Assembly: GCA_016203935.1 (NCBI GenBank)
Contig: JACQLU010000005.1
Location: forward strand, 1 to 44,831
Reading direction: 5' to 3'
Source: Parcubacteria group bacterium
Lineage (GTDB): Bacteria; Patescibacteriota; JACQLU01
Length of the DNA stretch: 44,831 bases
Positions 1 through 44,831 of this stretch are shown piece by piece. The notes beneath the pieces are model-generated. The model was not told the DNA's origin. It did not search any database and saw only the letters and a list, made by a program, of their open reading frames with translations. How positions within the stretch are numbered: the first letter of the stretch is position 1; each line of letters starts with the position of its first letter. The position numbers and the translations under genes are program-made.

Positions 1-27
1 AATATAGAATTTAGAATTTTGGATATC

Positions 28-849
28 CTAAGCATGTTCCACCAAGGTTTCCCTGGATGATTCTCTTTCTTCTCCGTGATCCTGCGTTTCATGTCCAGCC
101 GTAGTAGCCAGCTTGATGAAAATGATCGTAAGCATCGCGAACACGAATGCTTGTACCACACCCACAAAAATCTCAAACGCGATAAACGGTACGGGGATGA
201 TGATCGGCACGAGCGCCGTCATCACTAAGAGGAGTACTTCGCCGGCAAAGATATTTCCAAAGAGACGAAAGGAGAATGAAACAATTTTGCCGAGTTCCGA
301 AATAAACTCAAGCACACCCACAAAAAAGTTGATCGGCGAAGAAAAATTAAGAAAACGCTTGGCGTATCGAAAGCCGCCCAGTGCGCGGATGCTCAGTATC
401 TGGGTGATAATAACTGAGATGAGTGCCAAGGCGATGGTAGTATTAAGATCGCTGGTCGCCGCACGGAAAAGCGGAATAAATTCAGTTTCTCCATCAATTG
501 ATTCTGCGCTCTGTCCTTCATGGGTAACAAAAAATCCTATCGAGCCGAAACCGGGCAGTAATCCCAACCAGTTATTGACGAGCACAAAGAAAAAGATCGT
601 AAGCACCAGCGGCAGCACTTTACTCGCGAGCTTGCGGTCATTCAATACCGAATCGACGAGGTTGATCCAGAATTCGATGAAAATCTCAACCGCGTTCTGA
701 AGTCCCCTCGGCACCAGCTGTGGCCTCTTAAGTGTGAGGGCAACACCGACAAGCAGCACTACCGCAATCCAGGCGGTGAGTAACGAATTGGTGATGGGTA
801 AGCCCAAGAATTCACCGAGCTTCTCTGCGATAATCGAAACGTGAATCAT
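28..849 (-). CDS. atpB: F0F1 ATP synthase subunit a
   Basis: 273-aa polytopic membrane ORF. It carries the a-subunit signature FRLFGNIFAGE (stator Arg) and NNWLGLLPGFGS. The stop is TAG at 28-30. The rest of the atp operon would lie left of the window. Confidence 0.9.
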   Translation of the reverse strand: MIHVSIIAEKLGEFLGLPITNSLLTAWIAVVLLVGVALTLKRPQLVPRGLQNAVEIFIEFWINLVDSVLNDRKLASKVLPLVLTIFFFVLVNNWLGLLPGFGSIGFFVTHEGQSAESIDGETEFIPLFRAATSDLNTTIALALISVIITQILSIRALGGFRYAKRFLNFSSPINFFVGVLEFISELGKIVSFSFRLFGNIFAGEVLLLVMTALVPIIIPVPFIAFEIFVGVVQAFVFAMLTIIFIKLATTAGHETQDHGEERESSRETLVEHA

Positions 850-1069
850 AGAGAGAGCAACAATAACTCCTCGCTTCTAAACCAAGAGCGGGGAGTTAAG
901 AAACCAAGGTTTAGTATACGTGGTTATCCCCTTGTTGGCAAGGGCGATTCATTTCCATTACACTATATAATAGCAGTAGAAAAGATCCCATTCGTGTGGA
1001 GGAGATAAAGAGCGGGGAGTCAAACACACGAGAACACGAATCTACATGAATCGCAACTAACGACTACCC

Positions 1070-1231
1070 ATGGTTGATACCAAACCTCTTATTATCGGCG
1101 CGGTGGTAGGACTGCTCCTCTTTATCGGAAGTCTTATCGCCGGCTTTGGCGCCTTTAGTTTCGTGCTCGGCTTCTTTGGCGGAGTGCTCACCGTGCTTTT
1201 GACCGTAACCATGCAACGGGATAAATGGTAG
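1070..1231 (+). CDS. small hydrophobic protein, 53 aa (below the ORF-track cutoff)
   Basis: ATG at 1070 to TAG at 1229-1231. Translation: MVDTKPLIIGAVVGLLLFIGSLIAGFGAFSFVLGFFGGVLTVLLTVTMQRDKW, two Gly/Leu-rich TM-like segments. It is more protein-like than the Arg/Ser/Pro-rich 73-aa antisense ORF 1057..1278. No clear Shine-Dalgarno (SD) sequence. Confidence 0.3.
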   Translation: MVDTKPLIIGAVVGLLLFIGSLIAGFGAFSFVLGFFGGVLTVLLTVTMQRDKW

Positions 1232-1256
1232 TAAACCGATCCCAATCTACCAATAG

Positions 1257-1343
1257 ATCCGAATGCCCCCAATGTCATCCGAATCTACAAATGTCTGATC
1301 CGAATTATTCGTATCATTCGGATGTAATTCGTAGCATTCGGAT
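1257..1343. repeat. cluster of ATCCGAAT (x3) and inverted ATTCGGAT (x2) octamers
   Basis: ATCCGAAT at 1257, 1277 and 1298. ATTCGGAT at 1316 and 1336. There is also a near-tandem 17-mer, ATTCGTA(T/G)CATTCGGAT, twice. The cluster lies between the convergent ends of the 1070..1231 ORF and the 1353..2642 gene and can form several alternative hairpins. Confidence 0.7.
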
Positions 1344-1352
1344 CGCTTCTTG

Positions 1353-2642
1353 CTAAGAAACAAGCTGGGTAGCAAAATCTCTCTCTACCCTCTCCGCCAC
1401 TTCCATCGCCCGGTCGGCGTACCACACAAAGGCAGGATCCTCCCAGTTACCTCCGGCGAAATAGCGGCCGGCCGCGGCGCGTTCGGCACCAAAATCTCCC
1501 TCGGCTGCGCCCATTCGCTTAAGCATCATTGCGGCACCGAAAAACGCATCTCCAATATCCCAAGGAGAGACAATGGTTTTATTGGAAAGCTCCGCTATCT
1601 CCGGCGCAATCCTTGTCCAGTTATTGGGCATGATCTGCGCCGGCCCCATCGCCCCACCCCACCCGGGATACGATTTGGGTTTGGCCGAGACTGGAGTCTC
1701 ATCGGGATTTAAACCAAGTCCCTCGGTAATCCGCAAAAATGACGCCCATTGTGAAGGCGCCATATCAGTTTTATAGCGCCCCGAACCGGTAAATCTTCCG
1801 AGCCTACTCTCTTGATGTACAATGGCGGCGATGAGCGCGGGACGCACGCCGGTGGCCTCGCCGGCCCGCTTCGCAAGACTGATCGCCTCCTCCCAAGGAA
1901 GCGATTTTTCGAATTCGCTTTTAGCCAGCGCCGCAATCTCAGAAACCAAGTCACGATAAAAGTCACGAGCCTGCACCACTGCCGCTTTCAAGGAGGTTTT
2001 GCGACTACGAGTTTGAGCCAAGAGCGCTTCTTGGGAGGTTCGTTGTTCGTCAAGCTGCGCCTCCTCGTCCATGAGGCGGCGTGCAATGCCGCTTTGCTCA
2101 AGTTCACCCCGTTCTAGTAGTCGGCGTTTTTGGGTCAATTCCTCTTTAAAGTCCTGAATACGGGTAAGGCTTGCATGAACCTCATTTTGGATGGAACGCG
2201 TCTCGCCGATCGGCTTAAAAAAGCCGCTTACCGTATCTTCTCCCAATATAAGGTAGGTAAGCGGTCGTCGTTCAAAGAGATAGAGCTCGCGCATAAAGCC
2301 GGCGAGGACCGCCTTCTCGTGCTGGATGCGCGTCTCGGTCGAGGTAATCTCCTTCTTCACCTCCATGATCTCTCCTTGAATCCGGGTAAGCTCCTTCTGG
2401 GCAAGCTCGATCTCTCCTTGGGTCTTCTCGATCTCTAAAGAAAGTTGAGTAATGAGTTCGCTTGCCGAACGTACAGTCTTATCACTCGCGATGATATCGA
2501 ACTCGAGGAGCTTAATGGTCTGGGTTATTTCTGAAAGCTTCTCGCGTTTCTCGGTGAGGGTATCAGCGCGTACAGTAAAAAGAGGAGAGACGAACACTCC
2601 TTGCAGGAGCAAAAACGTAAGGAGAGTACTAAATGATTTCAC
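1353..2642 (-). CDS. secreted coiled-coil protein with C-terminal MltB/SLT_2-like lytic transglycosylase domain
   Basis: N-terminal signal-like segment (FSTLLTFLLLQGVFVSPLF). About 230 aa of heptad-like E/K/L/Q-rich sequence. C-terminal motifs AAIVHQESRLG (catalytic Glu-Ser) and GGAMGPAQIMPNNW (GAMGxxQFxPxxW-type). GTG start at 2642. Confidence 0.7.
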   Translation of the reverse strand: MKSFSTLLTFLLLQGVFVSPLFTVRADTLTEKREKLSEITQTIKLLEFDIIASDKTVRSASELITQLSLEIEKTQGEIELAQKELTRIQGEIMEVKKEITSTETRIQHEKAVLAGFMRELYLFERRPLTYLILGEDTVSGFFKPIGETRSIQNEVHASLTRIQDFKEELTQKRRLLERGELEQSGIARRLMDEEAQLDEQRTSQEALLAQTRSRKTSLKAAVVQARDFYRDLVSEIAALAKSEFEKSLPWEEAISLAKRAGEATGVRPALIAAIVHQESRLGRFTGSGRYKTDMAPSQWASFLRITEGLGLNPDETPVSAKPKSYPGWGGAMGPAQIMPNNWTRIAPEIAELSNKTIVSPWDIGDAFFGAAMMLKRMGAAEGDFGAERAAAGRYFAGGNWEDPAFVWYADRAMEVAERVERDFATQLVS

Positions 2643-2717
2643 GGGTAGAAGAGATTCTCTCTATTTTTCTCTGTCTCTACTATAATAAATAGAGGCTGTT
2701 CTGATAAGAGAACGAAA

Positions 2718-2742
2718 TCACACCCACCAAAGATGGGTGTGA
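2718..2742 (-). terminator. rho-independent terminator after the YVTN gene
   Basis: Minus strand reads CACACCCA-TCTTTGG-TGGGTGTG followed by ATTTCGTTCTCTT. It sits 47 nt after the stop at 2789. Confidence 0.6.
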
Positions 2743-2788
2743 ACTAAGGGTTTCTTTGCATAGTCACCTCCCCTGATTCAAGACCATA

Positions 2789-3832
2789 CTACTCATGGCG
2801 ACTCATGACCGTTACCGTGTCATCGCCACTATTAGCCACATAAATCTTGGATCCGTTGGGAAGCGCCGCCACTGCAAAAGGATTGAGTCCTGCAGTGACC
2901 ATCCCCTCCACGCGCGTGCCGATCGTTTGCACGACACTCACCTGTCCGGGTACGCCGGGCTCCGAACGATGTGCGACATAGAGAAAACCATCGCCCCCCA
3001 CCTGACTTAACGCATAGGGATAGATGCCCAATTGGATTCCCCCCTCCACGGAGAGTGTCACAAGGTTTATCACCCAGAGCCCCTCATTGAGACCATCAAC
3101 CACATAGGCATACCGTCCGTTTGTGGAGAGACTGATATCGGTGAGCCTCGTGAGTCTAGAAAGAATCAATTCCTCCACTACCCTCCTCTCTCTGATGTCC
3201 ACGACACTGAGGCGCCTCCCCACCGATTGCACCACGTAGAGGAATCTTCCGTCCGGGGAGAGCGCGAGAGAGTGTGGATGCGAACCGATCAGGATTCTGC
3301 TTTCCAGCTCTGCCTTAACAAGGTTAATCACATCGACCCAACCAGAGGCACTGCAGGCGATAAACGCGAGCGTACTATCGGTGGAGATGGCAATTCGCAA
3401 TGGGATGGCCCCAATACGTATACCCCTCCGCAGCTGTCCTGATGCAGCGTCGAAGATGAGCGCGTGACCAGACCCATTAGGACGTGAGCCGACCACGATG
3501 AGCGTCGTCCCGTCCGGCGCCACTGCGAGACTCGTAGCTCTCCGTATAGGCCACGTGTAGTAGGTGGCGATCACTCCATCGAGCTCGGTATCCACCACAC
3601 TGATAGTGTGGCTCCGCGCGTTGAGGACGAAGAGCCGATCCCCACTCGGTGTCACCGCAAGGAAGTTTGGTTCATCTCCCACTGCGATGGTGTTCACGAC
3701 CTCAGGCGGCGGGTGTTCGATCCGGAAAAGTTCTTCTGCCGTAAAGTTGAGAGACGAAACCGTCTCTAGAGAGCTTGTGTTCGCTACTCCAATCCACGAA
3801 AAAACTAACACTGCGGCCACTATCCGCTTCAT
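2789..3832 (-). CDS. secreted YVTN-repeat beta-propeller protein
   Basis: Signal peptide (MKRIVAAVLVFSWIGVANT). Repeated units of the type LFVLNARSHTISVVD, LYVVQSVGRRLSVVD, AYVVDGLNEGLWVIN and IYVANSGDDTVTVM. GGAGG lies 8 nt upstream of the ATG. Confidence 0.75.
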   Translation of the reverse strand: MKRIVAAVLVFSWIGVANTSSLETVSSLNFTAEELFRIEHPPPEVVNTIAVGDEPNFLAVTPSGDRLFVLNARSHTISVVDTELDGVIATYYTWPIRRATSLAVAPDGTTLIVVGSRPNGSGHALIFDAASGQLRRGIRIGAIPLRIAISTDSTLAFIACSASGWVDVINLVKAELESRILIGSHPHSLALSPDGRFLYVVQSVGRRLSVVDIRERRVVEELILSRLTRLTDISLSTNGRYAYVVDGLNEGLWVINLVTLSVEGGIQLGIYPYALSQVGGDGFLYVAHRSEPGVPGQVSVVQTIGTRVEGMVTAGLNPFAVAALPNGSKIYVANSGDDTVTVMSRHE

Positions 3833-3855
3833 TATCCGTACCTCCTTTTTTGTTT

Positions 3856-3884
3856 ACCGTACTCTGCATTGAGTAATTTGTCAA
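3856..3884 (-). promoter_or_regulatory. candidate sigma-70-type promoter for the YVTN gene
   Basis: Minus strand: TTGACA (3884-3879), 17-nt spacer, TACGGT (3861-3856), then AAAAAAGGAGG and the ATG at 3832. It shares the ATTTTGACAAA context with the promoter candidate at 5058-5083. Confidence 0.45.
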
Positions 3885-3904
3885 AATTTTGCGGAACTAG
3901 GGCG

Positions 3905-3929
3905 CTTTGAGGAGAGGAATGCCTCAAAG
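3905..3929 (-). terminator. 8-bp perfect hairpin closing the 3957-5024 cassette (no U-tract)
   Basis: CTTTGAGG-agaggaatg-CCTCAAAG. It lies between the end of the small ORF (3957) and the next -35 box (3879-3884). With no T-run on the minus strand, terminator function is uncertain. Confidence 0.35.
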
Positions 3930-3956
3930 AAAAAGAGCTCGCGATCTCATCTTTGA

Positions 3957-4124
3957 TCACGAGCCCTCTTGGTAGTCTGCCAGTGTCTCCCACACACCGA
4001 GCAGACCATTCGGAAATGTATTGTTCCGCAATATGCCTGTTTCGCGCTGGCATCTCCGACAGTAGTGCGGTGGAAATTGGACGGCATTAACTTTTCTACG
4101 AAGTCGCCGCTTTTGCGCTCGCAA
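3957..4124 (-). CDS. small basic protein, 55 aa, TTG start (hypothetical)
   Basis: AAGGAGGG follows the TGA of the upstream ORF directly (4128-4135), with TTG at 4124 (4-5 nt spacing). Translation: (M)RAQKRRLRRKVNAVQFPPHYCRRCQRETGILRNNTFPNGLLGVWETLADYQEGS. Same frame as track ORF 3957..4160. Confidence 0.35.
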   Translation of the reverse strand: MRAQKRRLRRKVNAVQFPPHYCRRCQRETGILRNNTFPNGLLGVWETLADYQEGS

Positions 4125-4135
4125 TAGCCCTCCTT

Positions 4136-4558
4136 TCAGAGATCGAATCCCCATGTGCAAGGAAGACAGAGTAGGCCGTATTCACGATGGTCATCGGGAA
4201 GATCCCTAATGACCATCTCTCCTTCGGCATCAGTAAAACCTTCGTGCGGGGACAACACTTCGCCAATTCCCCCCTGTGCATCAACGAGGAAAGGTGTCAT
4301 CCGGTGCCCCTCGATAAATCTCGAAAGCATTCTTCCGCACCCCATCTCTTCGAGCGCCCGCTTGAGCTCCATCGCGGGCCTAATAGTTACCCACGCGTCG
4401 TGACGGTTGTTCTGGTTTACCTCGGGACGAACCCCGAGGCGAAGGTGCCTGCCCGCAATAAATACCACCCTTCCTAATTGGAAATGCAGCCGGGGAGATG
4501 CCTCTACGAGCTCATCTCGAGATCCTCGCATTAAAGCAGAGAGTCTCTCTACACTCAT
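4136..4558 (-). CDS. hypothetical protein, paralog A of cassette
   Basis: The track ORF runs to 4579, but GGAGGAG sits 6-8 nt before the second ATG (MSVERLS..., 4558). It shares the motif AQGGI...(I/L)R(D/S)LPD(D/G)DHRE...LLC with ORF 4659..5024. I recognise no known family. Confidence 0.6.
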   Translation of the reverse strand: MSVERLSALMRGSRDELVEASPRLHFQLGRVVFIAGRHLRLGVRPEVNQNNRHDAWVTIRPAMELKRALEEMGCGRMLSRFIEGHRMTPFLVDAQGGIGEVLSPHEGFTDAEGEMVIRDLPDDHREYGLLCLPCTWGFDL

Positions 4559-4658
4559 GGTCTTCTCCTCCTTCCCCATCCTTTATCACTCTTTCATAGT
4601 AGTAAGTCAACTAATAGAGAACCGCCGAGCCTATGCCCGGCGGGAAATTGCCATCGAT

Positions 4659-5024
4659 TCACCTCCTAGCAAGCGGTTTGAGCGGGACTAGTTTATACGT
4701 ATGATCACATAGCAGTTTTGTATTGAAACCCCGCCCATCCTTGTTGGCGGTAATGAGTTCACGATGGTCGCCATCGGGAAGACTCCTGAGTTCCAGTTGG
4801 ATACCGCCAACGGAAAACATGTTGATGCCCCCCTGAGCTTCGAGCCGTACCTCGACAGTAAAGTTACGATCGGGGCTACGCCGACAGCGGCTCGCAGTGA
4901 TATGTATTCTCACGGGATCACTTGAGAGCCTTGTGTTCGTCGAGGGACCAACCTCTAGAGACGTAAGTACCTCATTGAGTGCCTCAAGAATGGTTGCTCT
5001 TCCCTCGCTGACTGCGTTGCTCAT
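4659..5024 (-). CDS. hypothetical protein, paralog B of cassette
   Basis: 121 aa. GAGGAGGGG sits 2-3 nt upstream of the ATG at 5024. It shares the EAQGGI / LRSLPDGDHRE / KLLCDH segments with ORF 4136..4558. Confidence 0.6.
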   Translation of the reverse strand: MSNAVSEGRATILEALNEVLTSLEVGPSTNTRLSSDPVRIHITASRCRRSPDRNFTVEVRLEAQGGINMFSVGGIQLELRSLPDGDHRELITANKDGRGFNTKLLCDHTYKLVPLKPLARR

Positions 5025-5057
5025 AACCCCTCCTCTTTCCTAATTTGACAGCACATT

Positions 5058-5083
5058 ATTATACTAAGCGAATTGTTTGTCAA
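5058..5083 (-). promoter_or_regulatory. candidate sigma-70-type promoter for the 5024-3957 cassette
   Basis: Minus strand: perfect TTGACA (5083-5078) and perfect TATAAT (5063-5058). Spacing is only 14 nt. The alternative AATAAT has 17-nt spacing. It is followed by the GGAGG and the ATG at 5024. Confidence 0.5.
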
Positions 5084-5086
5084 AAT

Positions 5087-5112
5087 GAAAGCCCCATCGA
5101 GATGGGGTCTTT
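5087..5112 (-). terminator. hairpin terminator (usable in both directions)
   Basis: GAAAG-CCCCAT-CGAG-ATGGGG-TCTTT. On the minus strand it is followed by CTTTCATTTT. It lies about 220 nt downstream of the stop of the 611-aa gene and just upstream of the cassette promoter. Confidence 0.5.
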
Positions 5113-5331
5113 AATATCTATAGGAGCAACATTACAAAAGTCCCAGATAATCCAACCCTAAATATGCCACCTCGACATCCGTAAGTCGCCCCTCTCGTAG
5201 CCACTTCCGAAATTCGGAGAGAGGCTTTAACACAACTTTAGCAAATTCGTTCTCAAACTGCGCTGGCTCACCCACTTTTCTACAATCAATTCTCCGTGTC
5301 CTCGAAGCTAGCAGCCGTCATGGAACGAGAT

Positions 5332-7167
5332 TTACTCAATACTATAGAGATCACTCACTATTGGGAATTCGCCGGCGATGGATGAACCGGCTGACAGAGT
5401 TGGATGCGCCACTACATCATCAGCCGTCTCGATGCCTAGGATAAAGTAATCACCGATCGGCGCATTCGGCGCAATGGTGCCGACAATGTTAAGTTGTCGG
5501 CTCGTGCCTGCCGGAATCGTCCAACCAAGGTTCAAAAAAGTGACCCGTGGGCTAGTAGCATCAAACGTACCTACACTGCCCACAATACTCCCCTGATCCT
5601 CGAGCCACACGCTGCTGAAATCTGGATCGCTAGAGGTGCCGTCGTGAGTTACCGTAATGGCGTCGAGCACGTAATCGGCTGCCGGATCGCCGTCAAAACG
5701 AACCGACATAACGACGAACGATCCAATAGCGCTGGATACCGTCCGAAACAATATCTCCGATGGTTCCAGCGGTACGAATGAGAGAGTAAGTTGACTTGAG
5801 GGAAAGGAGGGGTCGTAAGGAAGCACCGTATGCGTGGTTCCAAAAGCCGGAAAATTTCCCATGACGGCCGTGGGTAGATCGGCCGCTGCGGTAAAGACGA
5901 TATCGCTGGGCGAGGAAATCCCAAATGCGACCGTGCCCACTTGAGGAATATCGAGGCTAAATTTCGCTCTTATAGTAAGTGTGTTGGTGTTTCCCGCCGG
6001 CACTACCCAATTGAGGTTCGGAAATGAGGTACGTTTCGTTCCGCCGGCGGGCGACGAGGCCAAGAGCGTGTGAACCTCAAAGAGTCCTATCTCGACATAG
6101 AAATACTCAACCGTTCCCGTGTATTCCACGGTCAGCGACTGCACGGTGATATCTGTTTCGGGCGGCGCTGAAAAATCAACTTTGGTGACATCTCCAAAGG
6201 TGGTGGAGTTGAGAAAGGCAATGGCTCCCGGCGATAACGGAGACGTACTCACACTCAAGGTAGCTCTATTGGCGGGGATAACCACATTCTCATTGAGCGC
6301 GCCTCTCGTGTATGCGCCAACATCTGCGGCTACGATGGCGGGGTGATCGCCGGCTACCTTTTGGAGCGTGACCACATCGGGAATATACCGCTTGGTCGCC
6401 CCATCGATAAGGAAGAGGTCTCGACTCGCACTGGAAGTATCTTGAATAAGGGTACCAAACGGGTATCCCATGGTGTAGCCTTCGACAAAACCGGCGACGA
6501 CGTCATCTGGCAACGTAATAATGGCTCGTCCGTCGCGATTCGCCGCTAACACGTCAAGATCCGGGTATCGCCGTTTAATCGTGCCCCACAGCTCGTATAC
6601 GGTATCACTCGAAGCCCCTCTGACAACGAGACCGCTTGGATAAAAAATATTAGAGATTGGTTCTGCTTCCTGATAGAAGGTTGCGACATCGGTCTCGATA
6701 AATCCCTTTACCGACCCGCCAAACTTCTCATACAGCTCGATCGTGGGGACCCAGCGGAGATAGTATCGCCCGTCGATTTTATCGGTCATGTAGATTTTTG
6801 GATCATGGGGGCGCTTCACAAACGTACCGACCGGATACCCTACTTCTATACCTGGTGGAGAGAGCAGCGATAATTCTTCCGAAGTTGCCGGAAGAATGGG
6901 GCGACCACGTTGTATCGCGAGCAGAATAGAAGGGTTAGGAACTCTATGGAGACGACCTCCGCTCACTTCCCACACATCGGTCTTCCCCGCCTCTTGTACC
7001 AACACGCCGTTGGGAAAGATAAAACCCGCGGCGTGCGCGTCCGATGGGAATTTCATGAAAGACAGAACGAGTAGAAACGAGGAACAAACAGTTACGAAGT
7101 GTCGCTCAAACTTCCACTGAGACACCATACGTTTGTGAAAATTGCTATCACCCTCAATATAGACCAT
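5332..7167 (-). CDS. secreted repeat-containing surface protein (hypothetical)
   Basis: 611 aa. Signal-like segment VTVCSSFLLVLSFMKFPSDAHA. Four tandem 65-85-aa repeats, three ending in GYP and one in FYP, then two beta-sandwich-like modules. The true start may be the internal MVSQWK (7128). Confidence 0.65.
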   Translation of the reverse strand: MVYIEGDSNFHKRMVSQWKFERHFVTVCSSFLLVLSFMKFPSDAHAAGFIFPNGVLVQEAGKTDVWEVSGGRLHRVPNPSILLAIQRGRPILPATSEELSLLSPPGIEVGYPVGTFVKRPHDPKIYMTDKIDGRYYLRWVPTIELYEKFGGSVKGFIETDVATFYQEAEPISNIFYPSGLVVRGASSDTVYELWGTIKRRYPDLDVLAANRDGRAIITLPDDVVAGFVEGYTMGYPFGTLIQDTSSASRDLFLIDGATKRYIPDVVTLQKVAGDHPAIVAADVGAYTRGALNENVVIPANRATLSVSTSPLSPGAIAFLNSTTFGDVTKVDFSAPPETDITVQSLTVEYTGTVEYFYVEIGLFEVHTLLASSPAGGTKRTSFPNLNWVVPAGNTNTLTIRAKFSLDIPQVGTVAFGISSPSDIVFTAAADLPTAVMGNFPAFGTTHTVLPYDPSFPSSQLTLSFVPLEPSEILFRTVSSAIGSFVVMSVRFDGDPAADYVLDAITVTHDGTSSDPDFSSVWLEDQGSIVGSVGTFDATSPRVTFLNLGWTIPAGTSRQLNIVGTIAPNAPIGDYFILGIETADDVVAHPTLSAGSSIAGEFPIVSDLYSIE

Positions 7168-7180
7168 TGTGAAGAACTAG

Positions 7181-7207
7181 AAAACCCCGCGGTGGGTACG
7201 GGGTTTT
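7181..7207 (-). terminator. rho-independent terminator after the sigma/anti-sigma operon
   Basis: AAAACCCCG-9 nt loop-CGGGGTTTT. It starts 25 nt after the stop at 7232. A U-run is part of, and follows, the 3' arm on the minus strand. Confidence 0.65.
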
Positions 7208-7231
7208 CTCTTTAGAACTGATGATGAATAC

Positions 7232-8743
7232 TTACTCCGCAATCTTCTCAAGCGGAAGCGGGACGGGGAGAATCTTTATGGGACCGCCACCATTCCCCTC
7301 ATCCAAGACTTCTTTCACGAGCGGAACCACTACATCTTTCGTGTAGAAGGCTTCGCCTTCGGGTGCTTTGGTGACCGGGAAGATGAGCGCGGGTACAAGC
7401 AGTTCGTTTCCGAGATTCGCCTCGTAGGTCCACACCCGGACGAGCGCTTCCTTGGGCGTACCCAGCTCTACCTCGACAATTTTTGCACTCGGATCCTCAT
7501 ACGGATACATCCTAAATCCGCCGCGGGAGGCAATCTCTAAGATTCGGTCAACGTCAGTCTCGGCGCCATAGAGTGAGCTCTGGTAATTTTGGGTGGTAAG
7601 ACCCCAGAGCCCCGAGACGCGCTGACTTCGGACATTGATATTGACCGAGATACCGCTTGGGAATCCTCCCTCGTCATACACCTCTTGGCCGTCGATCTTG
7701 AGCGGATAGATGACCGTAGCGAAATCGGGAATATAGAAGCTCGCCTTGTCACTTGCCCTAAGATACTCCTCGCGCCACGTGTTATTCACCACTGGCTCGC
7801 CATAGAATTCGGTAGGAATGCCGTGATCGGCGAGGAAACGATTCGCAAGATTAATCAGTACCTCGTCCGCCGGTATATCGCCCTCTTTCACGCGATAGCG
7901 CTCAAAACAGGCTTCGTCTTGGCACTCCGCTTCAGGATGCGGCCAGCGCTGCCAATTTTCATTGATCGAAATCGCACCTTCATTGAGATCAACAAAGATC
8001 GAGTAGCCAAAGTCCCGTTCCTCATTGATCTGGAATGATTGGACCGAAGGATTTGAGAATGAACCGAAATTGAGAAGACCGAGGCCGCTGCGATTAAGAA
8101 AACCAGTGAGCTGTGATCCAAGGGTATTACCCTTAATGCGCTTTAAGACCTTCGCCTCGGTTGAAGGAAGCGACAAGGGCTCACCTTTATACGCATAGCG
8201 GTAGATGGTGGGTATATAGATCTCACTATCGACGACGGAAGGAGAAGCAAGACTCTCACCGGTTTCGAGACCACCGCCGCCTTTACCAGCCGGCGCTGAA
8301 GCACCGCCCCCGCCGCTTTCTGGCCGCGGATTTACCGAAAGCGCAAGGGGTCCAAAGGCACGCTCACCGACCGAGCGTATATCGGCGCGTGACCGAGCCG
8401 AGAAAGTATCTTGATTTTGAGTAACGAGGTACGCTGACCCCACTACCAGTAACGTGAGGACCGCAAGTCCACCCACGATCTGGGGAAGTTGCTTCATAGA
8501 TATAAGATTAAAGGATAGGAAAGGGATGGAGCGCGCACGGGAGGATGCCGCTTGCGATACCTGCCCCTCCATGAGTTTCTGCCTAAGACGCGCCATAAAC
8601 GCGGGATCAACCTTCGCATCCGGCCGCGATGCGAGAAGATATTGAGTCACGCGCGTAAGCGCCGCTTCGTGCTCACGCAGGGTAGGATCGACCGCATAGA
8701 GGTCCTCCAACATAGATTGTAATCGTGGGTGATCCATACTCAT
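7232..8743 (-). CDS. putative anti-sigma factor (single-pass membrane protein with large extracytoplasmic domain)
   Basis: The start overlaps the sigma-factor stop (ATGA, 8740-8743). About 85 aa of cytoplasmic N-terminus, one TM (LPQIVGGLAVLTLLVVGSAYLV), a Gly-rich linker and about 330 aa outside. The call rests on position and topology, not on a recognised domain. Confidence 0.55.
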   Translation of the reverse strand: MSMDHPRLQSMLEDLYAVDPTLREHEAALTRVTQYLLASRPDAKVDPAFMARLRQKLMEGQVSQAASSRARSIPFLSFNLISMKQLPQIVGGLAVLTLLVVGSAYLVTQNQDTFSARSRADIRSVGERAFGPLALSVNPRPESGGGGASAPAGKGGGGLETGESLASPSVVDSEIYIPTIYRYAYKGEPLSLPSTEAKVLKRIKGNTLGSQLTGFLNRSGLGLLNFGSFSNPSVQSFQINEERDFGYSIFVDLNEGAISINENWQRWPHPEAECQDEACFERYRVKEGDIPADEVLINLANRFLADHGIPTEFYGEPVVNNTWREEYLRASDKASFYIPDFATVIYPLKIDGQEVYDEGGFPSGISVNINVRSQRVSGLWGLTTQNYQSSLYGAETDVDRILEIASRGGFRMYPYEDPSAKIVEVELGTPKEALVRVWTYEANLGNELLVPALIFPVTKAPEGEAFYTKDVVVPLVKEVLDEGNGGGPIKILPVPLPLEKIAE

Positions 8744-9309
8744 AAAATACTACGAAACAGTATCAGCAAAAGTAACAAACTGGGAAGGGTGCTACGAAGT
8801 TTGACCATTGTTCGCACGAACATCATTTTGAGACTCGCCTCGCTCCTCCCCGTAATCGATGCAATCTCCTTATAGGAGAGTTCATCCCAGAGGCGCATGG
8901 CGACAATGTCCCGCTGCTCTTCGGAGAGGGTGGCAAGAAGCTTTTTTACTTCATCCACCTCCCTTTCGGTATCAAGTCGTTCGGAGAACAACTCCTCACG
9001 ATCCGAAAGCTCCGTAGCTTCAGTCAACTCCAGGGTGCGTTTGGTGGTGCGAAAATGGTCGTAGAGGGTGTTGCGCGCAATGCGATAGAGCCAAGTCGAA
9101 AATGCCCCGCGGTCTTCGCGGAACGAGTCAAAATGTTCAAGCGCTTTCTGAAACGTAAGGCTCGTAAGATCCTCGGCTGTCTCATTATGGCGGGTACGAT
9201 AAAAGAGGAAGCCGTAAATTTTTTGGACATACTGGTCGTAGAGCATGCCAAATGCTTCTCGGTTTCCGTGGCGGAATTGCTCGATGACTGCTTGTTCGTT
9301 ATACGCCAT
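8740..9309 (-). CDS. ECF-type RNA polymerase sigma-70 family factor
   Basis: Region 2 (FGMLYDQYVQKIYGFLFYRT...TWLYRIARNTLYDHFR) and region 4 HTH (LSEEQRDIVAMRLWDELSYKEIASITGRSEASLKMMFVRTMVKLR). The preferred ATG (MAYNEQ) is at 9309. The track ORF begins at a GTG at 9321. Confidence 0.85.
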   Translation of the reverse strand: MAYNEQAVIEQFRHGNREAFGMLYDQYVQKIYGFLFYRTRHNETAEDLTSLTFQKALEHFDSFREDRGAFSTWLYRIARNTLYDHFRTTKRTLELTEATELSDREELFSERLDTEREVDEVKKLLATLSEEQRDIVAMRLWDELSYKEIASITGRSEASLKMMFVRTMVKLRSTLPSLLLLLILFRSIL

Positions 9310-9342
9310 ACTCTTCCTCACCTCATAAACACCTACTCTATC

Positions 9343-10257
9343 CTACACTCCTTTGACCGTGTAGGGGATACGCTTAGCCTGCTTTGGCGGAAAGAGATCA
9401 AGGATGCGCTGAAAAGCTTCGATTGGTGCCTTCTCTTTCGCTAAGAGCACCTCAAGTTCAATCCGTTCGGCAAGCCACGGTGCCACAATCATGGAATAGC
9501 CTCCTACTGATACATGCATTTCGAGATTCTTACGCTGACGGTACCAAAGGAGCACGACGATTAAAAGCGCCATCAAAAGCACTACCGAAACCGCCCCCAC
9601 ATTAATGAGCAAAAGAAAATTGAAACCGCCGTGGGTAAGTATTGGGGCGCGCCACGCAAGCCAGCGAAAGTGACTCGTATACATCCGATGAAATTTGGCA
9701 AGCGCCAAGTAGTACCCCATCACCATGCCGTAGAGCGCATGCGCGAGGGTGGCGATGATTCCCCGGAGCACAATCGTGATGAGAAGCCCGCGGGCGGTCT
9801 CGCCCGCGCCATAGAAATTCACGAAATAAAACGCGTTCTCGACACACGCAAATCCAAGACCGAGCCAGAGTCCCACCTTCATGCCGTCGACGATCTGATT
9901 GACACTCTCCACGGAAAAATACTTCCGGAGAATGAAAAATTTGATCGACTCCTCAATCACGGCGGCAAAGAGAAACGCGAATGCGGCGGGCAGAACGAGA
10001 TCGCGTAACTCGACGGCGCTCAACGTTGGCCTAAGAAAGGTGAAATCGAGTTTAAGGAGAAAAAGGAGCGCGCGCTCAATGAAGAATGCCATGAGTGCTG
10101 CGCCAATTCCATAGAGAAACGAAGCAATAAGATAGTTATGATGGATCGTTCTTCGCGGCGTATATAGACGCAAGAAGCTTGCCCACGAGAGCACGAAAAG
10201 AAAGCTCACGACAAAGAAGAGAAGATAGAGGGAGAAAGAAGAAGAAGAAAGTACCAT
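9343..10257 (-). CDS. PrsW-family intramembrane protease
   Basis: Polytopic 304-aa protein with the PrsW-type motifs AVIEESIKFF (EExxK) and ATLAHALYG (His motif). It lies directly upstream of, and co-oriented with, the ECF sigma gene (33-nt gap). Confidence 0.75.
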   Translation of the reverse strand: MVLSSSSFSLYLLFFVVSFLFVLSWASFLRLYTPRRTIHHNYLIASFLYGIGAALMAFFIERALLFLLKLDFTFLRPTLSAVELRDLVLPAAFAFLFAAVIEESIKFFILRKYFSVESVNQIVDGMKVGLWLGLGFACVENAFYFVNFYGAGETARGLLITIVLRGIIATLAHALYGMVMGYYLALAKFHRMYTSHFRWLAWRAPILTHGGFNFLLLINVGAVSVVLLMALLIVVLLWYRQRKNLEMHVSVGGYSMIVAPWLAERIELEVLLAKEKAPIEAFQRILDLFPPKQAKRIPYTVKGV

Positions 10258-10414
10258 AAAGAAAGCACTTCACAATAGGGATCTCTCTTATCACTGTAGC
10301 GTTCTCGGCGTGTTGAGGGCAAACCAGTCCAAGGGCTGTGGAAAAGTAGGCGCGTGACGCACACCATAATCTCTTCTATAATAGAAAGTACATTTTGTCA
10401 TTTTTTCTTTTTGT

Positions 10415-11896
10415 ATGCGCCCACGCAACATCCGCATCACCTTTCTTACCACTGTCTTTGTAACCCTGCTCCTGGCACTCGCGACGATCGCTCTGCTTAG
10501 TAGCACGGGTGTCATCTCGTATCGAGGTCTTCTTACTTCAGTCGTTCCGGGAGATCTTCCCTATCCGTATGCACCCCAAGGGATACCGATTCCGGGAATT
10601 GTCCAAGCCGAGGATTATCAAACCGGTGGTGAAAGCGTTGCCTATCATGATACGAAAAAAGGCAATACCGGCGGACAGTATCGCAATGACGACGTGGATA
10701 TTGAAAAGACGACCGACACAGGCGGCGGATACAATGTCGGCTGGATCGAGACCGGCGAGTGGCTTACGTACAAGGTAAATGTGCAAGAAACAGCTCCCTA
10801 TTCGCTCATGCTTCGTGTGGCGCGAGCGCCGAGCGGGGGAAGCGCGCTCCGCGTTGAGATCGATGGGCAAGCGCTTACCGGGACGATTTCGGTTCCCAGT
10901 ACTGGCGGCTGGCAAACCTGGACCAACGTGGCGCTCACGCGCGTAAACCTCAATAAAGGTCTCCGTACGCTTAAGCTCGTAGCGGAGACTGGCGGCTTCA
11001 ACATCAACTGGCTTCGTTTTGCTCCACTTACCACACCCACTCCTCAAGCGCCAGGGAACCCTAATCTTACCATCACGAAATTTTCGGTTCCTAGTGGCGC
11101 CCTCGGCAATTCAGTGATTGCCGAAGTGACCTTTAAAAATACCGGCAGCGCTGTCATTACTGACGACTTTCTGATAGGAGTACGCATCAATAGCAATGTC
11201 ATACAATGTAACCGGGGGGCGAGCTGGTTCGCTAATGTGACGAAGGATCTTGATCCGGGAAAATCAGCTTCTGCTACGCTCAACGTCACACTCCCCAACC
11301 AAGCGAAAGAGTACGGCGCGGCCGCGATGGCCGATTGGAAATGTCTCGTGAATGAAAGCGACGAAACCGATAACATCGCTACGACTTCGTACACCGTGAC
11401 TTCTCCAGAACTTCCTCCACCGCTGGTGGCGGGTGGCGCAACAGTTCCCGGCATTATTCAAGCAGAAGATTATAATCCCGGTGGTGAAACGGTTGGCTAT
11501 CACGATACGACCAAAGGCAACACGGGTGGACAATACCGAGCTGACGACGTTGATATCGAGCGGACTACTGATGAAGGTGGCGGGTATAACGTGGGCTGGA
11601 TCGCCGAAGGTGAGTGGCTTCGCTATACGGTCAACGCACCAACCGCGGGAACGTATTTTGTGGGCCTCCGTGTGGCGATGGCAGACTCTGGTCCCAGCGC
11701 GCTTCGGCTTGAGGTCGATGGCAAAAATGTCACCTCTACGATCACCGTTCCCTCCACCGGCGGCTGGCAGAAATGGACGACGCTTACCAAAAGCGGCATT
11801 GTGCTTACCCAAGGAGTTCACGAACTACGCTTCTTTGCCGAAGCTGCCGCTTTTAATCTCAACTGGATCAAGTTTGGATTCCAGTCCTCGCTGTAA
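10415..11896 (+). CDS. secreted CBM6 - CARDB - CBM6 carbohydrate-binding protein (no catalytic domain seen)
   Basis: Signal anchor. Two about 140-aa copies of a CBM6/CBM35-like module (QAEDY..GGE.V.YHDT.KGNTGGQYR.DDVDIE.TTD.GGGYNVGWI..GEWL.Y.V ... STGGWQ.WT). A central CARDB-like module (NLTITKF...NESDETDN). Confidence 0.75.
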   Translation: MRPRNIRITFLTTVFVTLLLALATIALLSSTGVISYRGLLTSVVPGDLPYPYAPQGIPIPGIVQAEDYQTGGESVAYHDTKKGNTGGQYRNDDVDIEKTTDTGGGYNVGWIETGEWLTYKVNVQETAPYSLMLRVARAPSGGSALRVEIDGQALTGTISVPSTGGWQTWTNVALTRVNLNKGLRTLKLVAETGGFNINWLRFAPLTTPTPQAPGNPNLTITKFSVPSGALGNSVIAEVTFKNTGSAVITDDFLIGVRINSNVIQCNRGASWFANVTKDLDPGKSASATLNVTLPNQAKEYGAAAMADWKCLVNESDETDNIATTSYTVTSPELPPPLVAGGATVPGIIQAEDYNPGGETVGYHDTTKGNTGGQYRADDVDIERTTDEGGGYNVGWIAEGEWLRYTVNAPTAGTYFVGLRVAMADSGPSALRLEVDGKNVTSTITVPSTGGWQKWTTLTKSGIVLTQGVHELRFFAEAAAFNLNWIKFGFQSSL

Positions 11897-11920
11897 TCGA
11901 GATGTAGGATGTAGTTTGAA

Positions 11921-11953
11921 AAAGAGTCGGCCGCCTACGGCGCCCGACTCTTT
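11921..11953 (+). terminator. rho-independent terminator (bidirectional position)
   Basis: AAAGAGTCGG-CCGCC-TAC-GGCG-C-CCGACTCTTT followed by GCTTT. It lies between the convergent genes ending at 11896 (+) and 12018 (-). Confidence 0.7.
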
Positions 11954-12017
11954 GCTTTACCCTGTTAGAAGCAGAATGCCCCGTGTGAACTTCTAACGGG
12001 GTTTACTACTGGGTATT

Positions 12018-12560
12018 CTACGGCAATGCCGCAAGGCGTTTATAGACTTCATAGGTTCGGCGCGCATCGGCAAGGGCATCATGCTCATTAGTCACAGGAA
12101 TCTTAAAATACTCGGCAAGTTCGTGGAGGCGATAGCGTTTAAGGCCCGCGCTTTCGGGAATTTTTGCAAAGGCGATCGAGAGGGTGTCGAGACGGTGATA
12201 ATCAGCGAGCGGCGTACACGAAAAGCGATTTAGGGCGGCGCTCAAGAACGCCCAATCGAAGGAGATATTGTGTCCCATAAGCACACACCCACTGGTAAAC
12301 TCATTAAATTGAGTAATAGCGTCCCTAAGCGGCATCGCATCGCGCCACCTGGCGGTGTCGTACTGCGCAACCGTGAGAGACTCTTTATCGGCATTCTCGA
12401 TATGCTCGGGGATTACTTTCGTTCCCCATTCTCTGATGAGAGTAAGATCAGGCTGACTCGCTTTTACCACACCAATCGCGATGATCTCATGCCGGCACGC
12501 ATCGAGTCCGGTAGCTTCGATGTCAATAAATGCGAGTGAACTTTGGCGTAGGTTATGCAT
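12018..12560 (-). CDS. DEDDh 3'-5' exonuclease (DnaQ/epsilon-like)
   Basis: Exo I FIDIEATGLD, Exo II GHNISFDWAFL, Exo III HDALADARRTYEVY. Confidence 0.8.
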   Translation of the reverse strand: MHNLRQSSLAFIDIEATGLDACRHEIIAIGVVKASQPDLTLIREWGTKVIPEHIENADKESLTVAQYDTARWRDAMPLRDAITQFNEFTSGCVLMGHNISFDWAFLSAALNRFSCTPLADYHRLDTLSIAFAKIPESAGLKRYRLHELAEYFKIPVTNEHDALADARRTYEVYKRLAALP

Positions 12561-12569
12561 ACCAAGAGT

Positions 12570-13226
12570 CTAATCCCATGCGGTTACGCCGCCACTATCA
12601 ACCGCCTGCCACAGGTACCACGAAGCGACGGTGCGATACGGTCGCCAGGCCTGGGCGATAGCGAGCATGGTTCGCTTCGAAGGAAGACGCTTAAATTTAT
12701 AGAGGCGCTTTATAGCTTTCTGAATACCGAGGTCGTCAACCGGAAAGACATCAAGGCGTTCTAAGCCAAACATGAGCGCCATCTCGGCGGTCCAGCGACC
12801 GACGCCATCAAGTTTGGTAAGTTCAGTGATAAGGAATTCATCTGAACCGTTCGCTCTTCTTAGGAGCGCACGCCGATCGATCGCTCCGCGGACAAATGCC
12901 TGCGCGAGATGCTTAAGAAACCTGACTTTCATGCGAGAAAAACCGACCTTCCGGAGCACGCGCGCTTCGGTCTTCGCCATTTCAATCGGCGACGGGATAC
13001 GCCCCTGATACAACCGACGAAGTCGTACAATCAACGTATCAGCCGCTTTCCCTGAAAGCTGTTGATTGGCAATCGCCACGACTAATAACCAAAAGAGGTT
13101 TCGCTCCTGCCGCAGACGATACTTCCCTACTTTTTTGATGACCCTATGCATCACGCGGTCGCGGCGTGCAAGCTGACGAAGCGCCGTAGCGATCGTGTGA
13201 CGTGAGGCGGTAGCATGCGTTATCAT
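12570..13226 (-). CDS. HhH-GPD DNA glycosylase (DNA-3-methyladenine glycosylase II family)
   Basis: IANQQLSGKAADT, the helix-hairpin-helix LDGVGRWTAEMALMF, and the VFPVDDLGIQKA Asp motif. Confidence 0.8.
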   Translation of the reverse strand: MITHATASRHTIATALRQLARRDRVMHRVIKKVGKYRLRQERNLFWLLVVAIANQQLSGKAADTLIVRLRRLYQGRIPSPIEMAKTEARVLRKVGFSRMKVRFLKHLAQAFVRGAIDRRALLRRANGSDEFLITELTKLDGVGRWTAEMALMFGLERLDVFPVDDLGIQKAIKRLYKFKRLPSKRTMLAIAQAWRPYRTVASWYLWQAVDSGGVTAWD

Positions 13227-13277
13227 TACATTAGTCTACGTCTTCGTATTCTAACGAAAGATCGCAAGAAAAACAAT

Positions 13278-13814
13278 ATGTCGTCCCTCGTCGCCTTTCC
13301 CGTCATGATCCTCCTTCTCCTGCTCATTCCCCTGATTAGAGGAGCTCCCTTCATTTTCACCCATCGCAAAACGGTTGCGACGATGCTGCAACTTGCCGGC
13401 GTAAAGCCGGGTGAGAGAGTCGCTGACCTTGGCGCGGGCGACGGGCGGCTTGTGATCGCCTTCGCCCAAGCGGGCGCCGAGGCGCATGGCTACGAGATTA
13501 TCCCGATCCTCGTCTGGCTTGCTCGCCGCAACATCCGTAAGGCCGGGCTTACCGGTCGCGCCTTTGTTGACTTAAGAAACTTTTTCCACGAGGATCTCTC
13601 CTCGTTTCAGATCGTCACGGTTTTCGGCATGGCGCACCTCATGCCTAAGCTTGAGACGAAATTATTAAATGAGCTTCCACCCGGCGCCCGCATTCTCTCC
13701 CACGCCTTTGCCTTTCCTACGTGGCAACCCATACGTAAAGAAGGTGGCGTCTTTCTTTATGAAAAGCAATCCAGCACCCCAACCGATGGCGGAGTGCTGG
13801 CTCACAAAGAATGA
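13278..13814 (+). CDS. class I SAM-dependent methyltransferase with N-terminal TM segment
   Basis: Motif I VADLGAGDGRLVIAFAQAG. The start is placed at MSSLVAFPVMILLLLL (13278) rather than the track start 13215, which overlaps the divergent glycosylase gene. Confidence 0.7.
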   Translation: MSSLVAFPVMILLLLLIPLIRGAPFIFTHRKTVATMLQLAGVKPGERVADLGAGDGRLVIAFAQAGAEAHGYEIIPILVWLARRNIRKAGLTGRAFVDLRNFFHEDLSSFQIVTVFGMAHLMPKLETKLLNELPPGARILSHAFAFPTWQPIRKEGGVFLYEKQSSTPTDGGVLAHKE

Positions 13815-13825
13815 TAGGACGCACA

Positions 13826-14029
13826 TTACATGCGCAGGGCTGACATTACGTCTTGGGCAGAATTATAGGTCCGCTCGGGAAGGGTCTGGGCAAACCATCG
13901 TTTCTCATCGTCGGAAAAATCGGAGAGGCTATTACAGGCGGCAACTAAATCGGCTTTCGCAGCTGGATACTCCTGATGTTCCTCAAGATGCATCTGGACT
14001 TTGGCTTTCGCCTCGTCGTTCATTTGCAT
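13826..14029 (-). CDS. DUF2795-like small protein
   Basis: 67 aa. The pattern YPAAKADLVAAC...LPERTYNSAQDVMSAL resembles DUF2795. GGGGAGGTGAT lies 3 nt before the ATG. Confidence 0.6.
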   Translation of the reverse strand: MQMNDEAKAKVQMHLEEHQEYPAAKADLVAACNSLSDFSDDEKRWFAQTLPERTYNSAQDVMSALRM

Positions 14030-14053
14030 ACGATCACCTCCCCTCGAAAAGGA

Positions 14054-14082
14054 ATTATAATGTTAAGAGGGATCTTAGGTCA
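14054..14082 (-). promoter_or_regulatory. candidate promoter for the DUF2795 gene
   Basis: Minus strand: TGACCT (14082-14077), 17 nt, TATAAT (14059-14054). The palindromic ATTATAAT also gives a plus-strand TATAAT at 14056-14061. Confidence 0.4.
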
Positions 14083-14109
14083 GTATACCTCATCTTTCTT
14101 TTAAACATA

Positions 14110-14254
14110 AGACAGCGGTGGCTAAGTAGTTTTCCAGTCTTCCTAGTCTGGAATCTCCTCCCGGGCTGGATCCTCGGGAAACTGCGCGGCCACCTCTAAG
14201 GCAAAGTGGGGACGGTCCTCCCAATACGCCGACTAATATCGGCGTGTTTCTTTT
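14110..14254 (+). ncRNA. candidate small RNA (class unassigned)
   Basis: Gene-free gap 14030-14434. A plus-strand intrinsic terminator sits at 14226-14254 with no plus-strand CDS to serve. The upstream region has a closing helix GGTGGC (14117-22) / GCCACC (14189-94) enclosing the hairpin CCAGTCTTCCTAGTCTGG. The 5' end is unknown. Confidence 0.3.
14226..14254 (+). terminator. orphan plus-strand rho-independent terminator
   Basis: ACGCCGA-CTAATA-TCGGCGT followed by GTTTCTTTT. Confidence 0.55.
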
Positions 14255-14378
14255 AGCATTCTGCCCCTTCACGCGTATCCTATGACGAAGGAGTCAACTA
14301 TTCACGATCGCGTATTCTTGCCTCCTTTTTCGGTGTTAGATTCTTTCCGATCCACCGAGGAGATTCGCTTATCAACCA

Positions 14379-14406
14379 ATAGACTTCCCTAAAGAGGGAA
14401 GTCTAT
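14379..14406 (-). terminator. 12-bp perfect hairpin after the DUF1761 gene
   Basis: ATAGACTTCCCT-AAAG-AGGGAAGTCTAT. It starts 29 nt after the stop at 14435. The U-tract is weak. Confidence 0.45.
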
Positions 14407-14434
14407 AAGGAGTTGGAATACAAACAAAGAAAAC

Positions 14435-14854
14435 CTATCTCCACACGGCGAGGATGGCGCCCATGACAACGAACGCTACCAATTGATAGCCATTATTGAT
14501 CGCAAAGAGCCTCAACCCACGATCAGTAAAGAGATAATCGCTTACGGTGGTGGTCACTGAAAACCCAAGCCAGGCCAAAAACCCAGTCCACGCGCCACTC
14601 CCAAGCGTAGCGGCATTCATCGCGCCGATTAAAAGAGCAAGAAAATAACCAAGCACCAGCGCCGCGATAAACGAGACAAAATAAGCCACCCCGTCACTTC
14701 CCTTCTTGACATCCATTGAACTTTTGCCAGTGGCAGCCATCCAAGCCTTCCCCGCCACCGCCGGCGAATACCAAATGGCGCCGAGTACCATATTGACAAT
14801 GGCGGCCACTACTACAGCAAGATAGTTTATTGCAACCTCAAGCATATTATTCAC
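14435..14854 (-). CDS. DUF1761-family membrane protein
   Basis: 139 aa with four TM segments. The N-terminus INYLAVVVAAIVNMVLGAIWYSP is typical of DUF1761. Confidence 0.7.
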   Translation of the reverse strand: MNNMLEVAINYLAVVVAAIVNMVLGAIWYSPAVAGKAWMAATGKSSMDVKKGSDGVAYFVSFIAALVLGYFLALLIGAMNAATLGSGAWTGFLAWLGFSVTTTVSDYLFTDRGLRLFAINNGYQLVAFVVMGAILAVWR

Positions 14855-14932
14855 CTCCCTTCCAATGATTCTCCTCTCGGTTGGCTTTCATTATACGCTA
14901 CCGCCCATGCGACCACCAAGCACCGCACACAA

Positions 14933-16387
14933 TCAAGTAGCTTCAGCTTCGGCTATTTTTCTTACTTCATCGGTATCGGGCGTATAGGTACGAAGCGGGA
15001 TCTCGCCTCTCCTCCACGCAGCGAGAATAGGATCGATAAACTGCCACGTGGCATTTACTTCGGCGCTACTCACAAACAGGGTTTGATCCCCCTCTATGCA
15101 ATCGAGGAGCAGCCGTTCGTATTCCGTGAGCGCCGCCTCTTGCTCGCCTTCACTTACCAGCAAAAAGTCGAGGTTGTGCTCTTTGGGTGCGAAACCGCGG
15201 CCGGGCTTTTTGAGCCAGAAGCGCAGCGTAATCTTTTCATGAGGTTCGAGCGAAAAGATGATTTGATTACGGTAATGCTCGTTAGTGCCGGGAGGGCAGA
15301 AGCACGGACTCGGATGACGAAAGGTCACCACGATCTCCTTGCGCCGCTCGGGCATGCGTTTTCCGCTCTCGATAATGATCGGCACTCCCTGCCAACGCGG
15401 AGCGGTCAAAAATAATTTAAGCTGAAAATAGGTCTCGGTTTCTGAATTGGGGCTTACTCCCTTAATCGTGCGGTAACCATCGTATTGAGCGCGGAATGTC
15501 GAATGTGCTCTCTCTTCGCGGGAAAGTGGTGTAAGGTGCGAGAGAAGTTGGGCGCGCTTGACGCGGATCGAGGACGCGACGAGATCGAGCGGTTGATCCA
15601 TCGTGATGAGCGCAAGCATCTGGAGAAGATGATTTTGCCCCACATCGCGTAGCGCACCGACGGTATCATAGAACGCTCCACGATCCTCTACGCCTAAGGT
15701 CTCTAAGATCCTAAGCTCGATGCGTTCAATAAAAAGATTATTCCAGCCGCCTTCAAAGAACGTGTTGGCAAACCGAAAACTCATGATATTCTGCACTACT
15801 TCCTTGGCCAGATAATGGTCAATCCGGTAGATCTGATTCTCCTCAAAGAGTGAGGCGAGAAGAGTATCGAGTCGCTGCGCGCTGGCAAGATCCTCGCCAA
15901 AGGGTTTCTCCACAATCACCCGCGCCCAACTCTCCCCCGGCTTACACGGTCGGGTAATTCCTGATTTTGCGAGGTTCGTGAAGATCGTCTCATAGTAACG
16001 CGGCGGCACAGCAAGATAGAAAAGTTTCTGCGAGCAACTGCCAAGACTTTCATCAAGTTCCGTAAGTCGCTTCCCAAGTACATGATAGTCTTCTTCTCTT
16101 TCAAACTGGCCGGATTGATACGAGATAAGTTTTAAGAACTCATCGGGCACGACGACACTCTTCGTTGATGGATGAGACTCCAGTTCTCTCCGCAAATATT
16201 GTTGAAATACCTCGGAGGTATAGGGCCTTCGCGCAAAACCAACCACATGAAAACGCGCCGGCAGTAACCGTCTCGTAAAGAGCCGAAGCAGGGTGGGCGC
16301 AATCTTGAGCGCCATAAGGTCACCCGAGGCTCCAAATATGATAAGCGTAATGGGAAGCGCCTGCTTCCCATCCATCGTGGTATCCAT
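14933..16387 (-). CDS. zwf: glucose-6-phosphate dehydrogenase (copy 1)
   Basis: IFGASGDL..K dinucleotide motif, RIDHYLAKE active-site motif, RDVGQNHLLQML. Confidence 0.9.
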   Translation of the reverse strand: MDTTMDGKQALPITLIIFGASGDLMALKIAPTLLRLFTRRLLPARFHVVGFARRPYTSEVFQQYLRRELESHPSTKSVVVPDEFLKLISYQSGQFEREEDYHVLGKRLTELDESLGSCSQKLFYLAVPPRYYETIFTNLAKSGITRPCKPGESWARVIVEKPFGEDLASAQRLDTLLASLFEENQIYRIDHYLAKEVVQNIMSFRFANTFFEGGWNNLFIERIELRILETLGVEDRGAFYDTVGALRDVGQNHLLQMLALITMDQPLDLVASSIRVKRAQLLSHLTPLSREERAHSTFRAQYDGYRTIKGVSPNSETETYFQLKLFLTAPRWQGVPIIIESGKRMPERRKEIVVTFRHPSPCFCPPGTNEHYRNQIIFSLEPHEKITLRFWLKKPGRGFAPKEHNLDFLLVSEGEQEAALTEYERLLLDCIEGDQTLFVSSAEVNATWQFIDPILAAWRRGEIPLRTYTPDTDEVRKIAEAEAT

Positions 16388-16410
16388 AGTAATCTTTCAG
16401 TAACTCCGCG

Positions 16411-16596
16411 TCATTCCGCGTTTTGATCCGCGTCTATCCGCTTCGATTCATATTCGCGGTTCTCTACCGCGTCCTTAATGATCTCGAGGTTGCAGCTATG
16501 ATGAGCACTACACCACTCCTCACAGCGCGCCGCGGTGGTTTGATCGATGTAATGGAAGCCGCATTCTTTGCACTGGAAAAGTTCTTCCTCAGCCAT
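16411..16596 (-). CDS. small Cys-rich (zinc-ribbon-like) protein
   Basis: 61 aa. CKEC...C..WC...HSC pattern with an acidic C-terminus. It is packed tightly between the cyclase gene (4-nt gap) and zwf (23-nt gap). Confidence 0.5.
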   Translation of the reverse strand: MAEEELFQCKECGFHYIDQTTAARCEEWCSAHHSCNLEIIKDAVENREYESKRIDADQNAE

Positions 16597-16600
16597 AAAA

Positions 16601-17224
16601 TTAGCTTAATAATACCGCACGGACGGGCGCCCCATCAAGGCCGACCAACTTGAGCGGCAGGCCGATAAAGAAATACTCTCCGGGCATGACACGCGCAAGA
16701 TCGAGTCCTTCGAAAATAATGATGCCGTTTTTAAGGAGTTCATTGTGGGCGCGCACGTCATCGCTCCCCTTCTTTTTGATCGAGAGCGAATCAATGCCGA
16801 AAAGAGCAATCTTGCGTGCGGCGACATACTCGGCAGCATCGCCATCGAGATAGATGTAGTCATCGTAAAACTCGTGAAAGCCGCGTAGAGAATTCTGGGT
16901 TTTCACGAGGATACGTTCTCCTTCTTTGAGAGCGGCAGACTCAAGATCGGCAACCGTGATCCCTCCTTTCACATGGGTCATATCGAGTACGCGACAGGGG
17001 CCGACGAAAACCGCTGGGTCAATCGCGTCTACTCCGATGCCATCTTCGAAGACGTGCCGCGGCACGTCCACATGCGTGCCCGTATGCGAACTCATGGAAA
17101 GTTTGGAAATGAACGAGGTCTTCGTCCGCATAGGCTCAATCGTAAGCCCGGGATTATTGGGATAGCTAATCATGCCCTCGTAGAGAGGAAGCGAAATGTC
17201 GAAGACCGTTGGATAGTCTCGCAT
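16601..17224 (-). CDS. cyclase-family protein / kynurenine formamidase-like
   Basis: HTGTHVDVPRH motif (HxGTHxDxPxH), about 207 aa. Confidence 0.8.
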   Translation of the reverse strand: MRDYPTVFDISLPLYEGMISYPNNPGLTIEPMRTKTSFISKLSMSSHTGTHVDVPRHVFEDGIGVDAIDPAVFVGPCRVLDMTHVKGGITVADLESAALKEGERILVKTQNSLRGFHEFYDDYIYLDGDAAEYVAARKIALFGIDSLSIKKKGSDDVRAHNELLKNGIIIFEGLDLARVMPGEYFFIGLPLKLVGLDGAPVRAVLLS

Positions 17225-17245
17225 AGGAATATGATCTTTTGATAT

Positions 17246-18646
17246 TTAGATGCAGCAGCTTAACTTGGAGATGTCTTTGGTGAATGAAAGGGCGGCGAGC
17301 TTGATCCCCTCGGAAAGGGTTGGGAACATCGGTAAGGATTCGATCACGTCGTCAATGGTGTTTTTGTTTTTGACAAGCATCATCGCTTCGGCGATCAGCT
17401 CACCGGCGTGGGGCGCAAGGATATGAACGCCCACGATCTGCCGCGTTTTGGGATGAATCGCCATTTTGATAAGTCCTTCGGTCCGGCGCATAATAATCGC
17501 CCGAGGCACATCGGCGAAGGAGACGGTGCGGCAGGCGCACACCCCAAGCTTCTTGATCTGCTCATCTTCGGTAAAACCGACGCCGGCAAGTTCAGGGTCG
17601 GTAAACACCGTGTAGGGAACCGCCGCATAGTCGATGCTCTTTTGTGAACCGGTTAAGGCGTTCTCCGCGGCCAAAGTTCCCTCGTGTCCGGCAGTAATTT
17701 CAAGCCGCAAGGGAAGATTGGCCGCATCCCCGACGGCAAAGATGGCAGGATTCCTAGTCTTAAAGTATTGATCAACCTCTACCGCCTTATGGTCGTTCAC
17801 CTTGACGTCTACCTTCTCAAGTCCCAGATCTTCGGTGTTGGGCGTCTTGCCAGCGGCGAGCAGAATTTCATCGGCGCGTGCGGTTTCCTCTTTTCCTTCC
17901 ACCCGATATGTCACGAGTTTCTTACCCTCTTCAGGTCGTACGCGCAGCACCTCCACGTTGGTGACAATTGTAATGCCTTCCTTGGTCAAGATCTCGGTCA
18001 AACGATCAATGAGCTCCTTTTCGCCTCGGAAAATAGTAGAGTCGCGCTGGAGGATGGTGACCTTGGTGCCAAATCGCGCGAACATCTGGGCAAACTCGAG
18101 TCCTACTGGTCCTGCACCAATGACAATGAGTTCACGCGGCTGCTTCTCAAGCCGCAACGCTTCGATATGGGTGATGGAGCCGGCCTCGCGAATTCCTTCG
18201 ATAGGCGGCACCATCGCGGTCGAACCGGTCGCAATAATAAACTTCGAGGCAGAAAGTGTCTTGCCATTCACTTCGATCTCGTGTTCGGATCGAAAACGCG
18301 CGCGCCCTTCGATGAAAGTTACGTTCCCGAGACTTGCGAGCACTTTTGAGTATTTCTCTTCGCGCAGGCGCTCCACCAAGGCAAGCTCGTCTTGTACCAC
18401 CTTGGCGAAATCGGAGTTCTTTATCGAGAGTTCAATACCCGGCACACCATGATTTCTGGTCTCATGCAATAGATTAGCGGCATGGATAAGAGTTTTAGAA
18501 GGAACGCAGCCGACGTTGACGCAGGTGCCGCCAAGCGGAAGCCCGTCGTTGACCATGGCCGTCTTCGCGCCCAGCTCGTTGGCGCGGATCGCGGCGGCGA
18601 AGCCGGCCGCTCCGCCACCGATAATAATAAGGTCAAACTGTTTCAT
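17246..18646 (-). CDS. merA: mercuric reductase (core MerA, no NmerA domain)
   Basis: FAD motif LIIIGGGAAG, redox-active GGTCVNVGCVPSK, and a C-terminal vicinal Cys pair (KLSCCI) characteristic of MerA. The start is placed at MKQFDL (18646), because the longer track ORF overlaps the ArsR gene. Confidence 0.8.
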   Translation of the reverse strand: MKQFDLIIIGGGAAGFAAAIRANELGAKTAMVNDGLPLGGTCVNVGCVPSKTLIHAANLLHETRNHGVPGIELSIKNSDFAKVVQDELALVERLREEKYSKVLASLGNVTFIEGRARFRSEHEIEVNGKTLSASKFIIATGSTAMVPPIEGIREAGSITHIEALRLEKQPRELIVIGAGPVGLEFAQMFARFGTKVTILQRDSTIFRGEKELIDRLTEILTKEGITIVTNVEVLRVRPEEGKKLVTYRVEGKEETARADEILLAAGKTPNTEDLGLEKVDVKVNDHKAVEVDQYFKTRNPAIFAVGDAANLPLRLEITAGHEGTLAAENALTGSQKSIDYAAVPYTVFTDPELAGVGFTEDEQIKKLGVCACRTVSFADVPRAIIMRRTEGLIKMAIHPKTRQIVGVHILAPHAGELIAEAMMLVKNKNTIDDVIESLPMFPTLSEGIKLAALSFTKDISKLSCCI

Positions 18647-18668
18647 AGGGTTATTCTTTTTTAGAGAA

Positions 18669-18977
18669 CTAGGTAAGAAATTCCTTAAGGAGGGCGTTGA
18701 ATTTCGTAGACGCGAATCGATAAAAGACCTGTTTTGCTTCACGCCGCGTCTCGACCAGCCGGTTCTCCTTTAAGCGTCGTAGTGAATGCGAGACCACCGA
18801 ATCGGACACGTGAAGCAGCCGCGCAATCGTTCCTACCGTGAGTTCGGGGTGTTTGCAAAGCAACCAGCATATTTTAATTCTGGTGGCGTCGCCGACAATA
18901 CCAAAACGCGCCGCGCACTCATTGAGCGTATGCATATCTCTAAGTTCGTACGTGATTGTCGCGTGTGGTCGCTTCAT
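18669..18977 (-). CDS. ArsR/SmtB-family metalloregulator
   Basis: Winged-HTH: ICWLLCKHPELTVGTIARLLHVSDSVVSHSLRRLKENRLVETRREAKQVFYRF. The start is taken as the ATG MKRPHAT at 18977 (the track start is a TTG at 19028). It ends 22 nt upstream of merA. Confidence 0.8.
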   Translation of the reverse strand: MKRPHATITYELRDMHTLNECAARFGIVGDATRIKICWLLCKHPELTVGTIARLLHVSDSVVSHSLRRLKENRLVETRREAKQVFYRFASTKFNALLKEFLT

Positions 18978-18978
18978 A

Positions 18979-19002
18979 TCATTTGAATACCCATTCAAAT
19001 GA
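18979..19002. promoter_or_regulatory. perfect 10-4-10 palindrome, candidate ArsR operator
   Basis: TCATTTGAAT-ACCC-ATTCAAATGA, immediately upstream of the arsR ATG. It contains a TGAA...TTCA core of the kind bound by ArsR/SmtB repressors. Confidence 0.5.
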
Positions 19003-19038
19003 TAACGGAGCGTACTCCTCCCTGTCAAGTGGCATGGG

Positions 19039-19881
19039 TTATACGCCTTCTTGCTGTTTCACGTAGGCGAGCGCTCCCCAAAGACCTCCCACATCACCGA
19101 GTGTTGCCTTCTCAATCTTTGGATGCTCGGGGAAAATCGTAAGAATGTTCTTTAAATGGTGCCTGACTCGCTCAATGGGAATACCAATCTCCTTCATCAT
19201 GCTTCCACCCAGCACCACGATATCCGGCGACCAATGAACGATGGTGTTATTAAGGCCGTACGCGAGGTAGCGCGCAAGTTCGTCCCACACTGTCGGATCG
19301 GTAATTTCATACGGTTTCTTACCAAAGCGTGCCTCGACGTTACTACCTGAAATATACGCCTCAAGATGTCCTTTTTTCTGGCAGGCAGAACAGAAAGCGC
19401 CATCCATATCGATCACCTGATGGCCGATTTCAAAACCCATCGCACTGCGATCAATCTTTCCGTCAACGATGCGAACTCCATTGACGCCAGTGCTGATCGT
19501 GACATAGGCAACGATTGAGTACCCTTTGCCTGCGCTGGTGGTCGCTTCGCCAAGTCCCACCATTGCGGTGTCATTTTCAAGATAGACGGGCGCTTTCATT
19601 ATTTCTTCTAACTTCGTCTTAAGCGGTTTTTGAATCCAGCCGGCAAGGTTGGGAGCGCCTACGAGCATGGTCTTATCACGATCGAGTGGGCCCGCGATTC
19701 CGCCTGCAGCGGCAATAACGTGTTCCTCACCAACAACTTCGCTGACAAGATTCGTAAATACCGTCATTCCTTCTTCAAAGTCCCTTGGCGTTGCAACAAT
19801 TCTAGGTTCCTCAAAGGAGATACCATCCCTCGAGAGCGCTAACCGCATCTTGGTCCCGCCGATATCAAATAATAGATACAT
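19039..19881 (-). CDS. ROK-family glucokinase
   Basis: N-terminal LFDIGGTKMRLA, ENDTAMVGLGE, a Cys/His zinc motif region (CSACQKKGHLEAYISG). Confidence 0.8.
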   Translation of the reverse strand: MYLLFDIGGTKMRLALSRDGISFEEPRIVATPRDFEEGMTVFTNLVSEVVGEEHVIAAAGGIAGPLDRDKTMLVGAPNLAGWIQKPLKTKLEEIMKAPVYLENDTAMVGLGEATTSAGKGYSIVAYVTISTGVNGVRIVDGKIDRSAMGFEIGHQVIDMDGAFCSACQKKGHLEAYISGSNVEARFGKKPYEITDPTVWDELARYLAYGLNNTIVHWSPDIVVLGGSMMKEIGIPIERVRHHLKNILTIFPEHPKIEKATLGDVGGLWGALAYVKQQEGV

Positions 19882-19896
19882 ACGATTGGTTTTAAA

Positions 19897-19990
19897 GTTC
19901 TGCGCAGTTCAGCGTACGGTTCTGCGTGGTTCCGCGCTTGAGGTTTCTATCGCAGAAGGAACGCAGAGTGGGACGCAGAACGACGCAAAA
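19897..19990. repeat. array of GTTCTGCG / CGCAGAA(C) motifs in inverted arrangement
   Basis: GTTCTGCG at 19897 and 19919. CGCAGAA at 19951, ACGCAGAG at 19961, ACGCAGAAC at 19973, and a degenerate GACGCAAAA at 19982. It fills the gap between the GH13 stop (19999) and the glucokinase start (19881). Confidence 0.6.
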
Positions 19991-19998
19991 ACTGTGCA

Positions 19999-21609
19999 CT
20001 ACTCAATACGTAAAAGGTATCCTTCAGATGGCCGTAGGGTGAGCTTACGCGGATCGACTACCTCACCACGTGGGATATCGAGCCCGGTCGTGCATATCAC
20101 GGACGCCTTAGGATACCCTAATGATACCATTTCCTCATGACTCGAGAAATTGAGTACCACCAAGAGTTTCTCTGCCGGACATTCCCTCGCGAACGCCAGC
20201 ACGTTCCGCTCGCTACGGGGAAGCAACGAGCGATACGTACCGATCGTAAGCGCGGGTGAAGAGTTACGAACATGGATGAGCGTACGATAGAGGGTAAGGA
20301 AAGAGTGAGGATCACGCGACTCTGCCGCGACATTACGTTTCTGATACTCAACTTCAAGCGGTAACCACGGTTTGACTTGGGAGAACCCCGCCCACCTACT
20401 CCCATCCCATTGCATCGGTGTTCGCGCCGGATCCCGGCCCGTACCAAAACGACCTATACGAAACTCCCACGGATCCTTCACCTCGTCGGGTGGAACCATC
20501 ACATCCTCCATTCCTAGCTCATCACCATAATAGATAAAAGGGAGGCCTCGCAAGGTCAAAAGCAGCATGGCGGAGAGGCGCGCCGCGCTCTGGCCGAGCC
20601 GTGTCGCGACGCGCGGCCGATCATGGTTACCGAGTACATAATTGGGTAGATCTTCGGGCGACAATGAGGCTTCATAATGATCAATAAACGTCCGATACCA
20701 CGAGGCACTCCACGGAAGTCGCATGAGATTAAAGTTGAACGGTAGGTGGCGGTGATTTGCACATGCGCAGTAGAGACTCCTTAGCTCCGAGAGCGGCAGA
20801 TCAACTTCGCTTACCAACAACCCATCGTCCTTGGCGGCCACGATTTCACACCACTTCTCTAAAAGTGAGGTAACCTCCTTCCCGCCAAGACTATACATGT
20901 GTCGAAGCGAAAGAAAAGGATCATCCTTACCTGCTCGGTAGCTGGGATTGGGCGGGTCGTCCCGAAAGCGGGAATCTTTCGCAACGAAGAGCACGGCGTC
21001 CACCCGAAATCCATCTACCCCTCGATCAAGCCAAAACCTCATCACCTCGCGCATGCGTGCTTCAACCTCTGGGTTCCGCCAATTAAGGTCGGGCTGCTCA
21101 GGAAAGAAACTATGGAGATAGTACTGCCGAGTCTTCGCATCGAACGTCCACGCCGGCCCTCCAAATACCGAAAGCCAATTATTGGGTGGGAGACCAGCCG
21201 ATTTTGGATCCCGCCATATATACCAGTCGCGCTTGGGACTATCCCGCGACGAGCGGGCCTCTAAAAACCACGGATGCTCATGCGAGGTATGGTTGGCCAC
21301 AAAATCCATGATCACTTTGATGCCGCGACGATGTGCTTCCGTAACCAACTGATCAAACGTGGCAAGATCGCCAAAGCGAGGATCAATCGCAGAGTGATCT
21401 AATACGTCGTAGCCTCCATCAACCATGGGAGAACGGTAGATGGGCGACAACCAAAGAGCACCGATACCCAGTGAGGTTTCGGTGCCGTCGTTTAAATAGT
21501 CGAGTTGCTTGATGATGCCTGCGAGATCGCCGATGCCGTCGCCATTGGTATCCTTAAAACTTCGCGGATAGATTTGATAGACGACGGCATTCCGATGCCA
21601 TGGTTGCAT
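19999..21609 (-). CDS. GH13 alpha-glucosidase (oligo-1,6-glucosidase / trehalose-6-P hydrolase-like)
   Basis: YQIYPRSFKDTNGDGIGDLAGI, region I DFVANHTS, region II GVDGFRVDAV. 536 aa. Confidence 0.85.
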   Translation of the reverse strand: MQPWHRNAVVYQIYPRSFKDTNGDGIGDLAGIIKQLDYLNDGTETSLGIGALWLSPIYRSPMVDGGYDVLDHSAIDPRFGDLATFDQLVTEAHRRGIKVIMDFVANHTSHEHPWFLEARSSRDSPKRDWYIWRDPKSAGLPPNNWLSVFGGPAWTFDAKTRQYYLHSFFPEQPDLNWRNPEVEARMREVMRFWLDRGVDGFRVDAVLFVAKDSRFRDDPPNPSYRAGKDDPFLSLRHMYSLGGKEVTSLLEKWCEIVAAKDDGLLVSEVDLPLSELRSLYCACANHRHLPFNFNLMRLPWSASWYRTFIDHYEASLSPEDLPNYVLGNHDRPRVATRLGQSAARLSAMLLLTLRGLPFIYYGDELGMEDVMVPPDEVKDPWEFRIGRFGTGRDPARTPMQWDGSRWAGFSQVKPWLPLEVEYQKRNVAAESRDPHSFLTLYRTLIHVRNSSPALTIGTYRSLLPRSERNVLAFARECPAEKLLVVLNFSSHEEMVSLGYPKASVICTTGLDIPRGEVVDPRKLTLRPSEGYLLRIE

Positions 21610-21636
21610 ACGATGAGCTTACGCGCAGGCAGTGTC

Positions 21637-22362
21637 TCACGAAGAGGGAACACTCGGTCCCTCGTCGAGCAGCGATCCGCGTTTCGTTCCCACCAAGCTT
21701 TGAATGAGCGTAAACGCCTCATCGGCAGTATCCACGAGATGATAAATGGAGAGTTCCTCTCTGCTCACCGCCTCGTGCTTCCCGAAGACCATTGCCTCAA
21801 TCCAAGAAAGAAGAGGCTGCCAATATTCACGGTTCACCAGTATGATGGGAATGGGATTGATCTTTTTGGTCTGCACGAGCGTGATCATTTCAAAGAGTTC
21901 GTCAAGGGTACCAAAACCACCAGGGAAAAAGATATATACCTGCGAAGCAAAAGAAAGCATCACTTTGCGGGTAAAAAAGTAGCTAAAAGTCTCCCCCTCC
22001 TGCACGTAGGGATTAGTCCGCTGTACCTTTTTAAGTTCAATATTAAGTCCTACCGATTTCCCGCCGGCTTCCGACGCACCCTTATTGGCCGCTTCCATAA
22101 TACCGGGGCCTCCGCCGGTAATAATGGTGTATCCTTCCTTGGAGAGTTTAAATGCGAGCTCCTTCGCCTCCTTATAAATATCGCTTTCCATACCGCAGCG
22201 CGAGGAGCCAAAGATACTCACCGCCCGGTCGCCCTCGTACTGACGGAGAAATTCGAAGCCATTCACAAACTCCGCCATGATTTTAAAGATGCGCCATGGC
22301 GGAATCTCGCGTTCGTGAAGCGAGAGGATCTTTTCAATGCGGGAAGAGTCGTGCGCGTTCAT
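21637..22362 (-). CDS. LOG-family protein (TIGR00730-type nucleotide phosphoribohydrolase)
   Basis: GGGPGIMEAANKGA and PGGFGTLDELFE motifs. Starting at MNAHDSS (22362) removes a 32-nt overlap with the upstream ORF. Confidence 0.85.
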   Translation of the reverse strand: MNAHDSSRIEKILSLHEREIPPWRIFKIMAEFVNGFEFLRQYEGDRAVSIFGSSRCGMESDIYKEAKELAFKLSKEGYTIITGGGPGIMEAANKGASEAGGKSVGLNIELKKVQRTNPYVQEGETFSYFFTRKVMLSFASQVYIFFPGGFGTLDELFEMITLVQTKKINPIPIILVNREYWQPLLSWIEAMVFGKHEAVSREELSIYHLVDTADEAFTLIQSLVGTKRGSLLDEGPSVPSS

Positions 22363-22363
22363 A

Positions 22364-22666
22364 TTATAGGTATTCGGCACGAAGATGATTTTCAAGCGCG
22401 GTGAGTGCGCCGCGCCGCGTGCGCACGCGTATGAGCTTCGTAGCCAACGCCTCGTCGCCGAAAACCTCCTGCACCCACTTCGCGATATCGTTCCTCTCCT
22501 TATTCACATGATAGAGGAAAAGTTCATCCGAAATGGTATCAAGTGCGTCTCGTAGTTCGCCGAGGTTTTTCACAATCGGCCCAAAGTGGAACCAAAAGCA
22601 CTGAAGGGTAGACGCATCAACCAAATTCTTTTTGGGCCTCACGGCGAGCATGGAGAATAATGACAT
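22364..22666 (-). CDS. hypothetical 100-aa protein embedded in the alpha-glucan cluster
   Basis: ORF with protein-like composition. It is tightly packed, 10 nt after GH57 and abutting the LOG gene. I cannot assign a family with confidence. Confidence 0.5.
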   Translation of the reverse strand: MSLFSMLAVRPKKNLVDASTLQCFWFHFGPIVKNLGELRDALDTISDELFLYHVNKERNDIAKWVQEVFGDEALATKLIRVRTRRGALTALENHLRAEYL

Positions 22667-22676
22667 AGAAGGAAGG

Positions 22677-23939
22677 TTACGAATGAGAATACGAAGGAAG
22701 GGTAAGGAGCGCCTCGGTACCAGTGCGATTCGCGCGCCCTACTCTCAATTGTAGATCATTTATGACATTCATAAAAGCAATGAACGCCTCGTACGGCGAA
22801 CCATAGGGATTAAAGTATTTATGCACGTCGCCATCGGCAAACCATTTGGTGCACATGTAGTAGAAATGATCGGAGGCTTGGAGTCTACGCCAGTCTTCGA
22901 TGAGTGCGAGGTCGCGGGTGGCGAGGACCGCGGGTTCCATGGCGTAGAGTTTGGCGAGCGCGTCATGCTGCAGAGGGTTTCCCCGCCACGCCGAGAGGTC
23001 ACGCTCGACATCGGCCCACGATACAAAATGGGGAATATCCAGTTCCCCGACCGCCGGGTAGCGGGCGATCGCCTCGGAGGGAGTAACAAAATCATTATCG
23101 GGGTGTTTCAAAACTTCTCTCGGGAATGCTCGTAAGAAATCGAAGATACCGGTATCCGCCCACTGGTGCTCACCAAACGTTTCGTAATCCATAAAGAGAT
23201 TGATCACATGACCGTTACCATTGTGCGCCGAGATCCACCGGGCAAATTTTTCGGCGGTCAAGGGATACTCGCTCCACGACTTCGAAGAGAAACGGAAGGC
23301 GATATCATCCGAGAGACGATAGTGCTTGAGCATCACTTTAATCCGGGTGGTATCTTTGGCGCGATGGAGAAAGGTGGGACTTCGCCATCCCAATACATGG
23401 TCGGCTCCCTCGGCGAGTATTCCTAGGAAGCCTAGGTCCTCAACCACGTGGGCAAGTTCATTATTATAGATGAGCTCGGTGTTGCGAAAGACGCGTGGTA
23501 TCTGATGGAAGAGGTGCCGAATGAGTTCATCGTGGAGGCGAACTTGGCTTCGAAACTCCTCCTGGGAATAGAGAAACGCAAGTGAATGGTGTGACGTCTC
23601 GCTCAACACCTCGACGCGGCCGGTATTTGTAAGCATCTGAAATGACCGAAGCACGTCGGGCGCCTCTTTCTGGATCTGCGCTAATACCATTCCGGAAAAA
23701 GAGAAGCTTAACTTAAACAAAGGGAAGGCACGTAAAAGTTCTAAGAGGACCGCATTCGCGGGAAGGTAACTCTTTTCGGCTACTTTTCTTAAGATTCGTT
23801 TATTATTGAGATTGTTCTCACCGGCTTCATTGAAATAATCCGAATCGTGGCCAATATCAAAGACGCGGTATTTTTTAATCCGCAACGGTTGATGCACCTG
23901 AAAATAGAGACAGACTGAGGGCATGGAAAGAAAGTTCAA
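22677..23939 (-). CDS. GH57-family glycoside hydrolase (alpha-amylase/branching-enzyme-like)
   Basis: N-terminal LYFQVHQPLR (GH57 region I-like) and FMDYETFGEH (catalytic Glu region). 420 aa. Confidence 0.8.
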   Translation of the reverse strand: MNFLSMPSVCLYFQVHQPLRIKKYRVFDIGHDSDYFNEAGENNLNNKRILRKVAEKSYLPANAVLLELLRAFPLFKLSFSFSGMVLAQIQKEAPDVLRSFQMLTNTGRVEVLSETSHHSLAFLYSQEEFRSQVRLHDELIRHLFHQIPRVFRNTELIYNNELAHVVEDLGFLGILAEGADHVLGWRSPTFLHRAKDTTRIKVMLKHYRLSDDIAFRFSSKSWSEYPLTAEKFARWISAHNGNGHVINLFMDYETFGEHQWADTGIFDFLRAFPREVLKHPDNDFVTPSEAIARYPAVGELDIPHFVSWADVERDLSAWRGNPLQHDALAKLYAMEPAVLATRDLALIEDWRRLQASDHFYYMCTKWFADGDVHKYFNPYGSPYEAFIAFMNVINDLQLRVGRANRTGTEALLTLPSYSHS

Positions 23940-23979
23940 AATTCTCAGCCTCTGGCTGATCCGCCTTGGCGGAAAAATA

Positions 23980-25191
23980 TCAATAACTCGGGCCTAAAAG
24001 GTGCTGGTAGAGAGTGATGACACTACGGGCGGAGTCTTGCCAAGAGCATCGTGCGGCGTCACGCTTCCCCTCGTCAATAAGCACCTCCCTAAGTACGGGA
24101 TACGAAAGTGCCGCCAAAATTTGATTTGCCATCTCTTCGATATCCCAAAAATCAACTTTCAAGGCGTGGGGAAGCACTTCCCCGACCCCCGCCTGCTTCG
24201 AAATAAGGACCGGCGTGCCGTACGAAAGCGCTTCCAAAGGGGTGATACCGAAAGGCTCGGAGACTGAAGGCATTACAAAAAGGTCGGCCGAACGATATAC
24301 CTCTCCCAATTCCTCATCGCGCAAAAATCCTAAGAAGAGCACCCTGTCGGCGATACCAAGGTAAGCTGCCTCCTCCATAATCTGACGCTCCATGTCACCA
24401 GCGCCAGCCATCAGGAAAAGGATCGAGCGATCGTACGTAAGTACGCGCTTGGCGGCCCTTAGGAAATAATCAGGACCTTTTTGGAGCGTAAGACGACCCA
24501 CAAAGAGGACTATCTTTGTTCCCTCATTTTTGAGAGCGAGGAATCCCGAGGGAGCGCAACGGCGCTCATCATGCTCTACCGCATTATGAATGACAGAAAT
24601 CTTAGTGGGATTAACGCCATAGTGATCAACGACCATTTGCTTGGTAAAGGTACTCACCGTCACTACGCGGTCAGCCGCGTGTAATCCTTCGCGCTCCTTC
24701 TCATACACATACTGATTGATGGTATTGCCGCCGGTGCGATCAAATTCGGTCGCGTGCACATGCACGACCAGCGGTTTGCCGCTTACCTCTTTCGCGGCGA
24801 GGCCCGCGCCGAACGAAAGCCAATCGTGGGCATGAATCACGTCAAAATCCTCTCGCCGCGCGATCTCTTCGGCAAGCCTCGCATACCGGTGCACCTCGGC
24901 AAAAAGTCCCGTGCCATAGAGAGACGAACCGTGCCTGCGCCGGGCCTCTTCATAACCATGCGAGGTGATATAGGGCGTAAGGAGGAGGTCAAGATTTTTC
25001 ACGGTCACCTTCGCCTCCTGATCGGCGAAGAGGAAACGCATGGAAGAGGATGAAACCGGAAGTTTTCTGGGAAGAACGAAAAGAACCTCGACTCCTTCTT
25101 GGGCGAGTGCCTTGGTAAGTCCCAAACAGGCAACGCCAAGACCTCCGCTATTAAAAGGAGGAAATTCCCAGCCGAACATCAAGACGCGCAT
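23980..25191 (-). CDS. GT4/GT5 glycosyltransferase (glycogen synthase-like)
   Basis: MRVLMFGWEFPPFNSGGLGVA N-terminus, and a C-terminal E-x7-E-like region PSVSEPFGITPLEALSYGTPV. Confidence 0.8.
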   Translation of the reverse strand: MRVLMFGWEFPPFNSGGLGVACLGLTKALAQEGVEVLFVLPRKLPVSSSSMRFLFADQEAKVTVKNLDLLLTPYITSHGYEEARRRHGSSLYGTGLFAEVHRYARLAEEIARREDFDVIHAHDWLSFGAGLAAKEVSGKPLVVHVHATEFDRTGGNTINQYVYEKEREGLHAADRVVTVSTFTKQMVVDHYGVNPTKISVIHNAVEHDERRCAPSGFLALKNEGTKIVLFVGRLTLQKGPDYFLRAAKRVLTYDRSILFLMAGAGDMERQIMEEAAYLGIADRVLFLGFLRDEELGEVYRSADLFVMPSVSEPFGITPLEALSYGTPVLISKQAGVGEVLPHALKVDFWDIEEMANQILAALSYPVLREVLIDEGKRDAARCSWQDSARSVITLYQHLLGPSY

Positions 25192-25203
25192 GACTTAGCC
25201 TAA

Positions 25204-25296
25204 ATTCAAAATTCAAAAGTCAAAGGTCAAAAGTAGAGAAGTCGCCGGAGGCGACACATTACTTTTGCATTTTGAACTTTGCCTTTTGACTTTGAA
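25204..25296 (-). terminator. long AT-rich symmetric hairpin with GC core (terminator of the zwf-gnd unit)
   Basis: Core GTCGCC-GGA-GGCGAC (25241-25255). It is flanked by AAAAGTA/TACTTTT and by imperfect arms built from CAAAAG/CTTTTG-like units. Confidence 0.5.
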
Positions 25297-25304
25297 AATA
25301 ATCT

Positions 25305-26225
25305 CTACTTTATCGAGTGTCCTCCAAACTGATTTCGTAGCGCGGAGAGAATTTTTCCCGTGTAACTTGGATTCTTCTCCGAAGCTACTCGAAACGCAAA
25401 GGCGGCTTCGATAATCGGTGCAGGGATGCCGAGTTTGTGTGCGGTCTTAACTGTCCACTCTCCTTCTCCCGTGTGTGCGACCGATCCCGAAACCTCTCTC
25501 AGTTCCTCGCCATACTCCTTAAAGCCGTCACGGAGCCACCGCGTAAGACTCGATTCGATGACGCTGCCGTGATTATAGATATGAGCGATGTGCGCGAGAT
25601 CAATAAGGCCAAGCTCGGCCGACGCTCCTTTCATAATAGCAAATCCCTCGGCTAATGCCTGCATCATGCCGTACTCAATGCCATTATGCACCATTTTGAC
25701 AAAATGTCCTGCGCCCGAGCCTCCGACATAGCCGAATCCTTGCGCAACCGCAAGGTCATTCCAAAGCGGCATGAGTATCTCGTACGCGTCTCTCTCGCCG
25801 CCGACCATGAGCGAAGCGCCGTTTCTTGCTCCTCCCGGCCCTCCCGAGACGCCGACGTCGAGAAAGTGGATGCCCCGCTCTGCAAGTTTTTGGGCACGCG
25901 CGTGCGAATCCTCGTAAAAGGAGTTTCCGCCGTCGACCACGATATCGCCTTCACGAAGCTCCCCGAGTCCCTCGATAACGTCATCCACCGGTTTACCCGC
26001 GGGCACCATGAGCCACACGATTCGCGGCGACGAAGAGAATTCCGCGAGGAGCCTATTAAGCTCGGCCACGGGGTGGATCGTCTTTGCGGCAATCTCTTTG
26101 GCAACCGCGGGGTTACGGTCAAACGCCAAGACCTTCCAGCCTTTTTCGGCAAGACGCAGCACCATATTCTTACCCATCTTGCCAAGGCCGACATAGCCGA
26201 GTTCTTTTTTGAACGGAGGTGTCAT
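25305..26225 (-). CDS. gnd: 6-phosphogluconate dehydrogenase, short (about 300 aa) decarboxylating form
   Basis: LGYVGLGKMGKNM Rossmann motif, GGNSFYEDS, DVGVSGGPGGARNGASLMVGG, HFVKMVHNGIEYGMMQ. The start is placed at MTPPFKK (26225). Confidence 0.85.
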   Translation of the reverse strand: MTPPFKKELGYVGLGKMGKNMVLRLAEKGWKVLAFDRNPAVAKEIAAKTIHPVAELNRLLAEFSSSPRIVWLMVPAGKPVDDVIEGLGELREGDIVVDGGNSFYEDSHARAQKLAERGIHFLDVGVSGGPGGARNGASLMVGGERDAYEILMPLWNDLAVAQGFGYVGGSGAGHFVKMVHNGIEYGMMQALAEGFAIMKGASAELGLIDLAHIAHIYNHGSVIESSLTRWLRDGFKEYGEELREVSGSVAHTGEGEWTVKTAHKLGIPAPIIEAAFAFRVASEKNPSYTGKILSALRNQFGGHSIK

Positions 26226-26267
26226 AGATGTATGAGATAAAAAATGAAGACGCCGCAAATATGATGG

Positions 26268-27695
26268 TCAGGAAGGGCCGATCGAACCCGGCGCGTAGGC
26301 GGTGAGCGGAACGACATCCTTTTGCCACGCGGTAATGATCGAATCGATAAACTTCCAGCTCGCCATGATCTCTTCGGTGCTCACAAACAGGGTTTGATCA
26401 CCCTCGATCGCATCGAGAATCAGTTTCTCGTAGGCATCGAGGAACGACCCCTCGGGGAACGCGTGTTTGTAATCAAACGCGAGGTCGCGTTCCTCAAGCT
26501 CCAGCTTCACTCCGGGCTTCTTCACCCAGAAGGAGGCCTTAACACTCTCGTGGGGCTGGATTTGATAGCGCAGCACATTCTTATAGTGTTCTCCCGCTTC
26601 CGCGCGGGGACAAAGGCAAGGCGAGGGATGGCTAAAGGTCATCGTGACTTCGACTTTGGCTTCGGCGAGGCGCTTGCCGCCTTCGAGGAAAATGGGAACG
26701 CCTTGCCACTTAGGAAGTGCAAGCGCACCGGTGATGCGAAAGTAGGTCTCGGTTTGGGAGCGCGGGTCAACGCCGGTGATGGAACGGTAGCCCTCGTATT
26801 GGCCGCGCGCGGTTCGCGAAACTGCCTCACTCTCGGTAAGCAGGGAAAGCGCTTTTAACGCTGCCGCCCGTGCCCGCCGAATAGCGACGGCATCGAAACT
26901 TCCCGGGTGTTCCATGGTAAAGAGGGCGAGAAGCTGAAGCACGTGGTTCTGCCCCACGTCTCTAAGCGCCCCGACGCCGTCATAGAATTCGCCGCGGCTC
27001 TCCACCCCCTCGGTTTCGAAGAGTTGAATCGCGATCGACTCGACCGAATCGCGATGCCAGCTATCTTCAAAGAGACGATTGGAAAACCGAAAGACGAGCA
27101 CGTTTTGCGCCGTCTCTTTGCCAAGGTAGTGATCGATGCGGTAGACCTGCTCCTCCCGAAAGAGCTTCCCCAAAAGCGCGTCAAGCTCTTGGGCGCTCTT
27201 TAAATCCTTGCCAAACGGTTTTTCCACGATCACCCTTGTCCAGCCTTCCTTATCGCTACACGGCTTGGTAAGACCAGAATCGGAAAGGCGGGCGAGGATA
27301 TCCGGATAGTAACGCGGCGGCACCGAAAGATGGAAAAGTTTATTCGCACAGGTGCGCCACTCTTTATCAACGAGCCCGAGACGCCGCGCGAGCGACTGAT
27401 AGGCTTCGACCTCTTCGAAACGGCCTGCCTGATAGGCGAAGAGTTGGCTAAACGTGCGCACCTCCTCGGGCTGAGAGCCAGGAAGGCGTGATGCGATTTC
27501 GCTTACCATGCCGCGAAAGGCCTCGTCGGTAAGAAAACTTCGCGAAAATCCCACCACCTGAAAAAGCGGTGGAAGAGCCTTCTTACGAAAGAGATGAAAG
27601 AGCGCGGGGATGAGTTTGCGGGTTGCGAGATCACCCGTAGCCCCGAACATAATGAGTATGGTGGGTTTTCGTTCGTTCGGTCTTTCAAATTCCAT
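26268..27695 (-). CDS. zwf: glucose-6-phosphate dehydrogenase (copy 2)
   Basis: MFGATGDLATRK, RIDHYLGKE, RDVGQNHVLQLLAL. By eye it is only roughly half identical to copy 1. Confidence 0.9.
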   Translation of the reverse strand: MEFERPNERKPTILIMFGATGDLATRKLIPALFHLFRKKALPPLFQVVGFSRSFLTDEAFRGMVSEIASRLPGSQPEEVRTFSQLFAYQAGRFEEVEAYQSLARRLGLVDKEWRTCANKLFHLSVPPRYYPDILARLSDSGLTKPCSDKEGWTRVIVEKPFGKDLKSAQELDALLGKLFREEQVYRIDHYLGKETAQNVLVFRFSNRLFEDSWHRDSVESIAIQLFETEGVESRGEFYDGVGALRDVGQNHVLQLLALFTMEHPGSFDAVAIRRARAAALKALSLLTESEAVSRTARGQYEGYRSITGVDPRSQTETYFRITGALALPKWQGVPIFLEGGKRLAEAKVEVTMTFSHPSPCLCPRAEAGEHYKNVLRYQIQPHESVKASFWVKKPGVKLELEERDLAFDYKHAFPEGSFLDAYEKLILDAIEGDQTLFVSTEEIMASWKFIDSIITAWQKDVVPLTAYAPGSIGPS

Positions 27696-27902
27696 TTAAC
27701 GTGCGAGAAGATGCAGGATATAGCCCGTGACGAGGAACAGGATGCCGAGAATGCCAATCCTCTGTTCCCCTCCCATGGTCTTAAAGACCGCTTCGTCCAC
27801 TTTATGATCTTTCCACACACGACGATGGACCATGAGCGCGGTGTACGCGATCATGATTCCACCGATCGTCTGCAAGGTAATTCCCCAAAAAGCTAAATCC
27901 AT
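27696..27902 (-). CDS. small two-TM membrane protein abutting zwf copy 2
   Basis: 68 aa with two hydrophobic segments (ITLQTIGGIMIAYTALMV, IGILGILFLVTGYILHLL). Its TAA (27696-98) directly abuts the zwf ATG (27695). Confidence 0.5.
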   Translation of the reverse strand: MDLAFWGITLQTIGGIMIAYTALMVHRRVWKDHKVDEAVFKTMGGEQRIGILGILFLVTGYILHLLAR

Positions 27903-28007
27903 GATTTCAACTTATCTTCTTACGATCTGCAAAATGGATCACAGGTGGTGGCCGTTTTCATTATAGATCATCAATCTCTTCTTAAGTAGAGCTACCCTCT
28001 AAAAGCA

Positions 28008-28040
28008 ATTACACCAATTTCACAAAGAAATTGGTGTAAT
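28008..28040 (-). terminator. rho-independent terminator after the Cys/His-rich small ORF
   Basis: Perfect 14-bp stem ATTACACCAATTTC / GAAATTGGTGTAAT with a 5-nt loop. On the minus strand it is followed by TGCTTTTAG. It starts 18 nt after the stop at 28059. Confidence 0.65.
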
Positions 28041-28058
28041 GGAAGCGCTTATAGAGAG

Positions 28059-28217
28059 TTACTTCCCACAGCCGCAATCGCATCCTTCTTTGCCGTGTTC
28101 ATGCCCGCAGGAACTGCAGGTCTTGGGAGCGCTTTCGGTCCCATGAGTGTGTTCGTGCCCCTTGCCTGGTTCGGCACATGCCAAACAAACATTGGCTTTC
28201 TTAGGATCTTGATTCAT
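28059..28217 (-). CDS. Cys/His-rich 52-aa protein (metal-binding candidate; below the ORF-track cutoff)
   Basis: MNQDPKKANVCLACAEPGKGHEHTHGTESAPKTCSSCGHEHGKEGCDCGCGK, with 7 Cys and 5 His. AAAGGTGAT lies 4 nt upstream of the ATG. It has its own terminator. Confidence 0.5.
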   Translation of the reverse strand: MNQDPKKANVCLACAEPGKGHEHTHGTESAPKTCSSCGHEHGKEGCDCGCGK

Positions 28218-28242
28218 AGTGATCACCTTTTAAGATTACTAT

Positions 28243-28380
28243 TTTAGATTCGCCCCTCACATCCCTTCTCAATACTCTCCGCGGGAAACGGATGGACGCT
28301 CATAGGCGCCATGATAGTTTGAATATATTCCGCCCACTAGGGAGAGTATAGAGAAAGGTGTGAAGGACAGCGAATTTAGA
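28243..28380. repeat. 38/40-nt imperfect inverted repeat enclosing 60 nt (candidate structured RNA or MITE-like element)
   Basis: Arm 28243-28280 pairs with arm 28341-28380 for about 33 bp with small bulges, for example GGAGAGTAT/ATACTCTCC and CGAATTTAGA/TTTAGATTCG. The interior holds a 7-bp hairpin (GATGG-A-CGC TCATAG GCGCCAT). Confidence 0.7.
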
Positions 28381-28402
28381 CTCGGCCAATCTAAATCTAC
28401 TG

Positions 28403-28428
28403 GTAGCATAGCTCGCCGCTCTACTTTT
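28403..28428 (+). terminator. possible plus-strand hairpin plus T-tract downstream of the inverted repeat
   Basis: GTAG-cat-AGC TCGCC GCT-CTAC followed by TTTTAT. The stem is bulged, so confidence is low. Confidence 0.3.
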
Positions 28429-28437
28429 ATAAGTAAT

Positions 28438-29250
28438 CTAGCTCACATGACGTTTCTGCATTTTAATAACTACACAAATAGGATAATGATCTGAGGCATA
28501 TTCAGTATCCTGGTTTTTGACGACGTATGCCTTCTCAACCTCGATATCGGGTGAGACGAAGCAGTGGTCGATGCGAATTGCTGACTCTTTATGATGATTG
28601 ATGAGGTCACTCGGCATAGTGAACGTACGAAAACGCTTATCAAAAAACGCATCCCGTAGACCGGAAGACTTCACGAAAGGAATCAATTTCCGTTCCCAAA
28701 GGTTCCCGACCATCTTTTCCGCCTTCCTCCCCGCAAAACGACGGAAACCCGCGATGAGCCTTCTTCGATCATAGTGATCCTCGTCGGAGATAGCGTTCAA
28801 ATCACCGGTAAGCACATAGGGGATTGGTTTAGTGCGTAGGAGAGGAATAATCGCTCGTATCTTGCCGCGCTCACTGATATCAGGATGGGGATGAAAGACG
28901 TCGATATGAAGTGACAGCTTCTTTATGTGTACGATTGCCCGCAGGGCGGTTCGATTGGAAAGAGGAATTCTCTTTCCGGAAATCGGGTAACGCGAAAGCA
29001 CCATATTCCCCCATCCTTTTTCGCCCCACGGCGCAAAATACCCATAGGGGTATCCAAATAATTTCTTGTAATCCATCCGGATGCCAGTATGATTGGGGAT
29101 AGCAAAACAGGCTTCCACCAAGACGAGGAGATCGGGGCGTTCACGTTTGACTACACGCTGCGCGCGCGTGAGGCGCTCCGGCTCAAAGTCGCCGCTCTCA
29201 ATATCATGAAAGCCGTAGAGGATGTTATAGGTCATTACCTTCACGTTCAT
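28438..29250 (-). CDS. endonuclease/exonuclease/phosphatase (EEP) family protein
   Basis: MTYNILYG, LLVLVE, TGDLNA and SDHYPI motifs in canonical EEP order. Confidence 0.8.
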   Translation of the reverse strand: MNVKVMTYNILYGFHDIESGDFEPERLTRAQRVVKRERPDLLVLVEACFAIPNHTGIRMDYKKLFGYPYGYFAPWGEKGWGNMVLSRYPISGKRIPLSNRTALRAIVHIKKLSLHIDVFHPHPDISERGKIRAIIPLLRTKPIPYVLTGDLNAISDEDHYDRRRLIAGFRRFAGRKAEKMVGNLWERKLIPFVKSSGLRDAFFDKRFRTFTMPSDLINHHKESAIRIDHCFVSPDIEVEKAYVVKNQDTEYASDHYPICVVIKMQKRHVS

Positions 29251-29324
29251 ATGCTCTTAAACTAAAAACCGCCTCGCTCCTTACCGAGAGATGGAGGCAT
29301 CGTATCGGAATGGGGTTACGTTCG

Positions 29325-30509
29325 TCAAGTTACCTCGCGCTCAATCGCAAGGAGCCGGTTGTACTTCGTGATTCGCTCTCCACGCGCCGGCGCCCCCAAT
29401 TTAAATCCATCGGCATTCACGGCGCAGGCAAGGTCGCTTACCCAGTCGTCGTTCGTTTCGCCACTGCGATGGGAGACAACCACACGCCAGCCGAACTCAC
29501 GCGCTTTTCGGACCGCATCGAACGTTTCGGTCATGGTCCCAATTTGATTCGGTTTTATCACCATGGCATTGATACTCCCTTGCTTTTGAGCTTCCTCCAT
29601 GCGCGCCACGCTGGTTACGGTAAGGTCGTCGCCGGCGATGAGCGTATTGTGACCCATGTGCTTCATGACCGTCGCGAAGTGGGCAAAATCATTCTCGCCG
29701 TAGGGATCCTCAAGATAGATACACGGAAAGTGCTCCTTTATCGAGGTATAGAGCGAAAGCAACTCGTGGGGAAGAAGGTTAACTTGACTTGCCGCTGCGT
29801 CAAGCCCGAATTCAATCTGATCGGCGAATCCTGCCTGCACGACCGCCTCCTTCATGAAAGTAAACGGTTCCTCCTCATCTTCACCTTGAGGGGTAAATCC
29901 TCCTTCGTCACCTACATTGATAGCCCCCGCGCCCTTTCTCTCTAAGAGTATTGCTTTAAGCTTTTGATACACTGCGAGTACCTGCGGGATTGCCTCTGAA
30001 GGTCGATTCGCAACGGGAATAGCAAGATACTCCTGAAAAGCGAGCCCGCTTCCGGCATGCACCCCGCCGTTCACCATATTGACAAAGAGACGCGGAAACG
30101 CGAGCGGCGCATCTTCGTTCTGCCCGATTTTTTTAAGTCCTTGCCACAGTGGCACTCTGGCAAGGTGACTTGCCAGGCGCGCGTAGGCAAGCGAAATGGC
30201 CAAGGTGGTATTGCCGCCGAGCTTTGCTTTATTGGGGGTGCCATCAAGTGCGATAAGCTTTTTATCAATCTCGGCTTGACCACCCAAGGCGATTTCACCT
30301 CCCGTAAGCGCCGGCTCGATAATCCCTTTGAAAATCCCCATCGCCTTATCAGGCTCTATCGATACCGCCTCGAATGACCCCCGACTCTTGCCTTGTGGCA
30401 CAGACACGGTCGCCATCACCCCATCCGAGGAAGTCATGGTGCACTCAATCGTCCATTCGCCGCGTGAGTCGAGAATTTTCTTGGCCGAAAGGGTAACAAC
30501 GTGTGACAT
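29325..30509 (-). CDS. eno: enolase (phosphopyruvate hydratase), divergent N-terminal loop
   Basis: ILDSRGE, VGDEGGF, GLDAAASQ, LEDP, GDDLTVT, VIKPNQIGT, VSHRSGET, ITKYNRLLAIE. The canonical PSGASTG loop reads PQGKSRG. The start at MSHVV (30509) lies 1 nt after the ppsA stop. Confidence 0.85.
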   Translation of the reverse strand: MSHVVTLSAKKILDSRGEWTIECTMTSSDGVMATVSVPQGKSRGSFEAVSIEPDKAMGIFKGIIEPALTGGEIALGGQAEIDKKLIALDGTPNKAKLGGNTTLAISLAYARLASHLARVPLWQGLKKIGQNEDAPLAFPRLFVNMVNGGVHAGSGLAFQEYLAIPVANRPSEAIPQVLAVYQKLKAILLERKGAGAINVGDEGGFTPQGEDEEEPFTFMKEAVVQAGFADQIEFGLDAAASQVNLLPHELLSLYTSIKEHFPCIYLEDPYGENDFAHFATVMKHMGHNTLIAGDDLTVTSVARMEEAQKQGSINAMVIKPNQIGTMTETFDAVRKAREFGWRVVVSHRSGETNDDWVSDLACAVNADGFKLGAPARGERITKYNRLLAIEREVT

Positions 30510-30510
30510 A

Positions 30511-32937
30511 TCATTGGCTCGGTGCGATACCAAGCGCTTTTTCTTTCTCGGCAATCGCCATAAGCGTCTTTATCACCGCATCAGGATTAAGCGAGATGCT
30601 CTCGATCCCCTGCTCGACTAAGAAGGCGGCGAACTCGGGATAATCAGAAGGGGCTTGACCGCAGATGCCGATATATTTCCCGTGGGCTTTTGCCTTAGCA
30701 ATGATGGCAGCGATAAGTTCTTTGACCGCTGGATCGTTTTCGTTCGCGACGTGACTTACAATTCCCGAATCACGATCAAGGCCAAGCGTGAGCTGGGTAA
30801 GATCATTGGAACCAATCGACATACCATCAAAGAGCGAGAGAAACTCATCGGCTAAGAGAATATTAGAAGGAATCTCGCACATGACGTAGACTTTCATGGT
30901 GGGATCGTGAGCGCGACTTAATCCCTGCTCGGTCATAATTTCAAGGACTCTCCTTCCCTCCTCGGGAGTTCGACAGAAGGGTATCATGGGAATCACGTTA
31001 GTAAGCCCGAATTCCCGTCGTACTTTCTTAAGTGCCACGCATTCGAGTCCAAAGGCTTTACTAAACTTAGGGTCATAGTAGCGCGAGGCGCCGCGCCAGC
31101 CAAGCATCGGATTCTCCTCGACCGGCTCATAGAGTTCACCGCCGATGAGGGTCCGGTATTCATTGGTCTTGAAATCAGAAAAGCGGATGATCACCTCGTG
31201 GGGCCAAAAGGCGGCCCCAATCTTGGCAATCCCCTCGGCAAGTTCATCGACATAGAACGCAGTTTTATCCTCGTAGCCTTTGGTGAGTTCGGCAATTGTA
31301 GCGACGACTCCCCGTGCCGCCCGGTCGCTCGCAAGCTTCTTAAAATCAATGAGCGCATTGGGATGGATCTTGATATGCGAAGTGATGATAAACTCAAGCC
31401 GCCCTAACCCTACCCCTTTCACGGGAAGAAAATGATTCTTAAACGCCTCTTCCGGCGAGCCGATATTGACCATGAGATGAGTCTTGGTTTTGGGAATAGT
31501 ATCTAAATGATGCTCGATCATTTCGAAGGGAAGCTTCCCTTCGTACACGTATCCTATCTCGCCACTCGAACAATCGATGGTGACCACTTGGCCTTCTTTA
31601 AGCCGCTTGGTCGCCTCGCCAGTTCCCACGATGGCGGGGATGCCGAGTTCGCGCGAGACGATGGCGGCGTGGCTCGTCCGTCCTCCTTTATCGGTGACGA
31701 TCCCTTGAGCGATCTTCATGATCGGTTCCCAATCGGGATCGGTGATCTCGGTAACCAAAATCTCGCCCGATTTAAAATTGGCGATATTCCGTACCTCCCT
31801 AATGACTCTCACTATGCCGGTCGCAACCTTCGCGCCAATCGCGGCACCGGTGACGAGCACCTTTCCTTTCCCCTGCAACCGATACTCTTTATAGAGGTTC
31901 TTATCGGAGGTTGCGTGTACGGTTTCGGGCCGCGCCTGAACGATGAAGAGTTTTCCACTCTCCCCATCTTTTGCCCATTCAATATCCATCGGACTACGGC
32001 GGTTATGTTTCTTTGAAAAATACTCTTCAACCTCAACCCCCCACTTTGCCAAGGCGAGAATCTCGTCGTCGGAAAGTGAGAACGCTTCGCGGGCGCCTAG
32101 ATCAACCGGCACCACGCGGGTATGGACCCCCGCGTACACCATCTTAAGATCCTTCGTTCCCAAATCGCGCGCGATGATTGCAGGGTACCCTTGCTTAAGG
32201 GTTGGTTTAAAGACGACAAACTCATCCGGCGTCACTTTGCCTTGTACTACCATCTCACCGAGACCATACGAACTATTGATCACCACCACGTTATCAAAAC
32301 CGGTCTCGGTATCGAGGGTAAAAAGCACGCCGCTCGCCGCGAGATCCGAGCGCACCATCTTTTGAATGCCGACCGAAAGCGCCACATCAAAATGGGAAAA
32401 GCCTTTATCCACGCGGTACGAGATGGCGCGGTCGGTAAAAAGCGACGCAAAGGCTCTCTTGGTTGCGACCAGCACCGCCGGGATTCCCCGGACATTCAGG
32501 TAGGTCTCCTGCTGGCCCGCGAACGACGCGTCGGGAAGATCTTCGGCGGTCGCGGAGGAACGAACCGCGACGTCGGGACTATCGCCATACTCCTCGCCAA
32601 GCTTTTCGTAGGCGAGGCTCACCGCCGAGATGAGCTCTTGAGAAAAATTTGCTGAAAGAATAAGCTTGCGCACGATTCGCCCGCGGCGGGTAAGATCAAT
32701 AAGATTATGGGTATCAAGTCCTCTTAAGTTCTCTTTGATCTTAGTCTCAAGACCGGCCTCGCTAAGGAATGAACGATACGCATAACTGGTTACAGCAAAT
32801 CCATCGGGCACGTTGATCCCGCGCGAAGTGAGATTGCTATACATCTCACCGAGGGCAGCGTTTTTTCCTCCCACGAGCGGCACATCCTCAATGCCGAGTT
32901 CGTTAAACCAAAGAATGAGTGCGGTTGATCTATTCAT
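30511..32937 (-). CDS. ppsA: phosphoenolpyruvate synthase (pyruvate, water dikinase)
   Basis: N-terminal VPLVGGKNAALGEM, phosphohistidine motif GGRTSHAAIVSRELGIPAIVG, C-terminal SIGSNDLTQ. The start is placed at MNRSTALILWF (32937). Confidence 0.9.
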   Translation of the reverse strand: MNRSTALILWFNELGIEDVPLVGGKNAALGEMYSNLTSRGINVPDGFAVTSYAYRSFLSEAGLETKIKENLRGLDTHNLIDLTRRGRIVRKLILSANFSQELISAVSLAYEKLGEEYGDSPDVAVRSSATAEDLPDASFAGQQETYLNVRGIPAVLVATKRAFASLFTDRAISYRVDKGFSHFDVALSVGIQKMVRSDLAASGVLFTLDTETGFDNVVVINSSYGLGEMVVQGKVTPDEFVVFKPTLKQGYPAIIARDLGTKDLKMVYAGVHTRVVPVDLGAREAFSLSDDEILALAKWGVEVEEYFSKKHNRRSPMDIEWAKDGESGKLFIVQARPETVHATSDKNLYKEYRLQGKGKVLVTGAAIGAKVATGIVRVIREVRNIANFKSGEILVTEITDPDWEPIMKIAQGIVTDKGGRTSHAAIVSRELGIPAIVGTGEATKRLKEGQVVTIDCSSGEIGYVYEGKLPFEMIEHHLDTIPKTKTHLMVNIGSPEEAFKNHFLPVKGVGLGRLEFIITSHIKIHPNALIDFKKLASDRAARGVVATIAELTKGYEDKTAFYVDELAEGIAKIGAAFWPHEVIIRFSDFKTNEYRTLIGGELYEPVEENPMLGWRGASRYYDPKFSKAFGLECVALKKVRREFGLTNVIPMIPFCRTPEEGRRVLEIMTEQGLSRAHDPTMKVYVMCEIPSNILLADEFLSLFDGMSIGSNDLTQLTLGLDRDSGIVSHVANENDPAVKELIAAIIAKAKAHGKYIGICGQAPSDYPEFAAFLVEQGIESISLNPDAVIKTLMAIAEKEKALGIAPSQ

Positions 32938-32986
32938 AATCGATTCGCGTAAATTCGTCTTCTCATTCGTGTGGATTCGCGTACAC

Positions 32987-34294
32987 TTACGAGCGTTTGA
33001 GCGCGAGCGTAAGGTCAGCGACATTCGATCCGGTGGGTCCCGTGACGACCTGATCGTGGGTCTTCACAAAAAAGGAGAACGAGTCGCTTCGTGCAAGATA
33101 CTCGTCCATCATAAGACCCATGCGTGTAGCTTTCTTAAGCGTTATTGTATCACAGATGGCGCCGGCGGCTTCGCTATTGTCCCGACCGTCCGAGGCGAGC
33201 GCGAGCACCAATTCGTTATTCTGAACGAATCGCAATGCCGAGAGCGAAAGTTCTTGGTTGCGTCCGCCTTGACCCTCGCCTTTCACCGTGACGGTGGTCT
33301 CTCCTCCAAAGAGGAGCGCCATCGGTGCTGCGGCCGCGTGCAATTCTTGAGTAATATTTCTCCCCACTTCTTCGGCTTCACCGGTGAGACAGGCGGTGCA
33401 GACGAGCGGGATATAGCCCAGTGTCTTCGCGTGTTCGGCCATCGCGGTGAGGGCGACGGTATTCCCGGCCACCACGAGATTCGTCACCTTCGCAAAAAAC
33501 GTATCTTCCTTCGGTGTCTCGACCAGCTCTCCAAGCGAAAAACCGCATCGCTCCCACACCCGATACTTTTCGATGATCCTTTGCGCATCCGCGGTCGTGG
33601 TTGAATCCTTGACCGTCGGCCCTGAAGCAATGAACTCAAGGTCGTCACCGGGGACGTCGGAAAAGATGAGGGAAATCACACGTGCCGGATAGGCGTACTT
33701 GGCGAGGTTGCCTCCCCGCGCGAGCGAGAGGTGTTTTCTGACCGTGTTGATCTCTTGGATGGTCGCACCGGCCTTAAAGAGACATTCGACCACCGACGAC
33801 TCCTCCTGACAGGTAAAGTTATGCGGCTGACAAAGGAGCGTCGAACCCCCGCCAGAAATGATCATGATGACGACATCCTCCGCGGCAAGACCCGTGAGTA
33901 ACTCAATGATCGCGTGGGTAGCGTCGACGTTGCGTTGGGTGGGAAATGGATGATCACCTTGGTAGCTTTTAATACGGGTGAGCGCTCCCTCGTCGCGGCG
34001 GACGTCGACCACAATGCCCATCGCAATGTGATCGCCTAAGAGTGCCTCGAAGGCGATCGCCGCGTCGAGCGAGCATTTACCAATCCCCACCACAAAAATC
34101 CGCGCACCGATGGTGAGCGGAATCTTGTGGTTTTGGATATAGAGCATGTCCGAAGTTGCCTGCACCGTCCTCGCAATCACTTCTTTGGTATCAATGGCTT
34201 GTAGTCCCGCTTCGGCAATTTCAAGTGCCTCTCTCCGCATGGGCGAGAGGGCGAGCGCCTCTCCATTCTGAATTTTCGTAAATCCGTATTGCAC
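32987..34294 (-). CDS. glycerate 2-kinase (DUF4147/MOFRL family)
   Basis: VVGIGKCSLDAA, GDHPFPTQRN, ISGGGSTLL, GGETTVTVKGEGQGGRNQE, SDGRDNSEAAGAI, TGPTGSNVAD. The start is uncertain: GTG 34294, ATG 34240, or upstream ATG 34381 / TTG 34399, which would overlap the VOC gene. Confidence 0.8.
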   Translation of the reverse strand: MQYGFTKIQNGEALALSPMRREALEIAEAGLQAIDTKEVIARTVQATSDMLYIQNHKIPLTIGARIFVVGIGKCSLDAAIAFEALLGDHIAMGIVVDVRRDEGALTRIKSYQGDHPFPTQRNVDATHAIIELLTGLAAEDVVIMIISGGGSTLLCQPHNFTCQEESSVVECLFKAGATIQEINTVRKHLSLARGGNLAKYAYPARVISLIFSDVPGDDLEFIASGPTVKDSTTTADAQRIIEKYRVWERCGFSLGELVETPKEDTFFAKVTNLVVAGNTVALTAMAEHAKTLGYIPLVCTACLTGEAEEVGRNITQELHAAAAPMALLFGGETTVTVKGEGQGGRNQELSLSALRFVQNNELVLALASDGRDNSEAAGAICDTITLKKATRMGLMMDEYLARSDSFSFFVKTHDQVVTGPTGSNVADLTLALKRS

Positions 34295-34322
34295 AGGGTC
34301 AAGGTTAGAATTGGTGTTGGAT

Positions 34323-34697
34323 TTAATTCCTGTCTTCCCACAGCCCAATGACGTTTCCTTCACTATCGGTGACACGCGCATAGAAACCCATCTCACCAAC
34401 CGCGATTTTTGGCGTCACCAGCCTGCCGCCCGCGGCCTCTACGGACTTGATATACTGATCAACCGATGGAATATTGATCACCAGCACCGGATTGGGTGCT
34501 TTTTCGGACCGCCTATAGAAACCGCCGTTTATCGCACCGGGTTCCTTCGGCATCATCCGGTCGTCAACCGGCACCGTGGTAGCCATGAAGTACTCTTTAT
34601 CCCACGCATTCACTTGCCAGCCAAAGACCTTCTCGTAGAATGACTTAGCGCGCGCCATATCGTCGGCGGGGATCTCGAAATGGACGACTTTGTTCAT
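34323..34697 (-). CDS. VOC (glyoxalase/bleomycin-resistance fold) family protein
   Basis: 124 aa. The N-terminus VVHFEIPADDMARAKSFYEKVFGWQV is typical of the family. Confidence 0.8.
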   Translation of the reverse strand: MNKVVHFEIPADDMARAKSFYEKVFGWQVNAWDKEYFMATTVPVDDRMMPKEPGAINGGFYRRSEKAPNPVLVINIPSVDQYIKSVEAAGGRLVTPKIAVGEMGFYARVTDSEGNVIGLWEDRN

Positions 34698-35029
34698 AAA
34701 GAAAGATAGATTAAGAAAGGATGACGATGAACGAATGAAGGATCATGAGGGCGGTGGGTAACGTACGATGCTACTATAGCATCTTCCTCGCCGCTTGTGA
34801 GCGATTCTCTTGCTCTCTCTCTGTACAAACGACGAGATATTTGGTAGAGTAGAAGCGCCTTTGTTTGCATCGTTAAATAACGCGGTAGCTACCGCGCTTA
34901 ACCCTGAGCGAATCCCGAGTTTTTCGAGGGATGAGTCGAAGGGGAAAAGGTGCGTGGTCGAAACGAGGAAAAATCTTATATGTAAGTGCGTAGTACGTAA
35001 GCGACTCGCACCTAATTAATTCTAATAGT

Positions 35030-35329
35030 ATGGCAAAGAAATTATACGTGGGAAGTCTTCCCTACGAGACGACCGGAGATCAGCTACGCGACCTTTTCGC
35101 CCAAGCTGGCCAGGTAGCGTCGGCGCAAGTGATTAGCGACAAATTTTCTGGTCGAAGCAAAGGATTTGGCTTCGTCGAGATGTCAACCGACGAGGAAGCT
35201 CAAAAAGCGATTGATATGTTTAATGGGAAGGAGATGGGCGGACGGACCATTGTCGTGAACGAAGCTCGTCCCATGACCGAACGAAAGCCGCGTGGCGACT
35301 TCGGCGGCGGACGAAGGGATAGGTACTAA
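35030..35329 (+). CDS. RRM-type RNA-binding protein with Gly/Arg tail
   Basis: RNP-2 KLYVGSL and RNP-1 KGFGFVEM. C-terminal RGDFGGGRRDRY. Confidence 0.85.
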   Translation: MAKKLYVGSLPYETTGDQLRDLFAQAGQVASAQVISDKFSGRSKGFGFVEMSTDEEAQKAIDMFNGKEMGGRTIVVNEARPMTERKPRGDFGGGRRDRY

Positions 35330-35351
35330 TCGTTATCGAGACATCGCTCAC

Positions 35352-35380
35352 AAAACCCACCGCAAGGTGGGTTTTGTTTA
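35352..35380 (+). terminator. rho-independent terminator of the RRM gene
   Basis: AAAACCCACC-GCAA-GGTGGGTTTT followed by GTTTAATATTTT. Confidence 0.8.
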
Positions 35381-35396
35381 ATATTTTATTGTACTT

Positions 35397-35479
35397 GTCA
35401 TTCCTGCGAAAGCAGGAATCCAGAAACCAAATCAAGAGTAAGAAAACGATCCTGGATTCCAAATTAAATCTGGAATGAC
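35397..35479. repeat. nested palindromic intergenic element (GTCATTCCTGCGAAAGCAGGAATCC family)
   Basis: Outer GTCATTCC ... GGAATGAC. Inner GGAATCCAG ... CTGGATTCC. Local hairpin TTCCTGC-GAAA-GCAGGAA. Confidence 0.6.
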
Positions 35480-35489
35480 AATCTGCATC

Positions 35490-36047
35490 TTACCTCGAAT
35501 AGTGACCGACGATTTCTCCTTGATCAAGAATACGTTCTTCTATGGCCTTTTCGAGTTCGTTACGGCTTGCGCCTGGGGCGAGATCGAGCATGGTATCGAG
35601 GGCGAAGATTTTGAAGAAGTAGCGATGGGTGCCGGAGGGCGGGCAGGGACCGCCGTAGCCGGGTTTACCAAAACTGGTTGTGCCCTCGCCCGCCCCCACT
35701 GGTACGCTCCCTTCCTCGATCTCGCTGACCATAGGATTAATATTCCAGACTGTCCAGTGAGTCCAGGTGCCGGCCGGTGCATCAGGATCATCCATGATGA
35801 GTACGAGACTCTTTGCTTCGTCGGGTATGCCAGCAATCGCAAGCGGCGGACTTACATTTTCTCCGTCGCAGGTGTACTTGGGAGGGATGGCACCGTTATG
35901 AGAAAACGCCGAGCTGGTAACTTGAATCATATGAGGAACGGTTAAAGGTGTCGGCACCATCGCTTTTTTGGGCGCACGCAAGAAGAGAATGGTAGCCGCT
36001 ACTACGATCACTATAACGATTAAAACGATAGTAACAGACTGTTTCAT
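35490..36047 (-). CDS. YbhB/YbcL (PEBP / Raf-kinase-inhibitor-like) family protein with N-terminal membrane anchor
   Basis: YTCDGENVSPPL, MDDPDAP.GTW.HW and GYGGPCPPSGTHRYFFKIFALD motifs. N-terminal TM VTIVLIVIVIVVAATILF. Confidence 0.8.
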   Translation of the reverse strand: MKQSVTIVLIVIVIVVAATILFLRAPKKAMVPTPLTVPHMIQVTSSAFSHNGAIPPKYTCDGENVSPPLAIAGIPDEAKSLVLIMDDPDAPAGTWTHWTVWNINPMVSEIEEGSVPVGAGEGTTSFGKPGYGGPCPPSGTHRYFFKIFALDTMLDLAPGASRNELEKAIEERILDQGEIVGHYSR

Positions 36048-36081
36048 ATTGATATCCCTTCGTTACGAACCCTAGTCATAC

Positions 36082-36087
36082 TATAAT
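36082..36087 (+). promoter_or_regulatory. candidate -10 box upstream of the giant ORF
   Basis: Perfect TATAAT 41 nt before the ATG at 36128. The -35 is only weak (TTCGTT at 17 nt). No clear SD at the ATG. Confidence 0.3.
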
Positions 36088-36127
36088 ACAATTACAAGCC
36101 CGAGGGAATGATTCTCTTGAAACTTTT

Positions 36128-39100
36128 ATGCCCGAAAAAGATACAGGAGCGAACACTCCAGAGAAAGATCTTAACAAGCGGGAACAGAAGGGGAAGGTTG
36201 AACACAGCAGCGAATCTCCCGTGGAAAGGACTCAGGAAAGAGCGCGCCTCTCCCCAGAACAACTCCTTACACAAGAACTCGGAGAACTTTCTCGTTCTAC
36301 CGAGTTGATTCTGTCTATAGTACGTCATCGTCCACCAGAAGAAGGACCTCATGCGCTCCCTTCAGAAGAGGACGTCTCTCGTCCGCCCCCCTGGCACACA
36401 ATCGAGCAAGCAAAAGAAACATTGCGACAAGAAGCAGAGACTCTTGATACCATTTGGGATCAATTACTAGAGGGGGCTGTAGGGGCATTACTCAAAGAAC
36501 TGGAAAGTTTTGAGCTTCGGTCACTTCATGACATCGAAAGGATGAACACGCTCCTTGAGAACATACGATCGGTAATAAGAAACGCCGAGGAAGTCCTTGC
36601 GAACCACGAAGCCACACAGCAACGCGCCGATTCACTCTACCAACGTTATCAGCGAGAGCGCCTACATGATGCGGGCTTTACATCGACCGACGAACTACGC
36701 AACGCATTGGATGCAAAACTAGACGAAGCCATTCAGCTCGATCGGTCATGGATTCGCAAACTATTCCCTTCACACAAAAAAAAGCTTACTGAAGCCGAAA
36801 CGCAAGCCCAGCGACTGCAAACCCTTACGTTCCTTATGACTCCATCGACCATATCGACTGAGGTCAAGAGCGCACATGGAAGATCAGAACTCGAAGAATT
36901 TGAATCACGTCTCGCTGAGATAATGGCTAAGAGAGTGGCCCGTTTCTATGAAGAGCGTCTTTCGGCAGTGAAAGAACAGCTTTCCCAAGAGCCGACCACT
37001 CTTGATGATGAAACCATTGATCGCCTCAATGATGATTTCCTTGCTCGCTTTGTAACTCCCTTGCTTGAACAATCGTCAACACGATTTAAGCCGGAAACCA
37101 TCGCGCGCGGGTTTGCGGTGCTTAAAAGATCTTTCCATCTGGGGAGATATCCTATGCGGTATGATCCTGCGGAGGTTCGACTTCATCAAGACACGAAACA
37201 AGAATACGAACAGTTACCGGAACGCCTCCAATGGTTGCTTAATGCCTTTACAATCCAACGGGAGGGATCCGGCGATGAACGATTTGAAAAGTACGCCGAG
37301 TTCGTCGCGCGCGCGCCGTGGTATACGGCGCGTGAGAAACTTTCTTCAGCCTACCTCGCATTCATACAAGCGACCGCTGACATCGGACGTGGCGCCTACA
37401 CCCTTGGCGCGACGGACATGGCCAGTAAGGCCATAGAAATAAAGAGGATGGTCGATCGGATGATTGGCCAATTCGACGAACGGCGCTGGATAGCGTTTCG
37501 CGATAATGATGGGATCCGTGAACAATTCGGCGAGAGCGCCTTAAGCTCAGCCGAACAACTCTTAAGACGAGAGGTAGCGGATCGTCTCATCCGCGAGACG
37601 CGAGAACGAGGAGAAGACGTCAAACTTGGATTTATACTCTCTTCGCTCCGCGATGCGGCGACCCTACCGATCGTTCTTCTCAATTCCTATCGAGCGCGCG
37701 ACCATTCCGGGGATAATCCCTTTCTCTCGGACATCCACCCTTCTACAGAGACGAATCTTTTTCAAACCATAGACGGATTGTCCGCCGCGGAGCTTTCCGC
37801 CCTTGAGAGAAAAGAGGTCCCGGGGCTCATGGAATTGATCAGGCTCATCAAGGAGAATCCCGAAACCTTCCGCGATCACGCACATACCAATGAAGTGACG
37901 GGCAAACAGGAAGAGAATCCTATCTATAAAAAAATTCATAGAGAACTTGGCGCGCTTGCGCTCCATTTCTTTCGGCGTGGCGATGAGAAGATGCGCCGAT
38001 ACCTTCTTACCCTCTTCTATCGAATGGATGCGGACCTAGAGGGTGAAATATGTACCGCTATCAAAGATTCGATGCATGATACCAACGACTCTGAATACCA
38101 TAAGCTCGCCCTCGCCATCTTCGAAAACCAGATACTCCATCGCTTCAATGATAACGCCATCTCGCCCTATCGCGAGATACTCCGCGATACCGATGATGTG
38201 GTGGTATTCGAGCAGACGCTCGAAGGTCTTGCCAAAACAATCCAAGACGTTTCGATGCGGAAACGCGACCCTGAGTATCCGAGAGAGTGGAGACTCCGAT
38301 TGGAAAGCTTCATGGACTCCTTGCGCGATGCGCTGGAAGCAGGGATCGACAAAATCCTCCGCCTCGCTTCCGTAAAAGGGATGCTCCATCTCCTCGAAGG
38401 ATACACCGCCTTGGGCGTCGATACTCCCAAATTTCGCGCCTTCCTCGCCTCGGATCTCCTTAAGGAGCGCGTCGCCGAGATGATACAATCGCATCCCCAC
38501 GAAACACCAGAGATCCTTGCCCGCCGTTTCATGGAGTTGAACGATCAGGAAGCGCTTGCGCGCCTGTTCGAAGGATTCTCCTCGCTAGACCAACCTGATG
38601 CACGCGGAGCTGCCAGCGGATCGCTTACCGAAATCCTCACGGAGCACAAAATCCGGGGGGTCGACAATACAGGCAACATAGTGAAATACGAAACCCTTCG
38701 TGACACCCTTGCCGCCCAGCTTGGATCGAAGAATCTGCCACTCGCGCGTCACATCGCTCAAATCTTTGTAAAAACAATAGATGAGATGCACAAAGCCTTC
38801 TCTCTGCGAAAATCTGTATTAGAACAGGAGTGGCGTTCTCCGTATGAGGCTGATACCGCTACCCTCATTGTAAAAGCCGGAGAGAAAGCTCTCGCAGAGA
38901 GTGACCCCATTCTGCGCTACCAAGGATGCATGATGGTCGCTCGATTGGAACCGCCGCCTATGGGGTATCACCATGCGCTCGTCTCTCTGGCCGGCGACCT
39001 CGAAACGATCACGGCGTATGAGAAAGGAAGCGCTGAAAAACTGGCAATGTGCATAGCGGAGGTGGCATCAACACTCGAAGACGATGATATCCGTTACGTA

Positions 39101-41641
39101 CTCTCTCATCTCGAATCATTTTCTCTGCTCGGACAAGATACGCTGAAAGAGGCGCTACTTACCCTCGCGCTTATCTCAACTCGTTTCCCGCCAGATATAT
39201 CAGCAGAGATCGCGTCGCGTTTTGAAAATCTTTCGCTTCCCCATAAAACTTTGGAGAAGCTCGTAGAAGATCGTGATTCGCTCTCTCACGAAAATTGGGC
39301 AAGACTCTTGACGGCGTACCTGATGATTGAGGGGGGTGATTGGGTTCAGATCGAACAAACAAGGAAAGAAGAGGTACAAAATCTGTTCTCAATCCGTGAA
39401 CACCCGGAACATGCCTCGTTCTGTTTTGAAAAACTGTATGCCCAGTGGCACGCGTTTTTAGAAGATGCAACTACGGAACGCCTTCCCCTGCAAGCCGCGG
39501 TGATTGCTCATACCGTACACAATGAGGGTGGTGCAGGGCCGCTTAAATATATTGAATCACTGGCGTTCCTGATGCACGAGCTGCGTATAAGCTTTCGCGA
39601 TCCGCACGTAGTGACGCGGACAAAAAGTGAGATTAAGTCAGGTTTCCTTAGACAGGAGGAACGCTTCGCGAAGGAACGGTGGAGCGAGGAAGATAAATCG
39701 TTCTTTTACGATCTCGCCGCCGAAATTCTCCATGCTGCTCCCAGCCTCTATAGTGAATTTGCGCAATTATTTGATACGCTCTCTCCGAAAGAATTGAAGG
39801 GATTCGCCAAAGAGCAACTCCCATTCTATCAAGCACAATTGGTTCTCCTGCAAAGCGATGAGAAGGAGCACGCCTCGTACAACCCGCGTGAGCTCGTCAG
39901 GGTACGAAGGGGTCTTAGGAGTTTTATCGAAGAGCTTACCGAATCGACGGATGAATCGCGAGCCGGTGTCTTTGCGCGGGAGCGGGAACGCCTGCTCACG
40001 GTGCTACAGCAAGGTTTCGAAACGCGTTTCGGGCTTCTCAAAGTACCCGAGGAACTCGACCACGAGGGTATTCGTTCGATCCAAAACATCACCCGCTACC
40101 TTGGGAATATCGCCAAGCGAGATCAGGAGAAAGAGACCCTCCTTGGGTGGTATTTGGCGCTTAAACTCCACGGCAGGTGGGAAGATTATCGGCGAGGAAA
40201 CGCAGTAGACCCTGCCGAATTTTTCGAAGGCGAGCGCCTACGTCTCTTGGAACGTCACTTAAGAGAACGAGGCAGACTCGACGGAGTGACCGCCGAGAAG
40301 CTTGGTGTTGGAAAAGAGACGTTCCCCCGATTCCGAGAACTTTTGCAAGAAGAAACCATAAGTAACCTCATCGGCAACGTGGAGACTATCGATGTCAAGC
40401 TTAGGAACGTAACCGGCAATCTCGAAGCTTTAGCAGATCCCGATACCTACACCGACGAAAATGATAAAAACCTCCTCGTGCTCCTCAATGCACACGGCGG
40501 AAAGTTGGTGAATAGAGTCCTTGCCAAAACTTATCAAGCGACCAGTGGTAAGGCGATAGAATTTTCAGAAAAGGAACGGAGCGTGCAAGGATCACTCGCA
40601 GCGACGTTTAAGGTAGAAGCGTGGACCTCCGAAAAAGTGAAAGAACTCCAAGAGCGCGCCAAGACCATAAGTCTCGTGGTGGGTGTCCTTGAGCACCTTA
40701 AGGAACGAAAGATAGACGAAGGCATCGAAGAACTCCGCACACGACTTAGTCCATCCCCACAGATTATTGAAATATTTCAACGCCTCGGCGAACCATTCAA
40801 GACCGAATCGGGCGCGCTGGCGCTCTCGCAGGATCTTGCGTATCTAGAAAATATCATTGTGAAAGATGCGGACAAGCTGGGAGAGGATGAAAAGCGCCTG
40901 CTTTCCGAGTATCTCGCAAGCATTCGAGAAACGATGCAAAGACTCGAGGAGAGTTTAGATCGCATCAAAGAAGGGTTCGGTAAAATGAAAAAGAGCGTCC
41001 ATGCCTCAGCCGATGAGGCGCTTCGTAACCGACTCGCTGAGATTGAAAAAGCGCTCTTTACCAAAGCGTCGACTACCGAGATCATGAGCCGAATAACTGG
41101 CAATCTCAACCTTATCATCGAGAATATACGACAGTGTCTGGGATGTTTACGAAAAGAGATCAATAACGATACCAATCTGACCTTTGGTGACTCGAATAAG
41201 TTTTTCGTGATGAGCCAATCTCCGGAAGTCAAGCGAAGCATTGCTGATCAGATCGTGATGCTGGTCCCGATCGAACGCGCGGAGCACGAGCGCGAAATGA
41301 GTTTTGTCTTTGATACACTCTATGGTTCCAAATCTTCCGACGTACTCATCGCGCATGTGATGGTAGTGTATAAAAAGTTCTCGCAACTGAAACGAGAGTT
41401 CCCCGAGGTTCGTCTCTCCTTATTGGTTACGCAGGCGGCGCTCGCAAGTGCGGGTATGACTGCCGAGCTACTTGCGAAACGTCTTACCGACGAGCAACAC
41501 CTCGCCGCGGTGTTCGAGATGGCGCCAGAAGTTACGGTGGATATTCCTTCCTCCGCTGCAGGAGATCCCTACCTTGAAATAGGGGGAGGTTCACGATCAA
41601 CCGGCCCCAGAGTGGTCAATAATGGACTTCTTATTTATTGA
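36128..41641 (+). CDS. giant hypothetical protein, 1,837 aa, no recognised domain
   Basis: Uninterrupted 5,514-nt ORF with protein-like, Leu/Glu/Arg-rich composition throughout. All antisense ORFs are short and Arg/Ser-rich. No signal peptide, TM segment, Walker A, HEXXH or internal repeat is visible by eye. Confidence 0.75.
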   Translation: MPEKDTGANTPEKDLNKREQKGKVEHSSESPVERTQERARLSPEQLLTQELGELSRSTELILSIVRHRPPEEGPHALPSEEDVSRPPPWHTIEQAKETLRQEAETLDTIWDQLLEGAVGALLKELESFELRSLHDIERMNTLLENIRSVIRNAEEVLANHEATQQRADSLYQRYQRERLHDAGFTSTDELRNALDAKLDEAIQLDRSWIRKLFPSHKKKLTEAETQAQRLQTLTFLMTPSTISTEVKSAHGRSELEEFESRLAEIMAKRVARFYEERLSAVKEQLSQEPTTLDDETIDRLNDDFLARFVTPLLEQSSTRFKPETIARGFAVLKRSFHLGRYPMRYDPAEVRLHQDTKQEYEQLPERLQWLLNAFTIQREGSGDERFEKYAEFVARAPWYTAREKLSSAYLAFIQATADIGRGAYTLGATDMASKAIEIKRMVDRMIGQFDERRWIAFRDNDGIREQFGESALSSAEQLLRREVADRLIRETRERGEDVKLGFILSSLRDAATLPIVLLNSYRARDHSGDNPFLSDIHPSTETNLFQTIDGLSAAELSALERKEVPGLMELIRLIKENPETFRDHAHTNEVTGKQEENPIYKKIHRELGALALHFFRRGDEKMRRYLLTLFYRMDADLEGEICTAIKDSMHDTNDSEYHKLALAIFENQILHRFNDNAISPYREILRDTDDVVVFEQTLEGLAKTIQDVSMRKRDPEYPREWRLRLESFMDSLRDALEAGIDKILRLASVKGMLHLLEGYTALGVDTPKFRAFLASDLLKERVAEMIQSHPHETPEILARRFMELNDQEALARLFEGFSSLDQPDARGAASGSLTEILTEHKIRGVDNTGNIVKYETLRDTLAAQLGSKNLPLARHIAQIFVKTIDEMHKAFSLRKSVLEQEWRSPYEADTATLIVKAGEKALAESDPILRYQGCMMVARLEPPPMGYHHALVSLAGDLETITAYEKGSAEKLAMCIAEVASTLEDDDIRYVLSHLESFSLLGQDTLKEALLTLALISTRFPPDISAEIASRFENLSLPHKTLEKLVEDRDSLSHENWARLLTAYLMIEGGDWVQIEQTRKEEVQNLFSIREHPEHASFCFEKLYAQWHAFLEDATTERLPLQAAVIAHTVHNEGGAGPLKYIESLAFLMHELRISFRDPHVVTRTKSEIKSGFLRQEERFAKERWSEEDKSFFYDLAAEILHAAPSLYSEFAQLFDTLSPKELKGFAKEQLPFYQAQLVLLQSDEKEHASYNPRELVRVRRGLRSFIEELTESTDESRAGVFARERERLLTVLQQGFETRFGLLKVPEELDHEGIRSIQNITRYLGNIAKRDQEKETLLGWYLALKLHGRWEDYRRGNAVDPAEFFEGERLRLLERHLRERGRLDGVTAEKLGVGKETFPRFRELLQEETISNLIGNVETIDVKLRNVTGNLEALADPDTYTDENDKNLLVLLNAHGGKLVNRVLAKTYQATSGKAIEFSEKERSVQGSLAATFKVEAWTSEKVKELQERAKTISLVVGVLEHLKERKIDEGIEELRTRLSPSPQIIEIFQRLGEPFKTESGALALSQDLAYLENIIVKDADKLGEDEKRLLSEYLASIRETMQRLEESLDRIKEGFGKMKKSVHASADEALRNRLAEIEKALFTKASTTEIMSRITGNLNLIIENIRQCLGCLRKEINNDTNLTFGDSNKFFVMSQSPEVKRSIADQIVMLVPIERAEHEREMSFVFDTLYGSKSSDVLIAHVMVVYKKFSQLKREFPEVRLSLLVTQAALASAGMTAELLAKRLTDEQHLAAVFEMAPEVTVDIPSSAAGDPYLEIGGGSRSTGPRVVNNGLLIY

Positions 41642-41650
41642 AAATGAAGT

Positions 41651-41673
41651 GAGATCGCTCATCGTGCGATCTC
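41651..41673. terminator. 8-bp perfect hairpin between convergent genes
   Basis: GAGATCGC-tcatcgt-GCGATCTC, 10 nt after the giant ORF stop and 40 nt from the Gmad2 gene stop. A T-rich tail is present only on the minus strand. Confidence 0.45.
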
Positions 41674-41713
41674 AAATCAAAATCTCCCCCTTCCTATAAC
41701 CATGTAACCATTA

Positions 41714-42169
41714 TTAGAACAGTACCGGAATCCTCACTTCATCCGCGTTCTGGGGAAGGTCGGAGGGGTTATCTTTCTCGAGTACCAAGGTGCCGCTTGG
41801 AGTTGAGGGTGGAGTGAAAATGAGCGTTGCCTGAAAGGGTACAAAATTAGTGGTCATCCAATCAGAGAGCGCGCTTGCTGTGGTGGTGGCAATCTCTACA
41901 TCGTTGCCATCGAGGAGGCGGATTGGAAATGACGCCTCAAAGTACCATGGCCCCCGCGCCTGACCCAAAATAGTGAGGGGGCTCGTGATGACTGAATTAG
42001 GAAGGGGCGCCGAAACCGAGATATCAGGATTGGGAGTGGCGGTAGCACTTACGGTGGGTGTAGGCGATGCCTCTGGTTCCGGTGGGGTACCTTTCTTATT
42101 AAGTGACAATACCGCCGCACCAATGACGATGACTATGGCAATGAGCCACATGAGTTGTTTATTGGTCAT
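41714..42169 (-). CDS. membrane-anchored Gmad2 (Ig-like) domain protein
   Basis: N-terminal TM, a Pro/Thr linker, then ITSPLTILGQARGPWYFEASFPIRLLD...WMTTNFVPFQATLIF, typical of Gmad2. Confidence 0.7.
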   Translation of the reverse strand: MTNKQLMWLIAIVIVIGAAVLSLNKKGTPPEPEASPTPTVSATATPNPDISVSAPLPNSVITSPLTILGQARGPWYFEASFPIRLLDGNDVEIATTTASALSDWMTTNFVPFQATLIFTPPSTPSGTLVLEKDNPSDLPQNADEVRIPVLF

Positions 42170-42181
42170 AAAAATATTTTA

Positions 42182-42207
42182 GTCGTTCTGAACGAAGTGA
42201 AGAATCT
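42182..42207. repeat. single copy of the GTC(G/A)TYCTGAACGAAGTGAAGRATCT intergenic repeat
   Basis: GTCGTTCTGAACGAAGTGAAGAATCT, between the Gmad2 gene and msrB. The same unit recurs at 42672-42718. Confidence 0.6.
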
Positions 42208-42218
42208 ATCTCCAATGA

Positions 42219-42626
42219 CTACTCTGATTTGGGTTTCAAGTCAAGGCAAACAGAGTTGATGCAGTAGCGCTTGCCGGTAGTAGCGGGACCATCGTCGAAG
42301 AGGTGGCCGAGATGGGAACCGCATTGGCCGCATATCACTTCGGTGCGGTTCATCCCGTGACTCGTATCGGGACGGAGTTTCACTCTCCCTTCTGCCACCG
42401 GCGCATCAAAGCTGGGCCAGCCAGTGCCGGAATCAAACTTGGTGTCGGAAGAAAAGAGTTCATTGCCGCAGGCCGCACAGACATACATCCCTTTCTCTTT
42501 AGAATTGTAGAATTTTCCACTGAAAGGCTGTTCAGTCCCCTTTTCGCGGAGTACCTGATACTGCTCGGGGGTGAGCTTCTTTTTCCATTCTGGCTCGTTT
42601 TTTGGCATTTGGTTTGGTTGATTCAT
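42219..42626 (-). CDS. msrB: peptide-methionine (R)-S-oxide reductase
   Basis: Two CxxC zinc motifs ([19 protein letters not shown]), GWPSF, and the catalytic RYCINS. Confidence 0.9.
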
Positions 42627-42671
42627 AAAAACAAGGTAACTCTATCTTGAAGCTATCTCAAAAATATTCTC

Positions 42672-42771
42672 GTCATCCTGAACGAAGTCCCGTCAGACGG
42701 GACGAAGTGAAGGATCTCACGTACGTCTTCACTTTGAGCTATGAGAGATTCTTCGTTTCACTCAGAATGAC
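42672..42771. repeat. inverted pair of the same repeat family, left copy carrying an internal insertion
   Basis: Left: GTCATCCTGAACGAAGT[CCCGTCAGACGGGACGAAGT]GAAGGATCTC. Right: GAGATTCTTCGTTTCACTCAGAATGAC, the reverse complement of GTCATTCTGAGTGAAACGAAGAATCTC. Confidence 0.65.
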
Positions 42772-42797
42772 GCCTGGAATTATTTTTGAGACGGTCT

Positions 42798-44609
42798 CTA
42801 AAGGTACTCAATAAGCCACTCGGCGTCGGTATCAAGAATCGTAAAGGCAATCTCGTCCACATACGCTCCTCCTTTAAAGGTGGCGGCGTTCTCAAGGAGC
42901 TTACGGAAGTTTTCAAGAAGTTTCTTTTGTTCGTTCTTACGCGCTTTTGCTCCGCGCTCTAGGAAATTGGTGAGTCCACGACCCAAGCCTTGATTCATTA
43001 TATGCCCATCGTTCGTTAGTTGCTCCACGATACGTATGAGATCCTGCCAGTTGGTGATGAAGGTAAAGGCTATAGTTTCCTCGCTCGCCTGACCCGCTCT
43101 GTCGGTCGCTTTCACCGTAAGTTCATGTTCGCCAATTGCGGCATCGTAGAACGTAATCGGGGTTTCATCGAGCGGCACCCCATCGAGAAGATATTCAACT
43201 GACGCAACACCCGATCCTTCATCTTCTATTATAACTGGCGGGTCAAGAGGGATGCCATGAAGGTACTCGCTCTCATCCGTCGTGAAGGTGATAACGGGCG
43301 GATTAAAATCGGTCGCAATCGCCTCGGCATCGTCAAAATCAGCCTCGGGATTATTGAGAAGTTGATCAAAGAATCGTCCGGCAGCCACAAACTGCTGATC
43401 ATCGCTTCCCAGATACGCATCGATCACCTCCTCGGTAATCTCATCCATCCGCGCTTCATCCAGAATCTCGCCTTCGAGAGTGATGCTGCCATCGTTATTG
43501 GCAATCTCATGAACTGTTAAAATGTCATTCGTTTCCCCTCTTGTAGCGATCTCATCAATAAATTGATAGAGATAATCCTCACCGAGAAATTCTTCGTCCT
43601 CTGTATCTTGCGCATATATTGTTTTCCCACCTATAAATCTTGATAAGACGGATCTTAATTCTTTCCATAAACTCTGAAAATCTGCAAAAAATCTTTCTGC
43701 GGTATCGTTTAGTACAATGGTATTCGTGGGAATGGTGAAATCAGGGCTTCTAAGAAATGATGATAAATAAGCTATTGCTGATTCAAAAAACTGATTAAAA
43801 GTCGTGGTTGGTTGAAAGGTTTGTATATTTCGCGAAGAGGCCCATTTACGGACCGCAAATAGATGGACTTTCAGCCACGACGCCCATTTCCTGCTGATTT
43901 CTTTAATTCTTGCGTCGGTGAGTAAACCACTCTTGCGACTAATTAAGGATCCCCCTGTTGTAGATGTCAGGATATTGAAAGAATCTATCGAAGCTTCGTG
44001 AATAACTTCTGGCATTACAGTGACCCGGAGTCTTTTAAGAAACTCTTGATCATCTTGAAATTGACGATAAAAGAATGCATCTATTTCAAATTCAGCACCT
44101 GCATGCGATCTACCACTCTGTGCGTTATACGATGAGGGCCCATGCGCATATCTTTCTGCAATTTGATGTCCAATCCAACCATATGTAGAAAAGATATTTT
44201 CTGGTACTGTTCGTTCGGGATGCCGTTCAGAAAAAACTCTTTGGGCGGTTAACTTACCAAATGTAAAATCTCCAGCTCTATTATCATCATGGTCAACATC
44301 GAGAATCCGCGCTATGCCATCATGAAATTCTATAAGATTGTGTCCATAATCAAAGGCGCGAGGATTGGGCACTAAAGGATTTCTTCCGAGACCTAAAAAC
44401 GTATTTCTCACTGCAAATGCAGAAACCATATCAGGAGCGTGGGCTGCTTCAAGAAATCTTTCCCAACGTATATCTCTTACTCCATAGATTTCTTGGAACA
44501 CGCGATCATTAATGACTAGATGCGTCAGAGGCCCCCACGCCCTGGCTGGAAAAGGCAGCAGGCTCGCCAACATCAAAGAGAGAATACTAACTTTTTGTCG
44601 AGTTCTCAT
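42798..44609 (-). CDS. secreted S1-P1 nuclease / zinc-dependent phospholipase C superfamily-like protein with Ig-like and helical C-terminal modules
   Basis: Signal peptide ending ARA, followed by WGPLTH (Trp at +1 and His at +6, as in mature P1 nuclease WGALGH). Further His/Asp clusters (AAHAPD, DYGHNLIEFHD, GWIGHQIAERYAHG). A C-terminal beta-sandwich-like segment and a helical tail. Confidence 0.6.
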   Translation of the reverse strand: MRTRQKVSILSLMLASLLPFPARAWGPLTHLVINDRVFQEIYGVRDIRWERFLEAAHAPDMVSAFAVRNTFLGLGRNPLVPNPRAFDYGHNLIEFHDGIARILDVDHDDNRAGDFTFGKLTAQRVFSERHPERTVPENIFSTYGWIGHQIAERYAHGPSSYNAQSGRSHAGAEFEIDAFFYRQFQDDQEFLKRLRVTVMPEVIHEASIDSFNILTSTTGGSLISRKSGLLTDARIKEISRKWASWLKVHLFAVRKWASSRNIQTFQPTTTFNQFFESAIAYLSSFLRSPDFTIPTNTIVLNDTAERFFADFQSLWKELRSVLSRFIGGKTIYAQDTEDEEFLGEDYLYQFIDEIATRGETNDILTVHEIANNDGSITLEGEILDEARMDEITEEVIDAYLGSDDQQFVAAGRFFDQLLNNPEADFDDAEAIATDFNPPVITFTTDESEYLHGIPLDPPVIIEDEGSGVASVEYLLDGVPLDETPITFYDAAIGEHELTVKATDRAGQASEETIAFTFITNWQDLIRIVEQLTNDGHIMNQGLGRGLTNFLERGAKARKNEQKKLLENFRKLLENAATFKGGAYVDEIAFTILDTDAEWLIEYL

Positions 44610-44831
44610 GCCGGAAGAACAACAATGTGGTCAAGGTACTGGCAAAAATGGTCAGGAGTCCTATCAATAAAACATCACGAACTAAAGCTAGTTCTCCTAA
44701 ATGCTCACCCAAGGAATTTGTGCCAAATAGAATCGCCCAAGCGATCATCCCTATTGCCATGGCGACCGAGATAGAAAAAGATAGGAAGAGAAGTTTTTTG
44801 TTTCGTGACCTGGTAACAAAAAAATAAAGAA
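44587..44831 (-). CDS. partial membrane protein, open at the window edge
   Basis: The minus-strand frame is open from 44831 to TAG at 44587-89: ...LLFLSFSISVAMAIGMIAWAILFGTNSLGEHLGELALVRDVLLIGLLTIFASTLTTLLFFRHENSTKS. It overlaps the start of the 603-aa gene by 23 nt and is more protein-like than the two plus-strand track ORFs here. Confidence 0.35.
   Translation of the reverse strand, partial: LYFFVTRSRNKKLLFLSFSISVAMAIGMIAWAILFGTNSLGEHLGELALVRDVLLIGLLTIFASTLTTLLFFRHENSTKS

Follow-up and report, generated by a model that had tools for sequence, protein, structure and literature searches.

Two candidate orphan genes with their own predicted promoter and structured terminator in a Parcubacteria genome

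In translation-coupled attenuators of the Escherichia coli pyrBI/pyrL type, a leader ORF runs into the terminator, and the boxes of integron attC sites follow the consensus RYYYAAC and GTTRRRY. Small proteins of unknown function are numerous in the Patescibacteria, for which AGNOSTOS counts 54,343 clusters that are lineage-specific and of unknown function, 45,788 of them species-restricted (PMC9132574). We compared with these systems a unit on the minus strand of a Parcubacteria group bacterium contig (JACQLU010000005.1 of assembly GCA_016203935.1), located in a 44,831-nt stretch of DNA that was analysed as a whole and is called the window below. Its features are collected in Table 1. The ORFs, Shine-Dalgarno (SD) sites, 8-bp hairpin and protein motifs reported in a preliminary description were all recovered where it had placed them, including an ORF B of 121 aa with a strong GGAGG and an ORF A of about 140 aa with a strong GGAGGAG. 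Taken as a whole, we hold with moderate confidence that the locus consists of two lineage-restricted orphan genes which are not full-length paralogues, with their own promoter and a structured terminator, and that the third ORF is most likely a non-gene. The outcome is mainly a correction of annotation: two orphan genes, not three, and a motif in common, not whole-gene paralogy.

The contig stretch from 5352 to 3554 was 100% identical in an independent Logan assembly of run SRR12113383, and the unit with both of its junctions is therefore not an assembly artefact. Because the source genome is the sole representative of its class in the genome collection examined, no synteny is available for the unit. 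The neighbouring 611-aa gene gave only distant domain matches in 400 genomes of the phylum and none in metagenome contigs; the best homologue of the neighbouring beta-propeller protein shares 58% identity and lies in different gene surroundings. ORFs A and B form a local patch of unknowns with their neighbours of 611 and 503 aa. Since Pfam domains were found in 10 of the 10 other ORFs of 119–270 aa in the window, A and B are not the sign of a uniformly unknown proteome.

Table 1. Features of the unit, in window coordinates
Feature	Position	Strand	Details
ATTTTGACAAA, upstream copy of 11-nt direct repeat	5076..5086	−	holds the −35 hexamer of the promoter of B
Predicted sigma-70-type promoter of B	5055..5083	−	TTGACA 5083-5078, 17-nt spacer, AATAAT 5060-5055; 11/12 match
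Alternative −10 hexamer TATAAT	5063-5058	−	only 14-nt spacer to TTGACA
ORF B, 121 aa	4659..5024	−	SD GGAGG 5033-5029, 4 nt ahead of ATG
Palindromic DNA block in B, TTCCCGATG-GCGAC-CATCGTGAA	4758..4780	−	encodes LPDGDHRE; inside the codon-identical block
Mini-ORF MAISRRA, 7 codons	ATG 4654 to TAG 4631	−	SD formed by the last codons of B, AGGAGGTGA; overlaps the B–A hairpin
Terminator-like hairpin between B and A	4622..4643	−	9 bp (8 G-C), 4-nt loop, then U-rich UUCUCUAUUA
ORF A, 140 aa	4136..4558	−	SD GGAGGAG 4571-4565, 6 nt ahead of ATG
Palindromic DNA block in A, TTCCCGATG-AC-CATCGTGAA	4181..4200	−	encodes LPDDHRE
55-codon TTG ORF	3957..4124	−	SD AAGGAGGG 4135-4128, directly past the TGA of A
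Structured RNA domain	3889..4031	−	9-bp closing stem, 4031-4023 with 3897-3889, around H1, H2 and H3
H1 hairpin, 14 bp	4008-3973	−	inside the structured RNA domain
H2 hairpin, 16 bp, predicted intrinsic terminator	3970-3931	−	G+C-rich 12-bp core, 8-nt loop; U-tract UUUUUCUUU 3934-3926
H3 hairpin, 8 bp, of the preliminary description	3929-3905	−	directly 3′ of H2
ATTTTGACAAA, downstream copy	3877..3887	−	holds a −35-like hexamer before the beta-propeller gene

Coding potential of the open reading frames

ORF A and ORF B are probably genuine genes. Each was the best of the six reading frames, with G+C by codon position matching the genome pattern, and B is annotated as a gene in both the NCBI and the Logan records. 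Only 3% of shadow ORFs exceeded the dicodon score of B (0.295); for A, 22–34% of shadow ORFs scored higher, so that it is barely separated from them. One gene caller chose an internal ATG of A at 4531, which gives a product of 131 aa. Across the genome, 141 of the 397 sites with GGAGG 4–6 nt before an ATG open a frame of at least 100 codons.

In codon, dicodon and amino-acid composition, the two ORFs scored between the 4th and the 29th percentile of true coding windows, with the codon and dicodon scores of A at about the 10th percentile and its mix of arginine and lysine (16 Arg, 1 Lys) matched in 0.09% of coding windows. Such low scores for this genome would fit a non-coding or decaying stretch whose parts of importance are the promoter and the RNA structures alone, with A and B as open frames that arose by chance or are degenerating; the lack of relatives amid small window ORFs that all carry Pfam domains points the same way, as does the abundance of shadow ORFs longer than 100 codons (n = 772 in the genome). 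We regard this as improbable, because two non-overlapping ORFs lie on the same strand, each with an ATG 4–6 nt past a perfect GGAGG, and the chance of each such start is well below 1e-3 by our own estimate from site frequencies. In addition, a strong promoter with normal leader geometry precedes them, the differences in an AQGGI block common to both are synonymous only, and a gene-free 1.2 kb would be an unusually long gap.

For the 55-aa basic ORF listed after A, the frame, the position of its SD after the stop codon of A and the basicity of the product (pI 10.8) were as described, but its status as a gene did not survive scoring. Its codon (−0.08) and dicodon (−0.13) scores lie below those of 99–100% of true coding windows, and genome-wide, GGAGG–TTG sites open at least 100 codons in 35 of 299 cases. 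Two thirds of the frame falls inside an RNA structure (z = −7.4), with the stop codon in the 5′ arm of H2, and the exact 55-aa sequence had no match in a collection of 15 billion proteins. We conclude that it is probably not a protein gene, being instead an open frame over a stable RNA structure.

Sequence common to ORF A and ORF B

The AQGGI, R-x-LPD-DHRE and LLC motifs do occur in the same order in both proteins, as first noticed. Aligned by BLASTP, A and B matched over 36 residues (E = 0.003), and their Smith-Waterman score of 46, against 27 ± 4.5 for shuffled sequences, was reached in 4 of 2000 and 6 of 3000 shuffles. Judged from these alignments, the similarity is real but marginal and local. 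Once the R-x-LPD-(G)-DHRE block was masked, 560 of 3000 shuffles reached the remaining score, leaving no similarity, and the N-terminal halves show no relationship, their score being reached in 1970 of 3000 shuffles. What A and B have in common is therefore best described as a roughly 36-residue module, AQGGI ... R-x-LPD-(G)-DHRE, to which LLC-x1-2-[C/H] may also belong.

The two blocks of this module differ at the DNA level. The AQGGI block shows 3 synonymous and 0 non-synonymous differences between A and B, a divergence that looks as expected of an old conserved protein motif. In the R-x-LPD-(G)-DHRE block, 8 of 8 codons are identical, the rare AGG included (P about 2e-4), and the DNA contains a palindrome, TTCCCGATG-N2/5-CATCGTGAA, that occurs at only two sites in the genome, one in B and one in A. 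Among 400 other genomes of the phylum it was present in 5, compared with 3 for the reversed control, which is chance level. Being both codon-identical and palindromic, the second block has either undergone recent homogenisation through a short conversion tract or is under nucleic-acid constraint as well.

The preliminary description had read A and B as an old tandem duplication. If they were full-length paralogues of such an origin, forming with the 55-aa protein a three-gene operon, one would expect the colinear motifs, the SD-like sites before each of the three ORFs, and the similar order of elements in the low-confidence structure models, where an N-terminal helix is followed by beta strands. 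We consider this reading rather unlikely, since pairwise similarity is confined to one 36-residue stretch and is abolished by masking a single block of 9–10 residues, and since 8 of 8 identical codons point to copying at the DNA level more than to old common descent and would hardly persist through an old neutral divergence. The third ORF, moreover, has no coding signal and lies within RNA structure, and 100 nt with a terminator-like hairpin separate B from A. As to the models themselves, AlphaFold2 on single sequences gave a pLDDT of 48 for A and 36 for B; the low-confidence model of A has an additional two-helix insert relative to B.

Transcription signals and RNA structure

The claim that the unit has its own transcription signals holds on sequence, with a near-consensus promoter and terminator-like hairpins. 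The promoter had been described as a perfect TTGACA/TATAAT pair; both hexamers are present, but their 14-nt spacing is unsuitable, and the workable combination is TTGACA-17-AATAAT. Genome-wide there are 52 promoter sites with at least 11 of 12 matches, about 13 being expected by chance, and the promoter of B is among the 52. The SD and start of B follow at +19 after the −10 hexamer, a spacing also seen at several other sites with at least 11 of 12 matches, and B would be transcribed from this near-consensus sigma-70 promoter with a short leader.

Three tightly linked ORFs on one transcript were not borne out, as the gap between B and A measures 100 nt and has a terminator-like hairpin inside it. 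Both this hairpin and H2 have the make-up expected of intrinsic terminators, a G+C-rich stem with a U-tract directly behind it in the transcribed strand. The hairpin after B, with its U-rich run, probably halts part of transcription, and A may be reached by read-through or from a weak TTGACT-17-GATAAA site within the gap, its own strong SD serving translation. Transcripts would then end at the 16-bp hairpin and U-tract (3970-3926). The 8-bp hairpin that had been thought to close the unit exists, but the likely terminator is the 16-bp H2 just 5′ of it, which had been overlooked; a strong terminator missed at first reading is now placed at the end of the unit.

Focusing on the RNA domain that contains H2, we found that a segment of about 150 nt (143–153) folds at −67.2 kcal/mol compared with −40.9 ± 3.6 (z = −7.39), and that the plus strand of the same region reaches only z = −3.95. 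Folding at least this extreme occurred in 18 of 16,516 genome windows, which places the domain among the most structured 0.1%. Its closing stem of 9 bp may have arisen by chance (by our own estimate a probability of about 0.04 for a sequence of such a length) and is unable to form if transcription stops at H2. Rfam 15 produced no match, either at gathering score across the window or, for 3600–5400, at any E up to 1. A covariance model built from the single RNA sequence detected no second copy in the genome itself or in 400 genomes of the phylum.

The short ORFs that begin where B and A end, MAISRRA and the 55-codon frame, might be leaders whose translation melts the terminators and permits read-through into A and the propeller gene. 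The layout is indeed twice alike, with an SD at or beside the stop codon, a start 4–7 nt further on, and an ORF stop inside a hairpin, once in the loop of the B–A hairpin (4633-4631) and once in the 5′ arm of H2 (3959-3957); the propeller gene's own promoter is also weak, with a −10 of TACGGT (3861-3856), and fell below the threshold of the promoter scan. We nevertheless judge this very unlikely. There are about 1.3 GGAGG sites per kb on each strand, around a quarter of them with a start codon 4–9 nt further on, which makes two cases of an SD and start at a stop codon not unlikely (partly our own estimate), and no alternative anti-terminator structure was identified.

Relatives, possible functions and comparison with known systems

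Neither protein could be placed in a known family, as the preliminary description had also concluded: A and B had no match in Pfam, NCBIfam, PADLOC or PHROGs, with none in curated families at E up to 1 and none in Pfam at E up to 10. Searches of the PDB gave best E-values of only 0.16 and 1, a word-indexed search of 5.8 billion clusters returned the window's own proteins only, and no relatives were found in metagenome, genome and viral contigs, phages or plasmids. For A, 1.84 billion representatives scanned in full with HMMER yielded no genuine relative, nor did its own genome and 60 genomes of the phylum. Two leads for A were rejected upon inspection. One, a 4034-aa eukaryote-like coiled-coil repeat protein (P0003), had 8 chance matches on 'KDLPDD'. 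The other, an ATP-grasp lead (L019) through 'NPFLVDAQGGIG' at the C-terminus of an ADP-forming acyl-CoA synthetase, scored 33 bits; A has no ATP-grasp_5 hit, and the match is an artefact, as it was picked by the search pattern itself.

Residues 86–111 of B could be seen as a degenerate HNH (His-Me finger) motif, D-H-x13-N-x4-C-x-H-x2-K, whose D-H, N and L-C spacing fits the consensus of 20 aligned HNH domains (DHIxPxxxGGxTxxxNxxxLCxxCN); an HMM from these domains aligned residues 101–108 of B to NlqlLCkk. This is extremely improbable, since B had no Pfam hit at E up to 10, a genome-wide HNH search was silent at the locus, the hhalign probability was 0.2%, and the HMM score of 0.5 bits was equalled in 40 of 1000 shuffles. 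Furthermore, B, with Cys47 and Cys106 as its only cysteines, lacks CxxC pairs, and A, which has one CxxC (131–134), lacks the Asn segment.

On present features A and B would be small soluble cytoplasmic proteins, A with a pI of 5.9 and no signal peptide, B with a pI of 9.2 and neither signal peptide nor membrane segment. Very tentatively, conserved Asp/His/Glu and Cys/His positions suggest a common metal-binding site, the aligned residues in A and B being Cys74/47, His124/87, Cys131/106 and Cys134/His108, and the basic B and acidic A might act as a pair; the basis for these two ideas is the four aligned residues and the pI values.

A basic and an acidic small protein also invite comparison with toxin-antitoxin-like or conflict pairs, and the unit could be a small accessory module that was inserted between a terminator and the promoter of the propeller gene and duplicated an 11-nt target, ATTTTGACAAA. 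Two of only 5 genomic copies of this 11-mer bracket the unit, 1199 bp apart, and the unit combines a promoter and terminator of its own with atypical composition and orphan status. Against this, its G+C content of 51.6% equals the genome value, no transposase or recombinase lies nearby (two tyrosine recombinases are on other contigs, C71 and C75), and each 11-mer includes a −35 hexamer beside AT-rich sequence, so that the two may simply be promoters. Nor does the pair qualify as a type II toxin-antitoxin or known defence system, as neither A nor B has a PADLOC or Pfam domain and the genes lie 100 nt apart around a hairpin, unlike the overlap of most type II pairs. We therefore think it improbable that the unit is an inserted accessory module of this kind.

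It is likewise very improbable that the palindromes, the four-way RNA and the 11-nt repeats are one functional set marking a new small self-contained module. Were this the case, A and B would be the founders of a new metal-binding family and would recognise their own palindromes for autoregulation or site-specific rearrangement, recombination between the palindromes would give an in-frame B–A fusion, and the RNA domain would count as a novel non-coding RNA.

The locus is a curiosity, not a new system. Two oddities deserve note, namely the codon-identical palindromic block and the unusually stable RNA domain, and if A and B are expressed they would constitute a new small protein module for a deep lineage represented by a single genome. 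Orphans like them are very common in small-genome bacteria, with no link to any process here.

Compared with the systems introduced above, the unit resembles an integron cassette in having a structured element of about 140 nt after a cassette-like ORF, with inverted repeats of the form ...AAC / GTT...; its arms GCGGAAC and GTTCCGC are off the attC consensus, no second (L) box pairing is seen beside the closing stem, and there is neither a cassette array nor an integrase nearby, the tyrosine recombinases being confined to C71 and C75, and we rejected this assignment. HNH nucleases (PF01844) have the D-H-x13-N-x4-C spacing in common with B, which differs from them in failing all profile tests run and in lacking the zinc-binding CxxC pairs. 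Like pyrBI/pyrL attenuators, the unit has, twice, an SD-led short ORF ending in a terminator hairpin, but it is without the pause-site/U-run logic and an identified anti-terminator, and 55 codons are long for a leader. In H2 and the B–A hairpin, the G+C-rich stem and U tail match intrinsic, tandem or compound terminators, whereas H2 is embedded in a four-way arrangement of 143 nt, which is more structure than a terminator requires. Finally, although A and B come from the sole genome of a class, and the other small window ORFs all have Pfam domains (10 of 10), the two resemble the species-restricted unknowns of AGNOSTOS in having no detectable relatives, in being small and in carrying normal expression signals (PMC9132574).

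Gene content and promoter of the unit

ORFs B and A and the 55-codon frame lie, with their SD sites, where the preliminary description had placed them. A 1799-bp Logan contig (run SRR12113383) reads across both junctions and is 100% identical to window 5352..3554, which excludes binning or assembly errors as the source of the arrangement. The G+C content of the stretch is 51.6%, against 51.5% for the genome. The promoter ahead of B, originally given as a "perfect" TTGACA/TATAAT pair, does look strong, but that pair is only 14 nt apart; TTGACA-17-AATAAT matches at 11 of 12 positions. Genome-wide, 52 sites reach at least 11/12 (chance alone would give about 13), and at many of these an SD and start codon follow approximately 19-21 nt past the -10, as in B. 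The match, its rarity and the usual SD spacing together argue for a strong, typical promoter.

Features of the unit and its neighbours, in order of increasing window coordinate (downstream to upstream)
Feature	Position	Strand	Remarks
Lytic transglycosylase gene		minus	First in order, downstream of propeller gene
YncE/YVTN-type beta-propeller gene	3832..2789	minus	Next downstream of unit
Identical 11-mers ATTTTGACAAA	3877-3887 and 5076-5086		Bracket unit, 1199 bp apart
H3	3929-3905	minus	8 bp; RNA folding; hairpin cited in the preliminary description
H2	3970-3931	minus	16 bp, G+C-rich core then UUUUUCUUU; intrinsic terminator signature
H1		minus	14 bp; RNA folding
55-codon TTG ORF	4124..3957	minus	SD present
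ORF A	4558..4136	minus	140 aa; SD present
ORF B	5024..4659	minus	121 aa; SD present
Palindrome copies	4181-4200 (in A) and 4758-4780 (in B)		In frame in both
47-codon ORF	5135-5275, frame open from 5317	minus	Between unit and 611-aa gene
611-aa, then 503-aa protein genes		minus	Upstream of 47-codon ORF; both without Pfam domains
ECF sigma factor, then PrsW protease genes		minus	Upstream of 503-aa gene

Each of A and B tops its six frames in coding score, and both follow the genome's G+C pattern by codon position (A 0.66/0.43/0.54, B 0.59/0.46/0.52, genome 0.59/0.43/0.58). The genome contains 397 instances of GGAGG with an ATG 3-9 nt downstream; 141 of them open at least 100 codons. Only 3% of shadow ORFs exceed B's dicodon score, and 22-34% score higher than A. 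The codon, dicodon and amino-acid scores of both proteins fall at the 4th-29th percentile of real coding windows, low for this genome; the residue mix of A (16 Arg, 1 Lys) is found in 0.09% of such windows. On balance, both are very probably translated genes, possibly young or acquired ones. The third ORF of the three-gene reading is most likely not a gene: both codon and dicodon scores are negative, the start is TTG (GGAGG-TTG sites lead into at least 100 codons in 35 of 299 cases genome-wide), and the exact sequence is absent from a 15-billion-protein collection.

Similarity between A and B

The two proteins had been proposed as products of an old tandem duplication. BLASTP aligns 36 residues (E = 0.003), and the Smith-Waterman score of 46 (shuffles 27 +/- 4.5) is reached by 6 of 3000 shuffles; once the R-x-LPD-(G)-DHRE motif is masked, the score drops to 28, equalled by 560 of 3000, and significance is lost. 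The N-terminal parts show no similarity (1970/3000 shuffles reach the score). At the DNA level, the AQGGI block carries three synonymous and no non-synonymous differences, which has the look of an old, protein-constrained motif, whereas the R-x-LPD-DHRE block uses identical codons at 8 of 8 positions, including the rare AGG (P about 1.8e-4). As DNA, this second block forms an imperfect palindrome, TTCCCGATG-(AC or GCGAC)-CATCGTGAA, and TTCCCGATG-N2/5-CATCGTGAA occurs at these two sites only in the genome and at chance level only in 400 other phylum genomes. An old duplication of whole genes leaves this pattern unexplained, and A and B appear paralogous over a short module only. That module plus a recent short conversion tract would account for the codon-identical block, and a nucleic-acid constraint would do so equally well. 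Recombination between the palindrome sites would yield an in-frame B-A fusion.

Hairpins in the B-A gap and at the 3' end

In place of the supposedly tight linkage, B and A are 100 nt apart, and a 9-bp hairpin (8 G-C pairs) with a U-rich run after it occupies the gap; B may therefore be largely monocistronic. Within 4631-4667 (minus strand), the final codons of B, AGG AGG TGA, make up a perfect SD, and a 7-codon ORF (MAISRRA) starts 7 nt further on; its TAG stop falls in the loop that caps the terminator-like hairpin 4643-4622. At the 3' end of B, a weak plus-strand promoter-like site, TTGAGC-16-TATGAT (4678-4705; 9/12, a chance-level match) faces a hairpin at 5091-5108 that is also readable as a plus-strand terminator; the two might delimit a transcript antisense to B.

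Downstream of A, the minus-strand RNA 4036..3884 has a folding energy of -67.2 kcal/mol, whereas shuffled sequences give -40.9 +/- 3.6 (z = -7.39), with the minimum-energy structure making up 10% of the ensemble; the plus strand, owing to several G-U pairs, gets no further than z = -3.95. After G+C correction, 18 of 16,516 genome windows are equally stable. A 9-bp closing stem encloses three hairpins (H1, H2 and H3). The 8-bp hairpin taken to close the unit is present as H3, but the adjoining H2, which would be a textbook intrinsic terminator, had been overlooked. The third ORF's stop codon falls within the 5' arm of H2, repeating the layout of the MAISRRA ORF and its hairpin. This recurrence would fit translation-coupled read-through past both hairpins, yet two such cases are within reach of chance, and we consider that mechanism improbable. 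We read the 3' region as the unit's terminator region with added structure, or possibly a new non-coding RNA; it has no match in Rfam and no second copy in its own genome or 400 phylum genomes.

Of the genome's five copies of ATTTTGACAAA, two make up the bracketing pair, and both of these contain a -35 hexamer. The pair may be a target duplication or just two promoters. The remaining three copies are not obvious promoters. The putative beta-propeller promoter (3856-3884), missed by the promoter scan, has a perfect -35 and a weak -10 (TACGGT), and that gene may rely partly on read-through from the unit.

Relatives and genomic setting

That neither protein fits a known family was borne out in Pfam, NCBIfam, PADLOC, PHROGs and PDB sequences. 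Nor was anything found for A or B in their own genome, phages, plasmids, 5.8 billion clusters, or genome, viral and metagenome contigs, or for A in 60 phylum genomes. A full HMMER pass with A over 1.84 billion representatives returned only A itself and a 4034-aa coiled-coil repeat protein (P0003), rejected as a repeat-inflated chance match (8 matches on 'KDLPDD'). PFLVDAQGGIG is common to A and one metagenome locus, L019, likewise rejected: it was picked by the search pattern itself, scores 33 bits and is the terminal part of an ATP-grasp_5 enzyme, whereas A gives no ATP-grasp match. An HNH nuclease reading of B, with HNH-like spacing, failed every profile test. Neither protein has a signal peptide or membrane segment; the pI is 9.2 for B (basic) and 5.9 for A (acidic). 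A metal site in both is tentatively suggested by the D-H-R-E motif and by four Cys/His positions that align; the AlphaFold2 models are too low in confidence for use.

The neighbouring 47-codon ORF scores well (codon 0.13, dicodon 0.385; 1% of shadow ORFs higher) and is followed by a hairpin terminator (5107-5092); it lacks a clear SD, has no Pfam or PDB relatives, and its exact sequence is missing from the protein collection. With A, B and the 611-aa and 503-aa proteins, it makes up an approximately 5-kb Pfam-free patch (3900-8743) adjoining the ECF sigma/PrsW genes; by contrast, all 10 of the other ORFs of 119-270 aa that were sampled across the window carry Pfam domains. A 1735-aa ORF on another contig (C2) contains a segment paralogous to the 611-aa protein, with 49% identity. 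The nearest propeller homologue (58% identity) adjoins a divergent amidohydrolase gene on a contig of 2.5 kb assigned to a Deinococcus sp. bin (GCA_016199255.1, JACQHA010000415.1), with no synteny to the window. The source genome (approximately 1.0 Mb, 97 contigs, 87% complete; the window is one entire contig) is the sole member of its class in a 199,900-species collection, and comparison genomes (0.4-2.1 Mb) share phylum-level kinship only.

Overall, the three-gene, old-duplication reading holds only in part: B, A, their SDs and a short shared module stand, while coding scores, shuffles and the gap speak against the third gene, the whole-gene duplication and the tight linkage. The locus is real but ordinary: two orphan genes with one short, oddly conserved motif in common, then a strongly structured terminator region. 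In this phylum, unknowns restricted to one species predominate: of the 54,343 unknown clusters that are lineage-specific, 45,788 are confined to the species level (PMC9132574).

Follow-up and report, generated by a model that had tools for sequence, protein, structure and literature searches.

The stretch of DNA analysed here, referred to as the window, spans 44,831 nucleotides, and its largest open reading frame corresponds to a gene annotated at NCBI only as a hypothetical protein. From its ATG start, the frame runs without interruption over 1,837 codons and takes up 12.3% of the window, the runner-up encoding 837 residues, which agrees with the first-pass annotation, where a single unbroken ORF filling 12% of the window had been described. 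Frame 0 was preferred in all 200-codon blocks when codon usage was scored by log-likelihood; the ORF is real and carries coding signal over its full length. The TATAAT hexamer that had been assigned to the gene is indeed present, and it lies in an 80-nt divergent intergenic region common to this gene and the PEBP gene; it was missing from the list produced by the consensus scan because it has no -35 match. The hairpin reported after the stop codon was also found (9 bp, G+C-rich, between the big gene and the convergent Gmad2 gene), but its T-run is on the minus-strand side, which fits a terminator of the Gmad2/msrB unit, or a bidirectional one. An Rfam search of the window gave no match. The features of the locus and of the encoded protein are collected in Table 1.

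Table 1. Coordinates of the gene, its flanking signals and the parts of the encoded protein, in window positions.
Feature	Position	Strand	Basis or remark
TATAAT hexamer	36082..36087	+	41 nt 5' of the ATG; read directly
Hypothetical protein HY459_00230 (NCBI label)	36128..41641	+	complete gene, 1,837 codons plus stop
aa 1-60, K/E/S/P-rich N-terminal tail	36128..36307	+	composition
aa 61-1046, variable Leu/Glu/Arg-rich N-terminal region	36308..39265	+	presumed helical
aa 1047-1645, all-helical conserved module, ~600 aa	39266..41062	+	conservation, AlphaFold2 DSSP
D1437-P-D1439 motif, with T1420 and D1422 ahead	40436..40444	+	100% conserved, 126 sequences
S1561-G1562-A1563 loop, followed by invariant D1569	40808..40816	+	invariant
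aa 1646-1837, predicted divergent GNAT-fold domain	41063..41638	+	two independent AlphaFold2 models
C1670-L-G-C1673, end of helix a1	41135..41146	+	C1670 invariant, C1673 93%
N1679-N-D-T1682, start of a2	41162..41173	+	invariant; placed by model DSSP
D1729-T-L-Y1732-G1733, end of b4 and b4-a3 loop	41312..41326	+	D1729, Y1732 and G1733 98-100%
Long b6-b7 loop with conserved S1809, D1813, Y1815, E1817, R1823	41552..41596	+	conservation, model
Hairpin, 9 bp, G+C-rich	41650..41674	.	between the big gene and the convergent Gmad2 gene

The protein is acidic. Its first 60 residues are rich in K, E, S and P, as had been recognized by eye (43% versus 27% over the whole protein), and this tail is probably disordered, judging from its composition. 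A pattern scan of the 1,837 residues found no Walker A, HExxH, GxGxxG or GxSxG motif, and the CLGC at residue 1670 is the sole CxxC among a total of six cysteines, as expected from the earlier statement that nucleotide-binding loops, metalloprotease motifs and Cys clusters were missing. The maximum of the Kyte-Doolittle profile (19-aa window) was 1.58 and the protein is, therefore, devoid of a TM segment; no signal-like segment was seen, also in line with that inspection. Likewise, neither self-BLAST nor phmmer revealed the internal repeats whose absence had been noted, and no meaningful tandem repeat was detected. Searches of Pfam, NCBIfam, PADLOC, PHROGs and PDB sequences with the protein, with the profile of its conserved module or with the isolated C-terminal domain returned nothing above noise, the best library match being DYN_lid (E 0.0019, under the family cut-off), and no characterized family was matched with confidence over most of the length. 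The notion that the protein lacks any recognizable domain was, thus, confirmed in the sequence libraries but not by structure, where the last ~190 residues are predicted to adopt a GNAT fold (see below).

The designation of the protein as an orphan had to be abandoned. A family census by an exhaustive HMMER scan of clusters made at 50% identity matched 267 cluster representatives (that is, 266 besides the query), 213 of them at E<=1e-30. A word-index homology search had returned the query alone, as would be expected for a lineage-restricted orphan or a decaying ORF with no conserved function, but this result was a search artefact, and the census, together with the intact homologs and the dN/dS values described below, refutes that reading, to which virtually no credence can be given. 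Every member of the family bearing a name is called "hypothetical protein", and a literature search found no paper describing the family. The hosts with confident labels are exclusively CPR lineages, including Parcubacteria, Microgenomates, Berkelbacteria, Dojkabacteria, Gracilibacteria, Peribacteria and Saccharibacteria, and two motif patterns match 98 GTDB species representatives that span most CPR classes; among viral contigs, no relative was detected. Members are usually 1,400-2,500 aa long. By sequence homology, the protein is, thus, a member of a large and unnamed family extending across the CPR/Patescibacteria.

Homologs are mostly intact and evolve under purifying selection. The 60 complete homolog ORFs have a median length of 1,613 aa, with the conserved module at the extreme C-terminus, and fragmentation is not routine, since disruptions were found at 3 of 79 loci, while a further two are TGA-recoded. 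Comparison of related pairs yielded a dN/dS of ~0.08-0.11 in the module and of 0.15-0.22 in the N-terminal part. These values, together with the conservation of the module across the radiation and the mostly full-length homologs, substantiate the initial proposal that the gene is kept by selection. In contrast, the genes for PEBP, Gmad2 and MsrB, suggested as possible conserved neighbours, are not kept beside the homologs: when the ORFs flanking 77 loci were clustered, no neighbour family appeared at more than 7 of them, and bulk Pfam annotation, applied to 113 flanking ORFs, revealed neither a functional theme nor a recurrent cell-wall gene. The neighbours are cytoplasmic housekeeping genes.

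A TM or signal-like segment is absent from 152 of 155 family members, the other three showing a weak hydrophobic window, and the family is soluble and cytoplasmic, as far as this can be read from the sequences. This bears directly on the possibility that the protein is an exported or surface factor for host interaction, similar to the surface giants of Vampirococcus, a role close to the cell-cell or host-interaction factor initially contemplated. The fast evolution of the N-terminal region would suit such a role, as would the fact that CPR bacteria are episymbionts and that links between giant proteins and attachment to the host have been described (PMC8080830). The Vampirococcus giants are membrane-localized and carry WD40, PKD, integrin or fibronectin domains (PMC8080830); here, no adhesion or repeat domain was found, the protein is acidic and probably helical, and both the lack of export signals and the housekeeping nature of the neighbours argue against a surface location, which is considered very improbable.

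The N-terminal and C-terminal parts of the protein differ in their conservation. Upstream of about residue 1047, most of the sequence could be aligned only in a few close homologs (P0002, P0004 and P0025, with 36-38% identity), and, in an iterative HMM search, 35 of 131 family members proved homologous in the N-terminal part; the N-terminal half differs among lineages, forming an arm variable in both length and sequence. The C-terminal module of ~790 aa (residues 1047-1835) is common to the family, with 32-47% identity, and it contains more than 30 residues that are invariant in 126 sequences, mostly polar and mainly D, E, N, C, K, R, S, T and Y. An AlphaFold2 model of 800 aa (residues 1038-1837) was obtained with a pLDDT of 87.3, and its DSSP assignment describes residues 1038-1645 as helical plus two small beta hairpins. 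When the whole 800-aa model was submitted to Foldseek, no fold match for this helical module was found in PDB or BFVD (best E 0.27 and 0.023, respectively; probability of the helical hits <0.25), so that this conserved stretch of ~600 aa stands out as helical and structurally unmatched. Besides the DPD motif, it contains the invariant loops GAG (1135-1137) and SGA, and Q1508 and E1555 are further invariant residues. The latter (S1561-A1563, residues 524-526 of the model) is the only stretch of the module with pLDDT <50, which suggests a flexible yet invariant loop. A guess that it might hold a carrier-protein Ser received no profile or fold support.

The change in character perceived near the end of the protein corresponds to an alpha/beta domain that starts at about residue 1650 in the AlphaFold2 models. 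Among the strand-like runs singled out by eye, VMLVPIE and RLSLLVTQ are predicted as strands, but LIAHVMVVYKKF is predicted as a helix. The order of elements, b1-a1-a2-b2-b3-b4-a3-b5-a4-b6-b7, was the same in the model of the module and in that of the isolated domain (pLDDT 88.7, pTM 0.85). All 50 top Foldseek PDB matches to the isolated domain were GNAT-fold acyltransferases, among them NAA60, Hpa2, RimI, AAC(6') and SSAT, as well as NatD and Ard1, with probability 0.69-1.00 (at least 0.93 in 42 of the 50), E values from 1e-3 to 1e-2 (best 1.1e-3) and target-normalized TM of 0.17-0.52. With an rmsd of 5-8 A, a TM of 0.38-0.52 and an identity of ~10%, the resemblance to these GNATs is remote. 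Similarly, the only compact matches of the 800-aa model in PDB and BFVD were GNATs, although none of these reached significance. Hence, according to the models, the last ~190 residues have GNAT topology, with a likeness at the fold level only: no GNAT family of Pfam was matched at E<=10 by the full protein, 15 modules or 22 isolated domains, and the domain profile gave 0 matches against PDB at E<=10.

In canonical GNATs, the Q/R-x-x-G-x-G/A sequence (motif A) in the b4-a3 loop binds the pyrophosphate of acetyl-CoA, and the a1-a2 region forms a wall of the acceptor site. The b4-a3 loop of our protein lacks this motif, whose pattern is matched only at residue 377, outside the domain, and throughout the family the sequence of the loop is D-x-x-Y-G-x-[KRHQ]-[ST]-[SPA]. 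Like the GNAT superfamily, the domain has its conserved residues in regions used for acceptor and donor binding, since they concentrate, according to the predicted secondary structure, in a1-a2, b4, b4-a3 and b6-b7. Unlike GNATs, it presents the Cys pair on a1, of which C1670 is invariant and C1673 is 93% conserved, and it is fused behind ~1,650 aa of presumably helical protein. The earlier suspicion that an enzymatic domain, if any, would lie in the last ~230 residues was well placed, given that both the GNAT-like domain and the CLGC motif with its invariant Cys are found there. Two further resemblances considered here, that of a glycyl-radical motif in the C-terminal R..G.R.VSG and that of a PEP carboxylase resemblance in the Gly-rich end, received no profile or fold support.

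Because the conserved tail folds like a GNAT acyltransferase, the protein is probably a giant cytoplasmic enzyme. More specifically, we favour a soluble, cytoplasmic, CPR-specific acyltransferase-like enzyme built on a large helical substrate-binding body, a proposal that we judge about equally likely to be right or wrong. Its three components would be an N-terminal helical arm of ~1,040 aa that evolves fast, the helical module of ~600 aa and the GNAT-fold domain of ~190 aa. The latter would be the catalytic part: an activated donor, by default assumed to be an acyl-CoA, would give up its acyl group, and an amine or hydroxyl on a large substrate, kept in place by the helical module and the arm, would receive it. 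Neither the neighbouring genes nor any fused domain of known type offered a clue to this substrate. In the model, the invariant residues fall at the acceptor-binding and catalytic regions of GNATs, and putative roles can be proposed for some of them: E1665, N1666, R1668, C1670 and NNDT (1679-1682) would be candidates in the a1 helix and the a1-a2 loop, D1729 on strand b4 a candidate general base, Y1732 and G1733 candidates in the b4-a3 loop, and Y1815, E1817 and R1823 candidates in the b6-b7 loop.

The GNAT fold also occurs in enzymes that do not use CoA and in non-catalytic modules, and both circumstances have to be considered. In the second case, the protein would be structural, a large helical platform or scaffold (organizing, for instance, the cytoplasm, division or the nucleoid) whose GNAT-like tail is a pseudo-enzyme binding a ligand or partner. 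About 90% of the length is probably helical (residues 1038-1645 by model, the rest by composition), the helical part resembles nothing enzymatic, the N-terminal arm is variable and the canonical CoA loop is missing, all of which would be compatible with a scaffold. However, the invariant residues are mostly of the nine types named above and cluster in the substrate and catalytic regions of the GNAT fold and in short loops of the helical module, a pattern typical of catalysis or precise ligand binding and not of a scaffold, and the low dN/dS of the module points in the same direction. A purely structural role is, thus, regarded as unlikely.

In the first case, the donor might be an aminoacyl-tRNA, as for FemX/FemABX, Leu/Phe-tRNA protein transferase or the MprF synthase domain, the acceptor being a cell-envelope precursor or protein N-termini. 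These GNAT-fold families also lack the acetyl-CoA loop. In addition, in the complete Berkelbacteria genome CP011213.1, the homolog is flanked by a Mur ligase gene and mraY, inside the dcw cluster, and FtsW and undecaprenyl-diphosphate synthase appear as single flanking genes at some other homolog loci. However, the dcw position is restricted to one lineage, no cell-wall gene recurs among the 113 flanking ORFs, Fem, Leu/Phe-transferase and MprF structures are missing from the 50 best structural matches, and Fem proteins contain tandem GNAT domains whereas only one is present here. An aminoacyl-tRNA donor, therefore, seems quite doubtful.

Returning to the acyltransferase-like enzyme, its proposed architecture can be compared with that of known systems. 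NatA, NatB and NatC are eukaryotic or archaeal complexes made of a GNAT catalytic subunit and a large helical auxiliary subunit, and, by analogy, a small GNAT unit might here be positioned on a macromolecular substrate by a very large all-helical body, in this case within a single polypeptide. No likeness to the auxiliary subunits Naa15, Naa25 or Naa35 was found with the 800-aa model (NatC 7l1k_B, E 2.4, probability 0.02), and an association with the ribosome would be pure conjecture. Pat/PatZ is likewise a bacterial protein of several domains that ends in its GNAT domain, although our protein is about twice as long; the N-terminal domain of Pat resembles an NDP-forming acyl-CoA synthetase (alpha/beta) and is recognized by Pfam, whereas Pfam and NCBIfam found no such domain in our protein nor in four long homologs. 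The GNAT toxins of toxin-antitoxin pairs, such as TacT and AtaT, are stand-alone proteins of ~160-180 aa with an adjacent antitoxin gene, in contrast to a tail of a 1,400-2,500-aa protein with no conserved neighbour; TacT and AtaT2 were only weak Foldseek matches of the 800-aa model (E 2-2.7).

The CPR/Patescibacteria account for a large share of bacterial diversity, and a function has yet to be assigned to the majority of their distinguishing protein families (PMC6744442). Of the 106 families enriched in CPR that Meheust et al. (2019) described, 51 are widespread throughout the CPR (PMC6744442). The present family resembles these in being CPR-wide and poorly annotated, but it is soluble, while one or more TM helices are predicted in 76 of the 106 and a relation to the envelope is common (PMC6744442). 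Under strong purifying selection, it has members in most CPR classes, ranging from Parcubacteria of groundwater to Saccharibacteria in samples associated with animals and humans, and each gene costs these tiny genomes 4-7 kb, even though the family is named in no database. A more ambitious interpretation, which we consider improbable, would be that of a lineage-defining CPR innovation, a core enzyme of the cytoplasm that combines a novel ~600-aa helical fold, to which the invariant GAG, DPD and SGA loops would belong, with a GNAT-derived catalytic domain that replaced the acetyl-CoA loop, gained the invariant Cys and performs a chemistry, or acts on a substrate, new to GNATs. The ribosome, a tRNA or an envelope precursor would then be candidate substrates, and such an innovation could make up for a pathway missing from CPR bacteria. 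In any event, a cryptic GNAT-fold tail, as predicted by the models, and a defined set of invariant residues turn an opaque ORF into a testable enzyme hypothesis and, since Saccharibacteria are now genetically tractable (PMC10633639), this hypothesis can be tested directly.

Some homologs are particularly long or have C-terminal extensions. Pfam recognized no domain in the long ones (2,187-2,798 aa), and the C-terminal extensions of L049 and L057 matched nothing in Pfam or PDB, so that our guess of a canonical GNAT in the L057 extension was not supported by these searches. About 1,600 aa beyond the module, the extension of L066 contains an ABC1 kinase-like domain, possibly a separate gene that has been read through.

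The 1,837-aa product of the largest gene in the window had been regarded, in a first-pass annotation made from the sequence alone, as an orphan, a view that did not survive an exhaustive homology search. Pfam, NCBIfam, PADLOC, PHROGs and PDB sequences gave no significant match, a word-index protein search with the full-length protein retrieved only the query itself, and one with an N-terminal fragment did not retrieve even that. When residues 638-1837 were compared by phmmer with 1.84 billion cluster representatives, 267 proteins matched at E≤1e-3 (213 at E≤1e-30). The word-index result is an artefact of the search. More than 260 clusters of the family escaped it, so a "no homolog" outcome from this tool alone is unsafe for long, compositionally biased proteins. 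Most of the matched proteins are 1,500-2,500 aa long and align with query positions ~410-1198 (residues 1047-1835, denoted here as the module) at 32-47% identity; near-full alignments of 1,200 residues were restricted to a few cluster representatives (P0002, P0004, P0025). The shorter representatives are fragments, since their 90%-identity clusters also hold members of 1,439-1,738 aa. Every family member is named "hypothetical protein" at its source (HY459_00230 in NCBI for the protein studied here), none carries a Pfam domain, no relative appeared among the viral contigs searched, and a literature search found no paper describing the family. Meheust et al. (PMC6744442) reported 106 families enriched in CPR (Patescibacteria), the majority of them unannotated.

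The earlier observation was thus partly confirmed, orphan status being wrong and the ORF and its features real. The window spans one entire contig of a Parcubacteria-group MAG. The gene starts with ATG, covers 12.3% of the window (12% had been stated) and is followed in size by that of an 837-aa pyruvate phosphate dikinase; it looks coding throughout, as a codon-usage model trained on the window's other genes preferred frame 0 in each 200-codon block. In keeping with the earlier negative statements, the protein lacks Walker A, HExxH, GxGxxG and GxSxG motifs and internal repeats, its sole CxxC is the CLGC at residue 1670, it contains six Cys, and all hydrophobic windows are at or below KD 1.58. 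The proposal that it might be a host-interaction factor found no support, and such a role at the cell surface is considered highly improbable. A TATAAT does precede the gene. A 9-bp hairpin does follow the stop codon, but its T-run sits on the minus strand, so that a terminator acting on the convergent Gmad2/msrB unit, or in both directions, is no poorer an interpretation than a terminator of the large gene.

The distribution of the family was derived from a scan of GTDB species representatives with motif seeds, in which 98 loci were confirmed and 79 kept for analysis. These belong to Nomura-, Harrison-, Falkow-, Magasanik-, Kerfeld-, Levy-, Ames-, Davies-, Woese- and Shapirobacteria, Berkelbacteria, Dojkabacteria, Gracilibacteria, Peribacteria and many Saccharibacteria, including Nanosyncoccus. 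The module was also found in MAGs labelled "uncultured Gammaproteobacteria bacterium" (loci L009, L012, L015, L017, L022, L060, L071, L076 and others); as these sequences are interspersed with others labelled CPR, to which they are up to 83% identical, that taxonomy looks like a placeholder or an error. One locus (L028) comes from a MAG labelled "Bacillota". Two paralogs (L057 and L073) occur on separate contigs of one Saccharibacteria MAG (CAMJKD01), one of them with a 201-aa extension.

Complete ORFs were recovered at 60 loci (median 1,613 aa), nearly all with a stop codon no more than 60 nt from where the module ends, and a frameshift affects only three loci, one of which also has an added TAA. 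Two homologs from "Candidatus Peribacteria" MAGs (L077 6001-8274 and L078 6001-8277) contain 18 and 13 in-frame TGA, respectively, and no in-frame TAA or TAG. Most of these TGAs align with Gly residues of the large protein. Genetic code 25 would give this pattern and is probably used by both genomes, which may be mislabelled as Peribacteria. In pairs with unsaturated dS, the module gave Nei-Gojobori dN/dS ratios of 0.077-0.113, and the N-terminal part ratios of 0.147-0.221; purifying selection acts on both halves, the N-terminal one being about twice as relaxed. N-terminal homology was detected by iterative HMM search in only 35 of 131 members. The notion of an orphan or decaying ORF is refuted. 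At three loci the ORF continues beyond the usual C-terminus: L049 8362-11175 (938 codons), L066 7878-13271 (1,798) and L057 8398-9000 (201). An ABC1 atypical-kinase-like domain (E 1.3e-10) lies in the L066 extension, part of an ORF of more than 4,395 codons, and the other two extensions have no Pfam or PDB match.

An alignment of the last 900 residues of 126 sequences revealed more than 30 positions at least 98% conserved, mostly polar. Conserved residues include T1420, D1422, D1437, D1439, Q1508, E1555, S1561, G1562 and D1569 in the helical module and N1666, R1668, C1670, N1679, N1680, D1681, T1682, K1691, S1704, D1707, D1729, Y1732, G1733, S1809, Y1815, E1817 and R1823 in the C-terminal domain. 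In an AlphaFold2 model of residues 1038-1837 (57-sequence alignment; mean pLDDT 87.3, pTM 0.70), the chain is helical up to residue ~1645, except for two small hairpins, and α/β over the last ~190 residues; the invariant SGA loop is the sole low-confidence stretch within the module. Foldseek returned nothing significant for this model (best E 0.27 in PDB, 0.023 in BFVD), the only compact matches with non-trivial probability being GNAT (acyl-CoA N-acyltransferase fold) acetyltransferases.

An enzymatic or binding domain had been surmised at the C-terminal end, and a predicted GNAT-fold domain is what appears there. Residues 1634-1837, modelled separately (pLDDT 88.7, pTM 0.85), have the predicted order β1-α1-(loop or α2)-β2-β3-β4-α3-β5-α4-β6-β7, and the best 50 PDB matches were all GNAT-fold acyltransferases, among them NAA60, Hpa2, RimI, NatD, AAC(6'), SSAT, Ard1 and malonyl-CoA decarboxylase (Foldseek probability 0.69-1.00, E from 1.1e-3, target-normalised TM ≤0.52, identity ~10%). 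A profile of 22 isolated domains had no PDB match at E≤10, nor did these domains match Pfam GNAT families at that threshold. The canonical Q/R-x-x-G-x-G/A loop (motif A) is missing, the β4-α3 loop reading D-x-x-Y-G-x-[KRHQ]-[ST]-[SPA] across the family. As the fold agrees while sequence profile and motif A do not, the protein is filed as a GNAT variant and not as a plain member; on these models, the assignment holds at fold level only. Placed by inference on the predicted elements, E1665, N1666, R1668, C1670 and C1673 fall on α1 and just past it, NNDT at the start of α2, D1729 on β4, Y1732 and G1733 at its end, and S1809, D1813, Y1815, E1817 and R1823 in the long β6-β7 loop. In GNAT structures these regions serve to bind acceptor and pantetheine arm, and the general base is usually located in them. 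A scaffold with a pseudo-enzyme tail, favoured by the missing motif A but not by these conserved residues, appears unlikely.

The best fit, which we hold to be about evenly balanced between right and wrong, is a cytoplasmic enzyme in which a divergent GNAT-derived domain, ending the helical module, would carry out the catalytic step, while the conserved module and a variable helical arm would probably hold a large substrate; acyl-CoA or aminoacyl-tRNA are candidate donors. There is a loose resemblance in architecture to the NatA/B/C complexes or to Pat, with no relationship between the helical parts. The protein is a radiation-wide, strongly constrained, unnamed giant, for which a concrete, testable enzymatic hypothesis can now be put forward.

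The large gene is bordered in the window by a divergent PEBP gene on one side and by convergent Gmad2 and msrB genes on the other. The homolog of the complete Berkelbacteria genome CP011213.1 (L001 8001-13469) is found within the dcw cell-wall/division cluster, flanked by a Mur ligase and mraY, at the usual position of murF; this placement was seen in one lineage only. A Fem-like aminoacyl-tRNA transferase is judged improbable, more so than the scaffold. In another genome the homolog is flanked by ruvC and grpE-dnaK-dnaJ. Each neighbour family was shared by 7 of 77 loci at most and, scanned in bulk against Pfam, 113 flanking ORFs yielded scattered housekeeping genes with no functional theme, so the gene appears to stand alone, without a conserved partner.

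Features of the window and their coordinates
Feature	Position	Remarks
611-aa ORF	5332-7167	same strand as, and after, the sigma factor gene (region 5332-9321)
503-aa ORF	7232-8743	same strand as, and after, the sigma factor gene
ECF-type sigma factor	8740-9321
Sugar-metabolism block	14933-27695	large for a CPR genome
Glucose-6-phosphate dehydrogenase paralogs	14933-16387, 26268-27695
ROK kinase	19039-19881
Alpha-amylase	19999-21609
GH57	22677-23939
GT4/GT5 glycogen-synthase-like gene	23980-25191
6-phosphogluconate dehydrogenase	25305-26258
Glycerate-kinase ORF and glyoxalase gene	32987-34697	77-nt overlap from first TTG
RRM-domain RNA-binding protein	35030-35377 region	99 aa, E 8e-24
Terminator hairpin	35350-35377	strong, 12 bp, after the RRM-domain gene
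TATAAT	36082-36087	precedes the large gene
Large gene	36128-41641 (+)	1,837 aa
Hairpin	41650-41674	9 bp
Gmad2	41714-42169	convergent to the large gene
msrB	42219-42626	convergent, one unit with Gmad2
603-aa protein	42798-44609	hydrophobic N-terminus, otherwise unannotated

Among the remaining features, the 503-aa and 611-aa ORFs, which have no Pfam match, may encode an anti-sigma factor or regulon partners. The true start of the glycerate-kinase gene is probably downstream of the first TTG, given the overlap with the end of the glyoxalase gene. The one match of the 603-aa protein, to FIMAH, falls below threshold (E 3.9e-4), and the GC3 of its gene (0.39) is below that of its neighbours.
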